Shown here: positions 1 through 53,543 of the stretch, piece by piece
How the letters are laid out: each line of letters starts with the position of its first letter
Numbering within the stretch: the first letter of the stretch is position 1
Source of the DNA: a virus
Lineage: Duplodnaviria > Caudoviricetes
Virus record (IMG/VR): IMGVR_UViG_3300042888_002422
Location: 1-53,543 of that record
Strand: one strand, 5' to 3'
DNA: 53,543 nt
The notes under the pieces: model-generated
What the model was told of the DNA's origin: nothing
What the model saw: the letters and a program-made list of their open reading frames with translations, nothing else
Database searches by the model: none
Program-made: the position numbers and the translations under genes

Positions 1-40
1 ACTCACGTTTTATCGTAGAGATTTTGCCTGTTTTACTCAT
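1..40 (-). CDS. 5' end of the next late/structural gene (MSKTGKISTIKRE...), running off the window edge
   Basis: ATG at 40-38, open to position 1; preceded by the same leader motif as other late genes. Confidence 0.55.
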   Translation of the reverse strand, partial: MSKTGKISTIKRE

Positions 41-60
41 TGTAATTTAATATTTAGTTA

Positions 61-507
61 TTATTGGTTTATTGTTTTATGCTTTCTTCTAGTGTCTGTC
101 ATTATCTTATGACAATTAGCACATCGAACATCACATTTATTTATTTCTTCTATTAATTTTTCAACAGACCAAGAATCTCTTACACCTACAGAAACACAAT
201 CTATTTTAGTTCCTCTAACGTGATCAAATTCTAAAACTCTTACATCTGCATTACCACAATCTACACAAGGATGTGTTTTAAAGTGATCTAAAACTACTTC
301 TCTATTTCTAGCTTTGCTTTTATTAACAGAACCAACTCTTATTTTTTTATACTCTTTGTCTTTTCTTTTAGCACTAAAATGTTCTAAATTTTTATCATGT
401 TTTAAATAATAATAGACTGAGCTTAAATTACAACTTAAAAGTTCAGCAATTTCTCTATATTTTTTACCTTCACTTCTAAGTTTGAGTACAGTTTCTTTTT
501 TACTCAT
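61..507 (-). CDS. Free-standing HNH endonuclease with N-terminal helix-turn-helix
   Basis: N-terminal YREIAELLSCNLSSVYYYL HTH; C-terminal CVDC...LEFDH...CDVRCANCH zinc-binding HNH signature. Confidence 0.85.
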   Translation of the reverse strand: MSKKETVLKLRSEGKKYREIAELLSCNLSSVYYYLKHDKNLEHFSAKRKDKEYKKIRVGSVNKSKARNREVVLDHFKTHPCVDCGNADVRVLEFDHVRGTKIDCVSVGVRDSWSVEKLIEEINKCDVRCANCHKIMTDTRRKHKTINQ

Positions 508-542
508 ATGTAGTTTAATTTAAAAAAATTGGTTTATTTTAG

Positions 543-616
543 TTGCGTGGCTGGGACTCGAACCCAGGACCTCTAGGTTATGAGCCTAGCAAGCTAACCA
601 ACTGCTCTACCACACT
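543..616 (-). tRNA. tRNA-Met(CAT), initiator (fMet)-like, CCA end not encoded
   Basis: Reverse complement AGTGTGGTAGAGCAGTTGGTTAGCTTGCTAGGCTCATAACCTAGAGGTCCTGGGTTCGAGTCCCAGCCACGCAA folds as a cloverleaf; anticodon loop CTCATAA; T-arm CTGGG-TTCGAGT-CCCAG; A1xA72 mismatch, A11-U24 pair. Confidence 0.93.
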
Positions 617-619
617 ATT

Positions 620-735
620 TGTAGAGTGTTCCAATTGAATGGAATGCAATACTGGAATGAACCCAAATATTCATCACTCTGGTTTGAGAATCATCCCCTC
701 TAGGAGGGAGAGGAGGTGAGGGGACTTTTCTCGGA
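620..735 (-). ncRNA. Candidate structured RNA/3' UTR between the capsid gene and the tRNA
   Basis: Stem TCCCCTC(694-700)/GAGGGGA(718-724) extended by GAGAA/TTCTC; second element closed by AGAGTG/CACTCT enclosing two hairpins; GC content far above background. Confidence 0.5.
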
Positions 736-745
736 ATTCTTATTA

Positions 746-2308
746 TTAGAATTGTGGGATTTCCTCGATCAACACAGTTCTTGATAAATCTTCAATAAAT
801 ACATCACATCTGTCTTTCATCCAGATTTCGTATCCTGGGAATTTGTTAGCACTTGACATACCTTGAGATTTAGCAAAACCTAAGTGATGACGAGTTCCAT
901 CAATATAACCCCATGTCATAGAAGGAGCACCTTTCATACGTACTTCTCTAATGTTATTTACCATTGATCCATCAGACATTGGAGAAACATCAAACACCAT
1001 AAATACTGGAGTAGATTTTTTGTTTTGTCCAAACTCTAAGTTAGTTTGTGGTAAATCTAATTCTTTTAAGTGAATTAATTCAATACGACCAGTTTCACGT
1101 GTAACCATTGCATCAAATGCAAAGTTGTAAGTGATATGTTGTCCTTCACCTTGCATGTATCTGTTTCCAGAATCAGCCATAAAAGTAAGACCAGAATTTA
1201 ATGCATCATTTTTTAAAGCTTGTTGGAATACATCAAATCCAGCCTCATTAGTGTACATTTTAACTGCTCTATCTTTTACATCCACTCTTCTGTAGAACAA
1301 ATCTCCAAATACTGAACGCAATAAGTTAGCAGAAAATTCTCCTCTGTTATATTGTACTAAGTTACCATTGTTACGCATTCTGTGGTAAACACCTGCAGAT
1401 GTACGTTTTACATTTTGTTGAGAACCTCCAGTTTTAACTGTACCTGGTTTAGCCCAAATCATACGTTTAACTTTCAATTCTAACATTGATTTACGCATCC
1501 AGAATTCAATAAATGGCTCCCATTTAACATCATTACGAGTTAAAGGTAATTGATTACGTCTTTGTGGTGCATATACTAAAATGTCTAATGGAGTTCCACT
1601 TGCATCTTTTAGCATTTTATCATCAGCCCATTCAGTGATTTTGTGCTCATAACCATATGCAGAACCTAAAGATTCAAACATTGTGATTTGCTCACCTAAT
1701 CTTGGAAGACCTAATAAGTCTTGATCAAACTCTCCTATAGCTGCATCAACTAATTCTAACTCAACTCCTACTTGTAAGAAAGTTCTAGTTACAAAATCTA
1801 CAGTTGGATTATCTGTAATTAATGTGAATGTGTATAAAAATCCTGCATTCCAAGGAGTTGGATCTTTGATTACATAAAATCTAGGACCATATTGACGAGT
1901 ACCTACAGAAACGATAGCATTTTTTGAAAATTCATTAGTATCTAATACTAAAGTAAATTCTTGTCCATCAATACCTGGTTTACCATTATCAAGTAAAGCT
2001 TGAGTAGTAGCAGTAATATCAATAATTTTAGGGAATTTATAAGGAACAGCAATTTGCCATTTCCAAGAATCACTATTATTATCTATGTAATAAGGTGTAG
2101 ACTTATTAATCATGTCTAAGAAATCATTGCTATACAATGAACTTTGTGTGTACAAGCTGATGATTTTTTTATCATAGTCAGCAGGTTCAGTAGAGTGAAA
2201 AGACTCTAAGTGATTGGAGTCAGTTAGTTTACCTACTGCACGCTTATCCATAGAAGCTACTCTAGCGTAAGTAAAACCAGTTAACCCTGGGATAGTTTGA
2301 ATACTCAT
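746..2308 (-). CDS. Major capsid protein (crAss-like, presumed HK97 fold)
   Basis: 520 aa; order terminase-portal-acidic protein-this gene; strongly biased codon usage; size and composition fit crAss-like MCPs. Confidence 0.85.
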   Translation of the reverse strand: MSIQTIPGLTGFTYARVASMDKRAVGKLTDSNHLESFHSTEPADYDKKIISLYTQSSLYSNDFLDMINKSTPYYIDNNSDSWKWQIAVPYKFPKIIDITATTQALLDNGKPGIDGQEFTLVLDTNEFSKNAIVSVGTRQYGPRFYVIKDPTPWNAGFLYTFTLITDNPTVDFVTRTFLQVGVELELVDAAIGEFDQDLLGLPRLGEQITMFESLGSAYGYEHKITEWADDKMLKDASGTPLDILVYAPQRRNQLPLTRNDVKWEPFIEFWMRKSMLELKVKRMIWAKPGTVKTGGSQQNVKRTSAGVYHRMRNNGNLVQYNRGEFSANLLRSVFGDLFYRRVDVKDRAVKMYTNEAGFDVFQQALKNDALNSGLTFMADSGNRYMQGEGQHITYNFAFDAMVTRETGRIELIHLKELDLPQTNLEFGQNKKSTPVFMVFDVSPMSDGSMVNNIREVRMKGAPSMTWGYIDGTRHHLGFAKSQGMSSANKFPGYEIWMKDRCDVFIEDLSRTVLIEEIPQF

Positions 2309-2348
2309 GTTATTATAATTTTTGTGTTAATTAATTGTTTATTGTTTT

Positions 2349-3587
2349 TTATTGAAACCAAGAACTTGGATTTGTTTTTGAAGTGGATGAAGATTTTTCT
2401 TTTGAAACTTGTCTTGCTACTTCTCCAAATAATGAATCTGTTTTTTTAGTTACACCAGTCTTTTGAATGGTTGATAATGTAGGATCTTTTTCTAATATTT
2501 TTAAAAGTAATCCCACTTTAACTTTCATGGCATGATTTTCAGGTCTTTTAAGATCTAATATAGTTCTATCAAAATCTGATAATGTTTCTCCTGTAGGAGT
2601 TTTCCATTTATCTACCAATAGAAAATCTTGTAACTCATTTACTAACTTAGGATTTAATGGAATACCATCAAACTCTTTTGCTTTCATTTTTTCTGTTAAA
2701 ATATTTTGTACATTATTAATGTATTGATTTTTAACACCTTGTTTTTGTTGTAACTCTTGTTCAGCTTTAGTTTCAATTTGAGCTAGTTTAGAAGCTTCTT
2801 TTTTAACTAATACTTTATGATGTTTAGTTGCAACAGTTTCAAGATCACCATAATTTTGTAGTCTTTCAATTTCTGAATCAATATCTTCATGATCAAAACC
2901 TTGATCTGCTAATGCTTGTTTCATTATTGTTTTTTGGTTTGCTTCTGTAGATAAATCCATTTCAGCAAAATTTACAACAGAATTATATGTATTAAAATAC
3001 TCTTTAGGATCTGCTCCTTTTACAAATATAGCCTCGAATGCATTTTGGTAATCTTCTCCAAATTGTCCTATAAAGTTTTCTACAATTTCTGATGCACCTT
3101 TTTTCTTTTCAGAATTAAACTTTTCTAAGAATTGTTCCGGTGTTGATATTGCTTCTTCATCATCGTCATCTTTATTAAAAACTCCAAGTTTATAAAGATC
3201 ATTTGCTAAAGCACTGAATTGTGTTCCTTCTGGAGCATCGGGTTCCTCTGTATTAGGTTCAGTAGGTTTTGCTTTAACAACTGGAGGGGTGTCAACATCA
3301 TCATCATCATCATTATCTCCTAAGAAATTAGATATTGCAGATTGAGATTTTGTATTATCATCATCTCCTTCTTCTATAGGTGTAATAGTTTTACCTTTAG
3401 GGACTGCTGGGGCTTCAGGAGCTGCAGCTGGAGTTGCTTCTTTAATGATAGGAGTTACATCTTCTGGATTAGAAGTAGATGTTTCTGGTTCAAACAAACC
3501 TTGAAGTAATTCTTGGTTTCCCATTCCCATATCCATTGTACCTTGAATGCTAAAAGCATCCATTGATATTTCTGTATTATCAGCCAT
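2349..3587 (-). CDS. Acidic scaffold-like/head assembly protein
   Basis: 412 aa, acidic low-complexity N-terminus plus coiled coil, located between portal and MCP as in crAss-like head modules. Confidence 0.65.
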   Translation of the reverse strand: MADNTEISMDAFSIQGTMDMGMGNQELLQGLFEPETSTSNPEDVTPIIKEATPAAAPEAPAVPKGKTITPIEEGDDDNTKSQSAISNFLGDNDDDDDVDTPPVVKAKPTEPNTEEPDAPEGTQFSALANDLYKLGVFNKDDDDEEAISTPEQFLEKFNSEKKKGASEIVENFIGQFGEDYQNAFEAIFVKGADPKEYFNTYNSVVNFAEMDLSTEANQKTIMKQALADQGFDHEDIDSEIERLQNYGDLETVATKHHKVLVKKEASKLAQIETKAEQELQQKQGVKNQYINNVQNILTEKMKAKEFDGIPLNPKLVNELQDFLLVDKWKTPTGETLSDFDRTILDLKRPENHAMKVKVGLLLKILEKDPTLSTIQKTGVTKKTDSLFGEVARQVSKEKSSSTSKTNPSSWFQ

Positions 3588-3626
3588 AATGTAGTTTGTA
3601 TTTAATAATTTGGTTTTATTTACGTG

Positions 3627-3657
3627 TAAAAATATAATGTATATATCTTATATCAAA
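3627..3657 (-). promoter_or_regulatory. Near-consensus Bacteroidota sigma70 promoter for the scaffold/capsid genes
   Basis: Minus strand TTTG-N19-TATTTTTA (consensus TTTG-N19-21-TAnnTTTG, one mismatch). Confidence 0.5.
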
Positions 3658-3730
3658 GGAATATATAACTTTATCTAATATTTTTTGTTATAATATAGCA
3701 TTAAAGTTATATTCCTTTAATAAAGAATTA

Positions 3731-6316
3731 TTATTTAGCCTTGTTTCTCCCTTTAGCATTTTCTTTTGCTACAGCAAGATCATTAGCCATATTTTCTCTA
3801 GCTACTGCAATCTTCTCTTGTTCTACAGCCATTTTAGTATCAAACTGTTTATTTTTTGAAGATATATCAGCCATTTTAGATTGATAATCTTTTGCAGCTT
3901 TATCTTGTTCATGTGTTAATTTATTCATTTCCATTATATCAGGAACTGCATTTTCATTAACATCTTCTGATCCCACTTTACCAAATCCTGTAGCTTGTAT
4001 AATAGCAATTTCTTTTCTTGAAATTCTATCTAGATCTTTTTGATAATCATCATGAGCAATTTGTTCTTCATGTTGTTGTGCAGCTTGTTGAATCTGAGCT
4101 TGAGCTTGTTCTTTTTGTTGATCAAGAGCTTGTTGTTTTTGTTGCATTTCTTGTTGTTGAATTGCTTGTTGTTGGTCTCTAAGATCTTTAAATACTTTTT
4201 TCATCTCTCTCATAGACTTAGTACTGTATAATTCAATAACATCATATATACTTCCACCATTTTGCATAAGAGGTTGTGCAAGTGCTCTGATTTCATTAAA
4301 CATTTGTGTATCTTCTGGTCTATTTGTAGGAAACACTTTTAAGTCACGAAATTTAAGATCTGTACCATTTACTTGTATAAATGCAGATAAGCCCTCAGAT
4401 GTAATATATGATAGCGTACTTTGTGGTTTAGAACTTTCTATATATTGTGATGCGTCTATTATTGCTTGATACAATTGTCCTTGTACATATTCGTGCGCTA
4501 CAAATAAAGGTTCTGTTTGTGAATAAGATTGTTGCATTGCTGTATTAGTACCTGTAGCTGTTTCTGAGGAAGATACATTACCCATACGTTGTTTAGACAT
4601 ACCTACTAATTCCCAACATTCCATTTTAATTTGTTGTGCTAAAGTATATCTAGATTGTATCTCTTGTGTACGTGTTAGATCAAGAGCTGTAAATTGGTTA
4701 AATGAACTTGGGGCTTTTAAGTTTTCAGGGCTATCATCAATAAATACTACACCTCTATTACGAGCTTCCATTTCCCACATATCAAGAGCATCTTGTGCAT
4801 CTCCATCTTTAGGAACAGGTACGTGTCTTAATGACATAAGTTGTACTTTACCAACTTCTTTTTCAAGTAATTTGTATAATTGATTCATACAAACATTATA
4901 TATTACTTGAAAAGGTTTCATAAGATCTATCAAGCTTTTTGCTTCTGTATTCTTAACTTCATGTGTTGTACCTATAATAGGGCAATAGTTTAAAAGATTA
5001 AAAGGTTTAATATGGTAAATATCTGGGCCTATTTTAATTCCTTGATACCATTGGTTAATCCAACCCCATTCAAGAGATTGTTGTGATGGCATAGTACCTG
5101 ATTTATAATTTTCATCAACAAGTGTTGATTGCTCATTACCCATTTCATCTATATAAATAAGTTTACCTATTTTCTTTTTAGAAATCCAATAGCTTCTTAC
5201 AACAACATATTTATACCCAAATGAACTTACATTATTAGTAAGGCCTAAAAAGTCTTTAAGTCCATCATTATTTTCTTTCATTTCTGATTCAATCATCATT
5301 CTTGTTTGTAAAACAAGTGGATCAAATGTATCATACTGAACAGAGTCTTGACCTTCTGGTGCATTAGGGTTACCAAGGTTAGATTCTCTAACATTAATTA
5401 ATCCATAATCTTGAAGAGAAGAACGTAAATGATCTATTTCTTCTTTAGTAATATCTGGTATAGCTTCAATAATTTCAGATAGTTCCATAACTTGCACAGT
5501 TCCAGCAGCATAAGCTCCTTGAGCTCTACCAGTTGGATCTGATACCCATTTCCTATCAGGAGTAGTAAGGAACCAAGTATTTTTTGGGTTAGCCACTTCA
5601 ATGTTAAAACCAAGTTTTGAGTTGTCTTCATATATATGATAAAATTCACGAGCACTAATTAACATATCTCTAAATGCATCTTCACCTTTTTCTTTAATAT
5701 TAAATTCTGCTTTCATGCATGTAAGAATATGGTTAGCCCATTTTTCTGCTACAGAAGTATAACTATCAAGTTGATCTTTAACTTGTTCCATTGACATTTG
5801 TTCAAGTTCCTCATCTTCTGGAATCTCTTGCCCGGACATTGTTAATTTTTGTAATATCTTTTCTTTAGCTTGTGCTAATATATATTTTTGAAGAGTTTCT
5901 GTTTTAAATTGTAATTCTTCAGCTTGACTATCATCATCAAAAGCTTTCACTCTATATGTATCAGGTCTTTTAGAACACTCACCAATTAATTCATTAATAG
6001 GTGTAGTAACAATAGAATAATGTTTTACATATGCAGGAAGGCCTATGTTAGTTTCTAACATGTCTACAAAACTCTTAGTATCAGGTTCTTGGTAGAAATC
6101 TTCTGCTCTAAGAATACCTTTTACAAGATCATAATTAGGAACAAATGTATCTCTATTTTTAATATATTCAGCATAAGCTTTGTTAGCAAAATAATCCATT
6201 GAATTTTTTATCCAACTTTCATCTTGTTTTTCTTTATCAGTTTTAAACTGATCAGGAAATATATTCAGATAAGCGTATCTGATTGTAGCATCTTTTGTAT
6301 ACCTAATTATTGCCAT
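3731..6316 (-). CDS. Portal protein
   Basis: 861 aa directly downstream of terminase; ELVGMSKQRMG...ETATG motif and Q-rich C-terminal coiled coil typical of large crAss-like portals. Confidence 0.85.
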   Translation of the reverse strand: MAIIRYTKDATIRYAYLNIFPDQFKTDKEKQDESWIKNSMDYFANKAYAEYIKNRDTFVPNYDLVKGILRAEDFYQEPDTKSFVDMLETNIGLPAYVKHYSIVTTPINELIGECSKRPDTYRVKAFDDDSQAEELQFKTETLQKYILAQAKEKILQKLTMSGQEIPEDEELEQMSMEQVKDQLDSYTSVAEKWANHILTCMKAEFNIKEKGEDAFRDMLISAREFYHIYEDNSKLGFNIEVANPKNTWFLTTPDRKWVSDPTGRAQGAYAAGTVQVMELSEIIEAIPDITKEEIDHLRSSLQDYGLINVRESNLGNPNAPEGQDSVQYDTFDPLVLQTRMMIESEMKENNDGLKDFLGLTNNVSSFGYKYVVVRSYWISKKKIGKLIYIDEMGNEQSTLVDENYKSGTMPSQQSLEWGWINQWYQGIKIGPDIYHIKPFNLLNYCPIIGTTHEVKNTEAKSLIDLMKPFQVIYNVCMNQLYKLLEKEVGKVQLMSLRHVPVPKDGDAQDALDMWEMEARNRGVVFIDDSPENLKAPSSFNQFTALDLTRTQEIQSRYTLAQQIKMECWELVGMSKQRMGNVSSSETATGTNTAMQQSYSQTEPLFVAHEYVQGQLYQAIIDASQYIESSKPQSTLSYITSEGLSAFIQVNGTDLKFRDLKVFPTNRPEDTQMFNEIRALAQPLMQNGGSIYDVIELYSTKSMREMKKVFKDLRDQQQAIQQQEMQQKQQALDQQKEQAQAQIQQAAQQHEEQIAHDDYQKDLDRISRKEIAIIQATGFGKVGSEDVNENAVPDIMEMNKLTHEQDKAAKDYQSKMADISSKNKQFDTKMAVEQEKIAVARENMANDLAVAKENAKGRNKAK

Positions 6317-8346
6317 TATGTAAATAATTTACGTTGTTTGTTATTAAAAATTCCTGAAGATTCAGAAAATAATCTATTTTTTTTCTTTTTTGCATATAAA
6401 GAATCAATCCTTATATCTTGTTTCTCTCCCACTCTTCCATATAATGGATCCATTTTCATAGCTAAAGCAATAGCAAGTTCTGCAGCAATAAGTCTATCTG
6501 TATTCAGGTCATCATTAAACTGAATGATTTCTTCAAGTAATACAGGGTCTAGTATTTTACTCACTCCTTGTATTTCTTTTATTGTATCCCCATCATCATT
6601 AGTTTCTTTATATATAGTTTCTTCCATATATTTTTTCAAGCAACCGTGAAGGAATGTTCTAATTTTTTCTGCTGATCTATGTATTCCATAATCTCTTCTA
6701 ACAGTAGTGTTTGGAACAATTTCTGTAAGCCATTGTGGTTGTCTTTCTAGATAATGAGCATCTCCTTTAGCTATCATATAATCTATAAAAGATATTTCAT
6801 CATTTTCACAAAGAGTTCTAGCATTATAATATTTAATTAAAAGTCTAGCTTGTTCTTCCCACACTTCTTTTTTGTCTGGTCTAGCACAATAACTAGCAAC
6901 AAACATATCTTGGTAATTTTCTCCTGATATAGCATTCATTCTTTTATAAATGTATACAGCTCCAAGAGAACTTGAGTATGCAGATTTACCTTGTCTATAT
7001 GGATCCACTCCTGCTACATACAAACCATATGGAGGATTTGCAATTGGAAACTCATATATAACAACAGGAGCATCTTTGCTATCCATTTGTTTTAATGGAA
7101 AATTAGAAATAGGCATTCTATCTGTAAACTCATGAGCAACAGTACCTTCATTATTATACAAAACAACAGGAGTTCCTGTTTTTTCTAAATGTAACAATCT
7201 CTGTTGTTGTCTTTTAGCTGACTCAACATCAAACATATTTTCTTGTGAAGAAAGAAAACATTCCTCTTCTGTTAAAGGAAAATACATTATTTGTTTTAAA
7301 TATAATGTTCTATCCGGGTTAGCTTTTTTAGCCTCTCTTTCTTTTGTAATAGTAGCTAAAGCTTTTTCTTTATTAGCTACATTAATAATTATATTAGCAA
7401 GATCATTATCTTTTGGTAGCTCTATACCTTTTTCTTTAATTAACCATTGATCTAGTGGCATTAGTTCTTTACAATCTTGTCTATATATACCAGATAAAAA
7501 TAACCCTGTTTTTTTATTTGTAATAGGGTCTTCAATTGCTAAGAAATTATTGGCATCCGGATTATAGAAAAAATTCTCAGCATCTTTACCATGGTCAAAT
7601 GAACCACCTGTTCCTACAAGAATAGGAACAGCTCTCCAGCCATTCTTACCTTTAAATGCAGGTTCTGCTGCAGCAAAAGCATTAGCAAATCCATATTTTC
7701 CCACCTCATCCATAATAAAAGATTTTGCTGTAGTACCAGCTGCCACCTCTGTTTTATTACCATCTTGTGCATTACGAATAACTATATAACTCCATATTTG
7801 ATCTTCACCATCAGGAGACTTATAGCCCAGTCTTACTTGGTTACTTCTCCAAGTTTTATCAAGGCGTGGAATTTTAATACCACCCCATAAATTATTAAGA
7901 CCAAAATCAACTTTATCTTTTAATAAAGACAAGTCATTATCGTTACCACAAACAATTACATTCTGTGTATTTTGAAACAATGTAGCATTCATACCAAAAT
8001 AGGATGCTTCCATTTCACTCTTTCCTCCTTGTCGCCCACCTATTTCAATATACCCTTTTCTTTCCTTCTTGCAATTTTCTAAATGTTCAGCTCTTATCCA
8101 TTCATTATCACGAAGCTCAGGGAGGCGTTTTACACGTATATCATTACCATATTGATCTACTTCATCAATACGTATCCACCAATGGTTTATATGCCAGTAT
8201 AGCCACCCTGAGATGTGTACACCATTTACATTAACACCACCTGTACATTTCTCAACTTCCCAATCTATTAATTGCTTAAACTCTTCGGACCCAGGAGGAG
8301 GAAGAGTTTTTATATTACTAAAGAATTCTGTAGATTTTATATCCAT
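6316..8346 (-). CDS. terL: Terminase large subunit
   Basis: Walker A-like GGRQGGKS, Walker B FIMDEVG, coupling motif VGTGG, RNase H-like nuclease YVAGVDPY ... DRLIA. Confidence 0.93.
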   Translation of the reverse strand: MDIKSTEFFSNIKTLPPPGSEEFKQLIDWEVEKCTGGVNVNGVHISGWLYWHINHWWIRIDEVDQYGNDIRVKRLPELRDNEWIRAEHLENCKKERKGYIEIGGRQGGKSEMEASYFGMNATLFQNTQNVIVCGNDNDLSLLKDKVDFGLNNLWGGIKIPRLDKTWRSNQVRLGYKSPDGEDQIWSYIVIRNAQDGNKTEVAAGTTAKSFIMDEVGKYGFANAFAAAEPAFKGKNGWRAVPILVGTGGSFDHGKDAENFFYNPDANNFLAIEDPITNKKTGLFLSGIYRQDCKELMPLDQWLIKEKGIELPKDNDLANIIINVANKEKALATITKEREAKKANPDRTLYLKQIMYFPLTEEECFLSSQENMFDVESAKRQQQRLLHLEKTGTPVVLYNNEGTVAHEFTDRMPISNFPLKQMDSKDAPVVIYEFPIANPPYGLYVAGVDPYRQGKSAYSSSLGAVYIYKRMNAISGENYQDMFVASYCARPDKKEVWEEQARLLIKYYNARTLCENDEISFIDYMIAKGDAHYLERQPQWLTEIVPNTTVRRDYGIHRSAEKIRTFLHGCLKKYMEETIYKETNDDGDTIKEIQGVSKILDPVLLEEIIQFNDDLNTDRLIAAELAIALAMKMDPLYGRVGEKQDIRIDSLYAKKKKNRLFSESSGIFNNKQRKLFT

Positions 8347-8657
8347 TATTGCATTCTATGAGGAACATCAGCTGAGCCTCTTGCTTCTTTTTTAGTCACT
8401 TCTTTTTCTCTCATACTATCTACTGTTCTTAAAATCTCAGCATAATCTTTAAGAGCTTGTGTTAAGTCTTTTCTTTGAGACTCCTTATTGGCAACTAATG
8501 TAGGAATAAGGCCACCTTGTTTAGTTTCTTTATAAGCCATTCTATCAGCTAGTGTAGAATAGGGATTTGCCTCTATATATTCTTTTAGTTCTGAAAGTTG
8601 TCTTTCTAAAAACTCCAATTCATATTCTATAAGTAGTGCTTTTTTTACTATTGCCAT
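8346..8657 (-). CDS. Helical protein, possible terminase small subunit
   Basis: 103 aa, overlaps the TerL start, coiled-coil character; call is positional only. Confidence 0.4.
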   Translation of the reverse strand: MAIVKKALLIEYELEFLERQLSELKEYIEANPYSTLADRMAYKETKQGGLIPTLVANKESQRKDLTQALKDYAEILRTVDSMREKEVTKKEARGSADVPHRMQ

Positions 8658-8659
8658 TA

Positions 8660-8926
8660 TTATATATCGTTTAGATTATATCTTGTTTTAATTTTATCAT
8701 TTACAAGAGGTAATTCAATATGCCAATGATTCATTTTATCATCATATTCAGTTACATCTTCTTCTTGATTTAAAAAATCTTGCATACCTTCTATATGAGC
8801 TAATGTGTATTTTCCTACATTAACTATTTCTGAAAAAGGATTATGAACATCATCATAAGAATTTCCTAATAGATTTTTAACATAATCGTGTCTTATAACA
8901 TTAAGACTTATTTTTGGTACGTTCAT
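8660..8926 (-). CDS. Hypothetical protein
   Basis: ORF in operon, AACTACAT leader. Confidence 0.6.
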   Translation of the reverse strand: MNVPKISLNVIRHDYVKNLLGNSYDDVHNPFSEIVNVGKYTLAHIEGMQDFLNQEEDVTEYDDKMNHWHIELPLVNDKIKTRYNLNDI

Positions 8927-8949
8927 TATGTAGTTATTAAAATGTATTA

Positions 8950-9204
8950 CTATTCTTCGTTATCAAGAATGTGTTCTAAATCCATTCCCTCTTTTATTAT
9001 TTGTTCAATATCTTCTGAATGAGGTGTATCACTTTCTAGCTCGCTAAGATAATCATTTAATCTATTGAAAAACATTTTATCTGAAAGATTTTCTATAACG
9101 GATTCATCTAAGGCTCTAGATAAATGTTTTCCCAAAGATATTTCAGGAATTGTTTGTTTAAGTTTTCTTAGAATAGTTAAACTTCTATCATAATACGTTC
9201 TCAT
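8950..9204 (-). CDS. Hypothetical protein
   Basis: Tightly packed ORF in operon. Confidence 0.7.
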   Translation of the reverse strand: MRTYYDRSLTILRKLKQTIPEISLGKHLSRALDESVIENLSDKMFFNRLNDYLSELESDTPHSEDIEQIIKEGMDLEHILDNEE

Positions 9205-9446
9205 AATAATCTATTAATATCTTCTTCAGATAATATATTTTTTTCTGCTATCACTACTTTTTCTACATCACCATCTTCTGAAGTATTTTCAAAATGATAT
9301 TCCTTTTGTATAGAAATTTTAATAACATCCTGTTCACCTTCTTCGTCAATATAACCTTCTATATCTATAAAATCATACCCGCTTTCATAAACATCTAATA
9401 ATATTTCCATTAGTTGTTCAATAGGAATTTGTTTTAATTTATTCAT
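9201..9446 (-). CDS. Acidic hypothetical protein (likely start MNKLKQIP at 9446)
   Basis: The shorter start avoids a long overlap with the upstream zinc-binding ORF. Confidence 0.65.
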   Translation of the reverse strand: MNKLKQIPIEQLMEILLDVYESGYDFIDIEGYIDEEGEQDVIKISIQKEYHFENTSEDGDVEKVVIAEKNILSEEDINRLL

Positions 9447-9705
9447 TTTTTTCTTTATTAAGGACTGCAGTCCATTTGTTTTCAGGACAAGAACATGATA
9501 AGCATTTTGTTTTAGCAGATAATGTACATCCACAACTTGTACAATGTTTATCAGGTCTTATAGACGTATGATTTTTTGAATGAAAAGGGCATGCTTTACA
9601 TATACTCATTCTATACTTTGACACCTCAAGAATTTGTGCATCTAAATATTGTCCAGGTGTAAGATTGTTAACCCACCCTTCAGCAATCTCTGTTAACTTA
9701 CTCAT
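9439..9705 (-). CDS. Small Cys-rich zinc-binding protein
   Basis: CKACP, CTSCGC, C..CSCP..KW motifs. Confidence 0.75.
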   Translation of the reverse strand: MSKLTEIAEGWVNNLTPGQYLDAQILEVSKYRMSICKACPFHSKNHTSIRPDKHCTSCGCTLSAKTKCLSCSCPENKWTAVLNKEKNE

Positions 9706-10063
9706 CTAATTTTGGTTTTAAAACTTTAATATTATCCAATGTTGTTTGTATTCTCATCTCTGTATTTCTTTTAACAGCTGGAGAAATTGTTTCATCCTCT
9801 AACATCTTTGTATACATAGCCATTTGACTATTATATTTATCCATTTGTTTATTGGCTCTTTTTATATTAAAAGAAAATTTACCAAACCCTGATATTTCAA
9901 TAGAATTACAATAAGCTGTAGCAGCATGAGCTGATTCAAATTGGTGACTAATAACAGCATCAATTGTTTTCTCGGAAACCATTTTAGAAACTAACCTATT
10001 AACAGCTATCTTCTTTATAATAAATTCCTTTATTGTCATACTAGCTGGCTTATTCATGAACAA
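9698..10063 (-). CDS. HU/IHF-like DNA-binding protein
   Basis: SIEISGFGKFSF matches the HU/IHF GFGxF motif; crAss-like phages carry such genes upstream of terL. Confidence 0.7.
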   Translation of the reverse strand: MFMNKPASMTIKEFIIKKIAVNRLVSKMVSEKTIDAVISHQFESAHAATAYCNSIEISGFGKFSFNIKRANKQMDKYNSQMAMYTKMLEDETISPAVKRNTEMRIQTTLDNIKVLKPKLDE

Positions 10064-10394
10064 TAGATATTGCTAATAATACATCCTTATTAAAATCAAG
10101 TGCAATTATTGGGTTTACCTTTATCTTCCCATCCTTCTTAATAAATATACCTATCTTCTTTAACTTAGATATAATATTATTAATCGTAGGAATTGTTGTA
10201 CTATGTTTAACACAAAATTCTTCCTTTAAATGTTTATAAGAAATATTACCATGTACAGCTGTATAAGAAACTAATTGTATCTCTCTTTCTGACATCCCAA
10301 GGGAGTTTATAATCGAGAGTATTGCATAGTATTTCTCTGCAAGGATAAAATTATCTTTAACAGTTTTTTTTAGTTTTTGAATTGTTGCTTCCAT
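10050..10394 (-). CDS. Winged-helix DNA-binding protein
   Basis: SEREIQL...TINNIISKLKKIGIFIK wHTH pattern. Confidence 0.65.
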   Translation of the reverse strand: MEATIQKLKKTVKDNFILAEKYYAILSIINSLGMSEREIQLVSYTAVHGNISYKHLKEEFCVKHSTTIPTINNIISKLKKIGIFIKKDGKIKVNPIIALDFNKDVLLAISIVHE

Positions 10395-10416
10395 AATTTA
10401 GTTTTAAAACACAGGA

Positions 10417-10450
10417 CAAAGATATATAAAAAAAATTAATTAATTACAAA
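10417..10450 (-). promoter_or_regulatory. Bacteroidota-type promoter driving the leftward arm
   Basis: Minus strand -7 element TATCTTTG (10424-10417) with TTTG 22 nt upstream. Confidence 0.6.
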
Positions 10451-10592
10451 TTTTTTTTTTGAAATTTTAATTTCGTTTGTATGAACGTGTGGAAGGATCA
10501 CTTCTATCTCAGACCCCCTGTACAATTTGGCGAGTTTGGGTATCCCCTCAGGCTTTGCTGTTAACAAATACTAATTCTTAAAAATAGAAAAA

Positions 10593-11093
10593 ATGTCAAA
10601 AGAAACTACAACAGCAACTGAAGTTGCTACAGAAATTACATTGGATAACAAAATTATCCTAAAAGGTTTAGAAGATTGCGCAAGAATCATTTGCATAAAC
10701 AATGATAATCCTTACAAGAGCGGTAAACGTAAAGAGGCAGGTAAAACATACTCTTTATTCAGATTGGGAACTATTGTTTTTAATGTTGCTAATGATAGCC
10801 CTTTTGTTGCAGACCATAAAGAAGGCATCTTAACTAAAGTTGAATTAAATAAAACTTTAGTTGATAAGAAATCAATTGATGATGAAGGTAATGAAATTGT
10901 TGAAAAAGTTTCAGGACTTGAACTTGATTATCATTTGACTAACAAGCAAACGAACTCTTTCAAAGACCAATCTATCATTGATGATGAATTTGAATTGAAA
11001 CTTGCAAGAATTGCATTCAAACGTGAAGCATTCAAAAACCTTTCTTCTCAACCAATCACAGACGAGTTCCTTGCTCAATTGCTTAATCAATAA
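10593..11093 (+). CDS. Hypothetical protein, first gene of the rightward arm
   Basis: 166-aa ORF with A-rich leader, followed by hairpin 11102-11129. Confidence 0.8.
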   Translation: MSKETTTATEVATEITLDNKIILKGLEDCARIICINNDNPYKSGKRKEAGKTYSLFRLGTIVFNVANDSPFVADHKEGILTKVELNKTLVDKKSIDDEGNEIVEKVSGLELDYHLTNKQTNSFKDQSIIDDEFELKLARIAFKREAFKNLSSQPITDEFLAQLLNQ

Positions 11094-12139
11094 TACAATA
11101 CTCACGCCTTGTGTAATAACAGGGCGTGATAATATTGTCACATAACGTGATAATATTGTATATATAAGGGTGGGATATATTATGTCTTTGGGTGGGCTAT
11201 AATATGAATTAATTTATACCTATATATATAAGGAGTAAATATGCATAGAAATAACAATATAGGGATAATTGTTGTTTCTGTGTATATCTATTTAGCACTA
11301 TATATATAATAAGGAGAATAATGAATATTTATTCTTTCTTCTGGTAGGGGGTAAAAGTATAATAATTAATAATTATAACGACTAAGTGTATGTTATTATC
11401 GATGAAATACATTAGTTAGTGTAAAGTTAGTATACATTTATATAATTTGTTATGTAAATGTGTGAATGAAATAGTAGCAGTGGATACCTCAACTGCAAAC
11501 AAAAGGTATAAAAACAACGTAAAAAACAAAAAAACAACTAATACATATAGCATTATGAAGAAATTTATCAGTCAAACACCAACAGATAGTAATGGTGATT
11601 ATACTATCACATACATTGATAACAATGATGTTCTTATTACTAGGAATATGAATCTATTTAATATATAACTATTATGGATGAAGAATATGATTGGGAGAGT
11701 GATGAAGATATATTCATTCCCAATATAGGAGATAAATAATAAATTCTTTTAAATGTTACTTTATACTTTAGTAATTAAAGATAAATAAGATACACCTAAA
11801 ATTGATACATTATTGCAATGTATGATACTAATAGGTCACTATACTTATTAAGCTTGTGAAAAAGTAAGTAATATATAATACAATTACTTGATAGCACTAG
11901 ATAGTAATGGTTGAATATATGTGCAAATGAGTAATCTCAGCTCATAATAATAAATGAGAATAATAAAAAACTTAACTTTTTCCAAAATGTTGAGGACACC
12001 AGTTTCTTTGATGAAAAACACTCTAACTAAATAAGCAATGCTTTGATGTTAGTTTGAATCCTAGGTCTAAAGGGTAACCTATATCAAAGTTTTAGGTGTA
12101 AAACACAAACAAATTATTAACTGACTAAATAACAAAATT

Positions 12140-12430
12140 ATGAATGATGTTCAAAAAACAACAATGTTAAATTTTATTGAAGATAATTTAGATAATAATG
12201 CTAAAAGAGCATATTTAAAGTTATTACAATATGATGTTGATTCTCAAATAAGAGAAAATGCTATTAGGTTTCAATTTAACATACCTTCAATAATCATACA
12301 AGATGATGTAGTAAAATTGTTTGAGCAATTAAATGCTCAATATATTACTTGTAGTATTGAATTGAATTATGGTAATACAGGTGTAACAATGTTTTGTTAT
12401 AACTTTGGTGTAAAACACAAAATCAATTAA
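12140..12430 (+). CDS. Hypothetical early protein
   Basis: ORF with AAAATT leader. Confidence 0.7.
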   Translation: MNDVQKTTMLNFIEDNLDNNAKRAYLKLLQYDVDSQIRENAIRFQFNIPSIIIQDDVVKLFEQLNAQYITCSIELNYGNTGVTMFCYNFGVKHKIN

Positions 12431-12441
12431 AAATAAACAAT

Positions 12442-12735
12442 ATGAGACATATTAGAATCAATAAACTACTTAGATATGGTGATGACTTATCAGTAGAAAT
12501 AATTAGTGATTTATTAGGGCAACAAGTTAGTTCTAATGATAAATTAGTTCTTAGTAAAGATATTACAGATTATCTTACTATGCCTACAGAAGATTTATTA
12601 GATATGAAAGATTATATTCATAGAATATTAAATGAAAGACTTGCTAAGGCTAAAGAAGATTATCTATTATTAGATGAAAAGATAAATACTCCTGATTTAT
12701 TTAGATTAGAAAGTAAAGAACTAATAGGCTCTTAA
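12442..12735 (+). CDS. Hypothetical early protein
   Basis: ORF followed by a terminator-like hairpin. Confidence 0.7.
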   Translation: MRHIRINKLLRYGDDLSVEIISDLLGQQVSSNDKLVLSKDITDYLTMPTEDLLDMKDYIHRILNERLAKAKEDYLLLDEKINTPDLFRLESKELIGS

Positions 12736-12746
12736 TTGAGCCTTTT
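12726..12746 (+). terminator. Rho-independent terminator-like hairpin
   Basis: AGGCTC-TTAATT-GAGCCT-TTT. Confidence 0.55.
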
Positions 12747-12828
12747 AAAAACATACAACATTATGAAAATATTATTCTGGATATGTGTTATCCTTATTAT
12801 TATTAACGCTTTAATTACTGATTAAATT

Positions 12829-13116
12829 ATGAAACATATTTTAAATAATGCACCGCTGTATTATCCAAGTGCAAAAGAATGGATGTGGAATTATTGTATA
12901 TATCTTGGACCATTTACTAATAGTAGAGGAAACAATTATGACCTTGGTATTTATATCAATCATGATAGTATATTTGAATACAGTAATGCTACAGTATATG
13001 GTAATGAACCAGGACAATATTCATCAGGTGTAATATATCCAATGATTGATTTTGATAATGAAATATCACAAGAAGTATTACGTAGAGCAAAAGAATTAAA
13101 TTTAATTAAATTATGA
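12829..13116 (+). CDS. Hypothetical protein
   Basis: 95-aa ORF. Confidence 0.7.
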   Translation: MKHILNNAPLYYPSAKEWMWNYCIYLGPFTNSRGNNYDLGIYINHDSIFEYSNATVYGNEPGQYSSGVIYPMIDFDNEISQEVLRRAKELNLIKL

Positions 13117-13411
13117 TAACAGTTCTTTTAATAATAGTAATATATTGCTCTATAAATTATATAGAAGCATTAGTATTTGATGCAATTAATAAAGATAATG
13201 ATCACCAAGGACTCAGATTTACACTTTCTTTACTAGTTAGTGCGTTAATTGGTTTGATTTATTATTTAAACATTTAATATAGCATTAAACAGTCATCAGC
13301 CCTTTGTGAATAGGTAATATTCTTTTGGTTCCACGTAAATGATGTCTAAATTCAATGGTGGTGTAGAATTTTATTACAATTGCTTTTCACTAACTACGAA
13401 AGCACAACTTT

Positions 13412-13446
13412 AAGCATTTCTTCTTTAATTAGAAGGAATGCTTTTT
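13412..13446 (+). terminator. Rho-independent terminator
   Basis: AAGCATTTCTTCT-TTAATT-AGAAGGAATGCTT-TTT. Confidence 0.7.
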
Positions 13447-13477
13447 ATATTTAAACAATAACTAAAACATAGAACAC

Positions 13478-13669
13478 ATGGTAAATACAGAAAACAATTT
13501 TAAAAGATTAGAAGAAATGGTGCTTGTTATGTATAACATATCACCTGAATTTGGAACAACAGAACAATTATCATTAGCTCTTGAAGCTATTATTGAAGAA
13601 GATGAGTATTTAATTAAATTAGATACAAAGAAAAGAACTATTAATTGGGATGATTTAATAACATTATGA
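13478..13669 (+). CDS. Hypothetical protein
   Basis: 63-aa ORF; the TAGAACACAT motif overlaps its start. Confidence 0.65.
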   Translation: MVNTENNFKRLEEMVLVMYNISPEFGTTEQLSLALEAIIEEDEYLIKLDTKKRTINWDDLITL

Positions 13670-13962
13670 GAAATTTCTTAATTATATTATTAGTAATGCA
13701 AATATTATTAATAATTGTAGGTGTGTGGCAAATTACACAAGGTAAAATAGGTGTGGGATTATACAATATTATACTAAATTTTATGTTTGGTTTGTTTAAT
13801 TTAAAAACTATTAAAAAATCTTAATAGATGATAACATTATGTGTTATGCTCAATTTTAAGGGCACAAAAAAAGAATATTGCCAGGCATTATTAATATGCT
13901 TGGCTTTAGATATGTGTTATATAGTACCAATAATGTGTTAATTAATAAATAAATAAATAATT

Positions 13963-14820
13963 ATGAAAATAGATTATACAGTTAAAGGAACAAAGCTTCC
14001 TATTATACCTGAAGGTACAGAATACAGAGTTAGTATTTGGAACTATGACGATAAATCTAGTCAACTTTGTAAAACTAAAAATCATTTTATATCATTTGGT
14101 TGGAATCATTATAAAGGATATACATATATACTTTGTGAAAAACCAGAATTTGAAGGTAAAGACTATTACATGGTAAAACTATCAGACATTGAGAAACTAA
14201 CAGAAACAAAACAAGAAGAAACAATGAAAACAATTACATACATTGATGCTCAAAGAATAGTAGACATTGCTTGTTCTACATGGAAAGCTTTATTATTTAA
14301 TAGTTGGGGTAAAAATATTGTCTTAAAAAAAGACATTAATATACCTTCAGAAAACTATCAAAATATGAGAAAAGCTTGTACATCTGTACAACATAAACTT
14401 TTTGATGAGATATTTGGAGAAGATACACCTCAGTTTAAAATAGGTGATTGGGTGTATATTATTAAAGCTTCAAAGGGTGCATTAATTGCTGAATCTTCTG
14501 TAGGTCAAATAACTGAACAACCAAGTAGTAATGGTTTATTTAATTATGAAGATGGTATACACGTAAGCATTGATTTAAAAGTTTGGAATATAGGTTTAAA
14601 TTCAAAATTAAGACTAGCAACAGAAGAAGAAATTAAAGCTGCTAATGTATTTCCTGATGGAACACCTTGCTTAGTTAAAGATTACACTACTTCATCATGG
14701 TATCTTCAATATGCTGATGGTAAAGGAAGTTTTTATAGTAGCGGTAGAAAATATGGAGCTACTATAAATCGGATATACTCAATGAAACTAGATATTGATA
14801 ACTTACCTGTAAATGAATAA
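13963..14820 (+). CDS. Modular hypothetical protein
   Basis: Internal MKTITY restart-like junction; FKIGDWV...LRLATEEEIK module shared with 15932..17878. Confidence 0.75.
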   Translation: MKIDYTVKGTKLPIIPEGTEYRVSIWNYDDKSSQLCKTKNHFISFGWNHYKGYTYILCEKPEFEGKDYYMVKLSDIEKLTETKQEETMKTITYIDAQRIVDIACSTWKALLFNSWGKNIVLKKDINIPSENYQNMRKACTSVQHKLFDEIFGEDTPQFKIGDWVYIIKASKGALIAESSVGQITEQPSSNGLFNYEDGIHVSIDLKVWNIGLNSKLRLATEEEIKAANVFPDGTPCLVKDYTTSSWYLQYADGKGSFYSSGRKYGATINRIYSMKLDIDNLPVNE

Positions 14821-14970
14821 TATCATGAAAGAACATATAAAACTGTTAGAGGAACAAAATCAAATTTTAAAAGATTTAAATGATGTAAATAATAAACTTA
14901 TGGACACATTAAAATCAAAATCATTAATACAAGAACAAATAATTGTATTATTAAAACAAAGATTAAAATT

Positions 14971-15201
14971 ATGCATATAGTAAATGGTAGATGGGTTGAT
15001 AATTATAGCAACCCAATAGATGAACGTAGTTGTTCACAATTAATAGAGCTTGGTAAAAAAGTACAATCTATATATGGTAAAAATATATCATATGATAGAA
15101 TAATATTAATAAATCAATTAAATGGTCTTGGAGAAACAGATGAACGTGTTATTTCAAAAATAATTGATGAAGGACATTTAAATAAACTTATTAGTCTTTA
15201 G
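14971..15201 (+). CDS. Hypothetical protein
   Basis: 76-aa ORF. Confidence 0.65.
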   Translation: MHIVNGRWVDNYSNPIDERSCSQLIELGKKVQSIYGKNISYDRIILINQLNGLGETDERVISKIIDEGHLNKLISL

Positions 15202-15324
15202 CTCAAAGCTTGCTCAAAGCTCCTAAAAAATTAATTAACAATCAATAACAATTAACTAATTGCTTACAAATTATAACTAAATAACTAAAAATGGTTATAA
15301 TTTGTAAGCTTAAACTCAAAACTT

Positions 15325-15495
15325 ATGCTTTTATATTGCTTTATTACCTATTTAATATGTCTTGGTATTTTAATAGATGAACATGATCATTTAGATGAAT
15401 GGTCTTCTCATGATATTATATGTTTTATTCTTTCACCATTTATTGTTCCTATTATTACAGGAATGGCAATTAATAGTAGAAAAAATTATGAATGA
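15325..15495 (+). CDS. Small two-TM membrane protein (absent from the ORF track)
   Basis: MLLYCFITYLICLGILID...IICFILSPFIVPIITGMAINSRKNYE, 56 aa. Confidence 0.6.
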   Translation: MLLYCFITYLICLGILIDEHDHLDEWSSHDIICFILSPFIVPIITGMAINSRKNYE

Positions 15496-15768
15496 TAAAA
15501 TTAAAAGACCAAGAATACCAGCTAGAATTGTAGTTGGACAAGTTGTAGCTTCAACAAATTATAAACAATATAGTTGTTGTAGAGCTCTTACAATATTACA
15601 GAGATATAATTCTCTTACATATGAAAGAATTGCTAGATATGTTAAACACGATAATTAAAATTATGGAATATTTTATAATTTATGGAATTGGGTTTCTTTT
15701 AGGATGCCTTTGTACAGCAAGTGCTGAAATGATGATTGAAAAAGTTAAATTAACAAAAAAGAAAAAAA

Positions 15769-15945
15769 ATGAAAAAACTTTTTAAAGGTATATTATTATA
15801 TATGTACTTATTATTATTATTATTATTATTGAATTCTTGTTCTTCTCAATGTAGTAGAACAAAAAGATATTGGGGTAATCATCGTTGTGTTGAGGTTGTA
15901 AAACCTCAGCATAACATAACAAATAAACAATATGAGAAAGTTTAG
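15769..15945 (+). CDS. Small putative lipoprotein (absent from the ORF track)
   Basis: MKKLFKGILLYMYLLLLLLLLNSC: basic N-terminus, hydrophobic stretch, lipobox-like LNSC. Confidence 0.55.
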   Translation: MKKLFKGILLYMYLLLLLLLLNSCSSQCSRTKRYWGNHRCVEVVKPQHNITNKQYEKV

Positions 15946-17878
15946 ATTTAAAACTGAACAAGAGTTTAGAGCTTGTGGAGAGTGGAAAAACAATTGTCCA
16001 GAATATTGGGGATTTGAAATGCTTAAATATTTAGGAAAAGATCTTCCGGATGAATTTACACAAAAATGTATTAATAAAGAAAAATTTTATTATGAATCAT
16101 GGAGTATTAGACCAGAAGAATATATTGAAACTATTGTAGAATCTAGATTAAATAAAAATTTATTAATTAGTGTTAAAGAAGAACAAGTTAAAGATGTTTT
16201 AGAAAAAATAAAATCTTTAGGTAATGAAATTGAATTAAATGCTTTTACCTATACATCAACGTGGTGTTATATTGGTTATGATACTAGAAATGAATATTGG
16301 TGTATAGTAAGAAAAAATAAAGATTTTTATGGTGATGGTGCAAGTAAAACATTTGATGAAATAACATTTACAGAATTTATGGGTAAAAGTGCATTATTAA
16401 AAGAATTTCCTAAAGAAGGATGTGTTACATTAAATGCATTTTATGATGTTGATAATAGAGTTAGTAAATATTTACAAAAAACTAGAGAATCTACAACAAA
16501 ATCATCAAAAGATGTTTTATTAGCATGGAATGATAATTCTTATTGGTATTGTCAGTCTTCTGGTAAACCTCATTATGCTTTTTGTGAAATAGAACATTTT
16601 CTTAAAGAGCCTGTTAAATCAATAGATTACCCAGAATATTATGAATTTATTGGTAATAATTCTGATTTTACAACAGGTAAAATTTACAAAATAATTAATC
16701 CAAAAAATTTAGAACAACCTGAAAATTTTATAGATGATACAGGTACAGAAAATGGATTTTCTGGTATAAATTGTGAAAAATTTAGAATTTCTACATTAGA
16801 AGCATGGGAAGATCAGGAAAATAATGTAAAATATGTTAAATGTATTAAAGGTGATAATAGTGAATTTCATAATAAAGTAGATAAAATTTATTTAGTTGAC
16901 TCATATGATAAGAAAAAAGAATTACTTACATTAGTAGGTTATTCTAACATTATACTATCTATTAATATAGATAAACCTACTCATTATAATGTTACTGATT
17001 ATACTCGTGCTACTAAAAAAGAGTTTGATATGCAAGAATTAGAAAAAAGTGTTGTTAAAGATATTACTACTATGTATGTTAAAGTGATAGATAAAGGTGA
17101 AGCTTACACAACATATCCAAATGCTAATACATTATTTAGTTTAACTAATTATGATAAAGGACAATCACCTGTAAACAATGCAGTGTATAAAGTTGTAAGA
17201 ACATGTAATATTAATGGTACAGATGGTTATATTATAGAAAAAAATGGTAAACAATATCTTATAGGTCAAAAAGGTTGTACACCTTCTAGTTCTGTAGGTT
17301 ATTATGTTGATATTGCAATAGAAGAAACAACTAAAAGACCATTTAAAAAAGGTGATTGGGTTATTATTACAACTAAAGGTGCCAGTAATGTTAATGCTGC
17401 TATGATAGAAATTGATGGAAAATGTGTAATTTTGCCAGAAAATGATGATAAATATTATACAATGCCTGGAATGACTAAAAGTTGTTCTTGGAATTCCGGA
17501 GCAAGGCATTATAGACATGCTACTGAAGATGAAATTAAAGAAGCAATTAAAGAAGCATCAAGTAAATTAAGAGTATATCCATCAATTGAAACATATATGC
17601 CTGAAATTCAAGTGGGAGATATTGTAGAAGGTACAAGTAAAGATATGTATGCAATTACATGTAAAGGATGGGTGGGTAAAGTGCTTTCTGTTCATAATAG
17701 TGTATTAATAGTAAAAGCATTAGAAGATAATGATAAAGAATATACAGTGGACCCTAAGTATTTTAAAAAAATAGGAATATATATTCCAGAAGAAAAATTA
17801 AGCACAGAATCTATTATAATTAAAAAAAAGGTAAAATTGCTTCCTTTAATAGCAGTTAAAAAAAGAACAATAATCTAA
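15932..17878 (+). CDS. Large mosaic hypothetical protein
   Basis: 648 aa of short beta-rich modules ending in RxAT/ST-x-E-type motifs. Confidence 0.8.
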   Translation: MRKFRFKTEQEFRACGEWKNNCPEYWGFEMLKYLGKDLPDEFTQKCINKEKFYYESWSIRPEEYIETIVESRLNKNLLISVKEEQVKDVLEKIKSLGNEIELNAFTYTSTWCYIGYDTRNEYWCIVRKNKDFYGDGASKTFDEITFTEFMGKSALLKEFPKEGCVTLNAFYDVDNRVSKYLQKTRESTTKSSKDVLLAWNDNSYWYCQSSGKPHYAFCEIEHFLKEPVKSIDYPEYYEFIGNNSDFTTGKIYKIINPKNLEQPENFIDDTGTENGFSGINCEKFRISTLEAWEDQENNVKYVKCIKGDNSEFHNKVDKIYLVDSYDKKKELLTLVGYSNIILSINIDKPTHYNVTDYTRATKKEFDMQELEKSVVKDITTMYVKVIDKGEAYTTYPNANTLFSLTNYDKGQSPVNNAVYKVVRTCNINGTDGYIIEKNGKQYLIGQKGCTPSSSVGYYVDIAIEETTKRPFKKGDWVIITTKGASNVNAAMIEIDGKCVILPENDDKYYTMPGMTKSCSWNSGARHYRHATEDEIKEAIKEASSKLRVYPSIETYMPEIQVGDIVEGTSKDMYAITCKGWVGKVLSVHNSVLIVKALEDNDKEYTVDPKYFKKIGIYIPEEKLSTESIIIKKKVKLLPLIAVKKRTII

Positions 17879-17891
17879 AAAAATTAAAATT

Positions 17892-18359
17892 ATGTCAACA
17901 GTTAAATCAACAACAACAGGAGTTTCAAAAAGTGAATTTTCAATCGTTAGAGCAATCAGTGCTTTATTTAAATTAGGTAATGATGGTAAGTTAGATTCTT
18001 TTGTTAATAGAGTAGTTAAAACTCTTAATAAAGAAGTATTAACACACAAAAAGAATTTAGATACTATGAAATTTAATCATGAGCAAAAACTTGATAGTTT
18101 AGCAGATCAATTAGAAGATGCTAATGAAGCTTTAGCTGCATCTTATTTAAATATTGCAGTTGAACAAATTGATAATAATGAAAAACAAACAAGATTTGTA
18201 GATGTATATTTACAAAACATTGATGACCATTTAATGGCTGTTAAAACCATTGAAAAAAGAATTGAAGGAATTAAAAAAGATTATATCGGAGAAACTCAAG
18301 AAGTTCAAGATGATATTGATAGTCTTAACAAAAGAATTGCAATTATTGCAAAACAATAA
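17892..18359 (+). CDS. Coiled-coil hypothetical protein
   Basis: 155 aa with heptad pattern. Confidence 0.8.
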   Translation: MSTVKSTTTGVSKSEFSIVRAISALFKLGNDGKLDSFVNRVVKTLNKEVLTHKKNLDTMKFNHEQKLDSLADQLEDANEALAASYLNIAVEQIDNNEKQTRFVDVYLQNIDDHLMAVKTIEKRIEGIKKDYIGETQEVQDDIDSLNKRIAIIAKQ

Positions 18360-18368
18360 ATTAAATAC

Positions 18369-18950
18369 TATTCCCTCATATAAGATTCTGTGCTAGAATT
18401 AGTGAGGGAATATATTTTAGTGGTCCTACATCCACACACATTAAACTTGTAGGATTGGTCTCTGATGTTAGGGAACACTTGTGAGTTGCAATGAATAAAC
18501 TTTCAAACAGGCATAAACATTGAAAGCCTTTGTAAATAGATTAATACATCAGTGAAACTCTGTATAAATGTTAAATATTTACATAAATGATACTAATTCT
18601 GAATTGACAGGATGTTGGGTGATACATTGTCCGCAGTGTATTGCCATAAATGGAGTAATCCTAGATGTATAGATTCATGTGAGATATGAATAACGAATTG
18701 ATTTAAGTTTAATCTCCTATATGGCGTACTTAACTATACAAATGAGTTCTCAGCAAGTAGTTTAGAGTAATTGGTGGTAAACAACTAATGAAAGTCCTTT
18801 TTAGTACAACTACGTGACCCTACTCTTATTAAGTATCAATTGAAACATTAGAAACTTTGATAGAATATAAGAAAGGGTGCTAATACACTAACAACAAGAT
18901 TTTGTTAGCTTATATTCCGCTAAATGATAAGTGCTCGTACATGCGAGATT
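18369..18950 (+). ncRNA. Candidate large structured non-coding RNA (~590 nt)
   Basis: No ORF of 60 aa or more; more than 12 helices visible including nested long-range pairings and G-U pairs on the + strand; strand inferred from the flanking genes. Confidence 0.65.
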
Positions 18951-18991
18951 TTTAAACATAGAACACATAGAAACATTTAAAACACAGAAAT

Positions 18992-19138
18992 ATGAAAACA
19001 ATTAGCATGTCACCAACAACTTTTTATTTATTTAAACAAAAAGCAAATGAAATCAGACTATGGTTTGATTATAAAATAACCAAAGGTATTGTATTTGTAC
19101 AAGCCGATGAACAAGCATTAGAAGAATTAGGTTATTAA
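18992..19138 (+). CDS. Small hypothetical protein (48 aa)
   Basis: MKTISMSPTTFYLF...ALEELGY, followed by a terminator. Confidence 0.6.
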   Translation: MKTISMSPTTFYLFKQKANEIRLWFDYKITKGIVFVQADEQALEELGY

Positions 19139-19148
19139 TTTCTGAATT

Positions 19149-19171
19149 AGCCCTAGAAATAGGGCTTTTTT
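19149..19171 (+). terminator. Rho-independent terminator
   Basis: AGCCCTA-GAAA-TAGGGCT-TTTTT. Confidence 0.8.
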
Positions 19172-19188
19172 ATTTAAAATTTAAATAT

Positions 19189-19662
19189 ATGAGTACATAT
19201 GTATTTAGTGATCCACATTTTGGACATGAAAAAATGGCTATAAGAAGAGGATTTAGTTCAGCAGAAGAAATGGATGAACTTATTGTTAAAAACTGGAATA
19301 ATACTATATCTAAAAGAGATGCTGTATATATTATGGGTGATATAACAATGGAAAAAAATAATTATACTATTCTTGGTAGATTACAAGGACTTATTAATGT
19401 TGTTCTTGGTAATCATGATCAAAAACAACATGTAAGAGAAATGTTAAAATATATACATAGTGTGGCAGGTATGGTAGATTATAAAAAAACTGTTATATTT
19501 ACACATTGTCCTATACATTCTAGTCAATTAGAATTTAGATATAAATATAATATACATGGTCATGTTCATGAAAATAGTCTTGATGATAAGAGATATATAA
19601 ATGTATGTGCAGAAGTAATAGATTACAAACCAAAATTAATAACAAGTTTAATAACATTATGA
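19189..19662 (+). CDS. Calcineurin-like metallophosphoesterase
   Basis: SDPHFGH, GD, GNHD, THCP, HGHVH motifs. Confidence 0.92.
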   Translation: MSTYVFSDPHFGHEKMAIRRGFSSAEEMDELIVKNWNNTISKRDAVYIMGDITMEKNNYTILGRLQGLINVVLGNHDQKQHVREMLKYIHSVAGMVDYKKTVIFTHCPIHSSQLEFRYKYNIHGHVHENSLDDKRYINVCAEVIDYKPKLITSLITL

Positions 19663-19997
19663 GTTTATTACAACAAACAAGAAAAGTAGTATTTAAACAA
19701 GATATAGGTGTTGTATCTTTTGTAAATTCTGAAGGAGAATCAAAACACGTATTATATATTAATAAACCAAAAAGTATTAAAAGAGAAGATTTTAAAGAAA
19801 TAATGGAATCAATGGAAATAAAATTTAAAAAATCAAAATAATGAAAAGATATTTAATATTTTATTATGTAGAAAAAAAAGATGATTGTGTAGATAGTGAA
19901 ATTATTATTGAAGCAGATGATATAGAAGAAGCAATAAAGTTCTTTAAATCAAGAATAAGAGTGGTAAAACGTATAACAACAATAACAGAATTGCCTT

Positions 19998-20420
19998 ATG
20001 GAGAATAAAAAAAGAGTTTATGTTATGGAAGATGGTTACTTAGTTCCAAAACAAGAACCTAAACAAGAATGTAAAGACTGTAACACTTCCTTAGAAGATT
20101 GTACTTGTATAGAAGATACTATTGATATGAAAGAAGAAACACTTGAAGAAGCATTATCTGAACATATAAAAGATATAAAATATCCTACTCTAATACAATG
20201 TGCTGAATTTGGTGCTAAATGGCAAAAAGAGAACTCCAATATCAATGCTTTAGAATTTGAAATAAAAGCACTAAAATCACTTATACAAGATATGGATGCT
20301 ACTATAAAATCTAAATATAGTGAGGAAGAAGTTTTAGACTTATTACAAAATTTTGCTAATGACTTATCTGATAATGTAATTAATATTAAATTTTGGTTTG
20401 AAAAATTTAAAAACAAATAA
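19998..20420 (+). CDS. Hypothetical protein, 'ETLEE-AKWQ-YSEEEV-WFEK' family copy 1
   Basis: Shares four motif blocks with the next gene. Confidence 0.75.
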   Translation: MENKKRVYVMEDGYLVPKQEPKQECKDCNTSLEDCTCIEDTIDMKEETLEEALSEHIKDIKYPTLIQCAEFGAKWQKENSNINALEFEIKALKSLIQDMDATIKSKYSEEEVLDLLQNFANDLSDNVINIKFWFEKFKNK

Positions 20421-20421
20421 G

Positions 20422-20685
20422 ATGAAAGAAACACTTGAAGAAGTTGCTAAAAGATTATATGGAGCATCTTATGAAGCCATAACTAGAGAACAAAGGATAA
20501 TGCGAACTTGTAAATTAGAAAGTTTTAGAGCTGGCGCTAAATGGCAACAAGAAAATAGTTATAGTGAGGAAGAAGTTTATGAATTATTTCAAAAATATAT
20601 TTCAACACAAATTCCTTTAGCAAGATTAAGAAAAATATTACATAGAGAATTTAAAGAATGGTTTGAAAAAAATAAAAAGAAATAA
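20422..20685 (+). CDS. Hypothetical protein, 'ETLEE-AKWQ-YSEEEV-WFEK' family copy 2
   Basis: Paralogous motif blocks; ATG at 20422. Confidence 0.75.
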   Translation: MKETLEEVAKRLYGASYEAITREQRIMRTCKLESFRAGAKWQQENSYSEEEVYELFQKYISTQIPLARLRKILHREFKEWFEKNKKK

Positions 20686-20686
20686 A

Positions 20687-20887
20687 ATGAACATAGCAAA
20701 TGAAATACTATGGGATATGTTTCAAAGGAGTAACTGTACTCAAACAGAGTTCTGTGTAAAACTAGGTTATAGAACGCACACTCCTAATATGTCTCAATGG
20801 CTCTCAGGAAACACAGACTTATCTTTAAACCTATTAAAGAAGTTTTGTGATACATTAAACTTTACATTAAAAATAGAATTGGTATGA
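20687..20887 (+). CDS. Cro/C1-type HTH protein
   Basis: TQTEFCVKLG...NMSQWLSG...LSLNLLKKFCDTL XRE pattern. Confidence 0.8.
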   Translation: MNIANEILWDMFQRSNCTQTEFCVKLGYRTHTPNMSQWLSGNTDLSLNLLKKFCDTLNFTLKIELV

Positions 20888-21347
20888 AATTAAAAGAAAA
20901 GTTTACAGAAATACTTTATAAACAATCACATGATGATTCTGAATGTTTAAGAATAAGATTTGAAAACATAGATAAAGTTGTTGATTCACAAAAAGATATA
21001 GCAGATGAATTTGCTACTGGTCTTTTAAAGTTTATTGAAGGAACTTATTCTTACAGTAATATATTTGACTATTGGTATTTGCACGCAGATACATCTAAGA
21101 CCTATACCAAAAAACAATTATTAGAAATTTATAAAAAACAAAAAGGATTATGAAAATAAATTGGTGTAAAATATTAGGGCATAAATGGATTCCTGTTTAT
21201 ATAATTGGAACTTTTAGTAAAACAAAAGTAAAATTTATTGGAGCTGAATGCAAAAGATGTAAATTTGGTGATGATGATTTAACAAAAACTATATATTTAA
21301 TGGATAGAATCCATGTAAGTTCTTATTCAGAAAAACATTATAAATAA
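20884..21347 (+). CDS. Two small hypothetical proteins (20884-21153, 21150-21347)
   Basis: Overlapping ATGA junctions; the second has a C..GH.W...CxxC zinc motif. Confidence 0.65.
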
Positions 21348-21353
21348 AAAATT

Positions 21354-21614
21354 ATGAAAAAAGTATTATTAGTATTAGGAGTATTTGTTATGTTATCATG
21401 TAGCAAATCAAAAGTAGATGAACCTATTGTAGATTGTAACTGTGATAAAGTGGTACAAAAAACAACATTTAATGTTGTTGGAACTGTACAAAATCCTGCA
21501 ATAACATTTCATACTGTTTACACTACAATAAATGAATGTACTAAAATTCAAAAAAGTAAAACGCACAATACAACAAACTCAAGTTTAATTCCTGCAATAG
21601 GACAATGTAGATAA
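21354..21614 (+). CDS. Putative lipoprotein
   Basis: MKKVLLVLGVFVMLSC lipobox followed by SKSK. Confidence 0.75.
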   Translation: MKKVLLVLGVFVMLSCSKSKVDEPIVDCNCDKVVQKTTFNVVGTVQNPAITFHTVYTTINECTKIQKSKTHNTTNSSLIPAIGQCR

Positions 21615-21618
21615 AATT

Positions 21619-21996
21619 ATGAAAAAAATATTAATATTTAGCTTATTACTATTTAGTGCATCAATGTTTTCACAAGAAACATTTGTTAAGAAATACACAT
21701 CTTTTATAACTAAAGACAAAGGTATATTAACACCATGGGAAAAGATAGATGTTACAGTGGTGTTTAACCCTAATCATGTAAGAGATGTTGTTTTTTATTA
21801 TATTAGTGGTAAAACAATGACTTTTCATCAAACTAGTAGTGTTAAAGAAGGTAAAACATCTAGTGGTGATGGTTATCAAGCTTTTGATTGTATTGATCAA
21901 GATGGTATATATGTAAGATTACAATTATTTGATGATAATACATGTCTTAGAATTCTTATTTCTGAAGGATATATGGTAGAATTTCATAATGATTAA
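21619..21996 (+). CDS. Putative secreted/periplasmic protein
   Basis: MKKILIFSLLLFSASMFS-Q: type I signal peptide followed by Gln, typical of Bacteroidota. Confidence 0.7.
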   Translation: MKKILIFSLLLFSASMFSQETFVKKYTSFITKDKGILTPWEKIDVTVVFNPNHVRDVVFYYISGKTMTFHQTSSVKEGKTSSGDGYQAFDCIDQDGIYVRLQLFDDNTCLRILISEGYMVEFHND

Positions 21997-21998
21997 TT

Positions 21999-23984
21999 AT
22001 GCTAGCAATAGGAGATAAAGTAATTTGTATTGATAGCTCAATGGCCCATCATATTGTAGCTGAATTAAAAAAAGATATGCCTAATTGGGTAGTAAAAGGT
22101 AAAGAATATATTATTAGAGATATTGTTGATTCTGATTTTGTTGTTGGAATTAGATTGGAGGAAATATCAAATCCTCCAAGATGGTTTCAATTAGTAAAAA
22201 AATATATGGAACCTTGTTTTATGATTTCACGTTTTAGAAAACTTGAAGAAACAAGTATAGAAATTAGTATTGAACAAAAAGAATTAATAACATTATGACA
22301 ACAATTTATTTTCAACCATCAAATATTAATCCACAATATTGTGAAATTGGTATGATTTCAAAAACAGATCCAGAATACATTTGGTATTTAGATGAACCTT
22401 TTAAAATATTAATTAGTGAAGTTAAAATTATAAATAAAGAAAATGTAATTTATAATAAAAAAAGTAGATTATATATAGTAAAAAATTAATAATATTATGA
22501 GCGAAAAAGCAAGTTTATTTAAAGCATCATTTGAGTTTACTCAAGATGGTAATACAGATGGTACAACAGATACATATGAAGATTTAACAATTGAATGTGA
22601 AAGTATAGATTCTACAGGTTGTTATTATGTTCTTAAAACTAATTCTGGATGGAGTATTAATGATATTGATGAATTAAAAGAATTAATAGATAAAGTTAAT
22701 AAAATTATAGAATTATGAGTAATCCAAAAGAAAAAGCTAAAGAATTAGTTGGAAAATATGTTAAGTTTAAATTAAATGGATTGTTTAAATTTTTTGGACT
22801 TGAACTATCTAAACAGTGTGCAATAATAGCAGTTGATGAAATTATAAAAGCATTAATGTATCCTCCACAATTAAATGAATATAGACAAGTAATTCATATT
22901 AAAGTTTTACAATATTGGAAAGAAGTTAAAAAAGAAATAGAACTATTATGAGTAAATTAAGCCCAAAACAAGAAGCACAAATTTGTCACACAATTGTTGT
23001 ATTAATATCTTTATTAGGAGACTATACAGATGAGTTAATACCAAATACACCTACAGCATTAAATATAAAAGAAAAGGCTTTAGAACTTATGCCATTGTGT
23101 GATGCTTTACTTTCTGCTGTATATGATGTTCCGGAAATAAAATCAGGAACATATTTGCATGAAATTTCAAACAAAATAGACACAATAATTAGAAAAAACT
23201 TTCAACAAATAATATAATGGGAAAATTTAGAATAAAACAAACTGATGATTATAGATTTAAACCTCAGTATAAATCATCATTTTTTAGCAATTGGTATAGT
23301 ATAGATGTAAGTGATTACACATACTTATGGGCTACTGATAGTAGTTCTTCTACTGTTAACACTTTAGAAGGAGCTAAAATTGTTATTGAAAATTTTAAAG
23401 AATTAAAAAAAAGTAAAATTGTATATCCTATATATCACAAAATATGAAAATAATATATATGCAAAGAACTATAAATATTCTTAGTGAAGAAAAGTGGTTA
23501 GAAATTAAAGATGCTGGACAAGTAAAACATTATAATGAAGAACCTTATTTAATTATAGAAAAAGATGTATAGTTATGAAGCGGAATTAGTTTTAAGAAGT
23601 TATCTGCCAGAAGAATTAGAAAAAGGAATGCTATTCGCTAATCTTATAAATGGTGTTATAATTCTTTGGGAATTACAAAATATTCCTGAAAATAAAGATA
23701 AGTTCATGGTAGAGCATGGTGCTCCTATGGAATTATATATTATTGATCAAAATGGTAGTATAATAGCTGAACCTAATGAAATAGGTTGGTTTGATGAAGG
23801 AGAAGATTGTGATGAATTAAGAGATGTCTCTCTTGAAGATATTAATACAATTGTAAGAGATTATAATGGCTGGTTAGAAATAGAAATTTATGAAGATTTT
23901 TATGATGAAGATGGTTCAATAATACCAAATTTTGCAGGCCAAAAAGTTATAATTAAATTTTTAACAGAGGATGAAGAAGAGTAA
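21999..23984 (+). CDS. Run of small hypothetical proteins (21999-22298, 22295-22489, 22497-22718, 22715-22951, 22948-23217, 23217-23447, 23565-23984)
   Basis: Tightly packed same-strand ORFs with overlapping stops/starts. Confidence 0.7.
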
Positions 23985-24028
23985 CAAAAAATATTATATC
24001 TTTAACACCCAAAATAATTAAATAAATT

Positions 24029-26047
24029 ATGAATTATATAGTATGTAAAGATAAAACACCATTTGAAGCTATTGGAGAATATAATTATTGTACACTAGAA
24101 GATATGATTCTTAAAGAAACAATAGCTTGTGACTCAGAAACCACTGGCCTTCAACCAAGACATTGTGATATGTTTTGTTTTCAAATAGGAACAGGAAAAA
24201 ATAATTATATAATTGTTATGTATAATGACAATTATGAGTTTGCTGATCTTGTTCCATATATAAAAGATAAAACAATGATATTTCATAATGCTTTGTTTGA
24301 TGTAGGATTTTGTTATAAGTATGGATTTTATCCTACAAAAATTAGAGATACAATGTTAGCTAGTAAAATATTGTATAATGGCCAAGTAGATGAAAGATAT
24401 CTACCTATAAGACATGATTTTGGTTCTGTAATGAAAAGAGAACTAAATGTTATATATGACAAAACAGATCAAAAAAATATTCATATAGTAAAACTAAGTC
24501 AAACAAGCACAATTGAATATTCATTTAATGATGTTGATAGACTTATTGAGCTACATGATGCTTTATTAGTTAAAATTAATAAAGGTGGTTATAGAGAAAC
24601 TTATGACCTACATTGTAGGTACATTAGAGCTCTTGCTTATATGGAAGCATGTGGTCTTCCTATTAGTTCTGAAAATTGGAAAGCTAAAATGATTATAGAT
24701 GTAGAAAATACAATTAAATGGAAAGAAATCATTGAAGAATACATTTATGATCATCTTAAACAATTTGCAAATAGACAAATTGATATGTTTGATACAAAGA
24801 AAAGAATACTTGTATCTATAGGTTCTCCTAAACAAATGATTAATGTGTTTAATGCACTTGGTATTGAAACAAAAGATAAAGATGGTAAAGATAGTATTGG
24901 TGAAAATATAATTAGCAAATCTAAACATGAGTTTGTTGAAAAATGGTTAAATTTTCAAAGTGCTAATCATAGAGTGAGTACATTTGGTGATAGTATATAT
25001 AAACAAATTGAAAATGAACGTATATATACTAATTTTAATCCAATGGTAGATACTGCCAGATTATCAACTAGAAAAGGAAATATAAATTTCTTAAACTTTC
25101 CTTCTGATAGTATTACTAGAAAGTGTTTTAAAGCTAATGAAGGTAATGTAATGATTGTTTGTGATTATAGTGGACAAGAAACTGTTGTTGCTGCAGATTT
25201 ATCAGGAGATGCAGCAATGACTGCTTCTGTAGTTAATGGAGATGATTTACATTGTGCTTTTGCTAGAATATTGTTTCCAGAGTTAAAAAATTTAGATGAT
25301 GAAACAATTATAAAAAATCATAAAGCTAAAAGACAAGCAGCAAAAAGTCCAAGATTTGCATTTCAATATGGTGGTTCTGCTTATACTATTCATCAAAATG
25401 AAGGAATACCTTTAGCTGAAGCATATAAAATAGAAGAAGCATTTAAGGAATTACATGAAGGATTGTATACTTGGGGTGATAAAATATTTACTCAATCTAT
25501 TAAACAAGGATTTATTGAATCAGCAGATGGTTGGAAGTTAGCTCTTCCTAAATTTGATAAATTCAAAGAATATAAAGAGAAAGTAGAATCTTTATCAAAA
25601 GAACAATGGACATTGTATAAACAAGGTAAACTAGATTATAAAAAGAAACTTGATCAAAAAGAAAAAAAAATAGAATATACTTACATTTATCCTAAAGCTG
25701 TAACTTTTTATAAATCAAAAAAAACAGAAGTCTCTCAATTCTTTAAACTTAAATCTGAATACCAACGTTTATGCTTAAACAACCCTGTTCAAGCTCGTTC
25801 AGCACACCAATTGAAGTTAGCTACTAGTATATTATTTGATTGGATTGTAGCAAATAATTATCTTGGTAAAATAAAGATAGTTAATACAGTGCATGATGAA
25901 ATAGTAGTAGAATGTATTGAAGAATTAAAAGACATTACTAAACAAGCTGTAGAAGATTCTATGCTTGAAGGAGGAAATTATTATTTAACTAATTTAAAAA
26001 TTAAAGCTGATGCTAACTATGGAAATAGTTGGGGAGAAGCTAAATAA
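24029..26047 (+). CDS. polA: DNA polymerase family A with 3'-5' exonuclease
   Basis: ExoI DSETTG, ExoII HNALFD, ExoIII YSFND; motif A DYSGQE, motif B RQAAKSPRFAFQYG, motif C VHDE. Confidence 0.95.
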   Translation: MNYIVCKDKTPFEAIGEYNYCTLEDMILKETIACDSETTGLQPRHCDMFCFQIGTGKNNYIIVMYNDNYEFADLVPYIKDKTMIFHNALFDVGFCYKYGFYPTKIRDTMLASKILYNGQVDERYLPIRHDFGSVMKRELNVIYDKTDQKNIHIVKLSQTSTIEYSFNDVDRLIELHDALLVKINKGGYRETYDLHCRYIRALAYMEACGLPISSENWKAKMIIDVENTIKWKEIIEEYIYDHLKQFANRQIDMFDTKKRILVSIGSPKQMINVFNALGIETKDKDGKDSIGENIISKSKHEFVEKWLNFQSANHRVSTFGDSIYKQIENERIYTNFNPMVDTARLSTRKGNINFLNFPSDSITRKCFKANEGNVMIVCDYSGQETVVAADLSGDAAMTASVVNGDDLHCAFARILFPELKNLDDETIIKNHKAKRQAAKSPRFAFQYGGSAYTIHQNEGIPLAEAYKIEEAFKELHEGLYTWGDKIFTQSIKQGFIESADGWKLALPKFDKFKEYKEKVESLSKEQWTLYKQGKLDYKKKLDQKEKKIEYTYIYPKAVTFYKSKKTEVSQFFKLKSEYQRLCLNNPVQARSAHQLKLATSILFDWIVANNYLGKIKIVNTVHDEIVVECIEELKDITKQAVEDSMLEGGNYYLTNLKIKADANYGNSWGEAK

Positions 26048-26051
26048 AATT

Positions 26052-26998
26052 ATGGAAAAACTAACAAGAGAAAACTTAGCAAGTCACCTTGTTGACTATG
26101 AACTTAATATGGTTGGTAAAACTAGATTAGAAGCTATAGATGATGATAGATGGTATTTTAATTTTACTATGACTAGAGAACAAGCTGATGCTTTTAAACT
26201 TTATGCTGTAAAATTAATTAGAAAAATTTATAAATGTAATAAACTTAGAGGTGAAAAATGGTATGATGAATTTGATATGATATATGGATTAAGAGTTAAA
26301 GGATGAATTTACAAACATCTATTTATCAGCATGTAATACATCCTAAATACATTAGAGTTTATTTACTTATAGAGGAACTTTCAAAAGTTTCTAGGCCTGC
26401 TACAAATTTAGCACACAGAAAAGACATTGTTAATTTACTTGCTGATATAATAGCAATAAAAGACAAATATAGTATTGAACATAAAGAAGATTTTAAATTA
26501 TTAACTAAATACACAGTATAATGGCAGATATAAGTATGTGTAAGGATATAGATTGTCCTTCAAAAACAATTTGTTATAGATTTACAGCCCCAACTACATC
26601 TAATTATCAATCTTATGGTGGAATGCATAGAGATGAAGATGCTGTTAATTGTGATATGTTTTGGCCTAATGGTCTTGGGTCACAAAAATGTAAAAAAAAT
26701 GGTGTTAAACGTGAAGGAGAAGGCTGTAATTTAGGGAATTGTTCATATCCTAATTGTATAGAAAATGAATGATAATATAAATTTTGATTGGGAATATGAA
26801 GCAAAAAGAGATTATATCTTTATACTTGAAAGAGAAAAAGATATGGAAGAATCTTATCAAAAATGGGTAGAAAAAAACAATAGAAAACCAGCTAAAATTA
26901 TATTTAATGAAAATCATATTAGAAAATCATCATTTCGTAGAACTTTTAAAAAGATCTTACAGTTTAGATCACATTTATCTACTAAAACTAGTTCATGA
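26052..26998 (+). CDS. Small hypothetical proteins (26052-26306, 26303-26521, 26521-26772 Cys-rich, 26765-26998)
   Basis: Packed ORFs. Confidence 0.65.
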
Positions 26999-27527
26999 AG
27001 GGTATGATATAGAAGAAATGAGTATTGAAAGTATGAAAATTGCTGGATTACAACAAGGACTAATAAGAAAAGGGCTCATTACTGAAAAAGGTATTACTTC
27101 TATTGGTACTGAACTTTTATTATTTCTTGAAACTAAAGGAGATAAGAAAATACCAAAGAAAAAAGTTAATACAACTGAATTTGATTTATGGTATAAAACA
27201 TTCCCAGGAACAGATACTTTTACTCATAAAGGTGTTTCCTTTACAGGAAGTAGAACTCTACGTAACAGTAGAGATGATTGTAGGCTTAAATTTGATAAAA
27301 TTCTCCTTGAAGGTGAATATACATCAGAACAATTAATTGAAGCTTTAAACTTCGATGTATTACAAAAGAAAGAAGCGTCATTTAAAGAAAAAACTAATAA
27401 ACTTAAATATATGCAAAATTCTTTGACATATTTAAACCAAAGAAGTTATGAGCCTTTTATAGAATTAATACAAGAAGGTGTAAAAATTATAGAAACTAAA
27501 TTAGTAGTTAATGGAACCGATATATAA
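26907..27527 (+). CDS. Replication initiator/replisome-organizer-like protein
   Basis: N-terminal wHTH-like part; FDLWYKTFP...YMQNSLTYLNQR pattern resembling phage initiator C-termini. Confidence 0.5.
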   Translation: MKIILENHHFVELLKRSYSLDHIYLLKLVHEGYDIEEMSIESMKIAGLQQGLIRKGLITEKGITSIGTELLLFLETKGDKKIPKKKVNTTEFDLWYKTFPGTDTFTHKGVSFTGSRTLRNSRDDCRLKFDKILLEGEYTSEQLIEALNFDVLQKKEASFKEKTNKLKYMQNSLTYLNQRSYEPFIELIQEGVKIIETKLVVNGTDI

Positions 27528-27744
27528 ATTTAATAATGCTATGGGAGCCATGCTTTGTAATGGCTGTAGAACAATAATATCTACAGGCAAAAAAACTAAA
27601 GAATTATTTTGTAATAAATGTAAAAAAGAATGTGAAACTGAACTTTGTACAGCTTGTCAAATTTATGCAGCTCAAAAAGGTTCAAGGCATTGTTCTTCTT
27701 GTGGACCACTAATTAAACACTTTATTAAAAGTATGGTATTATAA
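27511..27744 (+). CDS. Zinc-finger protein (four CxxC pairs)
   Basis: CNGC, CNKC, CTAC, CSSC. Confidence 0.65.
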   Translation: MEPIYKFNNAMGAMLCNGCRTIISTGKKTKELFCNKCKKECETELCTACQIYAAQKGSRHCSSCGPLIKHFIKSMVL

Positions 27745-27801
27745 TAACAACAGGAAAAAAAACAAAAGAAATATTGTGTAACAAATGTAAAGAAGAAAAA
27801 A

Positions 27802-28590
27802 ATGAAACAAATCAGAAAAGTATTAGAAAAAATTTATGAAAATGAAGAGCTTAGGCAAACATGTATTCCATTGTTTTTAAGTTCACCAGGAATGGGAAAA
27901 ACTGCAATAATTAAGCAATTTGCTCGAGAAAAAGGCGTAAATTGCGTAGATATTATTGCTAGTCAATTAATGCCTCATGAAATTAGTGGTATGGCTATGC
28001 CTGACAAAGTGAATAAACAAATGGAATATTTTGATTACAATATGTTCTATAATTTAAAAGATGGAGATATTGTATTCTTTGATGAATTATTAAATGCAAA
28101 TCCAATGGTGTTAAACGCTTGTTTAACTATATTAGAAAACAGAACTTTAATTAGTGGTAGAGTGCTACCAAAAGTGATGTTTGTTGCTGCAGCTAATCCT
28201 CAAGGAGCTACAATTCTTACACCACAAATTAAAGAAAGATTTATTTGGTATAATTTATCTTTTGATAAAATTTCTTGGAAAGAATACATGGCTAAATATC
28301 AAATTACTGATAGTATGTTTGAACCATTATTTAAATTAGTGAGTAATGAATCTTTTTTAAGTTCAGATAAAAATTATTGTACACCAAGAAGTATTGATAA
28401 AGCAATCAATATGATAATTAATGATGTACCAACACCCTATGACTCTAAATTAAAAGATGTATTAAATACATTAATACCTAATAGTTCAGGTCATGATATT
28501 CCAATTGGAGAGTATATATTTAAAGCAGACGAAACAATATCTTGGATTAAATTACAAAAAATTATGAAAAATGCAACAACTAAAGAGTGA
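27802..28590 (+). CDS. MoxR/dynein-related AAA+ ATPase
   Basis: Walker A SSPGMGKT, Walker B VFFDELL, sensor AAANP, R-finger ERF, TPRS. Confidence 0.88.
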   Translation: MKQIRKVLEKIYENEELRQTCIPLFLSSPGMGKTAIIKQFAREKGVNCVDIIASQLMPHEISGMAMPDKVNKQMEYFDYNMFYNLKDGDIVFFDELLNANPMVLNACLTILENRTLISGRVLPKVMFVAAANPQGATILTPQIKERFIWYNLSFDKISWKEYMAKYQITDSMFEPLFKLVSNESFLSSDKNYCTPRSIDKAINMIINDVPTPYDSKLKDVLNTLIPNSSGHDIPIGEYIFKADETISWIKLQKIMKNATTKE

Positions 28591-29560
28591 GAAATTGATT
28601 ATTCCTTTAATCTATTTGATTGAAGATGAAAAAGAATTAAGAGAAATTCCAATGGGTATTCCTTTCATTAGAGGAAACAAAGAAGATTATGCTAAATATG
28701 TAAAATTATTAGAATTTCAAATTCTATTAAAATCAGCACAAGCATCCGGTCTTCCATTTTTATGGGAAAAAGTATTACAAGACAATGGTTATGGAAATGA
28801 TTACATTAAAGCTTTTGCACAAAGTTCATTTGTATTAACTGAAAAAGGAGAAAGTCTTGGAGAATATGCACAAAGTTCTGTAGTTGATTATTTAGTTGAT
28901 ATTTCTTATCAAGTAGATATAGAAGTATTAAAAGAACTTAGTATAATTCCTACGTGGTTTAGTGATATTGAAACTGCTATTAAAGAAAACATTCTTAATA
29001 GTATTACGTACAATCCTAATTTATATAATAAAAAATTAGATTTAGTAGCAGGAGGAATAGATTTATCTACACCTGATAAAAATCTAATTATAATTGATAT
29101 TTCAGGGTCAATACCAAAATCTATATCTGAGGCTATTCTTTTACTTAGTAAAACTATGGCTACTCAATTTTATGCTGATTTACTTATTACAGGGTCTAAA
29201 AGTACATTGTATGATTATACAGAAATGGACAAAATAGATGTTAAAAAAGTTTATCAAGAAAATGGTACAGATAATGATCAAACTCATTTTAAAAAATTAT
29301 TAATAGAGCACAATAAGTATAACACTGTTATTTCTTTTGGAGATAATCATAGTCCTTGTATGGCTTGGAGTAATGGTTATAATCATAAAAATGATCATAT
29401 AACCAAAGAGGAAGGTAAAAAATTGAATAAATGGGAAGTAAAAAGTATATATTCATTTCATACTACATCAGAAAGTATTCTTACAGGATATTGTGATTGG
29501 TTTGATGTTCCCGAAGACAAAATTACATATATGAAAAACTGGGTAAAGTACCTAGACTAA
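28571..29560 (+). CDS. von Willebrand factor A (MIDAS) domain protein
   Basis: LIIIDISGSI (DxSxS), NGTD, VISFGD; overlaps the AAA gene. Confidence 0.75.
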   Translation: MQQLKSEKLIIPLIYLIEDEKELREIPMGIPFIRGNKEDYAKYVKLLEFQILLKSAQASGLPFLWEKVLQDNGYGNDYIKAFAQSSFVLTEKGESLGEYAQSSVVDYLVDISYQVDIEVLKELSIIPTWFSDIETAIKENILNSITYNPNLYNKKLDLVAGGIDLSTPDKNLIIIDISGSIPKSISEAILLLSKTMATQFYADLLITGSKSTLYDYTEMDKIDVKKVYQENGTDNDQTHFKKLLIEHNKYNTVISFGDNHSPCMAWSNGYNHKNDHITKEEGKKLNKWEVKSIYSFHTTSESILTGYCDWFDVPEDKITYMKNWVKYLD

Positions 29561-29599
29561 TTAACAACAACAATAATAATAATTAAAAACAAAAACAAA

Positions 29600-30088
29600 A
29601 TGAAATTTTTAAAAAACAATGAATTAGCAGTAGTAAATGGTGGTTATTTAGTAGCAAAAGGTACAGATACTCCTGTATTTCACCAAGAATTTGTAAACTT
29701 ACAAAAAGAAGCTCATTATTTAGTTAGTTTAGCTGATACAGTAAGAGCTACAGATTTTGAAGTAAAAGAAGCAATTACATTTGACCAAGTTGTTAGACAA
29801 GTAACAGTAAAATTAAATGATGAAAAAAGAATTTATGTAGATGCTGCTAAACCTGTTGCTACACCTACATTAGATAAATTACAAAAAGAAGCATTAGCTT
29901 GGTTAGGTAATAAAGCAGATGAAGGTAAAACAGAAAAATTAAACAGAATTTTACAAAAATTCAATGTTATAGCTGAATTTGAAGAATTTGGTTTATATTT
30001 TGGAGAAGGAATTGTTAAATTGCAAACTTTATATTCTTTAGAAGATATTGTTAATGCTGTTACAACTCTTGAACCTCATTTAGACTAG
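29600..30088 (+). CDS. Hypothetical protein
   Basis: 162 aa with strongly biased codons; followed by a terminator. Confidence 0.8.
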   Translation: MKFLKNNELAVVNGGYLVAKGTDTPVFHQEFVNLQKEAHYLVSLADTVRATDFEVKEAITFDQVVRQVTVKLNDEKRIYVDAAKPVATPTLDKLQKEALAWLGNKADEGKTEKLNRILQKFNVIAEFEEFGLYFGEGIVKLQTLYSLEDIVNAVTTLEPHLD

Positions 30089-30110
30089 TATAATTAACAA
30101 ATATTACAAT

Positions 30111-30140
30111 AGGACAGCTATTAACTTAGCTGTCTTTTTT
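30111..30140 (+). terminator. Rho-independent terminator
   Basis: AGGACAGCTA-TTAACT-TAGCTGTCTT-TTTT. Confidence 0.75.
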
Positions 30141-30163
30141 ATTAAACTTAGAACACATAAAAA

Positions 30164-30919
30164 ATGAAAACACAAATTGAGAATGCAATTACATATTTAA
30201 AAACTTTAGAAATTAACGGATGTTTAACTGGTAGTGCTTTATTAGACTATTTTCCAGATAGCAACCAAGATATTGACATTTTCACTTATGATGAAGCTGC
30301 CTTTACAAAATTAATATTTACTCTTTATCACAATTCTATGTTCTTATTAATTGAACCAATGGAACAATGGAAGTTTAAAGATTGGACAGAAAATCCTTAT
30401 AAAGGAAGTCTTAAAAAACTAGGCCTCATCTCTATTAAATTCAAATATAATATGTCTGTTGACGTTAATATTATATTTAAAGAAAGAAATCATACAATAT
30501 TTGATGTTCTTTCTACATTTGATTTAGATATAATTGCTGTTGGTTATGATTTAAAAACTAAAAAAACTTTAGATTTATCAGAACATAATGGTAAAATAGC
30601 TACATGGAATAAATGGAATAAATCTTTTTACACGCCAAATATTTGGGCTGTAAGTAGAATATTAAGACAATTTCAGCGAGTAATAAAATATCATGACAGA
30701 GGCTATAATACAGATAGTGTCACTATTAAATATATAGAGATATTACAAAGTATGTTAGATTATGAAAATATTTTCTCTTCTGAAAAAGTAGATGAAAAAG
30801 TAGAATCAGTTAAAACCAATAGTAAAATTTTAATTAAGATTTTAAACAAATGGTTAGAAACTCACATAATGACAGAAATAGAATTAGAACTTATTAATAA
30901 AACAATTAAACAATTATAA
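30164..30919 (+). CDS. Pol-beta superfamily nucleotidyltransferase (tRNA-NTase/poly(A) polymerase head-like)
   Basis: LTGS...QDIDIF (GS-x-DxD), DVNIIF, FDLDIIAVGYD, RVIKYHDRGY. Confidence 0.75.
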   Translation: MKTQIENAITYLKTLEINGCLTGSALLDYFPDSNQDIDIFTYDEAAFTKLIFTLYHNSMFLLIEPMEQWKFKDWTENPYKGSLKKLGLISIKFKYNMSVDVNIIFKERNHTIFDVLSTFDLDIIAVGYDLKTKKTLDLSEHNGKIATWNKWNKSFYTPNIWAVSRILRQFQRVIKYHDRGYNTDSVTIKYIEILQSMLDYENIFSSEKVDEKVESVKTNSKILIKILNKWLETHIMTEIELELINKTIKQL

Positions 30920-30921
30920 AA

Positions 30922-31412
30922 ATGGCTACAATAGAAGACTTATTAAAATCAATGCTTACATTACCAAAAAAAGGAGAAGCAGGTACATCAAATAAATTAG
31001 ATAACAGTAAAGATACTTGGGAAAGAATTGGAAATGGTGATAGTTTTGCAGAATTAAACTTTAGTTCTGATACTGAAAAAAATGAATTTTTACAAGATTG
31101 GATTCAAAATAATCCTTATACTAACATTTAATAAATAAAAACATGCAAGATATTAAAACATTTTTAAAAGAAAACAATATTAATTTTAAAGGAGATGGAA
31201 GTGGTTTAAATTCTGATTGTGTAGTGCTATCAGGGTTTGCTTTATATAAAGATATACAAGATGTATCAGAACTGTATTCTGCAGTAGAAGAATTACCAGA
31301 TTTTAATAAAGATTATCAATCAGAATTAAATAGAGTGTTTGAATATGCTCAAGATAATAATTACGGTGATTATTGGAACCATGCAGAAGCTGCAGCTAGT
31401 TATAAATATTAA
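30922..31412 (+). CDS. Two small hypothetical proteins (30922-31131, 31143-31412)
   Basis: Packed ORFs between the NTase and prim-pol genes. Confidence 0.7.
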
Positions 31413-31837
31413 TGAAAAGTTTTTTATTAAAGGATAAATCCCCCATTTTAAAATGGGGGCAAATCCCAAATGAATATTATTTTGAAGGGGAAATTCCTGA
31501 AGGATATTCATTAGGTATCAGTCCTAGTGCACCATATATAATTTTAGATGTAGATATGCATGGTAGTATATCAGGATTTGAGAATATACCAATGGCTATA
31601 CAAGCTCAACTTGATTTTCATTTTAGTTATCCAACTAAAAATAATGGTAGACATTACTGGCTTAAATATACAGGAACAGAACATTTAATGAATAAAACAT
31701 CTGGACTTGGTATAGATCTTAGAACCAATAGAGGATATGTACGTTGGTATATGCCTGGAGATATAAGAGATTATATTGAAGAAATTAAACCAACTGACTT
31801 TTTATTAAATGAATGGTTAGAAAAATTATTTAAATAA
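31412..31837 (+). CDS. Stand-alone prim-pol (AEP superfamily) catalytic domain
   Basis: YIILDVD, TKNNGRHYW, GIDLR..GYV motifs of the bifunctional primase-polymerase N-terminal domain. Confidence 0.8.
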   Translation: MKSFLLKDKSPILKWGQIPNEYYFEGEIPEGYSLGISPSAPYIILDVDMHGSISGFENIPMAIQAQLDFHFSYPTKNNGRHYWLKYTGTEHLMNKTSGLGIDLRTNRGYVRWYMPGDIRDYIEEIKPTDFLLNEWLEKLFK

Positions 31838-32014
31838 ATAAATTATGAGTAAAGAAAATGAAAAAATTGTTGATGGTATTATAAAACTTCCTAAAGTAAC
31901 AAGACTAGAAGTAATAGACCAAACAGGTAGGGCATATGTAATACATAATGCTGAAGTAGAATTATGCTATCAAGATCAAGCAAGAACATTAAAAATATTT
32001 GTAAAACCTAAAGA

Positions 32015-32683
32015 ATGAGTTTTGATAAACTAAAAGATGAAGTTGATAAAGGAATGAGTGGAAACAATGATGGTATTCCAATGGGATTTGATAGATTGAA
32101 TAGATACATTGGTATTAGACAATCTATGTTTTTCCTTATTGGTGGTAACACCGGAAGTGGTAAAACTTCTTTTATTGATGATTGTTTCGTTCTTAATCCT
32201 TTTGATTGGTATATATCTAAACATAATAAAACAGATGTTAAACTAAGAATATGGTATAGGTCTATGGAAAGAAGTTCTACATATAAATATGCAAAATGGA
32301 TATGTAGAAAAATCTTTCTTGACCATGGTATTAGTATATCTGTTAATAAATTATTAGGTTGGACAGAAAAAATGAGTGAAGATGAGCATGCTTTGTTTCT
32401 TACATATAAAGATTATATGGAAGAAATGAAAGAAGTTATTACACTTATTGAAGGTCCTGAAAATCCTGTTGGTATAGCTAAAGATCTTAGAAAATTTGCG
32501 CTTAAACATGGTAAAATTATTCAAAAAGATCCAGATGATGAATATAGTAAAGTTTATGTACCAAATGAACCTAATACAATTACTATTGTTATTATAGATC
32601 ATATTGGATTATTAAAGACTACTAAAGATCAACCTACTAAAAAAGAAGCTATTGATAAAATGTCAAATGAGCTTCAATATGCT
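32015..32683 (+). CDS. dnaB: DnaB-like replicative helicase, exon 1
   Basis: Walker A GGNTGSGKT, SME, Walker B VIIDH; ends ...NELQYA at a T. Confidence 0.88.
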
Positions 32684-33991
32684 AAACAAAAAATAAATTA
32701 GGATTATTTAATTATATTATCTATTTTTGTTGTTATAAATTTAAAACAAATAGATAAAATGATTGGAATTTACAAAATTACTACTAAACATAATAGTAAA
32801 ATTTACATTGGAAGTTCAGATGATATAGAAAAAAGACTTAAATGTCATTTGTCAAGATTAAAAAGAAATGTTCATCATTCTGCATATTTACAAGCAGTAT
32901 ATAATAAACATGGAAAAGAAAATCTTGATTTTTCTATAATAGAAGTTCTTTTAGATAATAATGATAAAATAATAAAAGAACAGTTTTGGATGGATCATTT
33001 TCAAAGTTATAATAAAAACTTCGGATATAATATGTCAAAAACTGCATCTTGTAACACTACAGGGGAAATAAAAATTTATCAATATACCGTAGAAGGATAT
33101 TATATAAAAGAATGGGAAAGTATTGAAAAAGCAAAAAAAGCTTTAAAGTTAGTTTCTATTTCTGCGGCATTATCTGAAAAAACTACACATAAACTATCTG
33201 GTGGATTTCAATGGAAATATTACAAAAAAGAAAAAATTGAAAGTGTATTAAAGTTATATTGTTGTTATGACTTAAAAGGAATATTTGTTAAAAGTTTTCA
33301 TAAAGTTGAAGAAATTAAAGAATTTTTTAAAGTGAAAACTATGTCAAATATCTCAAACTGTAGTAAATTTAATACTACAAGTTGTAATCATTTTTGGAGA
33401 ATTGTAAATACTTATAATTTTAATAAAATTATAAATGTAAAAGAAAAAAATACAAGAGCTAAAAAAATTGTACAATTAGACAAAAACAATAATGTAATAA
33501 ATACTTTTAAAAGTTTAACAGAAGCTTCTAAATTTATAGAAGTTAATCCTTCAAACTTACATAGAGTAGTAAATAGTAATAATCCCAAGTATAGAACTTG
33601 TAAAGGTTTTATATGGAAATATTTATAAGGCTCCTTATACAGTGATGTATAAAGGATAATTGGGTGAATTGCTGGAAAATCTGGAAGCAGACAATCAGCA
33701 GCCAAGCTTGTAGTGTAAAAACTACTTGAAGGTTCAACGACTAGGAAAGTGAAACTATATTATTAAGTCCTGCAACAGGTGTAGCAGTCAAAAACAAGTC
33801 AGGAAAATTATTGAAATCCTGATTAAACTAAAGTTCGAGTCTTTAGTTAGTAATATAGAATATAATCATTCCCACGAGCGCCCAACAACTTTTCTCTGAT
33901 TGAGTAAAAAGTTGATGATATAGTCTGGACTGCATATATAACAAAAGAAAATGCAGAAGTTGGGATAAAGAACCCAGCGATAACACAATCG
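32684..33991 (+). mobile_element. Group I intron (IA-like) in dnaB
   Basis: 5' exon ends in U, intron ends in G; P AATTGCTGGAAA 33667-78, Q AATCAGCAG 33693-701, R GTTCAACGACTA 33732-43, S ATGATATAGTC 33915-25, P3 TTGGGTG/CGCCCAA; splicing restores ELQYA-RDFFGFTPVVVSQFNR. Confidence 0.92.
32759..33628 (+). CDS. Intron-encoded GIY-YIG homing endonuclease with NUMOD1-like repeats
   Basis: GIYKI...IYIGSS; three repeats of YQY..G.YIKEW.S...A...GFxWKY type. Confidence 0.92.
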   Translation: MIGIYKITTKHNSKIYIGSSDDIEKRLKCHLSRLKRNVHHSAYLQAVYNKHGKENLDFSIIEVLLDNNDKIIKEQFWMDHFQSYNKNFGYNMSKTASCNTTGEIKIYQYTVEGYYIKEWESIEKAKKALKLVSISAALSEKTTHKLSGGFQWKYYKKEKIESVLKLYCCYDLKGIFVKSFHKVEEIKEFFKVKTMSNISNCSKFNTTSCNHFWRIVNTYNFNKIINVKEKNTRAKKIVQLDKNNNVINTFKSLTEASKFIEVNPSNLHRVVNSNNPKYRTCKGFIWKYL

Positions 33992-34393
33992 AGAGATTTT
34001 TTTGGATTCACTCCTGTAGTAGTTAGTCAGTTTAATAGAAGTATTTCTAATCCTATGAGACTAAAGGCTGGTGACGTAGAACCACAGCTCGAAGATTTTT
34101 CAGATTCATCTAGTACACAAAATGATGCTGATGTTGTTCTTGCTTTATTTGACCCTGTTAGATATAAAGTGGAAGATACTTCTGGGTATGATTTAGGAAA
34201 ACTTAAAGATGAGTATGGTGGTAAATATTTCAGAAGTCTTAGACTACTTAAAAATAGCTATGGTGAAGATGATATTAGAATTGGTCTTGCTTTTCTTGGT
34301 TCTCTTGGTATATTTAAAGAACTTCCTAGAAAAAGAGATATAACTGATTCTGATTATGATGCAGTAATTAATAAAACATATTTTTTAAAATGA
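33992..34393 (+). CDS. dnaB: DnaB-like helicase, exon 2
   Basis: RDFFGFTPVVVSQFNR (motif H3), SSSTQNDADVV (motif H4), LLKNSYG; spliced protein 356 aa. Confidence 0.9.
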   Translation, partial: RDFFGFTPVVVSQFNRSISNPMRLKAGDVEPQLEDFSDSSSTQNDADVVLALFDPVRYKVEDTSGYDLGKLKDEYGGKYFRSLRLLKNSYGEDDIRIGLAFLGSLGIFKELPRKRDITDSDYDAVINKTYFLK

Positions 34394-34984
34394 AATTAGA
34401 AAAATTATTAGAAATTAAATTAGAAACTGACAGGTTTGTTAGAAGATTAGATGAAGCTATTATGTTAGCTAAAGATACTCCTGGTTATATTGGTTATAAG
34501 GAAGATACTTATGGTTATCAAGACATAAGTAATACAAGAACATGTGGAGCATTAAAACGTTCTGCAATGGATTTAAAATATGAATTAACAAAAGTATTAT
34601 GACAGCTGTAGAATGGTTATTATTTGAAATGTCAAAATCTGGATTATTACCAGATGGTATTCCAAAAGAAATGGAATACCAAGCTAAAACATTAGAAAAA
34701 ATTAATATTGATAACAAAGTAATTCATTTTGCTGAATGGTTGACTAATAAGCATACAACAGTGCTAATAGTTTTATATGAGCAATTTGAAGAACAATTTT
34801 ATAACAAAGAATTATGACACCACAAGAAAAAGTAGAAGAATTAGTAGAAAGTTTAGGAGTTTTTAATGCTTTATACTTAGCAGAACATGTATTAATAGTC
34901 TTAGAAGATTATACAGAGGTTGAAAACAACATTTCTGAATGGGATGAAATAAAAAAATTGCTTGAAATAAGATCAAATATATGA
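34390..34984 (+). CDS. Three small hypothetical proteins (34390-34602, 34599-34817, 34814-34984)
   Basis: Chained ATGA overlaps; the last resembles 22715-22951 (P.EK..ELV...W.E.KK). Confidence 0.65.
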
Positions 34985-36057
34985 CATTAAGAGATATTAG
35001 ACAACAAGAATTTGCACAAATGTGGTTAGATAGTGATAGGAAAAAAATTTTAAATTTGTGCCCACGCTTTGGAAAAATTAGAACTACCATCAATATTCTT
35101 GAAAAACTAAAAAATCCAACAATATTAATTGCTTATCCAGATAACAAAATCAAAGATTCTTGGCAAAGTGACTTTGAAGAAAGAAAATATGATGATAGTA
35201 ATGTAACTTACACCACTCATCTTTCTTTAAAAAAACATATTAAACAAGAGTATGATATTGTTATTATTGATGAATGTCATTTATTAAGTGAGGCCCAACT
35301 TGATGTGTGTAAAGAATTATTTAAAATTAACTCACAAATATTAGGACTTACTGGTACACTTTCTAAAAATACAGAAGATGATTTAAATAGAGAATTAGGA
35401 CTTTATGTTTTAGCTCACTATCCTATTAAAACTGCTATTGATGAAGGTGTAATTGTAGACTATGAAATTACAGTGATTAGTGTTCCTTTAGATAATAAAA
35501 CAATGTTAGATTATAAAGGAAAATTAAGAACTGAAAAGAAACAGTTTGACAATCTAACTTGGGTGGTTAATAAAATGACTAGAAGTGGTAATGACTCTAT
35601 GTTTATGCGTTTAGCAAGAATGAGAGTAATACAATCATCCTTAGCCAAAACTAATGCTACAAAAGCACTTTTGGCTAAGTATAAAAATGAAAGAGTGTTA
35701 GTATTTTGTGGTACCACTAAAGTTGCTGACAGTTTAGGGATACCTTCTTATCATAGTAAATCAAGTGAAAAATTAATGTTTGCTGATTTTGCTGAAGGTA
35801 GAGGAAATCATATGGCTGTAGTAAAAATTGGTAACACAGGCGTTACTTACAAACCACTTAACAGAGTGATAATAAACTATTTTGATAGTAATGGAGAAAA
35901 TTTGGCACAAAAAATAAACAGATGTATGGCATTTGAATATAATACGCCGGATAAAAAAGCTTATATTTATATCATTAGTACAAATGAAACTGTTGAGCTT
36001 AAATGGTTGACCAAAGCTCTTGAATTTTTTGACAAAAAGAAGATAAAGTATGTATAA
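34981..36057 (+). CDS. Superfamily 2 helicase
   Basis: Q motif, PRFGKI, DECH, LTGT, QKINR. Confidence 0.85.
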   Translation: MTLRDIRQQEFAQMWLDSDRKKILNLCPRFGKIRTTINILEKLKNPTILIAYPDNKIKDSWQSDFEERKYDDSNVTYTTHLSLKKHIKQEYDIVIIDECHLLSEAQLDVCKELFKINSQILGLTGTLSKNTEDDLNRELGLYVLAHYPIKTAIDEGVIVDYEITVISVPLDNKTMLDYKGKLRTEKKQFDNLTWVVNKMTRSGNDSMFMRLARMRVIQSSLAKTNATKALLAKYKNERVLVFCGTTKVADSLGIPSYHSKSSEKLMFADFAEGRGNHMAVVKIGNTGVTYKPLNRVIINYFDSNGENLAQKINRCMAFEYNTPDKKAYIYIISTNETVELKWLTKALEFFDKKKIKYV

Positions 36058-36114
36058 TCAAAAAAATTATAGTATCTTTATATTCCTAAAAATAAATAAT
36101 TAAATAAATTAAAA

Positions 36115-36786
36115 ATGAGTAGTAAACTAATTGGAATTGTAGGACAAACAGGAACTGGAAAATCAACAAGTATTAAAAACTTAGATCCAAAAGAAACTTA
36201 CATTATAAATGTAGCAAAAAAAGAACTTCCATTTAAAGGGAGTGAGAAGTTGTATAACAACGAAAATAAAAATTATAAAGAAGTAGATGATGCAATTGAA
36301 ATTGCAAAATTATTAAAAACTATTTCTGATAAAGCACCTCATATTAAACAAATAATTATAGAAGATTCTAATTATATTATGGGTTTTAATATGGTGGCTA
36401 AAGCTACAGAAACTGGTTTTACTAAGTTTAGTCTTATGGCTAAAGATATGGTAGATCTTGTTAGAACAGCTAGAACATTGAGAGATGATCTTATTGTATT
36501 CTATTTTACACACCCAGAAACTATTGAAGATGGTGGTGAAATTATAGGATATAAAATTAAAACAGCCGGTAAATTAATTGATAATCAAATTAATCTTGAA
36601 GGTTTATTTACAGTAGTATTATATACTAATGTAGAAGAAAAGAAAGATGGTGTAGTTGATTATAATTTTGTAACAAATCGTTATAAAAAATTCCCAGCTA
36701 AATCTCCTGCTGGAATGTTTATAGATGTTAAAATGCCAAATAATCTACAAATTGTTGTAGATAAAATTAAAGAATATTATAATTAA
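36115..36786 (+). CDS. P-loop ATPase (AAA_24/Sak4-like)
   Basis: GQTGTGKST, IIIED, FTH.E, AKSP.GMF. Confidence 0.8.
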   Translation: MSSKLIGIVGQTGTGKSTSIKNLDPKETYIINVAKKELPFKGSEKLYNNENKNYKEVDDAIEIAKLLKTISDKAPHIKQIIIEDSNYIMGFNMVAKATETGFTKFSLMAKDMVDLVRTARTLRDDLIVFYFTHPETIEDGGEIIGYKIKTAGKLIDNQINLEGLFTVVLYTNVEEKKDGVVDYNFVTNRYKKFPAKSPAGMFIDVKMPNNLQIVVDKIKEYYN

Positions 36787-36797
36787 ATTAAATTAAA

Positions 36798-37067
36798 ATG
36801 AGAGAAGAACAATTAGAAGTACCAACAAGAATGGTAGAAGAATGTGTTGCAAAATCAGGTGTGTACACAAGATCAAGAATGGAGCAACTTAGAGATTATA
36901 GTATTAATATTGAATTTTTATCAATAGGATGTATTATTAGAGTGGGATGTAGATCTATTCCTTTTTCAACAGTGAAACAAGGAATGACAGCATTAAATGA
37001 ATATGTTAATGATCCAGTTTTATTAACAAAATTATGGAATGAAAGATTTAACACAGAAGAAGAATAA
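36798..37067 (+). CDS. Hypothetical protein
   Basis: 89-aa ORF. Confidence 0.7.
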   Translation: MREEQLEVPTRMVEECVAKSGVYTRSRMEQLRDYSINIEFLSIGCIIRVGCRSIPFSTVKQGMTALNEYVNDPVLLTKLWNERFNTEEE

Positions 37068-37089
37068 TAACTAAATTAAAATTAAAATT

Positions 37090-37956
37090 ATGAGTACAGG
37101 AATTGGTGGAACTAAAAGAGAAAGCACAAACGAAGGATTTGCAAAACAAGTTGGATTATTTGAAGCTAAAATAATAGCTATTAACCCTACTATCGAACAA
37201 TATAAAGACATTCTAGGAATGGAATTAAAAGAAGATAGTAAAGCAGCTGAATATCTAAGTGAAAGAGATGGAAATACTGTTCTTAGAGTAGACTTTTGGT
37301 TAGAAGATGTAAAAACAGGTAATAAATTTAAAACTAACTTTTTCTTAGAAAATAAAGAAAGAGAAAATAAAGATGCTACTAAACAACAATATATTAATAA
37401 TGTTGGTTCTTGTTCTTGGGCTACTGATACAGATGATCTTCCTGAATGGTTTGCAGCTAGAGAATATAGACAAGCATATGTTGGAGAAGAGGATTTTTAT
37501 AGTTTTATTAAAACATGGTTAGGAGAATTAGATTATAGAAATGAAGAAACTACATTACAAATTGATTGGAAAAAATTAATGAAAGGTAATGTAAAAGATC
37601 TTAAAGATCAGATTGATGGTGAATGGGCTTGTACTATAGGTGCATTAGCTACTGTAATTACAAAAGAAAAAGAAGGTGAAGTTAAAGAGTATCAAGGTAT
37701 TTATAATAGAGCTTTCTTACCTGCTTATACACTTAAAAACTTTAAATTAGTTGATTACTCTAATTCTAAAGTGATTACTGGTTTAGCTGCTAAAAAATCA
37801 AAAGAATTAAAACCTCATGAAAGATTTGTTCTAAGTGTTGTAGGTGAATATGGTTGTAAAGATTATTATACATTTAAAGACATTACAGAGTATAATGCAG
37901 ATGATAATATTGCATCTTCAGATGATACACATACTGAAGAAGATGAAGATTATTAA
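37090..37956 (+). CDS. Probable single-stranded DNA-binding protein
   Basis: Between the ATPase and primase; beta-rich, acidic tail TEEDEDY; followed by a terminator. Confidence 0.6.
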   Translation: MSTGIGGTKRESTNEGFAKQVGLFEAKIIAINPTIEQYKDILGMELKEDSKAAEYLSERDGNTVLRVDFWLEDVKTGNKFKTNFFLENKERENKDATKQQYINNVGSCSWATDTDDLPEWFAAREYRQAYVGEEDFYSFIKTWLGELDYRNEETTLQIDWKKLMKGNVKDLKDQIDGEWACTIGALATVITKEKEGEVKEYQGIYNRAFLPAYTLKNFKLVDYSNSKVITGLAAKKSKELKPHERFVLSVVGEYGCKDYYTFKDITEYNADDNIASSDDTHTEEDEDY

Positions 37957-37975
37957 TATTTATTAATCATTAATA

Positions 37976-38007
37976 GGCCTCATCATTAATTTGGTGAGGC
38001 TTTTTTT
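37976..38007 (+). terminator. Rho-independent terminator
   Basis: GGCCTCATCA-TTAATT-TGGTGAGGCT-TTTTTT. Confidence 0.8.
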
Positions 38008-38010
38008 ATT

Positions 38011-39006
38011 ATGAGTATACAAGGAGAACATAGAAAAAGATTAACTAAAGAAGCTATACTTGAAAAGATTTCTCAATTTGATATTTACAAAATGTATTTT
38101 GGTAATTTTGAATTAAACAAAGTTACACGTAACAAATTCAGAGGTGAAGGTGATCCTTCTTTTATCATTGGTACTAAATTTGGGGAAATAACTCATAAAG
38201 ATTTTAGTGATGATAAATGGAAAGGCAATTGTTTTAGTCTTGTACAACAAATTTATAATTGTAATTATTTTGATGCATTAAGAATTATTGACAAAGATTT
38301 TAGTCTTGGTATTTCTTCAGAAATTACTAAAGATTATAAAAAAATAATCAGTGAATATGTACAACCTATAATATCAGAAATTTCTCCACCATTAATTCAA
38401 GTGATAACAAGAAAGTTTAAACAAGAAGAACTTGACTATTGGAACAAATACAATCTTGATATAGAAGATTTAAAGAAAAACAATGTTTATTCAATTAGCA
38501 AATTATACTTAAATAGACAATTATTTTCATTAAAAGAAACTGAATTAAGATTTGGGTATAAATATGGTGAATATTGGAAGATATATAGACCTTTTGAGGT
38601 TTCTAAATTAAAATGGATGCCTAACAATGTACCTTTAACTACTTTAGATAGTAAAGAAGCTATAATTGATTGTACAACAGCTTGGATAACTAAAAGCAGA
38701 AAAGATAGAATGGTGTTAAGTAAATTATATCCTAATGTTTTATCTACACAAAATGAAAGTATAGCTTGCTTTTCAGAAGAAAATCTTAAATTTATAAAAG
38801 ATAATTCTAAAAAACAAGTAATATTTTATGATTCAGACCCTGCAGGAGTAAAAGCTTCAAAACAAATAACTAAAGAATTTGATATGGATTATTGTAATAT
38901 ACCTAGAAGTTATCTTAGTGATGGTGTAGTAGATCCTGCAGATCTTGTTAAAGAATATGGAATAAATAAACTAGAACAAATTTTAATTAAAAAAAAATTA
39001 TTATGA
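38011..39006 (+). CDS. dnaG: DnaG-type primase (crAss-like TOPRIM)
   Basis: FR.E..PSF...KDF N-terminal domain, KIYRPF, ITKSRKD, FYDSDPAG, DPAD. Confidence 0.85.
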   Translation: MSIQGEHRKRLTKEAILEKISQFDIYKMYFGNFELNKVTRNKFRGEGDPSFIIGTKFGEITHKDFSDDKWKGNCFSLVQQIYNCNYFDALRIIDKDFSLGISSEITKDYKKIISEYVQPIISEISPPLIQVITRKFKQEELDYWNKYNLDIEDLKKNNVYSISKLYLNRQLFSLKETELRFGYKYGEYWKIYRPFEVSKLKWMPNNVPLTTLDSKEAIIDCTTAWITKSRKDRMVLSKLYPNVLSTQNESIACFSEENLKFIKDNSKKQVIFYDSDPAGVKASKQITKEFDMDYCNIPRSYLSDGVVDPADLVKEYGINKLEQILIKKKLL

Positions 39007-39375
39007 AAACAACAGAAGAAAGAATAGAAGAAGATGAACAATTTGAAATGTTAGAAGAACAAATTAAAGAAGAAGTAGAATGGTTACAATTAACTAATAG
39101 AAAAGATGAATTAGAATGTATTAGTATAGAAAATTTAGAATCTATACTTAGTAAATTTTTTGGAAGAAAATTATATTTAAAACAAAAATAATATGGGAAA
39201 TCAATTTGCAGTAATGGTAGAAGGAAAACAAGGTCCTTCAAAATTGCATTATAGTTTAGAAGAGGCTACAACAGAAGCTTTAAGACTTGCTAGAGCAACT
39301 AGACAAGATGTTTATATATTAAAAGTAGTAGCTAAAGCAGAAATATCAGATGTTAAAATAATAAATTACTAAAAC

Positions 39376-40146
39376 ATGGAAACATATAACACAACAAAAG
39401 ACATATTAACACACACAGCTGTTCCTATGGCCACAAGGACTTACAAACCAGTAAGTCATACACAATTAATGGATCTTACATTAGAAAGTATTCATAGTGC
39501 AGGATTTACACTTGATAAAGAAATGTATACAAGTGCTAGAGATGGTAAAGTTGCTAATGGTAAATTTACTATTCAAAATGTAGCTGACAAAGAAATGCAA
39601 TTACAAATAGGATGGCAAAATAGTTATGATAAATCTTTATCATTAAAATTTGCTATTGGTACTAAAATATTTATTTGTAGTAATGGATGTGTAAGTGGGG
39701 ATTATGGTGCTTTCAAAAAGAAACATCAAGGAGAAATACAAACATTTACACCTACAGCTATAACAGATTATATTAAAGATGCTGGAGAAGCTTTTAGAAG
39801 AATGCAAGATGAAAGAGAATTTATGAAAACTATTGAATTAGATAGAAAAACTCAAGCACAATTAATAGGTAGAATGATTGTTGAAAAACAATTTATTGAA
39901 AGTACACAGCTTAATCTTATAAGAGCTGAATTAGATAAACCAACGCATTCTTATGGTGCTCCTAACAGTTTATGGGAATTATATCAATTTACTACATTTA
40001 GTATGAAAGAAGTACATCCAAGTTTATGGATGAATAATCATATTGATGCACATAGTTTCTTTGTGGAAGAATCAGGGCTTCATACATTACCTACATTTGT
40101 TGAAGATACTTCTTATGTTGATGAATTAGCATTATTTGAAGTGTAA
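39376..40146 (+). CDS. DUF932-like protein
   Basis: YKPVSH...NSYDKS...FICSNG...KKKH...SLWELYQ pattern. Confidence 0.7.
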   Translation: METYNTTKDILTHTAVPMATRTYKPVSHTQLMDLTLESIHSAGFTLDKEMYTSARDGKVANGKFTIQNVADKEMQLQIGWQNSYDKSLSLKFAIGTKIFICSNGCVSGDYGAFKKKHQGEIQTFTPTAITDYIKDAGEAFRRMQDEREFMKTIELDRKTQAQLIGRMIVEKQFIESTQLNLIRAELDKPTHSYGAPNSLWELYQFTTFSMKEVHPSLWMNNHIDAHSFFVEESGLHTLPTFVEDTSYVDELALFEV

Positions 40147-40844
40147 TGGATTGGAGTAAGTTTAAAACAAAATTTCATACTAGTTGGCATTCTAAAATAC
40201 AAAAATTTATAGAAAGCCCAGAATGTGATGAGATATTTGCTTTTCTTAATTCTAAAAAAAATGAAGGGGCTAAAATAGCTCCTTCATCTTTTTGTTTATT
40301 TAGGGCATTTAAAGATACAAGTCTTGATGAATTAAAACTTGTTATAATTGGGGAAAATCCTTATAATATATTTGTAGAGGATGCTCCTATTGATACAGGA
40401 ATATTATTTGGAGCTAATAATAGAATACAGCCAAATTTACAAGAATTTTATGCAGGAATTGAAAATGAACTATACAATGGATTAGATCTTAGTATTATTT
40501 ATGATTATGATCTTACGTATTTAACTTCTCAGGGTGTTCTTATGATACCAAGTAGTTTTACTATTGAAAGAGATGCTGAAAAAGGTCATAATAAAATATG
40601 GAAACCTTTTATGGAATATATATTAAAAGAAATAATAGCAGACACTGGTGTACCAATATTATTTTTAGGAAGAAGTAAACAATATATGCCAGCAATGGAA
40701 CAATCAAATTATTGTTATTCTCTTCCTATGCCAGTATTCGGTAATATATGGAATACAGAAGGAACTATTAAAGCTATCAATTATGATATTTGGAGTACAA
40801 ATGAAGAAGTCATTTATTGGAGAGAAATAGAATTACCATTTTAA
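40146..40844 (+). CDS. Uracil-DNA glycosylase family-1-like protein with divergent active site
   Basis: IAP...FRAF..T...LKLVIIGENPY, QGVLM, H..IW.PF; lacks the GQDPY Asp and the HPS motif. Confidence 0.7.
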   Translation: MDWSKFKTKFHTSWHSKIQKFIESPECDEIFAFLNSKKNEGAKIAPSSFCLFRAFKDTSLDELKLVIIGENPYNIFVEDAPIDTGILFGANNRIQPNLQEFYAGIENELYNGLDLSIIYDYDLTYLTSQGVLMIPSSFTIERDAEKGHNKIWKPFMEYILKEIIADTGVPILFLGRSKQYMPAMEQSNYCYSLPMPVFGNIWNTEGTIKAINYDIWSTNEEVIYWREIELPF

Positions 40845-40855
40845 TAAAAACAAAT

Positions 40856-41908
40856 ATGAAAACAATATATAAAAAAGACAGTAAAGGAAATACTAGATAT
40901 TTAACTATTTCTACTGAAGACAATTTAATAATACAAGAATCAGGTATAGTAGGGACTATTAACCCTATATATAATAAAAGTGCTTGTGAGGCCAAAAATG
41001 TTGGAAGAGCTAATAGCACTACACCAGAAGAACAAGCTGTTTTAGAGGCTAATTCTAAAATTACAGAAAAGATGAGATTGGGGTATTTTACTTCTATTGA
41101 AGAAGCTCAAGAAAAAGGAGGCAAAGATTTTTTGTTACCTATGTTAGCTAAAGACTATAAAAAAGAATTTAAAAAAGTAACTTATCCATGTTATGTTCAA
41201 CCTAAATTAGATGGTATGAGATCATTAGCTACTGAAGAAGATGGTTTTATGTCAAGAACAGGAAAAGCTATTGATACTATTAATCATATAGTATTAAATG
41301 ATCTTGAAAATTCTGTTTTAGATGGTGAATTATATGCTCATGGAATTTCATTCCAAGAAAATATGAAACTTCTTAAAAAGTATAGAAAAGAAGAAACAGA
41401 ACAAGTTAAGTATCATGTTTATGATGTTGTTATGGATGCTCCTTTTTCTGAAAGACATAATTATTTATTTTCTTTAGCTATAGAAAATCAAAATATTAAA
41501 TTAGTACCTACGTATTTAGTCAATAATGAAGAAGAAATGAAAGAGTATCATGCTCAATTTGTATCTCAAGGGTATGAGGGCACTATGATAAGACACTCTG
41601 ATGAAGGGTATTCTGTAAACAAGAGAAGTTCTCAATTACTTAAATACAAAGACTTTATTGATGAAGTTTATACAGTTAATGAAATATGGCCTTCTGAAGC
41701 TAGACCTGATCAAGGTATAGTTGAATGTGTAACTTCTGAAGGTATTACTTTTACTTGTGGTATGAAATTTAGTCATGCTGATAGAGAAGAAATTTTAATT
41801 AATAAAGAAAACTATATTGGTAAAATGGCAGAAATTAGATTTTTTGAATATACAGATGGAGGATTGCCGAGATTTCCCATTTGTCATGGTTTCCGTTTAG
41901 ATGCCTAA
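40856..41908 (+). CDS. lig: ATP-dependent DNA ligase
   Basis: PMLA, QPKLDGMR (KxDG), LDGELY, YHVYD, YEGTMIR, LLKYK, PRFP. Confidence 0.93.
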   Translation: MKTIYKKDSKGNTRYLTISTEDNLIIQESGIVGTINPIYNKSACEAKNVGRANSTTPEEQAVLEANSKITEKMRLGYFTSIEEAQEKGGKDFLLPMLAKDYKKEFKKVTYPCYVQPKLDGMRSLATEEDGFMSRTGKAIDTINHIVLNDLENSVLDGELYAHGISFQENMKLLKKYRKEETEQVKYHVYDVVMDAPFSERHNYLFSLAIENQNIKLVPTYLVNNEEEMKEYHAQFVSQGYEGTMIRHSDEGYSVNKRSSQLLKYKDFIDEVYTVNEIWPSEARPDQGIVECVTSEGITFTCGMKFSHADREEILINKENYIGKMAEIRFFEYTDGGLPRFPICHGFRLDA

Positions 41909-41933
41909 ACTAAAAATTTTATTTACTGAAAGG

Positions 41934-41964
41934 TTTGGTATATTAAAAATTCCTACTATCTTTG
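41934..41964 (+). promoter_or_regulatory. Consensus Bacteroidota sigma70 promoter for the LAGLIDADG gene
   Basis: TTTG-N19-TATCTTTG. Confidence 0.75.
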
Positions 41965-41980
41965 TATTAAAATTAATATT

Positions 41981-42721
41981 ATGATACAATATTTAGCAGG
42001 AATTTTTGATTCAGAGGGGTATGTAAGAATAAGAAAAGTAAATAATTTTTACACTGTAGAAGCTAAAATCTACATTACTTCATTAGAAGTAATAAGTAAA
42101 TTTGCAGAGATTTATGGAGTAGAAATAAAATCTGAAGATAGGGGTAAACATAAAAAATTAGCTTATTATGTTGCTTTTGGTAAAGGACAATTACTGGGTA
42201 CTTCTTTTATTGAAGATATTTTACCTTTTCTTAATGAAAAAAGACTCCAATTACAAGAAGTTAAAAATCTTCTTTCAGGACAAGATAAAGAAGAATGTTA
42301 TCAAAGATACCTTTTAACTAAAAAAGAGTTTACTCATCCTATACAGAATGAATTATCTTTTGAGTATTTAGCAGGTATTATTGATGGAGATGGTTGGGTA
42401 AGTATGCACAATGCAGGAAAAGGAAAGTCTTTTTACAATAAATACTCAGTAGGATTACAACAAAGATATAAACCTTTAATTGACTATATGAATAGATTTA
42501 AAGGAAGCCAAACCCACACTTGTAAAGTATATGACTACCAATCTCATGTACAAACCTATTCTTGGCAAAATACTACAGCATCTATATTACCTTTTTTAAA
42601 AAGTATAGAGCCTTTTTTAATAGAGAAAAAAGAAAAGTGTGAAACATTAATTAAATACATTGAAAAGTATGAAGAATTTAGGCAGTACTCAAAAGAAGTA
42701 CTTACTTGGTGGAAAGAGTAA
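41981..42721 (+). CDS. Free-standing double-motif LAGLIDADG homing endonuclease
   Basis: YLAGIFDSEG and YLAGIIDGDG, each followed by a PFL.EK motif. Confidence 0.92.
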   Translation: MIQYLAGIFDSEGYVRIRKVNNFYTVEAKIYITSLEVISKFAEIYGVEIKSEDRGKHKKLAYYVAFGKGQLLGTSFIEDILPFLNEKRLQLQEVKNLLSGQDKEECYQRYLLTKKEFTHPIQNELSFEYLAGIIDGDGWVSMHNAGKGKSFYNKYSVGLQQRYKPLIDYMNRFKGSQTHTCKVYDYQSHVQTYSWQNTTASILPFLKSIEPFLIEKKEKCETLIKYIEKYEEFRQYSKEVLTWWKE

Positions 42722-42722
42722 T

Positions 42723-42755
42723 CCTGTATGTGTAGGATTTAGACTTGATAAATAA
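42723..42755 (+). pseudogene. Displaced second copy of the ligase 3' end
   Basis: CCT GTA TGT GTA GGA TTT AGA CTT GAT AAA TAA = PVCVGFRLDK*, versus the ligase end PICHGFRLDA*. Confidence 0.85.
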
Positions 42756-42810
42756 AGTTTTAAAATTATTATAATTAAATTTCTTATATTTGGGGCTAAT
42801 TAATAATATT

Positions 42811-43200
42811 ATGGCAAAAAGAGTATTAGTCCCAAAAATAAGAAATGCAGGAACATTAAGTGAAAGTGCATTCTGGTCTTTTATTAGAAGTTCTTTAAGA
42901 AGAAGAACAATGGTGTGGTTACCTATAAGGCAATGTAAGTTAAATGCTAAAAGACCTTATAAAGGAATTAACAAACGTCAAAAGTTTGAATACAAATGCA
43001 ATATTTGTAAATTGTATTTTCCTGAAAAAGAAGTTAGTGTAGATCATATAAAACCTGTAGGAACATTAACATGTGCGGCAGATTTACCTTTATTTGTAGA
43101 AAATCTTTTTTGCGAAGAACACAATTTACAATGTATTTGTAGTAAATGCCATGATGCAAAAACATTAAAAGAAAAACAAACTAAAAAGAAAACATTATGA
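42811..43200 (+). CDS. HNH endonuclease
   Basis: CNIC...VDHI...NLQCICSKCHDAKT. Confidence 0.85.
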   Translation: MAKRVLVPKIRNAGTLSESAFWSFIRSSLRRRTMVWLPIRQCKLNAKRPYKGINKRQKFEYKCNICKLYFPEKEVSVDHIKPVGTLTCAADLPLFVENLFCEEHNLQCICSKCHDAKTLKEKQTKKKTL

Positions 43201-43363
43201 TAAAAAATATTATAAGTAGAATTACAATGGTAAAAACATCTCAAGAAGGATTTTGGGATAGTATATCAAATAAAAAAATATATTATTGGCAAGATTGTTA
43301 TTTTAATATATACATGGCATGTTCAAGATGGGAATATAGAATTAAACTTAAATAAATTAAAAA

Positions 43364-43981
43364 GTGCAAAACTTAATAACGATTAATAAAGAACCTTCAT
43401 TTACTGAAATTTGGAGAGAAGGAGCAATTACACATGATGGAATAGAACATAAATTTTGGCTTATACATCCACAAGGTGTAGATCCTAATGGTTATGAATA
43501 TGAAGTTGATGTAAGATGGTTTTTTCAAAGAGTACCAAAAGAAGTAAGAGCTATGGCTCCACAAATTATAGAAGCATTTAAACAAACATTATGAAAACAT
43601 GGATATGGGAAAATGAACAACTCTTTAGTATAAACAGAGAGTTGCAAAGACTAATAGATGATAAGATAGTTAAAACTGTTGTATCAATGTCATTAGTAGC
43701 TACAGAAGATCCAAGAGGATCATTGTCATTATATAGTGCAATATTAATTTATAAGTAATATGAAAACAATAATTCACGTAAATCAACATGTGATAAAAGC
43801 CAATAGAAAAAATGGTGTAAAAAATCCTGTTCTTACAGTTAAAAATTACAAAGAAAATAAATATGCTCATGAAGTTGATATAAAAGGTCCTAGTAAGGTG
43901 GTATATAGTCCAGACAAACCATTAAGTTGTGGAGCACATGTTTGGATTGAGACATACGACGGAGTAACAATAATTAAATAA
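43364..43981 (+). CDS. Small hypothetical proteins (43364-43594, 43760-43981)
   Basis: ORF track; MKTIIHVNQH...LSCGAHVWIET looks like a conserved phage protein. Confidence 0.65.
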
Positions 43982-43984
43982 ATT

Positions 43985-44815
43985 ATGATAACAGGTGTAA
44001 AAAAAGAATTACCAATTGATGATATAAGAGTTGTTAAGAATGCTCCAAAAAAATATGATGATACAGAAAGAGTATTATTAATAGATGCTGATAGTATAAT
44101 GTATACAGCAACATATTTTCCAGAAGATTCATTAATTGATTTTCCTACAGAAGAGGAACAAATAGAAGAAGCTAAATACAGAACTAGAACCAAACTACAA
44201 GAAATACAAAATAATGTAGAAGAATGGTTCAATATTGTTCAGACCTATATATTTATAGGTGGAAAAAATAATTTTAGATATAAAATATTTCCAGAGTATA
44301 AAGCTAATAGAGCTACAGCTATTAAAAGTCCATATTTACCAATTGTAAGACAATATATGATAGATGAACTATTAGCTATTGAATCTCATGGAGGAGAAGC
44401 TGATGATTATATTATAGATGGTATACAAATAAGTGAAGGAAATTGCATTGTGAGCTCTATAGATAAAGATGTTTTATATCATGCAGCAAATGTACCTTTG
44501 TATGATTATAGAGGGCATACAAACACTCTAGGAGAGTTTAAATATATATCTACTAAAGAAAGTAGACTTGCCAGAGCTACACAAGTTGTAACAGGGGATT
44601 CTACTGATGGTATTCCAGGAGCAAAAGGTGTTGGAAAAGCTTGGTGTGATAAAAATATGCATATTGATATGACAGATTATCAATTTATAAAAGCAATTTA
44701 TCAAGCTTATTTAAAAGCTACAAAAAATGATGTTATAGAAGCCAAAAGACAAATAAGACTTTATTATAAAGTTTTAAAATTACACACACTAGAGGAGATG
44801 AAAAAATTAATATAA
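43985..44815 (+). CDS. 5'-3' exonuclease / flap endonuclease (phage RNase H-like)
   Basis: LLIDAD, FRY...YKANR, EADD, SIDKD, GDSTDGIPGAKGVG. Confidence 0.92.
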   Translation: MITGVKKELPIDDIRVVKNAPKKYDDTERVLLIDADSIMYTATYFPEDSLIDFPTEEEQIEEAKYRTRTKLQEIQNNVEEWFNIVQTYIFIGGKNNFRYKIFPEYKANRATAIKSPYLPIVRQYMIDELLAIESHGGEADDYIIDGIQISEGNCIVSSIDKDVLYHAANVPLYDYRGHTNTLGEFKYISTKESRLARATQVVTGDSTDGIPGAKGVGKAWCDKNMHIDMTDYQFIKAIYQAYLKATKNDVIEAKRQIRLYYKVLKLHTLEEMKKLI

Positions 44816-44816
44816 T

Positions 44817-47048
44817 ATGGAAATAAAAAAAACTATAACAAGTATTTTTATGGTTCCTACATTACAAATACCTAAAAATTGTTTAAAAGATAATGGATTT
44901 ATTAATGCTTATAGCAATGATAGCACTAAAGAAGAACAATATAAAGATTGTATTTATATTCTTTTTAAACCACCTAATTTAGATAAATTTAGAGAATTTT
45001 TAGAATCTGAGTATGAAAGAACTACAAATATAATAGAAGATTATGACTATGAAAAAGGTTATGTAGTAGTAGTTTATAAATTAAATGAAAAGTTTAAAAA
45101 AGATTTTGAATTAATTAAACGAGGTAAATACTCTAAAACATCTATTGAATATCAAAATATATTTCCTAAAGTTGTTAAAATTTTAAATAATGGTTTACAT
45201 AAAGATGAACTATCTCTTCAAATTAGAATATTTAAAAAGACAACAGATCTTGTAGAATTCTGGGAAGATAAATTAGGTGTAAGTTTTGATGAAGAACAAG
45301 AAGTTTGGGAAGGATTTGAGCCTGATAAAGAAATATTAATTTTAGAAAAAATAAAAGAATATGAATAATCAAGAAATATTAAATAACTTAATAAAACAAT
45401 TTGGCCTAAGCCAAAATATGGTTCAATTTTGTAAAATAGCTTTTACAATGTATGATATAAAATATACAGCAGCTAAAACAGAAAGTACAAAAAATGAATA
45501 TGAATATGATCGTAACTGGTGGCTTGATGCTGCGCAACAATTAACAAATAACAATGAAATCAATAGACTTATTAAATAAATACTCTTTAGCAACAAAAGT
45601 TATTAAAGACTGGTATATGAAAGAAATGTTAAAATCTTTAAAAGACAATGACATTCCAGAAGATTTTAAACAATCTTTGTTAAAAGAAGGTGTAAGTAAT
45701 GAAAGACTTGCAGAAGTAATAGATATTCAACCTAGAAATCTGTTTGATATATTTGATGAATGTAATTTATCTATAAATATTATAAGAACTCCTAATAGCA
45801 AAGAAGAATGGGAATGGGAGATAATGCAAGCATCTGCTGAAAATTTTGTTTGTAAATCTAGAAAAGAAGCAGAAACACATGCTGTAGAAGCTGCATTTGA
45901 AATTTTAGAGAGTAAATTAACACCAATTGATTTACCAAAATTAGAAGAATAATTAGGAATAATCAGGGAAATAAATTATATTTGTTTCCCTAAATTTAAA
46001 AAATATAAAAATGACAACAACAAAAGAATTTAATACAGAATATGCAAATTATATAGAAACAGGTTTTGATGGGATGGAAATTGGTGTGCCTTCAGTGATA
46101 CATTATATAAATACAGTGTTTAAAGACCTTGTTAAAATTCCAGGATTTAAATATTCACAAATTAAAACTAAATTTGGTTTACCTAGAGTTTATACTAATT
46201 TAGATGAATTACTTCCATTTGTAGGAAGAATTATTAATAATGAGTTAGAAGAAAAAATTAGTCTTTTATTAAAAGTAGAATTTGAAGTGGAACAAAGATT
46301 ATTAAGTTTAAATATAGACAAAAATGGAAAACCTCTTCAATCTCTTTAAAGGATTATTAATAACATTTCCTACTTATAAAGGAATAGTGTGTGGGTATGA
46401 TGAAAGTAGATTTATTCTTGCTGTAGAAACTAAAGATGATAAAAAGTTTTTTAGAAAATTACAATATGATGTTATACTTCCTGAATATAAAGATTCTAAG
46501 TATAGATATATATTTATCAATGAAAGTGATATATTAAAACAACATTCACTATGACATTAAAAGAAATATCTATTAAATATAATATACAAACTGATACATT
46601 AATAAGAAGAGCAGGTAGATTAAAATTTATACGTGTAAATGGAAAATACACAGAAGAACAAGTTAAATTAATTAGTCATCCGGTTAATCTATCTTTAAAG
46701 ACTATATTACTGATATATGAATTTAAAGAAAGGTATCCATCACTATCTCCAGTAATGATAGCAGATATGTTTAATATAAATCAATTAAAAGTTGTAGATC
46801 TTTTTTTAAAAGATTTTATAATAGTACCATCTAAAATGAATTAATTTTTGTACATTAGCATTATGAAATTTACTAATATTATGAGTAACAAAGACTATAT
46901 AGAGCATGTAGATTACTATTTAGAAGATGGTAGAGTCTATTTTACGGAAAAATATCTCAAAGAAAGAGAAGGTTGTTGTGGACTAGAACATTGTAGACAT
47001 TGTCCATATACAAAAAAAATAAAAGATAATACAGAATTAAAAAAATAA
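44817..47048 (+). CDS. Run of hypothetical proteins (44817-45368, 45361-45579, 45554-45952, 46011-46349, 46324-46554, 46551-46844, ~46863-47048 with CC..CRHCPY)
   Basis: Packed same-strand ORFs. Confidence 0.7.
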
Positions 47049-47080
47049 TTATTGTTTTTCTATTTTTAAATTGTGAATAT

Positions 47081-47114
47081 GCCCTAAGAACTCACCCAAG
47101 TTCTTGGGGTTTTT
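47081..47114 (+). terminator. Rho-independent terminator
   Basis: GCCCTAAGAACT-CACCCA-AGTTCTTGGGGT-TTTT. Confidence 0.75.
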
Positions 47115-47164
47115 CATCTGTAAGAATTAAAAACATTTAACAACAACAATTAAAACAATTAACA

Positions 47165-48193
47165 ATGGCAAAAGTAAAAGTAGTAAAAGAAGGAATGGAT
47201 CTAGTACTTGAAGGACTAGAAAAGAAGTATGGTTTAGGTAGACTTGTACCAGAAGATTTAACAATCGTTAGTACAGGGAGTTTACAATTAAATCAAGCAA
47301 TGGGTGTTGGAGGAACAGCTGTAGGAAAGTTTATAGAACTTTTTGGAGGTGAATCAAGTGGTAAAACTACACTAACTTTACATCAAATGGCAGAATATCA
47401 AAAAGCTTTTCCTAATAAAAAAGTAGCTTTATTTGATTATGAGCATGCCTTTGATAAAAAGTATGCGAATGCATTAGGTGTTGATGTAAAAAATTTATTA
47501 ATATATCAACCAGAAACTCAAGAAGAAGGTTATGATATGATTTTAGCTTTAATAGAAAATGATATTATTTCATGCTGTGTAATTGATAGTCAATCTGCAG
47601 CAATGCCTAAAGCTATTTTACAAGGAGAAATGGGAGATGCAACTATTGGTTTACAAGCTAGAATCAATAGTAAGTTTTGTATGAAAGTAAAAGGTTTATT
47701 AGCTAATCATAATTGTACATTATTTGTAATCTCTCAAATGAGAGATGCAATTGGTTCTATGGGTGAACCTACTACAACTACAGGAGGAAAAGCTATTAAA
47801 TTTTACGCTGATGTAAGATGGAAAGTTTGGAAAATGAATGATAAAATTAATGAGCTTAATAAAACTACTGTAGATGTAATTAAAAATAAATTAGCATCAC
47901 CATTTGGCCAAGCTAAATTTGCTATACAATGGGGACATGGTATTGATAAACTTACAGAAATTATTGATTATGCTGTAGAATTTGATTTAATCAAAAAAGG
48001 AGGAGCTGGTTGGTTTACATTAGAAGATGGTAGTAAACTACAAGGTATGGATAAAATGAAAGATTATTTAGAAGAAAACTTTGAAATACTATTAGATATT
48101 GAAAAACAAGTATTAAGTAAATTAAATAACGAAGAATCTGATGTTGAAGAAGATACTATTCTAGTTATTGAAACAGACCTTTCTGAATTATGA
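47165..48193 (+). CDS. recA: RecA-family recombinase
   Basis: STGSLQLNQAMGVGG, GGESSGKTT, DYEHAFD, IDS, GLQAR, TTGGKAIKFYADVR, KNKLASPF. Confidence 0.95.
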   Translation: MAKVKVVKEGMDLVLEGLEKKYGLGRLVPEDLTIVSTGSLQLNQAMGVGGTAVGKFIELFGGESSGKTTLTLHQMAEYQKAFPNKKVALFDYEHAFDKKYANALGVDVKNLLIYQPETQEEGYDMILALIENDIISCCVIDSQSAAMPKAILQGEMGDATIGLQARINSKFCMKVKGLLANHNCTLFVISQMRDAIGSMGEPTTTTGGKAIKFYADVRWKVWKMNDKINELNKTTVDVIKNKLASPFGQAKFAIQWGHGIDKLTEIIDYAVEFDLIKKGGAGWFTLEDGSKLQGMDKMKDYLEENFEILLDIEKQVLSKLNNEESDVEEDTILVIETDLSEL

Positions 48194-48906
48194 GTATTAT
48201 AAGTATTAATGGAAAGATTTCTTCAGGAAAAGATACTATAGGTAAGATTATTCAACATCTTACCTCTGATTGGGCAGATGAAGAATTTGAAGATACAGAC
48301 ATGTTAGATATTAGAAGTGATTGGAAAATCAAGAAGTTTGCAGGAAAGTTAAAAACTATTGCATCATTACTTACTGGTGTTCCTGTAGAAATGTTTGAAG
48401 ATCAAGAGTTTAAGAAACAATATATGTCTAATGAATGGAATACTGATTTTACAGAAGTAGAAGACAAGTATGAAGGTAGAATGACATATAGAGAGTTTCT
48501 TCAAAAGCTTGGTACAGAAGCAATGCGTGATGGATTACATACTAATGTATGGTGCAATGCCTTATTTTCAGATTATCATCCTACTCCTAATAAAAGTATG
48601 GAGGAGTCTTTCAAAGAACAGTTTGTAACTGGTAGGTCAGAAATACATTATAAACTTCCTAACTGGATTATCACAGATATGAGATTTCCTAATGAGATGG
48701 AAGCTGTAAAATCAAGAGATGGTATTACCATTAGAGTGACAAGACCTGTACATGCATTATCTCAAGAAAACCATTGTGGATTATTGCACCCCAGTGAAAC
48801 AAGTCTTGATGATGTAACATTTGATTATGAAATTATTAATGATGGAAGTCTTGAAGATCTTGTAGAAAAAGTTAGAGAAATATTAATAACAGAAAAAATA
48901 ATATGA
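48190..48906 (+). CDS. Deoxynucleoside monophosphate kinase
   Basis: GKISSGKDT, FAGKLK, REFLQKLGTE, ITDMRFPNE, HPSE, I.NDG. Confidence 0.9.
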   Translation: MSIISINGKISSGKDTIGKIIQHLTSDWADEEFEDTDMLDIRSDWKIKKFAGKLKTIASLLTGVPVEMFEDQEFKKQYMSNEWNTDFTEVEDKYEGRMTYREFLQKLGTEAMRDGLHTNVWCNALFSDYHPTPNKSMEESFKEQFVTGRSEIHYKLPNWIITDMRFPNEMEAVKSRDGITIRVTRPVHALSQENHCGLLHPSETSLDDVTFDYEIINDGSLEDLVEKVREILITEKII

Positions 48907-49328
48907 CAATAAATGTGGATTTTGATGGTACCTGTGTAACACATAGTTTTCCAAACATTGGGCAAAGTATTGGTGCTGCACCAGTATTAAAGAAGTTAGT
49001 ACATGCTGGACATAAATTGATTCTTTTTACTATGAGAAGTAATAGAATTACTTTTAAAAATGTAGGAGAACATATTACACCAGATACAAAAGGCACATTC
49101 TTGAATGATGCTATACAATGGTTTATAGATAACGATATTCCTTTATATGGAGTGCAATCTAATCCTGACCAACATAATTGGACAGAGAGTCCAAAAAGCT
49201 ATGCTGAGTTAATGATAGATGATTCTGCTTTAGGATGTCCATTAAAATATGATAGTACTTTATCACATAGACCATTTGTAGATTGGGAAAAAGTAGAACA
49301 ATTATTAATAGAACAAAAAATAATATGA
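48903..49328 (+). CDS. HAD-superfamily hydrolase
   Basis: VDFDGT, LFTMR, K..A...IDD. Confidence 0.85.
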   Translation: MTINVDFDGTCVTHSFPNIGQSIGAAPVLKKLVHAGHKLILFTMRSNRITFKNVGEHITPDTKGTFLNDAIQWFIDNDIPLYGVQSNPDQHNWTESPKSYAELMIDDSALGCPLKYDSTLSHRPFVDWEKVEQLLIEQKII

Positions 49329-49585
49329 TAAACTTTGATTTTCCTCAATTATGTACAAAATGCCAAGGGTATAAAACTATGCCTTATACCTGGAGTAGCA
49401 CTGTAACAGCAAAGATGTGTACATGTATAAGTCCTACAACATTAGCATGGGAATGCCCTAGATGCCATAAAGTAAATGCTCCTTTTAAAAATAGTTGTAA
49501 TTGTCTTCCATTTAATCCTATGGGTGGGCAACCAAGTAAATATTTAGGAGATGAGATTGGACAATTTAATATTACACATAAATAA
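49325..49585 (+). CDS. Small zinc-ribbon protein
   Basis: CTKC, WECPRC..VNAP....C.C. Confidence 0.65.
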   Translation: MINFDFPQLCTKCQGYKTMPYTWSSTVTAKMCTCISPTTLAWECPRCHKVNAPFKNSCNCLPFNPMGGQPSKYLGDEIGQFNITHK

Positions 49586-49614
49586 TATTAAAATAACGTT
49601 TTTAAGAAAAAAAA

Positions 49615-50082
49615 ATGAACTGTAAAAAATGTGGTGCCAAAGCATTATCAGAACTTTGTTTTAAATGTAAACCTAAAAAACCCTTATCTTCTGGTAAGGG
49701 TTTAAATAGGAAAATGTCTGCTATTTCTAACAAAAAGCCTAATATTGTAGAGAATAACAAACATTTGTATATAAGTAAATCTGTAATAGAATTATTTAAA
49801 AGAGAAGCAAAAAGAGAATTATTAGAAGATTTTTTTAAATTATGCTGGAAAAATAAACCACATTATAGTGAAGTTAGTGGAAAATTTTTATCAAATACAT
49901 GTTCATCTTTATACCAACATCATATATTAGCTAAAAGTAAATATCCAGAGGCTTGTTTTGATGAAGAAAATATTGTATTTTTGACAGCTGATGAACATGC
50001 TAGTGTTGAATTAGATATGTATAAATATGAATACATTAATAAAAAAAGAGAACAATTAAAAATTAAATATAAATTATTATGA
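49615..50082 (+). CDS. HNH-like nuclease with N-terminal zinc finger
   Basis: CKKC...CFKC; SEVSG...HHILAKSKYPE...ENI..LT..EH. Confidence 0.65.
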   Translation: MNCKKCGAKALSELCFKCKPKKPLSSGKGLNRKMSAISNKKPNIVENNKHLYISKSVIELFKREAKRELLEDFFKLCWKNKPHYSEVSGKFLSNTCSSLYQHHILAKSKYPEACFDEENIVFLTADEHASVELDMYKYEYINKKREQLKIKYKLL

Positions 50083-50357
50083 AAAACCAATTTTTGTACA
50101 CAGCTACTATAGCTGACAAGAAGTTTCCTGCTTCTTTTAACCTGTCTAAAGTGATTAGATCACTTACTAATGAAGATGGAAGTCTTATTGTCATTTTAGA
50201 TGACTTTAATGAAAGAGTAACACAACAACCAGATGTAGATATTAAAACAAACAAGTTTAAAGGCTACAAAAGTGTAAGAGAAACAGTACAATCTGAAATT
50301 GTATTATCACCAGAAGATGGAGCAAGATTTTTTCAATCAACAGAATATAAATCATAA
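50079..50357 (+). CDS. Hypothetical protein
   Basis: 92-aa ORF. Confidence 0.75.
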   Translation: MKNQFLYTATIADKKFPASFNLSKVIRSLTNEDGSLIVILDDFNERVTQQPDVDIKTNKFKGYKSVRETVQSEIVLSPEDGARFFQSTEYKS

Positions 50358-50359
50358 TT

Positions 50360-50674
50360 ATGAAAGAGTTTAAACAACTAAGAGGCACTAGAATTTATTT
50401 AGAAATGCCGGAAGAACCAAAAAGTTTATTGCATTTAGATGATGAGTCAAAATTAGCTATTGAAGCTGAAAAAATGAAAAAATGGGGAAGATTAACAGTG
50501 TATGCTGTTGGTAATTCTGTTAATGCAGGTGTAGATGAAGAATTTCATATTAAAGAAGGAGATGTTGTAATGATTGATCCTACTGCTGCAAGTAAAATTG
50601 TAAAAATTCCTTTATCTGAAGATGTAGAAGTATTAATGCTTTCTAGTTTTGATATTGCACATATCTGGAAATAA
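50360..50674 (+). CDS. GroES-like co-chaperonin
   Basis: KQLRGTRIYL...TVYAVG...IKEGDVV...DIAHI follows the GroES pattern. Confidence 0.7.
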   Translation: MKEFKQLRGTRIYLEMPEEPKSLLHLDDESKLAIEAEKMKKWGRLTVYAVGNSVNAGVDEEFHIKEGDVVMIDPTAASKIVKIPLSEDVEVLMLSSFDIAHIWK

Positions 50675-51352
50675 ATGATTTCAGTTTTAACTTTAACTTA
50701 TAAAAGAGAACATTTGCTTGAAGAAGCGATTGAATCTTTCCTAAGACAAGATTTAGATATAGATTGTGAAATGGTAATTATAAATGATAACCCTGATGTA
50801 GATTATGTATATAACTATTCTAAAATTAGGGTTATTAATTGTAAAGAAAGATTTCCTTCTATATCAGCTAAACTTGAATGGGGATATAAACAATGTAAAG
50901 GAGAATATATTTATAGACTTGATGATGATGATTTGTTAGCACCAAATGCTTTAATAAATGTTGAATCTGATATAAACAATTTTCCTGGTTATGAAATTTA
51001 TAGAAGTAAAGGAATGTATTATTATTTAAATAATGAATTTCAAGCTTTAACTTCTAGTGTTAATAATGGTAATGTATATACAAAAACATATTTAAATAGA
51101 ATTACTTGGCCTGATACATCAGGAGATGAAGATAGTAAAATTACATTTGATCATAATGCAAAAATATATACATCAACATTAAACCCTACAATGATATACA
51201 GATGGGGTATGAATACTTTACATATATCAGGATTAGGGAAAGTGAGTAACGAAACTATACTTAATCAAGCTGATAAAGTACTTAATAATACAAAAGGAGT
51301 AATTGAACTACATCCTAAATTTTTAAATAGTTATTATTCTCAAATAACTTAA
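50675..51352 (+). CDS. Glycosyltransferase family 2
   Basis: ISVLTLTY.R..LLEEAIESFL.Q, IIND, GEYIYRLDDDD. Confidence 0.9.
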   Translation: MISVLTLTYKREHLLEEAIESFLRQDLDIDCEMVIINDNPDVDYVYNYSKIRVINCKERFPSISAKLEWGYKQCKGEYIYRLDDDDLLAPNALINVESDINNFPGYEIYRSKGMYYYLNNEFQALTSSVNNGNVYTKTYLNRITWPDTSGDEDSKITFDHNAKIYTSTLNPTMIYRWGMNTLHISGLGKVSNETILNQADKVLNNTKGVIELHPKFLNSYYSQIT

Positions 51353-51356
51353 AATC

Positions 51357-51389
51357 AAAAAGCTCTATATCACTATAGAGCTTTTTTTT
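51357..51389. terminator. Bidirectional terminator at the convergence of the two arms
   Basis: AAAAAGCTCTATA-TCAC-TATAGAGCTTTTTTTT. Confidence 0.85.
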
Positions 51390-51417
51390 AAACAAAACAT
51401 ATAAAAAAAGAAAAGAA

Positions 51418-51579
51418 TTATTTACTTAACCTCTTTTGTTTAAGAGGCTGCATTGGAGCTGTTCTTATAGCTTTATCATCCATAGATTTATTTTTTGAAA
51501 ATGGTTTATCCTTTTTAGGAATTCCCACTTTTGGAGCCATTCTAGGCTTACCACTTTTCTTAGCTTTACCTGATGTCAT
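51418..51579 (-). CDS. Small basic protein (53 aa, absent from the ORF track)
   Basis: MTSGKAKKSGKPRMAPKV...KQKRLSK; overlaps the upstream stop. Confidence 0.7.
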   Translation of the reverse strand: MTSGKAKKSGKPRMAPKVGIPKKDKPFSKNKSMDDKAIRTAPMQPLKQKRLSK

Positions 51580-51899
51580 TATTTACAACCAGTTTTACAT
51601 TTAGCGACTTTCATACCTGTTTTAGCTTTAGGTTTAATTACCCCCTTACCAACAAGAATGTCTGCTTTAGTAACTTTTCCATCTTTATTAAGATCAGGAA
51701 ATTTACCACCAGATTTAGCTTTTTTCATTTTTCCTCCACTTTTTAACATTTTGTAATTAGGTCCTCTATTAGTACCTTCTCCACCCATGGTTCCTTTTTT
51801 ACCAGTAGATTTATCTACCATATTTTTATAATCATTAGCACCATTGCCATCATCTTTTTTAGTAGTTTTTTTAACTACAGGTTTTTTAGGTTGTAACAT
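51579..51899 (-). CDS. Lys-rich protein with KxGG motifs and an EF-hand-like loop
   Basis: LKSGG, AKSGG, DLNKDGKVTKAD. Confidence 0.75.
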   Translation of the reverse strand: MLQPKKPVVKKTTKKDDGNGANDYKNMVDKSTGKKGTMGGEGTNRGPNYKMLKSGGKMKKAKSGGKFPDLNKDGKVTKADILVGKGVIKPKAKTGMKVAKCKTGCK

Positions 51900-51917
51900 A
51901 ATATTATTTTTTAATTA

Positions 51918-52196
51918 TTAGCAATTCCACTTGCGAAGTGATTTATTAATTCTTGAATTAGGATCTTTTGCTGTTTTAGCACTTGTATTAACTTTCTTCA
52001 TCCCTGACATTCGGGCACAGAATGATTTTCTTCTGTTAGCTGCTTTACTTCCAGGTTTAAGTTTAGAAGGTTTTGTAGTTACAGCCATTTTTAATTTACT
52101 ACCAGGATTAGCTTTTCTGTAAGATGCTACACCTTTAGCATTTAATCCACCAGAAGGATTCTTTCCTTCTTTCTTTTGCCATGCTGCACTTGCCAT
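51918..52196 (-). CDS. Basic conserved phage protein (resembles the DUF6321-type RRKSFCARM family)
   Basis: GGLNAKG..SY, RRKSFCARMSG, SRINKSLRKWNC. Confidence 0.7.
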   Translation of the reverse strand: MASAAWQKKEGKNPSGGLNAKGVASYRKANPGSKLKMAVTTKPSKLKPGSKAANRRKSFCARMSGMKKVNTSAKTAKDPNSRINKSLRKWNC

Positions 52197-52489
52197 TATT
52201 TCTTAGTTTTAGCTTTAATTTTCTTTTCTTGTACTAACATCTGTTTAGTAGGTTTTTTCCCACTTCCTTTATTCTTACGGATATTATCCCAAAGACCAGG
52301 TTTAGAAAATGAACCATCAGCTCTTTTAATCATACCACCAGCTTTTAATGTACTTCCTTTAAATGGGCCTTTCTTTTTAATAAGAGGACCATTAGGAACT
52401 TTTGTTATTTTATTACCGGATTTAGCTTTAATAGGTAAAGCACCTCTCATCATAGGTGCAGATTGAATAATGTTTTTTAATGAAGCCAT
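52196..52489 (-). CDS. Lys-rich protein with KxGG motif
   Basis: AKSG, LKAGG, GLWDNIR. Confidence 0.75.
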   Translation of the reverse strand: MASLKNIIQSAPMMRGALPIKAKSGNKITKVPNGPLIKKKGPFKGSTLKAGGMIKRADGSFSKPGLWDNIRKNKGSGKKPTKQMLVQEKKIKAKTKK

Positions 52490-52650
52490 TATTTCTTTTT
52501 ATTAGATTTAGCAATCTTTTTAAATGTTTTAGCAAGAACTTTAGCTTTACCAGTACAACCAGGTTTAGTGATGGGTGTACATTTACCAGCAGTACCACGC
52601 TCCTTAATAGAAGCTGCAGCTTTCTGCATCCATTTTTTATCACCAGCCAT
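52489..52650 (-). CDS. Small basic protein (53 aa, absent from the ORF track)
   Basis: MAGDKKWMQKAAASIKERGTAGKCTPITKPGCTGKAKVLAKTFKKIAKSNKKK; fills the gap exactly. Confidence 0.7.
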   Translation of the reverse strand: MAGDKKWMQKAAASIKERGTAGKCTPITKPGCTGKAKVLAKTFKKIAKSNKKK

Positions 52651-52652
52651 AA

Positions 52653-53282
52653 CTATTTCTTTTTAGACATTTTAGCACCACATTTAGCCATCTTTGTAGC
52701 ACCAAGTGGTTTATCTTTTGTAAGAGAGGCTTTTCCTTTAGCACTAGCTAATGTTTTCTTTTGAACAGCTGTAAATGCTCCTTTAGGATCTACAGGACCA
52801 ACTCTTTTGTTGGAGGCTTTAAGTCCAGTTAGACTTCCACCATTTTTCATTTTTTTAACAGCACCACCAGTTTTCATTCCTCTAAATATAGCATCTGCTC
52901 TTCCTTTAGCATCCAAAGGACTTTTTCCTTGTGTCTTTTCTAATCTTTTTCTTCTAGCATCCATTATTTCTCCTTTTTGTTTTGATTTAGGATCTTTACT
53001 TGAAAGTAAAGGATCTGGAGAATTAACTTTTTTAACTACTTCTTTATTTTGTTTATCTTGTGCTGAACGTAATGTTGCTACATTAGGAGATTTACCAGTT
53101 TTTTCTCTTAATTTTGCATAAGTATATGGTAATTCTTTGTTAGATTCTGTAACAGAATCTTTTTTTGTTTGAGCATAAATAGTATTATACTTGTTATCTA
53201 ATTTAGCTTTTTGAATTGTAGTATTAGAATCTACTTTTTTACCTGTTTGAGCTTTAGGAGCTACCTTTTTCATTGTTGCCAT
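52653..53282 (-). CDS. Lys-rich protein with repeated KxG(G) motifs
   Basis: AQTG, MKTGG, MKNGG, AKCG. Confidence 0.8.
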   Translation of the reverse strand: MATMKKVAPKAQTGKKVDSNTTIQKAKLDNKYNTIYAQTKKDSVTESNKELPYTYAKLREKTGKSPNVATLRSAQDKQNKEVVKKVNSPDPLLSSKDPKSKQKGEIMDARRKRLEKTQGKSPLDAKGRADAIFRGMKTGGAVKKMKNGGSLTGLKASNKRVGPVDPKGAFTAVQKKTLASAKGKASLTKDKPLGATKMAKCGAKMSKKK

Positions 53283-53472
53283 AGCGTTTAAATGTTATAT
53301 TGGGTTTTACAATAAGATCACGATGGGTATATTGCCATAGTTCTCCAGTTTGATTAATTATTATTGTATAGATGGTATCTGTTTCATAACCATAATCGGT
53401 AATAAACATGATTGAGCCATCTCCCTTTGGCGTTATAACATCTATTCTATTCTTTGGTTCGTATATTCTCAT
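53254..53472 (-). CDS. Hypothetical protein
   Basis: 72-aa ORF. Confidence 0.65.
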   Translation of the reverse strand: MRIYEPKNRIDVITPKGDGSIMFITDYGYETDTIYTIIINQTGELWQYTHRDLIVKPNITFKRYGNNEKGSS

Positions 53473-53543
53473 AGAGAAGAGCTTTTGTTTGAAAACAGCT
53501 GTTATTCGTCTCCCAACAGCTATGTTGTTATACTATTTCCATT

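Follow-up and report, generated by a model that had tools for sequence, protein, structure and literature searches.

The tRNA gene cluster of phage T4 also encodes stable RNAs of unknown function that are co-located and co-processed with the tRNAs, and a free-standing homing endonuclease gene, SegB, lies within the same RNA gene cluster. ROOL and GOLLD, as described in 10.1101/2024.12.08.627333, are sizeable phage and prophage RNAs with elaborate folds; they are found near tRNA islands, are abundant and have no known function. An RNA-seq preprint on the crAss-like Cellulophaga phage phi14:2 reports rightward transcription of two intergenic regions, g004-g005 and g005-g006, at a level that exceeds most coding genes, is already seen at the earliest time point and does not fall off later. 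Its accessible text names both as long non-coding RNAs of unknown function, and gives for them no sequence family, structure, homologues or function.

Here we analysed a phage DNA of 53,543 nucleotides (the window, by which we mean this whole stretch), whose portal and DNA polymerase resemble crAss-like phage proteins at 25-33% identity. We conclude, with a probability of about 0.8, that positions 18417-18955 of the + strand encode a stable non-coding RNA of about 540 nt with extensive structure, which belongs to a widespread phage RNA family of which we found no description. The data support its being a new class, unmatched by described families. The main reading of the original prediction, that a crAss-like phage encodes a large structured RNA outside the described classes, is thereby supported by the lack of any Rfam 15 match and by covariation in 70 relatives.

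Results

An ORF-free tract and its flanks

The ORF list of the window leaves a gene-free stretch of 632 nt (18360-18991), which bears out the ORF-free tract originally noticed: the upstream ORF stops at 18359, the next ATG ORF begins at 18992 (Table 1) and all six frames between them are closed. Each frame of 18360-18991 holds 10-24 stops with TAA, TAG and TGA all present, so that no stop reassignment opens a frame, and an alternative genetic code was rejected on this ground. No coding remnant was found in any frame of the stretch. No relative of the upstream 155-aa protein was found in viral contigs; the downstream 48-aa ORF has protein-level relatives in L004, where it lies directly 3' of the RNA, and in L015, L008 and L009. 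The only tRNA of the window lies about 18 kb from the RNA on the opposite strand (543-616), and this copy of the RNA adjoins no tRNA or tmRNA. The hairpin at 18369-18412, which had been counted as part of the structured RNA, is real but is outside the conserved RNA, since the family profile match begins only at 18417 and L004 has no such hairpin; it probably serves to terminate transcription of the upstream ORF (17892-18359).

Table 1. The RNA gene and its flanks, in positions of the window.
Feature	Position	Strand	Remarks
Upstream ORF, 155 aa	17892..18359	+	no known family; flank, outside RNA
Long interrupted hairpin, then TATATTTT	18369..18412	+	stem strings at 18369 and 18403; folds as hairpin
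Optional 5' module	18417..18507	+	three hairpins: 18422-30/18448-56, 18459-63/18470-74, 18479-87/18498-506
Conserved core	18508..18884	+	377 nt here; homology and covariation
H1	18509-12/18526-29	+	loop UAAACAUUGA
H2	18531-37/18577-83	+	
H3	18593-95/18662-64 plus 18652-53/18660-61	+	GNRA tetraloop cap 18655-58
Arm inserted in H3	18596-601/18608-13 and 18618-29/18634-45	+	hairpin and 12-bp hairpin; window's subtype
H4	18666-72/18734-40	+	
H5	18673-78/18686-91	+	
H6	18703-08/18728-33	+	variable hairpin
Linker AAAUGAGUUCUCAGCA	18741..18756	+	between H4 and H7; most conserved single-stranded segment
Pseudoknot	18748-52 with 18680-84	+	linker with H5 loop; 5 bp here, 6-7 bp in consensus
H7	18757-62/18808-13	+	
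H8	18763-807	+	variable region
H9	18817-21/18874-78 and 18824-29/18867-72	+	
Core 3' tail GCUAA	18879-83	+	
Optional 3' module	18885..18957	+	hairpins 18888-94/18902-08, 18934-38/18943-47; conserved UGAUAAGUG at 18925-33
Downstream ORF, 48 aa	18992..19138	+	flank, outside RNA
Terminator	19149-66		flank, after 48-aa ORF
Metallophosphoesterase gene	19189-19662		flank

A widespread family with no match in Rfam

An nhmmer search with the window sequence alone, a check suggested with the original prediction, found 77 loci, down to E = 3e-31. The family profile matches 163 of the fetched sequences, from which 89 distinct complete cores were extracted, and the window's copy aligns to model positions 6-531. 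Most members were gathered through an exact 18-mer of the linker, present in at least 119 viral contigs, which inflates the apparent invariance of this segment; members reached through a different anchor nevertheless retain most of the inner AGTTCTC.GCAAGT. Contigs with relatives span 4 to 373 kb, and the crAss-like assignment covers the window and phi14:2. Against GenBank phages the full 632-nt query gave no match at 1e-5, and with a shorter query from the core, at E<=10, the one match was phi14:2, all other rows being of 23-43 nt and at chance level; phi14:2 is thus the sole cultured phage with the RNA among GenBank phages. Among the genomes of 185,579 bacterial species the exact 18-mer occurs in 17 contigs, about six of which (L140, L144, L149, L153, L154, L155; all metagenome-assembled) carry further family anchors. 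Chromosomal 18-mer matches in Tunturiibacter were set aside, as they lack every other family anchor and look unrelated.

The family is defined by an H1 with the loop UAAACAUUGA, an H3 with a GNRA loop, H4/H5 with the loop UUGAGAAAG, the linker AAAUGAGUUCUCAGCAAGU, H7, and an H9 ending GGGUGCUAA. The window's copy has all of these elements, with pairs checked letter by letter.

An Rfam scan, likewise suggested at the outset for ROOL, GOLLD, introns and RNase P, gave no match: the window lacks a hit to any family of Rfam 15 at the gathering score, and 18200-19200 lacks one at E<=10, while permissive thresholds on the loci of 46 relatives gave nothing on the element. Bacterial RNase P RNA is without an Rfam match on the window, permissive threshold included. 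Neither ARAGORN nor the Rfam models recognise the element as tRNA or tmRNA. We found no description of the family in the literature on large structured phage RNAs, phage tmRNA, GOLLD/ROOL, Crassvirales or the non-coding RNAs of phi14, and a 2026 preprint on non-coding clusters held nothing relevant to it.

A covarying core with a pseudoknot

Folding of the single sequence gives modest support by itself (+ strand, z = -2.23, 0/20 shuffles as stable; - strand, z = -1.03, 4/20 as stable), and the real support comes from the relatives. Covariation was analysed in 70 of the 89 distinct complete cores, the 19 cores longer than 400 nt being left out. In these 70 sequences 93.1% of the cells of the consensus fold are paired, against 81.8% in shuffles (0/500 reach the observed value) and 38-47% when partners are slid. 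Both-side changes occur in 283 cells against 58 in shuffles, and compensatory change is seen at 38 of the 52 pairs, so that covarying homologues of the predicted RNA do exist. RNAalifold, run blind on 21 sequences, recovered H3, the pseudoknot, H7 and H9a. A GNRA tetraloop closes H3 in 70/70 sequences. At one position of H3 the most frequent pair is U-G (38/70), which fits an RNA read from the + strand, and the + strand also folds better than the -. The conserved core, which ranges from 253 to 511 nt among relatives with a median of 312 nt, thus consists of nine helices around a multi-helix junction, with one GNRA-capped helix and a pseudoknot between the linker and the H5 loop; attached to this core are variable hairpins and, as optional parts, the 5' and 3' modules.

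The original prediction had listed 16 pairs of complementary strings. All 16 are where they were said to be, and as helices about half of them hold while five conflict with covarying helices. Covariation supports the ATTCATGT/ATATGAAT stem as H5, GTAGTT/AACTAC as H7, and ACCCT/AGGGT together with TCTTAT/ATAAGA as H9. TCCTACA/TGTAGGA and CTCGT/GCGAG have covarying variants in subsets of the relatives and belong to the 5' and the 3' module, respectively. The 12-bp hairpin has its UCCG loop and three G-U pairs as claimed and, like TTAAGT/ACTTAA, TATCAA/TTGATA and CTAACAA/TTGTTAG, is a plausible local hairpin in a region that varies among relatives. The prediction erred in several long-range pairings. 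CTTTCAA/TTGAAAG would use the invariant H1 loop and CTGATGT/ACATCAG crosses H2; TGTATA(18561)/TATACA(18735) competes with H4, in which 18734-40 pairs with 18666-72; the GAGTT of AACTC/GAGTT (18744-48) lies within the invariant linker; and the strings of AGGAT/ATCCT are taken up by a local hairpin and by H3.

The window's H5 loop reads GUGAGAU, which gives 5/6 pseudoknot pairs. Among 127 distinct sequences the pseudoknot is canonical in 111, made via G-U in 6 and via both-side changes in 2, has a one-pair mismatch in 7 and a gapped linker in 1; it is thus formed mostly by invariant bases, with only the 2 double changes. A second tertiary contact may join CAUU of the H1 loop to AAUG of the linker; a fuzzy-motif check of this idea was too noisy to judge it.

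The 5' module is common to a subset of relatives (L124, L042, L139, L004, L086, L032, L013, L023), and its stems show compensatory change (CCTACA/TGTAGG to GTACCCA/TGGGTGC; TCTCT/AGGGA to TGACT/AGTCA). In L013 and L023 it comes after a tRNA-like 3' end. The last hairpin of the 3' module (18934-38/18943-47) has the loop ACAU and is followed by AUUUUU. It covaries among relatives (CCCTC/GAGGG, TCCTC/GAGGA, GACGC/GCGTC, CTCAT/ATGAG) with a constant ACAT loop, and in relatives a tmRNA or tRNA begins 2-8 nt past it. The terminator-like site made up of 18934-18947 plus ATTTTTAAAC is the likely, predicted transcript end in the window's phage.

Expression of the family

In phi14:2, accession NC_021806, the family copy lies at about 2899-3368 (+), between g004 (end 2904) and g006 (start 4602), and a tmRNA is found at 4031-4500, 663 nt from the RNA and within the second intergenic region, if g005 is placed at the removed ORF at 3590-3910. 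The copy thus falls within the g004-g005 region and on the reported strand, with the borders of g005 inferred, and the g004-g005 long non-coding RNA of phi14:2 is very probably the same RNA as that of the window. In an RNA library the relatives' contigs over 18419-18511 have a word depth of 30-48 against 3-6 on pieces of the flanking ORFs, a weak hint of expression that comes from relatives' contigs and could also reflect DNA carry-over. Parts of the RNA, for example 18632-18692, are without contig cover in all four runs, a gap that is uninformative either way.

Genomic setting and alternative readings

Among 120 distinct copies a tmRNA starts on the same strand within 100 nt downstream in 17 and within 250 nt in 19. 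ARAGORN places these tmRNAs beside the element in relatives and none on it. tRNAs abut the RNA in other copies (e.g. L076, L153, L103, L119, L122). The tmRNA link, seen in about 15% of copies, is not obligatory, since the RNA occurs without a tmRNA in a close relative that is complete at 113,909 bp and bounded by terminal repeats. Neighbour clustering at 117 loci gave no convincing conserved protein partner; the commonest neighbour family, which has no known function, is found at 25 of them. A Y RNA with a Ro/TROVE partner, an idea prompted by the TROVE protein mentioned for crAss001, was rejected: 0/5 records, among them the window, the complete relative and phi14:2, had a TROVE match, with control genomes positive.

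Since the RNA is on the strand of its neighbours and, in a fair minority of copies, comes immediately before a tmRNA or tRNA, with a small ORF downstream of it in the window, it could be a cis-acting leader or processing platform for the tmRNA, for a tRNA or, here, for the 48-aa ORF and the phosphoesterase. We consider this unlikely, as what follows the RNA is not the same in all copies (a tmRNA, tRNA-Leu, tRNA-Met, tRNA-Tyr or genes for unrelated proteins), the window's copy closes with a terminator-like hairpin ahead of the next ORF, and the phi14:2 copy is 663 nt from its tmRNA. Moreover the RNA is 300-540 nt long with an invariant core, and all leaders known to us are far smaller than this.

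The case for a divergent ROOL or GOLLD member is slimmer still. The setting is the same, that of an abundant phage RNA of large size that often has tRNAs next to it and no known function; one GOLLD copy lies downstream of tRNA-Met according to 10.1101/2024.12.08.627333, and among the present relatives tRNA-Met likewise precedes the RNA in L076, where it abuts the core, and in L137, where 62 nt separate it from the match. The ROOL (RF03087) and GOLLD (RF01998) models, however, gave no match on the window at the gathering score, none at E<=10 on 1 kb of it, and none in the loci of 46 relatives. In addition, the median core of 312 nt is below the ROOL and GOLLD sizes given in 10.1101/2024.12.08.627333, where ROOL and GOLLD are themselves described as unrelated in sequence and fold. 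The original prediction had left a choice between a divergent member and a new class; the former failed the covariance-model test and the new class is supported. A tRNA setting like that of ROOL and GOLLD is found in many relatives but not at the window's copy. The family differs from them in its frequent direct tmRNA link and its invasion by homing endonucleases, both features of the new family, as well as in its smaller core and the lack of a covariance-model match.

In several relatives HNH homing endonuclease genes (HNH/NUMOD4) are inserted exactly in the linker, splitting the RNA at its most conserved segment, and the flanking parts of the RNA are partly duplicated. Split copies were noted in L158, L160, L172, L178 and L180. 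Endonuclease genes within some copies, together with the pseudoknotted multi-helix core with its GNRA loop and a patchy presence among related phages (within 4 kb at 5/18 phosphoesterase loci), are features in common with group I introns that carry HNH genes. They would be in accordance with a self-splicing group I-like intron or a derived mobile ribozyme whose homing endonucleases are the HNH genes, a reading to which we give as little weight as to ROOL or GOLLD membership. The group I/II models found no match on the window or in the four insert or split loci scanned (L160, L172, L178, L184), and no host gene is interrupted: the genes on either side of the copies are complete, for example an entire tRNA and an entire tmRNA, or two ORFs of which one has its stop codon ahead of the RNA and the other its start codon beyond it. 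Unlike such introns the new RNA has no exons to join, and its endonuclease genes break into the conserved linker, not into a peripheral loop. Insertion in the linker with partly duplicated flanks fits a free-standing endonuclease that invaded an RNA gene. Homing endonuclease genes usually target sequence that is unable to change, and their insertion here suggests that the linker is under selection. The likeness to the T4 stable RNAs, which are much shorter than the window's RNA, consists in non-tRNA stable RNAs beside phage tRNAs together with a free-standing endonuclease gene.

A DNA-level element (homing site, replication or packaging signal, decayed gene) with incidental structure might be expected from the very long invariant words, including the 18-mer exact in at least 119 viral contigs, and from the homing endonuclease association, but it is the least credible reading of all, given that compensatory changes keep the helices at 38/52 pairs, that the common G-U pairs would be mismatches on the other strand, that the phi14:2 region is reported to be transcribed at a high level, and that no frame holds a coding remnant.

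Discussion

Taken together our results point to a gene for a stable structured RNA of a new class. In the window's phage the RNA would be made as its own transcript, starting past the terminator-like hairpin that belongs to the upstream gene, and ending at the hairpin and U-run at 18934-18953. In many relatives it lies inside strings of tRNA and tmRNA genes and would be freed by the enzymes that trim those RNAs. As for function, our guess from this context, a tentative one, is that the folded RNA acts in trans on the translation apparatus, in the handling of ribosomes, tRNA or tmRNA; the next most likely function is a self-assembling RNA particle like ROOL and GOLLD. Put more broadly, it is possible, if rather doubtful, that this new class of large phage RNA has a job of its own as a ribozyme or as an RNA machine or particle that acts on host translation or ribosome rescue along with phage tRNAs and tmRNA, and that it is conserved enough to have become a homing endonuclease target, as ribosomal RNA is.

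To our knowledge large and intricate RNAs of bacteria or phages that still lack a function are few, and every one of them has become a subject of structural and mechanistic work. The present family is common in environmental phage contigs, very strongly conserved and positionally tied to tRNA and tmRNA genes, and its presence in a cultured crAss-like phage, phi14:2, for which a host, Cellulophaga baltica, and published strand-specific RNA-seq exist, makes it directly testable. RNA genes in pieces are rare except among rRNAs and tRNAs, and the copies split by homing endonuclease genes are one such case. Recognition of the family would clear spurious small ORFs from phage annotations, and the family would account for the abundant long non-coding RNA left open by the transcription study of phi14:2.

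Conservation and fold of the RNA

The plus strand of the tract carries a conserved, covarying and pseudoknotted fold that is widespread in phages and belongs to no described family, neither Rfam 15 nor literature searches giving a description of it. In the window the tract lies between a 155-aa ORF with its stop at 18359 and a 48-aa ORF starting at 18992. Each of the six frames in between contains 10-24 stop codons, with TAA, TAG and TGA present in all of them, so that no stop-codon reassignment opens a frame and the tract is indeed ORF-free, as the original prediction had stated. G+C content is slightly higher here (~0.32 versus ~0.25 in the flanks). All 16 complementary string pairs listed in that prediction were found at their coordinates. 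Single-sequence folding gave z = -2.23 on the plus strand (0/20 shuffles equally stable) and -1.03 on the minus strand (4/20), a modest support from which the true stems cannot be told with the window alone.

The first homologues came from loci fetched via the neighbouring phosphoesterase gene and showed long identical blocks interspersed with variable stretches. An 18-base word of the most conserved block occurs exactly in at least 119 viral contigs, nhmmer with the window sequence alone found 77 loci (down to E = 3e-31), and scanning with another word, of 20 bases, yielded 71 stretches, of which 36 had not been found before. By profile search the family is present in 163 of the fetched sequences, from which 89 distinct complete cores of 253-511 nt were cut out. 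For the alignment we excluded 19 cores of more than 400 nt and kept the other 70; a consensus of 52 pairs, drawn up from the conserved blocks, was then counted on them. Standard pairs occupy 93.1% of cells compared with 81.8% in column shuffles (0/500 reach the observed value), and only 38-47% of cells are paired when partners are slid by 1-3 columns. The covarying homologues that had been called for thus exist: 38 of the 52 pairs change on both sides, in 283 cells versus 58 in shuffles, with a covariation score of 0.279 versus at most 0.073 in slid controls. The commonest pair at one H3 position is U-G (38/70), a C-A mismatch on the opposite strand, which puts the RNA on the plus strand; conservation of the tract as a DNA element is a weak alternative. 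Helix pairs were checked one by one in window coordinates (table).

Features of the RNA and positions of split copies in relatives (L numbers are fetched loci; other positions refer to the window)
Feature	Position	Strand	Remarks
5' module, optional	first 90 nt of match	+	three hairpins; common to a subset of relatives
H1	18509-12/18526-29	+	closes invariant loop UAAACAUUGA
H2	18531-37/18577-83	+	encloses variable arm
H3	18593-95/18662-64 plus 18652-53/18660-61	+	GNRA tetraloop cap in 70/70
H4	18666-72/18734-40	+	encloses H5 and H6
H5	18673-78/18686-91	+	consensus loop UUGAGAAAG
H6	18703-08/18728-33	+	variable hairpin
H7	18757-62/18808-13	+	encloses variable H8
H9	18817-21/18874-78 and 18824-29/18867-72	+	followed by tail GCUAA
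3' module, optional	last 70 nt of match	+	terminal hairpin, constant ACAU loop
Split copy, L158	6394-7574
Split copy, L160	3591-4462
Split copy, L172	3106-3629
Split copy, L178	1736-2638
Split copy, L180	12311-13303	-

In the subtype of the window H3 forms a three-way junction, its extra arm containing the 12-bp UCCG hairpin. The stems originally proposed fared unevenly against this consensus. Those of H5, H7 and both parts of H9 have covariation support, and covarying variants in a subset back both TCCTACA/TGTAGGA, the 5' hairpin, and CTCGT/GCGAG, the 3'-most one. The 12-bp hairpin, TTAAGT/ACTTAA, TATCAA/TTGATA and CTAACAA/TTGTTAG lie in variable regions and are plausible, while CTTTCAA/TTGAAAG, CTGATGT/ACATCAG, TGTATA/TATACA, AACTC/GAGTT and AGGAT/ATCCT clash with covarying helices.

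The H5 loop is complementary to UUCUCA of the invariant linker between H4 and H7. This pairing is canonical in 111 of 127 distinct sequences, is preserved via G-U in 6 and by changes on both sides in 2; one pair is mismatched in 7 and the linker is gapped in 1. A blind RNAalifold prediction from 21 sequences contained this helix, of 7 bp, along with H3, H7 and H9a. A pseudoknot between the H5 loop and the linker is therefore likely, resting mainly on invariant bases. Since most members were gathered via the linker 18-mer, the invariance of the linker is partly built in; members found by the other anchor still largely retain the inner AGTTCTC.GCAAGT.

We compared the whole window with the 4227 models of Rfam 15 at gathering scores, and the sole match was a tRNA at 543-616 on the minus strand. 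This tRNA (59.3 bits) is the window's only tRNA gene, distant from the RNA and on the opposite strand. A permissive scan (E ≤ 10) of 18200-19200 gave no match on the conserved RNA (18417-18955); weak matches fell on a terminator at 19108-19180, and two below threshold (18302-18362 and 18336-18413) on the end of the upstream ORF and a hairpin at 18369-18412. Neither ROOL, GOLLD, OLE and HEARO nor group I and II introns, RNase P and tmRNA were recognised in the Rfam 15 scans, and in relatives, of which 20, 12 and 14 loci were scanned, nothing fell on the element. The proposed search against known families thus returned none on the RNA, in agreement with the earlier reading that it has no intron core, tRNA or tmRNA ends. 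A divergent ROOL or GOLLD is a weak reading beside these scans.

Ends of the RNA and split copies

The profile match spans 18417-18951 and the RNA probably starts near 18417, where conservation sets in; no convincing promoter for it was seen in the window. AUUUUU directly follows the terminal 3' hairpin, at a site scored terminator-like. The RNA of the window would thus be transcribed from its own start to a terminator at ~18953. The hairpin at 18369-18412 precedes the conserved RNA and, with its U-rich tail, resembles a terminator of the upstream gene. Just before the 48-aa ORF lies an A-rich stretch of ~38 nt (18949-18986) that is repeated with 82% identity at 30139-30174, again just before an ORF (start 30164); the two could represent a common promoter or 5' leader motif. 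In L023 (3711-3829) and L013 (3196-3313) the three-hairpin 5' module also stands alone, directly 3' of a tRNA-like or tmRNA end and followed by non-core sequence, and could there be a small RNA unit in its own right or the beginning of a different RNA.

Five relatives have a profile match that breaks in two at the linker. The upstream piece ends in a short ACCC...GGGTGG hairpin plus U-run, which takes the place of the sequence past GAGTTCTCA. An ORF comes next in L158, L160 and L180, with an HNH_3 domain confirmed for the first two and NUMOD4 also in L160, and the downstream piece has its own diverged second H3-H5, then linker, H7 and H9. A group I-like intron might be suspected from the endonucleases and is a weak explanation; intron models had no match in an Rfam scan of L160, L172 and L178. 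We read these copies as invasions of the RNA gene by free-standing homing endonuclease genes at its least changeable site, which is indirect evidence for a functionally essential linker. The split copies may represent an RNA gene in pieces.

Distribution and gene neighbourhood

Cellulophaga phage phi14:2 (Crassvirales, Steigviridae) is the single one of 50,697 GenBank phage records with the RNA, which lies there at ~2899-3368 on the plus strand; three tiny opposite-strand ORFs, since removed by RefSeq, had overlain it. A search of one genome per species over 185,579 prokaryote species found the 18-mer in 17 contigs; about 6 have further family anchors, all metagenome-assembled and none an isolate chromosome. 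At least two further studies contain DNA nearly identical to the window, in metagenomes from lakes and freshwater. Over >95% of its length the portal shares 25-28% identity with crAss-like portals, and the DNA polymerase shares 28-33% with the polymerases of IAS virus, PhiCrAss phages and a Leptolyngbya phage; judged by these proteins the window is a distant crAss-like phage. Head-to-tail double copies of the RNA with no spacer occur in L061 (3851-4364 + 4366-4692), L185 (3655-3142 + 3140-2814, minus strand) and L155 (958-1491 + 1492-1767, the second partial).

ARAGORN and a tmRNA profile built from the loci served to survey the context of 120 distinct copies, each with 500 nt or more of downstream sequence. 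A same-strand tmRNA starts within 100 nt downstream of the RNA in 17, within 250 nt in 19 and within 1000 nt in 24, several beginning 2-8 nt past the element. In L076 a tRNA-Met adjoins the core upstream; on the downstream side, tRNA-Leu is found at 2-4 nt in L153 and L103, tRNA-Met at ~46 nt in L119 and L136, and tRNA-Tyr followed by tmRNA in L122. The link is not obligatory: the copy of the window lies between protein genes, and a complete relative (113,909 bp with terminal repeats) has the RNA and no tmRNA. A T-arm and acceptor-like sequence without an ARAGORN tRNA adjoins the core upstream in L022, L093, L066, L091 and L115, and unusually long Rfam tRNA matches (99-122 nt) lie near the RNA (L066 1259-1380, L039 616-714, L022 6148-6257, L184 1990-2100, L172 3631-3729); insertions or introns in tRNAs may account for these. 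Beside the copy in L169, a permuted tmRNA model scores 42.1 bits at 886-1185, below its cut-off of 47.

The 48-aa ORF again directly follows the RNA in the close relative L004. No consistent protein partner was found among the neighbouring protein genes of the relatives, nor was a TROVE/Ro gene found in five records that include the window, a complete relative and phi14:2. A cis-acting leader is a weak proposal. The commonest neighbour is a ~319-aa protein on the same strand (25/117 loci; L004 2190-3146 and relatives) without a Pfam family, its sole match being a PHROG of unknown function. In L016 (1086-1151 + 1953-2411) and L017 (3134-3199 + 4001-4459) the N-terminal 22 residues of the phosphoesterase are matched twice, the extra match ~800 nt upstream of the full gene, which might reflect either duplication or interruption of the gene.

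Expression and possible function

An RNA-seq preprint on phi14:2 reports the g004-g005 and g005-g006 intergenic regions as long non-coding RNAs, transcribed rightward at levels exceeding those of most coding genes, already at the first time point and with no drop later on. RefSeq places the end of g004 at 2904 and the start of g006 at 4602; an ARAGORN search gives a tmRNA at 4031-4500 (NC_021806, our L194; tag GSSVQKLAMVA). We infer that g005 is the since-removed ORF at 3590-3910; if so, the first intergenic region is an RNA of this family and the second the tmRNA. The accessible part of the preprint notices the transcript, but neither the family nor the fold. In the stretch of the GenBank and RefSeq records that we viewed this tmRNA is unannotated, GenBank having small ORFs there that RefSeq removed. 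It is very probable that the RNA accumulates as an abundant, stable species, as in phi14:2. In one metatranscriptome, relatives' contigs over 18419-18511, one of which continues into canonical H1 sequence, have a word depth of 30-48 versus 3-6 for pieces on the flanking ORFs, a weak hint of expression as contigs cannot rank expression and the library may contain DNA. A joint skipping 18763-18807 (H8) is present in a DNA run as well as in the RNA run, and so reflects a natural variant without that hairpin and no splice.

In the tRNA and tmRNA strings the RNA would be released through processing of its neighbours. These gene neighbours lead us to favour a trans-acting role in translation or ribosome rescue, to which we give a probability of about one in three. 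A self-assembling particle like ROOL or GOLLD is rather less likely, and a ribozyme or a decoy against tRNA-attacking host defences less likely again. Whichever its function, the RNA is a new class among the large structured phage RNAs of unknown function that are kept with tRNA genes, set apart by its adjacency to tmRNA and by its copies split by endonuclease genes.

Follow-up and report, generated by a model that had tools for sequence, protein, structure and literature searches.

Several free-standing homing endonucleases, including SegF, SegG, SegB, and MobE, are known from T4-type phages. In T4, mobA lies between genes 60 and 39 and leaves the host gene in two pieces whose products reassemble, and the same is said of nrdA from Aeromonas phage Aeh1, in which mobE is inserted. 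A mobile endonuclease open reading frame (ORF) accompanied by a foreign gene end has reportedly been described in Allomyces. In fungal mitochondria, mobile endonuclease ORFs (mORFs) bring a foreign gene end with them, according to passages of PMC3630166 that report, for the Glomus atp6 mORF, 63.5% identity between the two copies versus 91.2% identity to a relative. The 3′-end replacement cited as a precedent in the original prediction for the locus analyzed here is therefore real. Intron-less homing by free-standing endonucleases is described for T4-type phages in parts of PMC2988022 and PMC12724721. The passages of the former review dealing with T4 present seven endonuclease genes as promoter-less cassettes, describe no gene-end duplication, and do not mention LAGLIDADG enzymes.

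The window (the whole stretch of DNA analyzed) comprises 53,543 nt of IMG/VR record IMGVR_UViG_3300042888_002422 (Caudoviricetes), from a genome with 28% GC. The phage has been described as freshwater and crAss-like. We propose that the last codons of its ATP-dependent DNA ligase gene probably harbor an intron-less homing cassette of 847 bp (Table 1). This cassette would consist of a foreign version of the ten terminal ligase codons with their stop, a promoter-like spacer, and a gene encoding a monomeric LAGLIDADG endonuclease. The imported tail would finish the ligase, making splicing unnecessary, and the final 33 bases of the phage's own gene (referred to below as the leftover) would have been pushed behind the endonuclease gene, where they would be untranslated.

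Table 1. Features of the ligase-endonuclease locus (positions in the window)
Feature	Positions	Strand	Basis
ATP-dependent DNA ligase coding sequence, 350 aa, complete with the present tail	40856..41908	+	Pfam
Native ligase part, homologous to endonuclease-free relatives	40860..41877	+	BLASTN, X5 contigs
Inserted unit, 847 bp (replacement tail, spacer, endonuclease gene)	41876..42722	+	X5 joint, homology breaks
Replacement tail PICHGFRLDA-stop in rare codons, apparently imported	41876..41908	+	Divergence, codon usage
Promoter-like motif (TTTG, 19 bases, TAnnTTTG)	41934..41964	+	Conserved in cassette copies
Free-standing double-motif LAGLIDADG homing endonuclease gene, 246 aa	41981..42721	+	Pfam, AlphaFold, Foldseek
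Displaced native ligase tail, T plus PVCVGFRLDK-stop, out of frame with the endonuclease gene	42722..42755	+	Homology

The ligase scored above the Pfam cut-offs for DNA_ligase_A_M (70 bits) and DNA_ligase_OB_2 (42.4 bits). Ligase residues 289 to 347 matched the latter profile through its final position (13 to 66 of 66); as read from this match, the upstream tail PICHGFRLDA, with its own stop, already completes the OB domain. The C terminus reads GGLPRFPICHGFRLDA followed by a stop codon, and its final 33 bases are those at 41876 to 41908, exactly where the original prediction had located a ligase end written in codons rare for this genome. The codon figures agree with that claim, since CCG, CCC, TTC, CGT, and GCC account for 1%, 3%, 10%, 5%, and 3% of their synonymous families, respectively, in the other plus-strand ORFs of at least 100 codons in the window. 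The codon score of the ten-codon tail fell within the lowest 0.56% of 8418 ten-codon windows. The functional tail and the leftover differ at 15 of 33 bases, a divergence exceeding that of the tails of 22 of 23 relatives, and the 128 bases directly upstream of the functional tail are identical to those of the empty allele. Because of this divergence, of the identity of the preceding 128 bases, and of the rare codons, these comparisons establish the functional tail as foreign in origin. Relative to gene-wide divergence, tail divergence was 0.80 to 1.88 in the four cassette-bearing alleles versus a median of 0.53 in the 23 empty ones (one-sided Mann-Whitney P = 0.003, a descriptive value since the sequences are related). 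The Arg codon of FRLD was AGA in 20 of the 23 empty alleles, CGT in the window, and CGC in a second cassette-bearing locus, L008. No donor ligase ending in PICHGFRLDA was found among the 29 ligase loci. Carriage of the tail from a donor ligase appears more likely than recoding in place; the proposed recoded replacement C terminus thus holds as a divergent copy in rare codons, with the donor ligase as the likelier source.

The 29 loci were retrieved by an IMG/VR search, and 24 of them belong to a family with a PRFP tail, 23 of which lack the endonuclease gene. All 23 endonuclease-free relatives have a PVCVGFRLDK-type tail, ending in DK (n = 22) or DR (n = 1) before the stop, and none has a PICHGFRLDA-like end. 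Ten of these tails read exactly PRFPVCVGFRLDK followed by a stop, which is the end that had been predicted for relatives devoid of the ORF. Nine BLASTN alignments between the window and endonuclease-free relatives all stop at position 41877. Homology to the relatives breaks off there, the edge of the unit lying 33 bases before the native ligase stop, and picks up again at position 42722. The exact breakpoint is ambiguous by three bases because TCC is present at both edges of the unit.

The sequence that follows the second breakpoint was also located correctly in the original prediction: the endonuclease stop (42719 to 42721) is followed by a T at 42722 and then by PVCVGFRLDK and a stop (42723 to 42755), in typical codons (score of 0.60 versus a median of 0.55). 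The 34 bases at 42722 to 42755 are 94 to 97% identical to the ligase ends of six relatives (L003, L004, L009, L010, L011, and L022), the leftover differing at a single one of its 33 bases from L003, L009, and L022. The resemblance of the leftover to ligase 3′ ends is therefore not due to chance. In the empty allele, the leftover is contiguous with the ligase body. These alignments identify it as native in origin.

The empty allele was encountered in X5, a run from another lake metagenome. A 151-base X5 contig matches positions 41747 to 41874 without mismatch, continues with a C, and then matches positions 42723 to 42744, thereby bracketing the mobile unit that had been delineated at about 41876 to 42722. 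The right side of this joint is 22 bases, below the advised 30, in a single short contig of 6x depth. X5 contigs differ from the window by 0 or 1 base over positions 40969 to 41874 and by 0 to 6 bases per contig over the ligase and downstream genes, and depth is 0 over positions 42021 to 42722. This one short, low-depth contig and the lack of coverage of the endonuclease gene show that an empty allele is present in the same phage lineage. Both junctions of the occupied allele were independently assembled with 0 differences in X4 record 13 (41651 to 42053), X4 record 15 (42418 to 42757), and X3 record 5 (42359 to 42959). X3 also contains a joint between positions 40870 and 43340, with a 23-base side and unknown letters in between. 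The runs in which the stretch was located number 24, and none of them is of RNA.

Pfam assigned the endonuclease to LAGLIDADG families only, with LAGLIDADG_3 at 28 bits (cut-off, 22.5) and Hom_end at 27.7 bits (cut-off, 21.1); LAGLIDADG_1, at 18.6 bits, was under its cut-off of 23.1. The protein contains two motifs, YLAGIFDSEGY (residues 4 to 14) and YLAGIIDGDGW (residues 129 to 139), and belongs to a small uncharacterized LAGLIDADG family of about 36 members of 245 to 286 residues. In 32 of 32 family members compared, all of which have full-length ORFs, residues G7, D10, E12, D135, G136, D137, and G138 are invariant; E12 and D137 are, we assume, the catalytic acids. The AlphaFold model is a confident two-domain fold (pLDDT, 94.2; pTM, 0.90) with two pseudo-symmetric alpha-beta-beta-alpha-beta-beta-alpha domains. 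The top Foldseek matches of this model were I-OnuI, I-AniI, and I-SmaMI (E values of about 1e-11; TM scores of 0.6 to 0.68), and a profile search with the endonuclease also found I-AniI, I-OnuI, I-CreI, and I-MsoI. Double-motif LAGLIDADG monomers cut an 18- to 22-bp target site specifically, leaving 4-base 3′ overhangs. Owing to the invariance of E12 and D137 in 32 of 32 members and to the confident two-domain model, the enzyme looks active.

The spacer between the functional tail and the endonuclease gene (41909 to 41980) holds the sequence TTTG, followed after 19 bases by TATCTTTG. The pattern TTTG, 19 bases, TAnnTTTG is presumably a Bacteroidota promoter. The original prediction had called it a perfect one; the case for it is the retention of the motif in all four cassette copies and not its rarity, the pattern alone not being enriched in the window (three matches versus 4.3 expected). 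In IMG/VR, 52 stretches contain a longer form of the motif. Of its 53 instances, about 22 have an ATG-initiated ORF of at least 30 codons within the next 30 bases; among the 52 stretches, the endonuclease gene was found only in the three contigs already identified. A sigma-70 scan detected no site ahead of the endonuclease gene and no terminator.

The endonuclease gene lies directly after this ligase in all four copies for which the DNA context is available (the window, L008, L031, and L035), indicating at the level of gene order that this endonuclease family is constantly linked to this ligase. Four genomic copies are known, and every locus is a metagenome assembly. The three additional copies were recovered by an alignment-based IMG/VR search, a single-protein search having returned nothing since the chosen peptides are not conserved. 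The ligase of L008 is 68% identical in amino acid sequence to that of the window and its functional tail ends in PVCVGFRID. Downstream are found the same spacer motif, an endonuclease gene (74% amino acid identity), its stop, a T, and a separate leftover reading SVCVGFRFDK with a stop. Homology between the window and L008 comprises the ligase, the cassette, and the leftover, ends exactly at position 42755, and is absent beyond. By this alignment, a second phage, only distantly related, carries the same cassette at the same junction. Over the final 123 codons of the endonuclease gene, the window and L008 show 31 differences in 369 bases, as opposed to 291 in 1044 bases for the ligases, and this contrast points to a recent exchange of the endonuclease gene between the two lineages; in its 5′ half, identity reaches only 49 to 68%. 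The leftover is lacking in two of the four copies, L031 and L035. The element thus does not always include it, and the endonuclease gene looks simply intergenic at these loci. A decayed leftover behind the L031 endonuclease gene was considered and judged too weak, and the sequence GGTTTGG behind the L014 ligase stop was discarded as lying within the start of another small ORF. A fifth endonuclease protein, P0007, reads through into a sequence ending in VGFRLDK. A metagenome scan for the endonuclease returned only the contig that carries L031, and a genome scan yielded nothing but a distant LAGLIDADG gene, 27% identical, from a metagenome-assembled genome of the Armatimonadota. Among 50,697 phage records, five weak partial matches were obtained (27 to 30% identity), none of them a cultured close relative.

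In the mechanism that we envisage, the targets of the enzyme would be cassette-free ligase genes, cut at a site that extends across the insertion point, near AGA TTY / CCT GTA. The recombination proteins of the phage would then mend the break, with a co-infecting genome that bears the cassette as template. The window encodes a UvsX-like recombinase (47165 to 48190; E value, 1.6e-70) as well as a DNA polymerase, a helicase, and a 5′-3′ exonuclease. Immunity of the cassette-bearing genome would have two causes: its site is split by the insertion, and the left half-site is now followed by an imported tail of different spelling. The recoded tail is accordingly expected to resist cleavage. As the leftover is intact, the recognition site is unlikely to be contained wholly within the last 33 bases. 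In L008, only 2 of the 12 functional-tail bases to the right of the junction differ from the consensus; recoding of the right half-site is thus not uniform.

It is hardly credible that the 847 bases are instead removed at the RNA or protein level, as a group I or group II intron, as an intein, or by translational bypass, the leftover then being the true C terminus. The endonuclease ORF does share the reading frame of the ligase, and the base ahead of the unit is a T, the base that precedes group I 5′ splice sites, but group I introns end in G and the last base of the unit is a T. Searches against Rfam detected no intron family at E values up to 10 between positions 40000 and 44000 and no intron at the gathering score in L008, L031, or L035. 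About 105 bases of the unit lie outside the ORF, and the tail plus spacer fold no better than shuffled sequences (z = -0.33). An intein is impossible because a TAA (41906 to 41908) and a TGA (41927 to 41929) separate ligase and endonuclease in the shared frame, and Pfam detected no Hint match. The OB domain is complete upstream of the unit's spacer, and L031 and L035 offer no downstream tail as a splice target. On these grounds, the ligase seems to need neither RNA nor protein splicing, and its transcript is presumably unspliced. The absence of intron matches in Rfam and the stops that part the two frames bear out the original statement that the space between the tails leaves no room for a ribozyme or an intein.

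The remaining explanations accept the insertion and differ in its history. The cassette could be the relic of a single past homing event or illegitimate insertion, its endonuclease no longer cutting or moving and being inherited passively or kept for another use. The recovery of only four genomic copies from IMG/VR and the metagenome and genome scans, the two copies devoid of a leftover, and the divergent 5′ half of the window and L008 genes would fit such a relic. We nevertheless consider it unlikely, given that none of 32 full-length ORFs departs from the presumed catalytic acids, that the cassette is both present and absent on otherwise identical flanks, and that divergence between the window and L008 is about one-third as high in the endonuclease 3′ half as in the ligase. 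Alternatively, the cassette might be ancestral in the lineage and the X5 allele the product of a later precise deletion between the tail copies, in which case X5 would not attest to an uninvaded target. The TCC at both edges of the unit could mediate such a loss, and loss belongs to the usual life cycle of homing endonucleases, according to the abstract of PMC13619312. Three bases are, however, very little homology for recurrent precise loss, all 23 endonuclease-free relatives have the same uninterrupted tail, and it is the leftover, not the functional tail, that is near-identical to the tails of these relatives; this scenario is therefore very improbable. Tandem duplication in place, followed by divergence of the upstream copy, would dispense with import and with the PICHGFRLDA donor ligase that is missing among the 29 loci. 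Such an origin is scarcely plausible, since 15 of 33 tail bases would have changed next to 128 bases that are identical in cassette-bearing and empty alleles, and would have changed toward codons that the genome avoids. An intron-less homing cassette remains the reading that we favor.

The leftover may have a role of its own in the homing cassette. Rather than debris, it might be the right-hand homology arm of the element, a possibility that we advance tentatively and regard as rather doubtful. To the right of the cut, donor and recipient would share only the last 33 ligase bases, and a cassette comprising the resistant tail, promoter, endonuclease gene, and sensitive tail would carry both of the arms needed. 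This possibility fits the homology between the window and L008, which stops precisely where the leftover does, and the near-unchanged state of the leftover (1 of 33 bases from three relatives). It also fits the distribution of the ligase, which is an isolated module shared at 72 to 84% nucleotide identity by phages in which its surroundings are unrelated; by nucleotide comparison, no homology outside the ligase gene was detectable between phages sharing it. If the leftover is such an arm, the cassette could drive itself, perhaps together with the ligase gene, among otherwise unrelated phages.

Intron-less homing by T4-type GIY-YIG and HNH enzymes encoded between phage genes and the replacement of gene ends in fungal mitochondria were both known. 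A literature search, which left supplementary tables of free-standing endonuclease genes outside its scope, found no published phage case of a homing cassette that replaces a gene end. Gene-end replacement in a freshwater crAss-like phage would mean that organelles are not alone in using a spare gene end. The spare end would let an endonuclease gene settle within a coding region without a ribozyme or an intein. A small, uncharacterized LAGLIDADG family thereby gains a predictable target, and the natural pair of presumably cut and uncut alleles, differing mostly at synonymous sites, would provide a ready map of the recognition bases. For the annotation of phage genomes, short out-of-frame copies of gene ends should be sought behind nuclease genes.

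The closest parallel is provided by the mORFs, as far as they are described in the passages cited above. In both systems, a protein gene has received an endonuclease ORF, mostly of the LAGLIDADG type in the mORFs, close to its 3′ end, the core of the gene continues in phase into the inserted and divergent C-terminal copy, and the native C-terminal sequence is found downstream of the ORF, near-identical to that of ORF-less relatives. The identities observed here, 55% between the tail copies and 97% to the relatives, are the counterparts of those of Glomus atp6. ORF-less alleles exist in close relatives in both cases (here 23 of the 24 loci of the tail family, plus the X5 contig with its 22-base side). 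The ligase cassette differs in residing in a double-stranded DNA phage rather than in an organelle, in the length of the duplicated piece, which is just 33 bases, and in the surroundings of the target, the genomes with this gene in common sharing nothing else nearby. In addition, the phage endonuclease gene is preceded by a promoter-like spacer of its own and is not fused in phase with the ligase, unlike some of the Glomus mORFs.

The accounts of the T4 Seg and Mob enzymes in the cited passages likewise describe free-standing genes that lie beside their presumed targets and are variably present (here after the ligase in four of four copies, with 23 relatives devoid of the gene). Spread would similarly rely on double-strand break repair by phage recombination proteins, with co-conversion of the flanks. 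Unlike those enzymes, which are of the GIY-YIG or HNH type and are encoded between genes, the enzyme described here is a LAGLIDADG protein, and unlike the seven promoter-less T4 genes, the ligase cassette has a conserved promoter-like motif. The protein is predicted to share two domains and two LAGLIDADG helices with I-OnuI, I-AniI, and I-SmaMI, which are encoded in fungal mitochondrial introns. It is only 15 to 22% identical to them in sequence, is shorter (246 residues), and is the product of a free-standing phage gene. As with Aeh1 mobE and T4 mobA, an endonuclease gene is located within a gene of DNA metabolism, with neither an intron nor an intein, and the function of the interrupted gene is apparently retained. 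Unlike the host genes of mobE and mobA, the ligase is not split, since a replacement for its end comes with the cassette.

The coordinates given in the original prediction proved correct on rereading of the sequence. The ligase, whose residues 289 to 347 match the Pfam OB profile to its last position, has the C terminus GGLPRFPICHGFRLDA and finishes with PICHGFRLDA (41876-41908, the functional tail). It is separated by 72 bases from the endonuclease open reading frame (ORF), behind which lies a second copy of the gene end (the leftover). The window has a GC content of 27.8%, and CCG, CCC, TTC, CGT, and GCC make up 1, 3, 10, 5, and 3% of their own codon families, respectively. Among 8418 ten-codon windows, the functional tail ranked within the bottom 0.56% by codon score and the leftover was typical, bearing out the claim that the former is written in codons rare for this genome and the latter in usual ones.

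Positions, strands, and supporting evidence for the features discussed
Feature	Positions	Strand	Evidence or remark
tRNA-Met gene	542-616	-	
Major head protein, portal, large terminase	746-8346	-	Similar to proteins of crAss-type, Flavobacterium, and Cellulophaga phages
ATP-dependent DNA ligase	40856-41908	+	Pfam DNA_ligase_A_M 70 bits, DNA_ligase_OB_2 42.4 bits
Promoter-like spacer motif (TTTG, 19 bases, TAnnTTTG)	41934-41964	+	Kept in 4/4 copies
LAGLIDADG endonuclease ORF, 246 aa	41981-42721	+	Pfam LAGLIDADG_3 and Hom_end, both above cut-off
Leftover PVCVGFRLDK*	42723-42755	+	1 base past endonuclease stop, other frame
HNH endonuclease ORF	42811-43200	+	PHROG phrog_1985, E 1.7e-21; Pfam HNH matches below cut-off
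UvsX-like recombinase	47165-48193	+	
tmRNA gene of L031 (123-kb viral contig)	4241-4620	+	Rfam RF00023, 65.8 bits, E 6.9e-24

Scanning IMG/VR with the window ligase identified 29 ligase loci, including 5 distant ones (31-38% identity) with other tails; the remaining 24 comprised L008, which carries the endonuclease gene, and 23 loci without it. As predicted for relatives lacking the ORF, the tail was of the PVCVGFRLDK type in 23 of 23 (10 exact, 3 PVCHGFRLDK), the last residues being DK* in 22 and DR* in 1. The leftover differed at 1 of 33 bases from the tails of three relatives (L003, L009, and L022) and at 1 to 16 positions from all 23, and the functional tail differed from the leftover at 15 positions, more than did 22 of the 23 relatives' tails. 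BLASTN alignments to nine relatives ended on the second base of the Pro codon (41877) and picked up again at 42722-42755 for six of them, with 94-97% identity. In comparison to L015, the ~35 codons upstream of the break were almost identical, and nearly all codons beyond it differed.

Parts of the window were present in 24 lake, freshwater, and sediment metagenome runs, all of DNA, and contigs from four runs (four studies) were placed on 40500-44000. One contig of run X5 (151 bases, depth 6) matched 41747-41874 without mismatch and continued, after a C, into 42723-42744, the right side comprising just 22 bases at low depth. Judged by its sequence, this contig is the ligase body continuing straight into the native tail, i.e., an empty insertion site within the window's own phage lineage. 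Elsewhere, X5 covered 40500-41776 and 42933-44000 with 0 to 6 differences per contig, and it had no depth over 42021-42722. Contigs of runs X3 and X4 crossed both cassette junctions with zero differences (41651-42053, 42418-42757, and 42359-42959); the arrangement is therefore no artifact of a single assembly. Run X6 contained a cassette-bearing variant (14 differences in 883 bases). A further X4 contig matched the window from 42722 onward; the unmatched sequence upstream reads as the last part of another ligase body that passes directly into the tail, as in the empty allele of another relative. The inserted unit is, on this evidence, 41876-42722 (847 bp), with an ambiguity of 3 bases due to TCC on both sides. 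The mobile unit originally proposed at about these positions is thus bracketed by the X5 joint and by the homology breaks.

The layout of L008 is the same as that of the window (68% and 74% amino acid identity for the ligase and endonuclease, respectively), with the ligase tail (PVCVGFRID*, both Arg codons CGC), the spacer motif, the endonuclease gene and its stop, a T, and the leftover SVCVGFRFDK* in this order. The two sequences aligned from the ligase start to the final leftover base (40860-42755) and nowhere outside. In L031 and L035, two loci found via the endonuclease, the ligase is immediately followed by the gene of a family member (55% and 52% identity, respectively); both have the spacer motif and noncanonical ligase tails (PVCVGFRLTGD* and PVMVGIREDRTKGDK*, respectively), and neither has a leftover downstream of the endonuclease gene. 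Thus, all 4 copies whose DNA context is known lie directly behind this ligase, and 2 of them have kept the leftover. At E values up to 0.001, the family comprises 36 members. One of them, P0007 (286 residues), known as a protein only from a large protein collection, ends in ...SEEVLVGFRLDK, the endonuclease ORF continuing without a change of frame into the tail of a ligase; the N terminus of P0007 also runs through what looks like translated spacer. The tmRNA gene of L031 lies ~470 bases beyond its endonuclease gene.

Divergence of the functional tail in place is implausible, given that the 128 bases preceding it show no difference from the empty X5 allele and that the tail itself differs at 45% of its bases. 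By the same comparison, the functional tail must be of foreign origin and have arrived together with the cassette. The ratio of tail to gene-wide divergence, with a consensus of all 23 empty alleles as the reference, was 1.88 for the window, 0.97 for L008, 0.97 for L031, and 0.80 for L035, versus a median of 0.53 for the empty alleles (one-sided Mann-Whitney P = 0.003, unchanged without two duplicate loci and descriptive only, as the sequences are related). In the tail of L031, 9 of 13 codons have synonymous changes, many toward G- or C-ending codons. For the Arg of FRLD, 20 of the 23 empty alleles use AGA, the window uses CGT, and L008 uses CGC. The tail looks as if it had been selected to differ.

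An intron, an intein, or translational bypass could in principle reconcile the ligase with its interruption. No intron RNA family was detected around the site at E values up to 10 or, at the gathering score, in L008, L031, and L035; the ~105 bases of the unit outside the ORF folded no better than shuffled sequences (z = -0.33); and the ligase frame is closed off from that of the endonuclease by stops at 41906 and 41927. These observations speak strongly against an intron or a bypass, and the stops exclude an intein, in support of the original claim of neither intron nor intein. Splicing to the downstream tail is also very unlikely, since the ligase is already complete with its upstream tail and two copies have nothing downstream to join. 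We infer from these sequence features that the unit is not subject to RNA processing.

The endonuclease contains two LAGLIDADG motifs, in which E12 and D137, presumably the catalytic acids, show no variation across all 32 aligned members. Its AlphaFold model was confident (pLDDT 94.2, pTM 0.90) and structurally matched I-OnuI, I-AniI, and I-SmaMI (E about 1e-11, TM 0.6-0.68); profile searches of PDB sequences retrieved I-CreI, I-MsoI, I-AniI, and I-OnuI. Comparison of the genes of the window (41981-42721) and L008 (5106-5858) revealed a mosaic, with 49-68% identity in the 5′ half and 85-96% in the 3′ half. The last 123 codons differ at 31 of 369 bases, versus 291 of 1044 for the ligases. The 3′ half, being far less diverged than the ligases and the 5′ half, was thus exchanged in the recent past, an argument for ongoing horizontal movement. 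Should each domain recognize one half-site, the enzymes of the two phages may have one half-site in common but not the other.

The relatives, the empty X5 allele, and L008 support the original reading of a mobile endonuclease unit supplying a replacement gene end, and we regard intron-less homing with gene-end replacement as quite probable. The enzyme would cleave ligase genes lacking the cassette, and the cut would be repaired from a cassette-bearing genome during mixed infection, with the ligase body as the left arm. The cassette-bearing genome would be protected by the splitting of the site and by the differently spelled tail beyond the left half-site; we infer both this cleavage specificity and immunity through recoding. 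Two genomes retain an intact leftover, so that the recognition site presumably cannot lie wholly within the last 33 bases and must span the insertion point. As a shared module, the ligase stands alone, with 72-84% nucleotide identity to relatives from ~4 bases past the ATG through the stop (38011-45368 versus L001 to L029). For the 12 ORFs neighboring the window ligase, the 4 kb around the ligase of the close relatives L001 to L010 and L015 contained no homologue; more distant loci gave only a few weak matches (24-50% identity). The 9-kb loci of relatives had no real match to the rest of the window. The ligase gene itself seems to travel among phages that are otherwise unrelated. On a bolder reading, because the neighbors of the ligase lack homologues in close relatives, the leftover may be the only available right-hand homology and thereby a functional component of the element.

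The spacer motif, which fits the Bacteroidota promoter consensus, was kept in all four copies despite diverged neighboring sequence. The prediction of a perfect Bacteroidota promoter rests on this conservation and not on enrichment, the pattern occurring 3 times in the window versus 4.3 expected. The extended motif was found in 52 IMG/VR stretches, ~22 of 53 instances having an ATG-initiated ORF of at least 30 codons within 30 bases. The window terminase matched 121 phage records, of which 30, 29, and 9 had Bacteroides, Flavobacterium, and Cellulophaga, respectively, as the first word of their names; crAss-type phages were among the listed matches, and the best single one (41%) was a Leptolyngbya phage. 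The host likely belongs to the Bacteroidota. The record is 46% complete according to CheckV. Among the other products of the window are a major head protein, a portal protein, DNA polymerase, a helicase, a UvsX-like recombinase, and a 5′-3′ exonuclease; T4 relies on functions of this kind for homing (PMC2988022). The HNH ORF starts 55 bases past the leftover, so that two nuclease genes succeed each other after the ligase, and the cassette-free X5 strain still covers 42933-43178 of this ORF. Over 43074-43307 and 43542-43775, summed X6 contig depths were ~130 to 580, versus 0 to 30 elsewhere, and the contigs differed by many letters; the small ORFs there seem common to far more abundant phages in that sample. 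In five phage records (H26 to H30; Klebsiella phage KB57 and relatives and Escherichia phage AV124), the ligase query matched in two pieces (1260 bases for 345 residues), which suggests an ~200-base insertion within their ligase genes.

Free-standing endonuclease genes are well known in phages, between genes and in introns or inteins (PMC2988022, PMC10448857, PMC12724721), and one paper reports that at least 8 of its 20 phage LAGLIDADG genes are intein encoded. No duplication of a phage gene end by an endonuclease gene was found in full-text searches covering the main texts of largely open-access journals. The fungal mitochondrial precedent invoked for 3′-end replacement does exist: according to PMC3630166, mobile endonuclease ORFs with the same architecture bring in a foreign C-terminal part and displace the native one, in Allomyces atp6; Glomus atp6, atp9, cox2, and nad3; Rhizopus atp9; and Mortierella cox2 (see also PMC7487136). 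The comparison supports the view that the window cassette is a phage instance of the arrangement known from fungal mitochondria.
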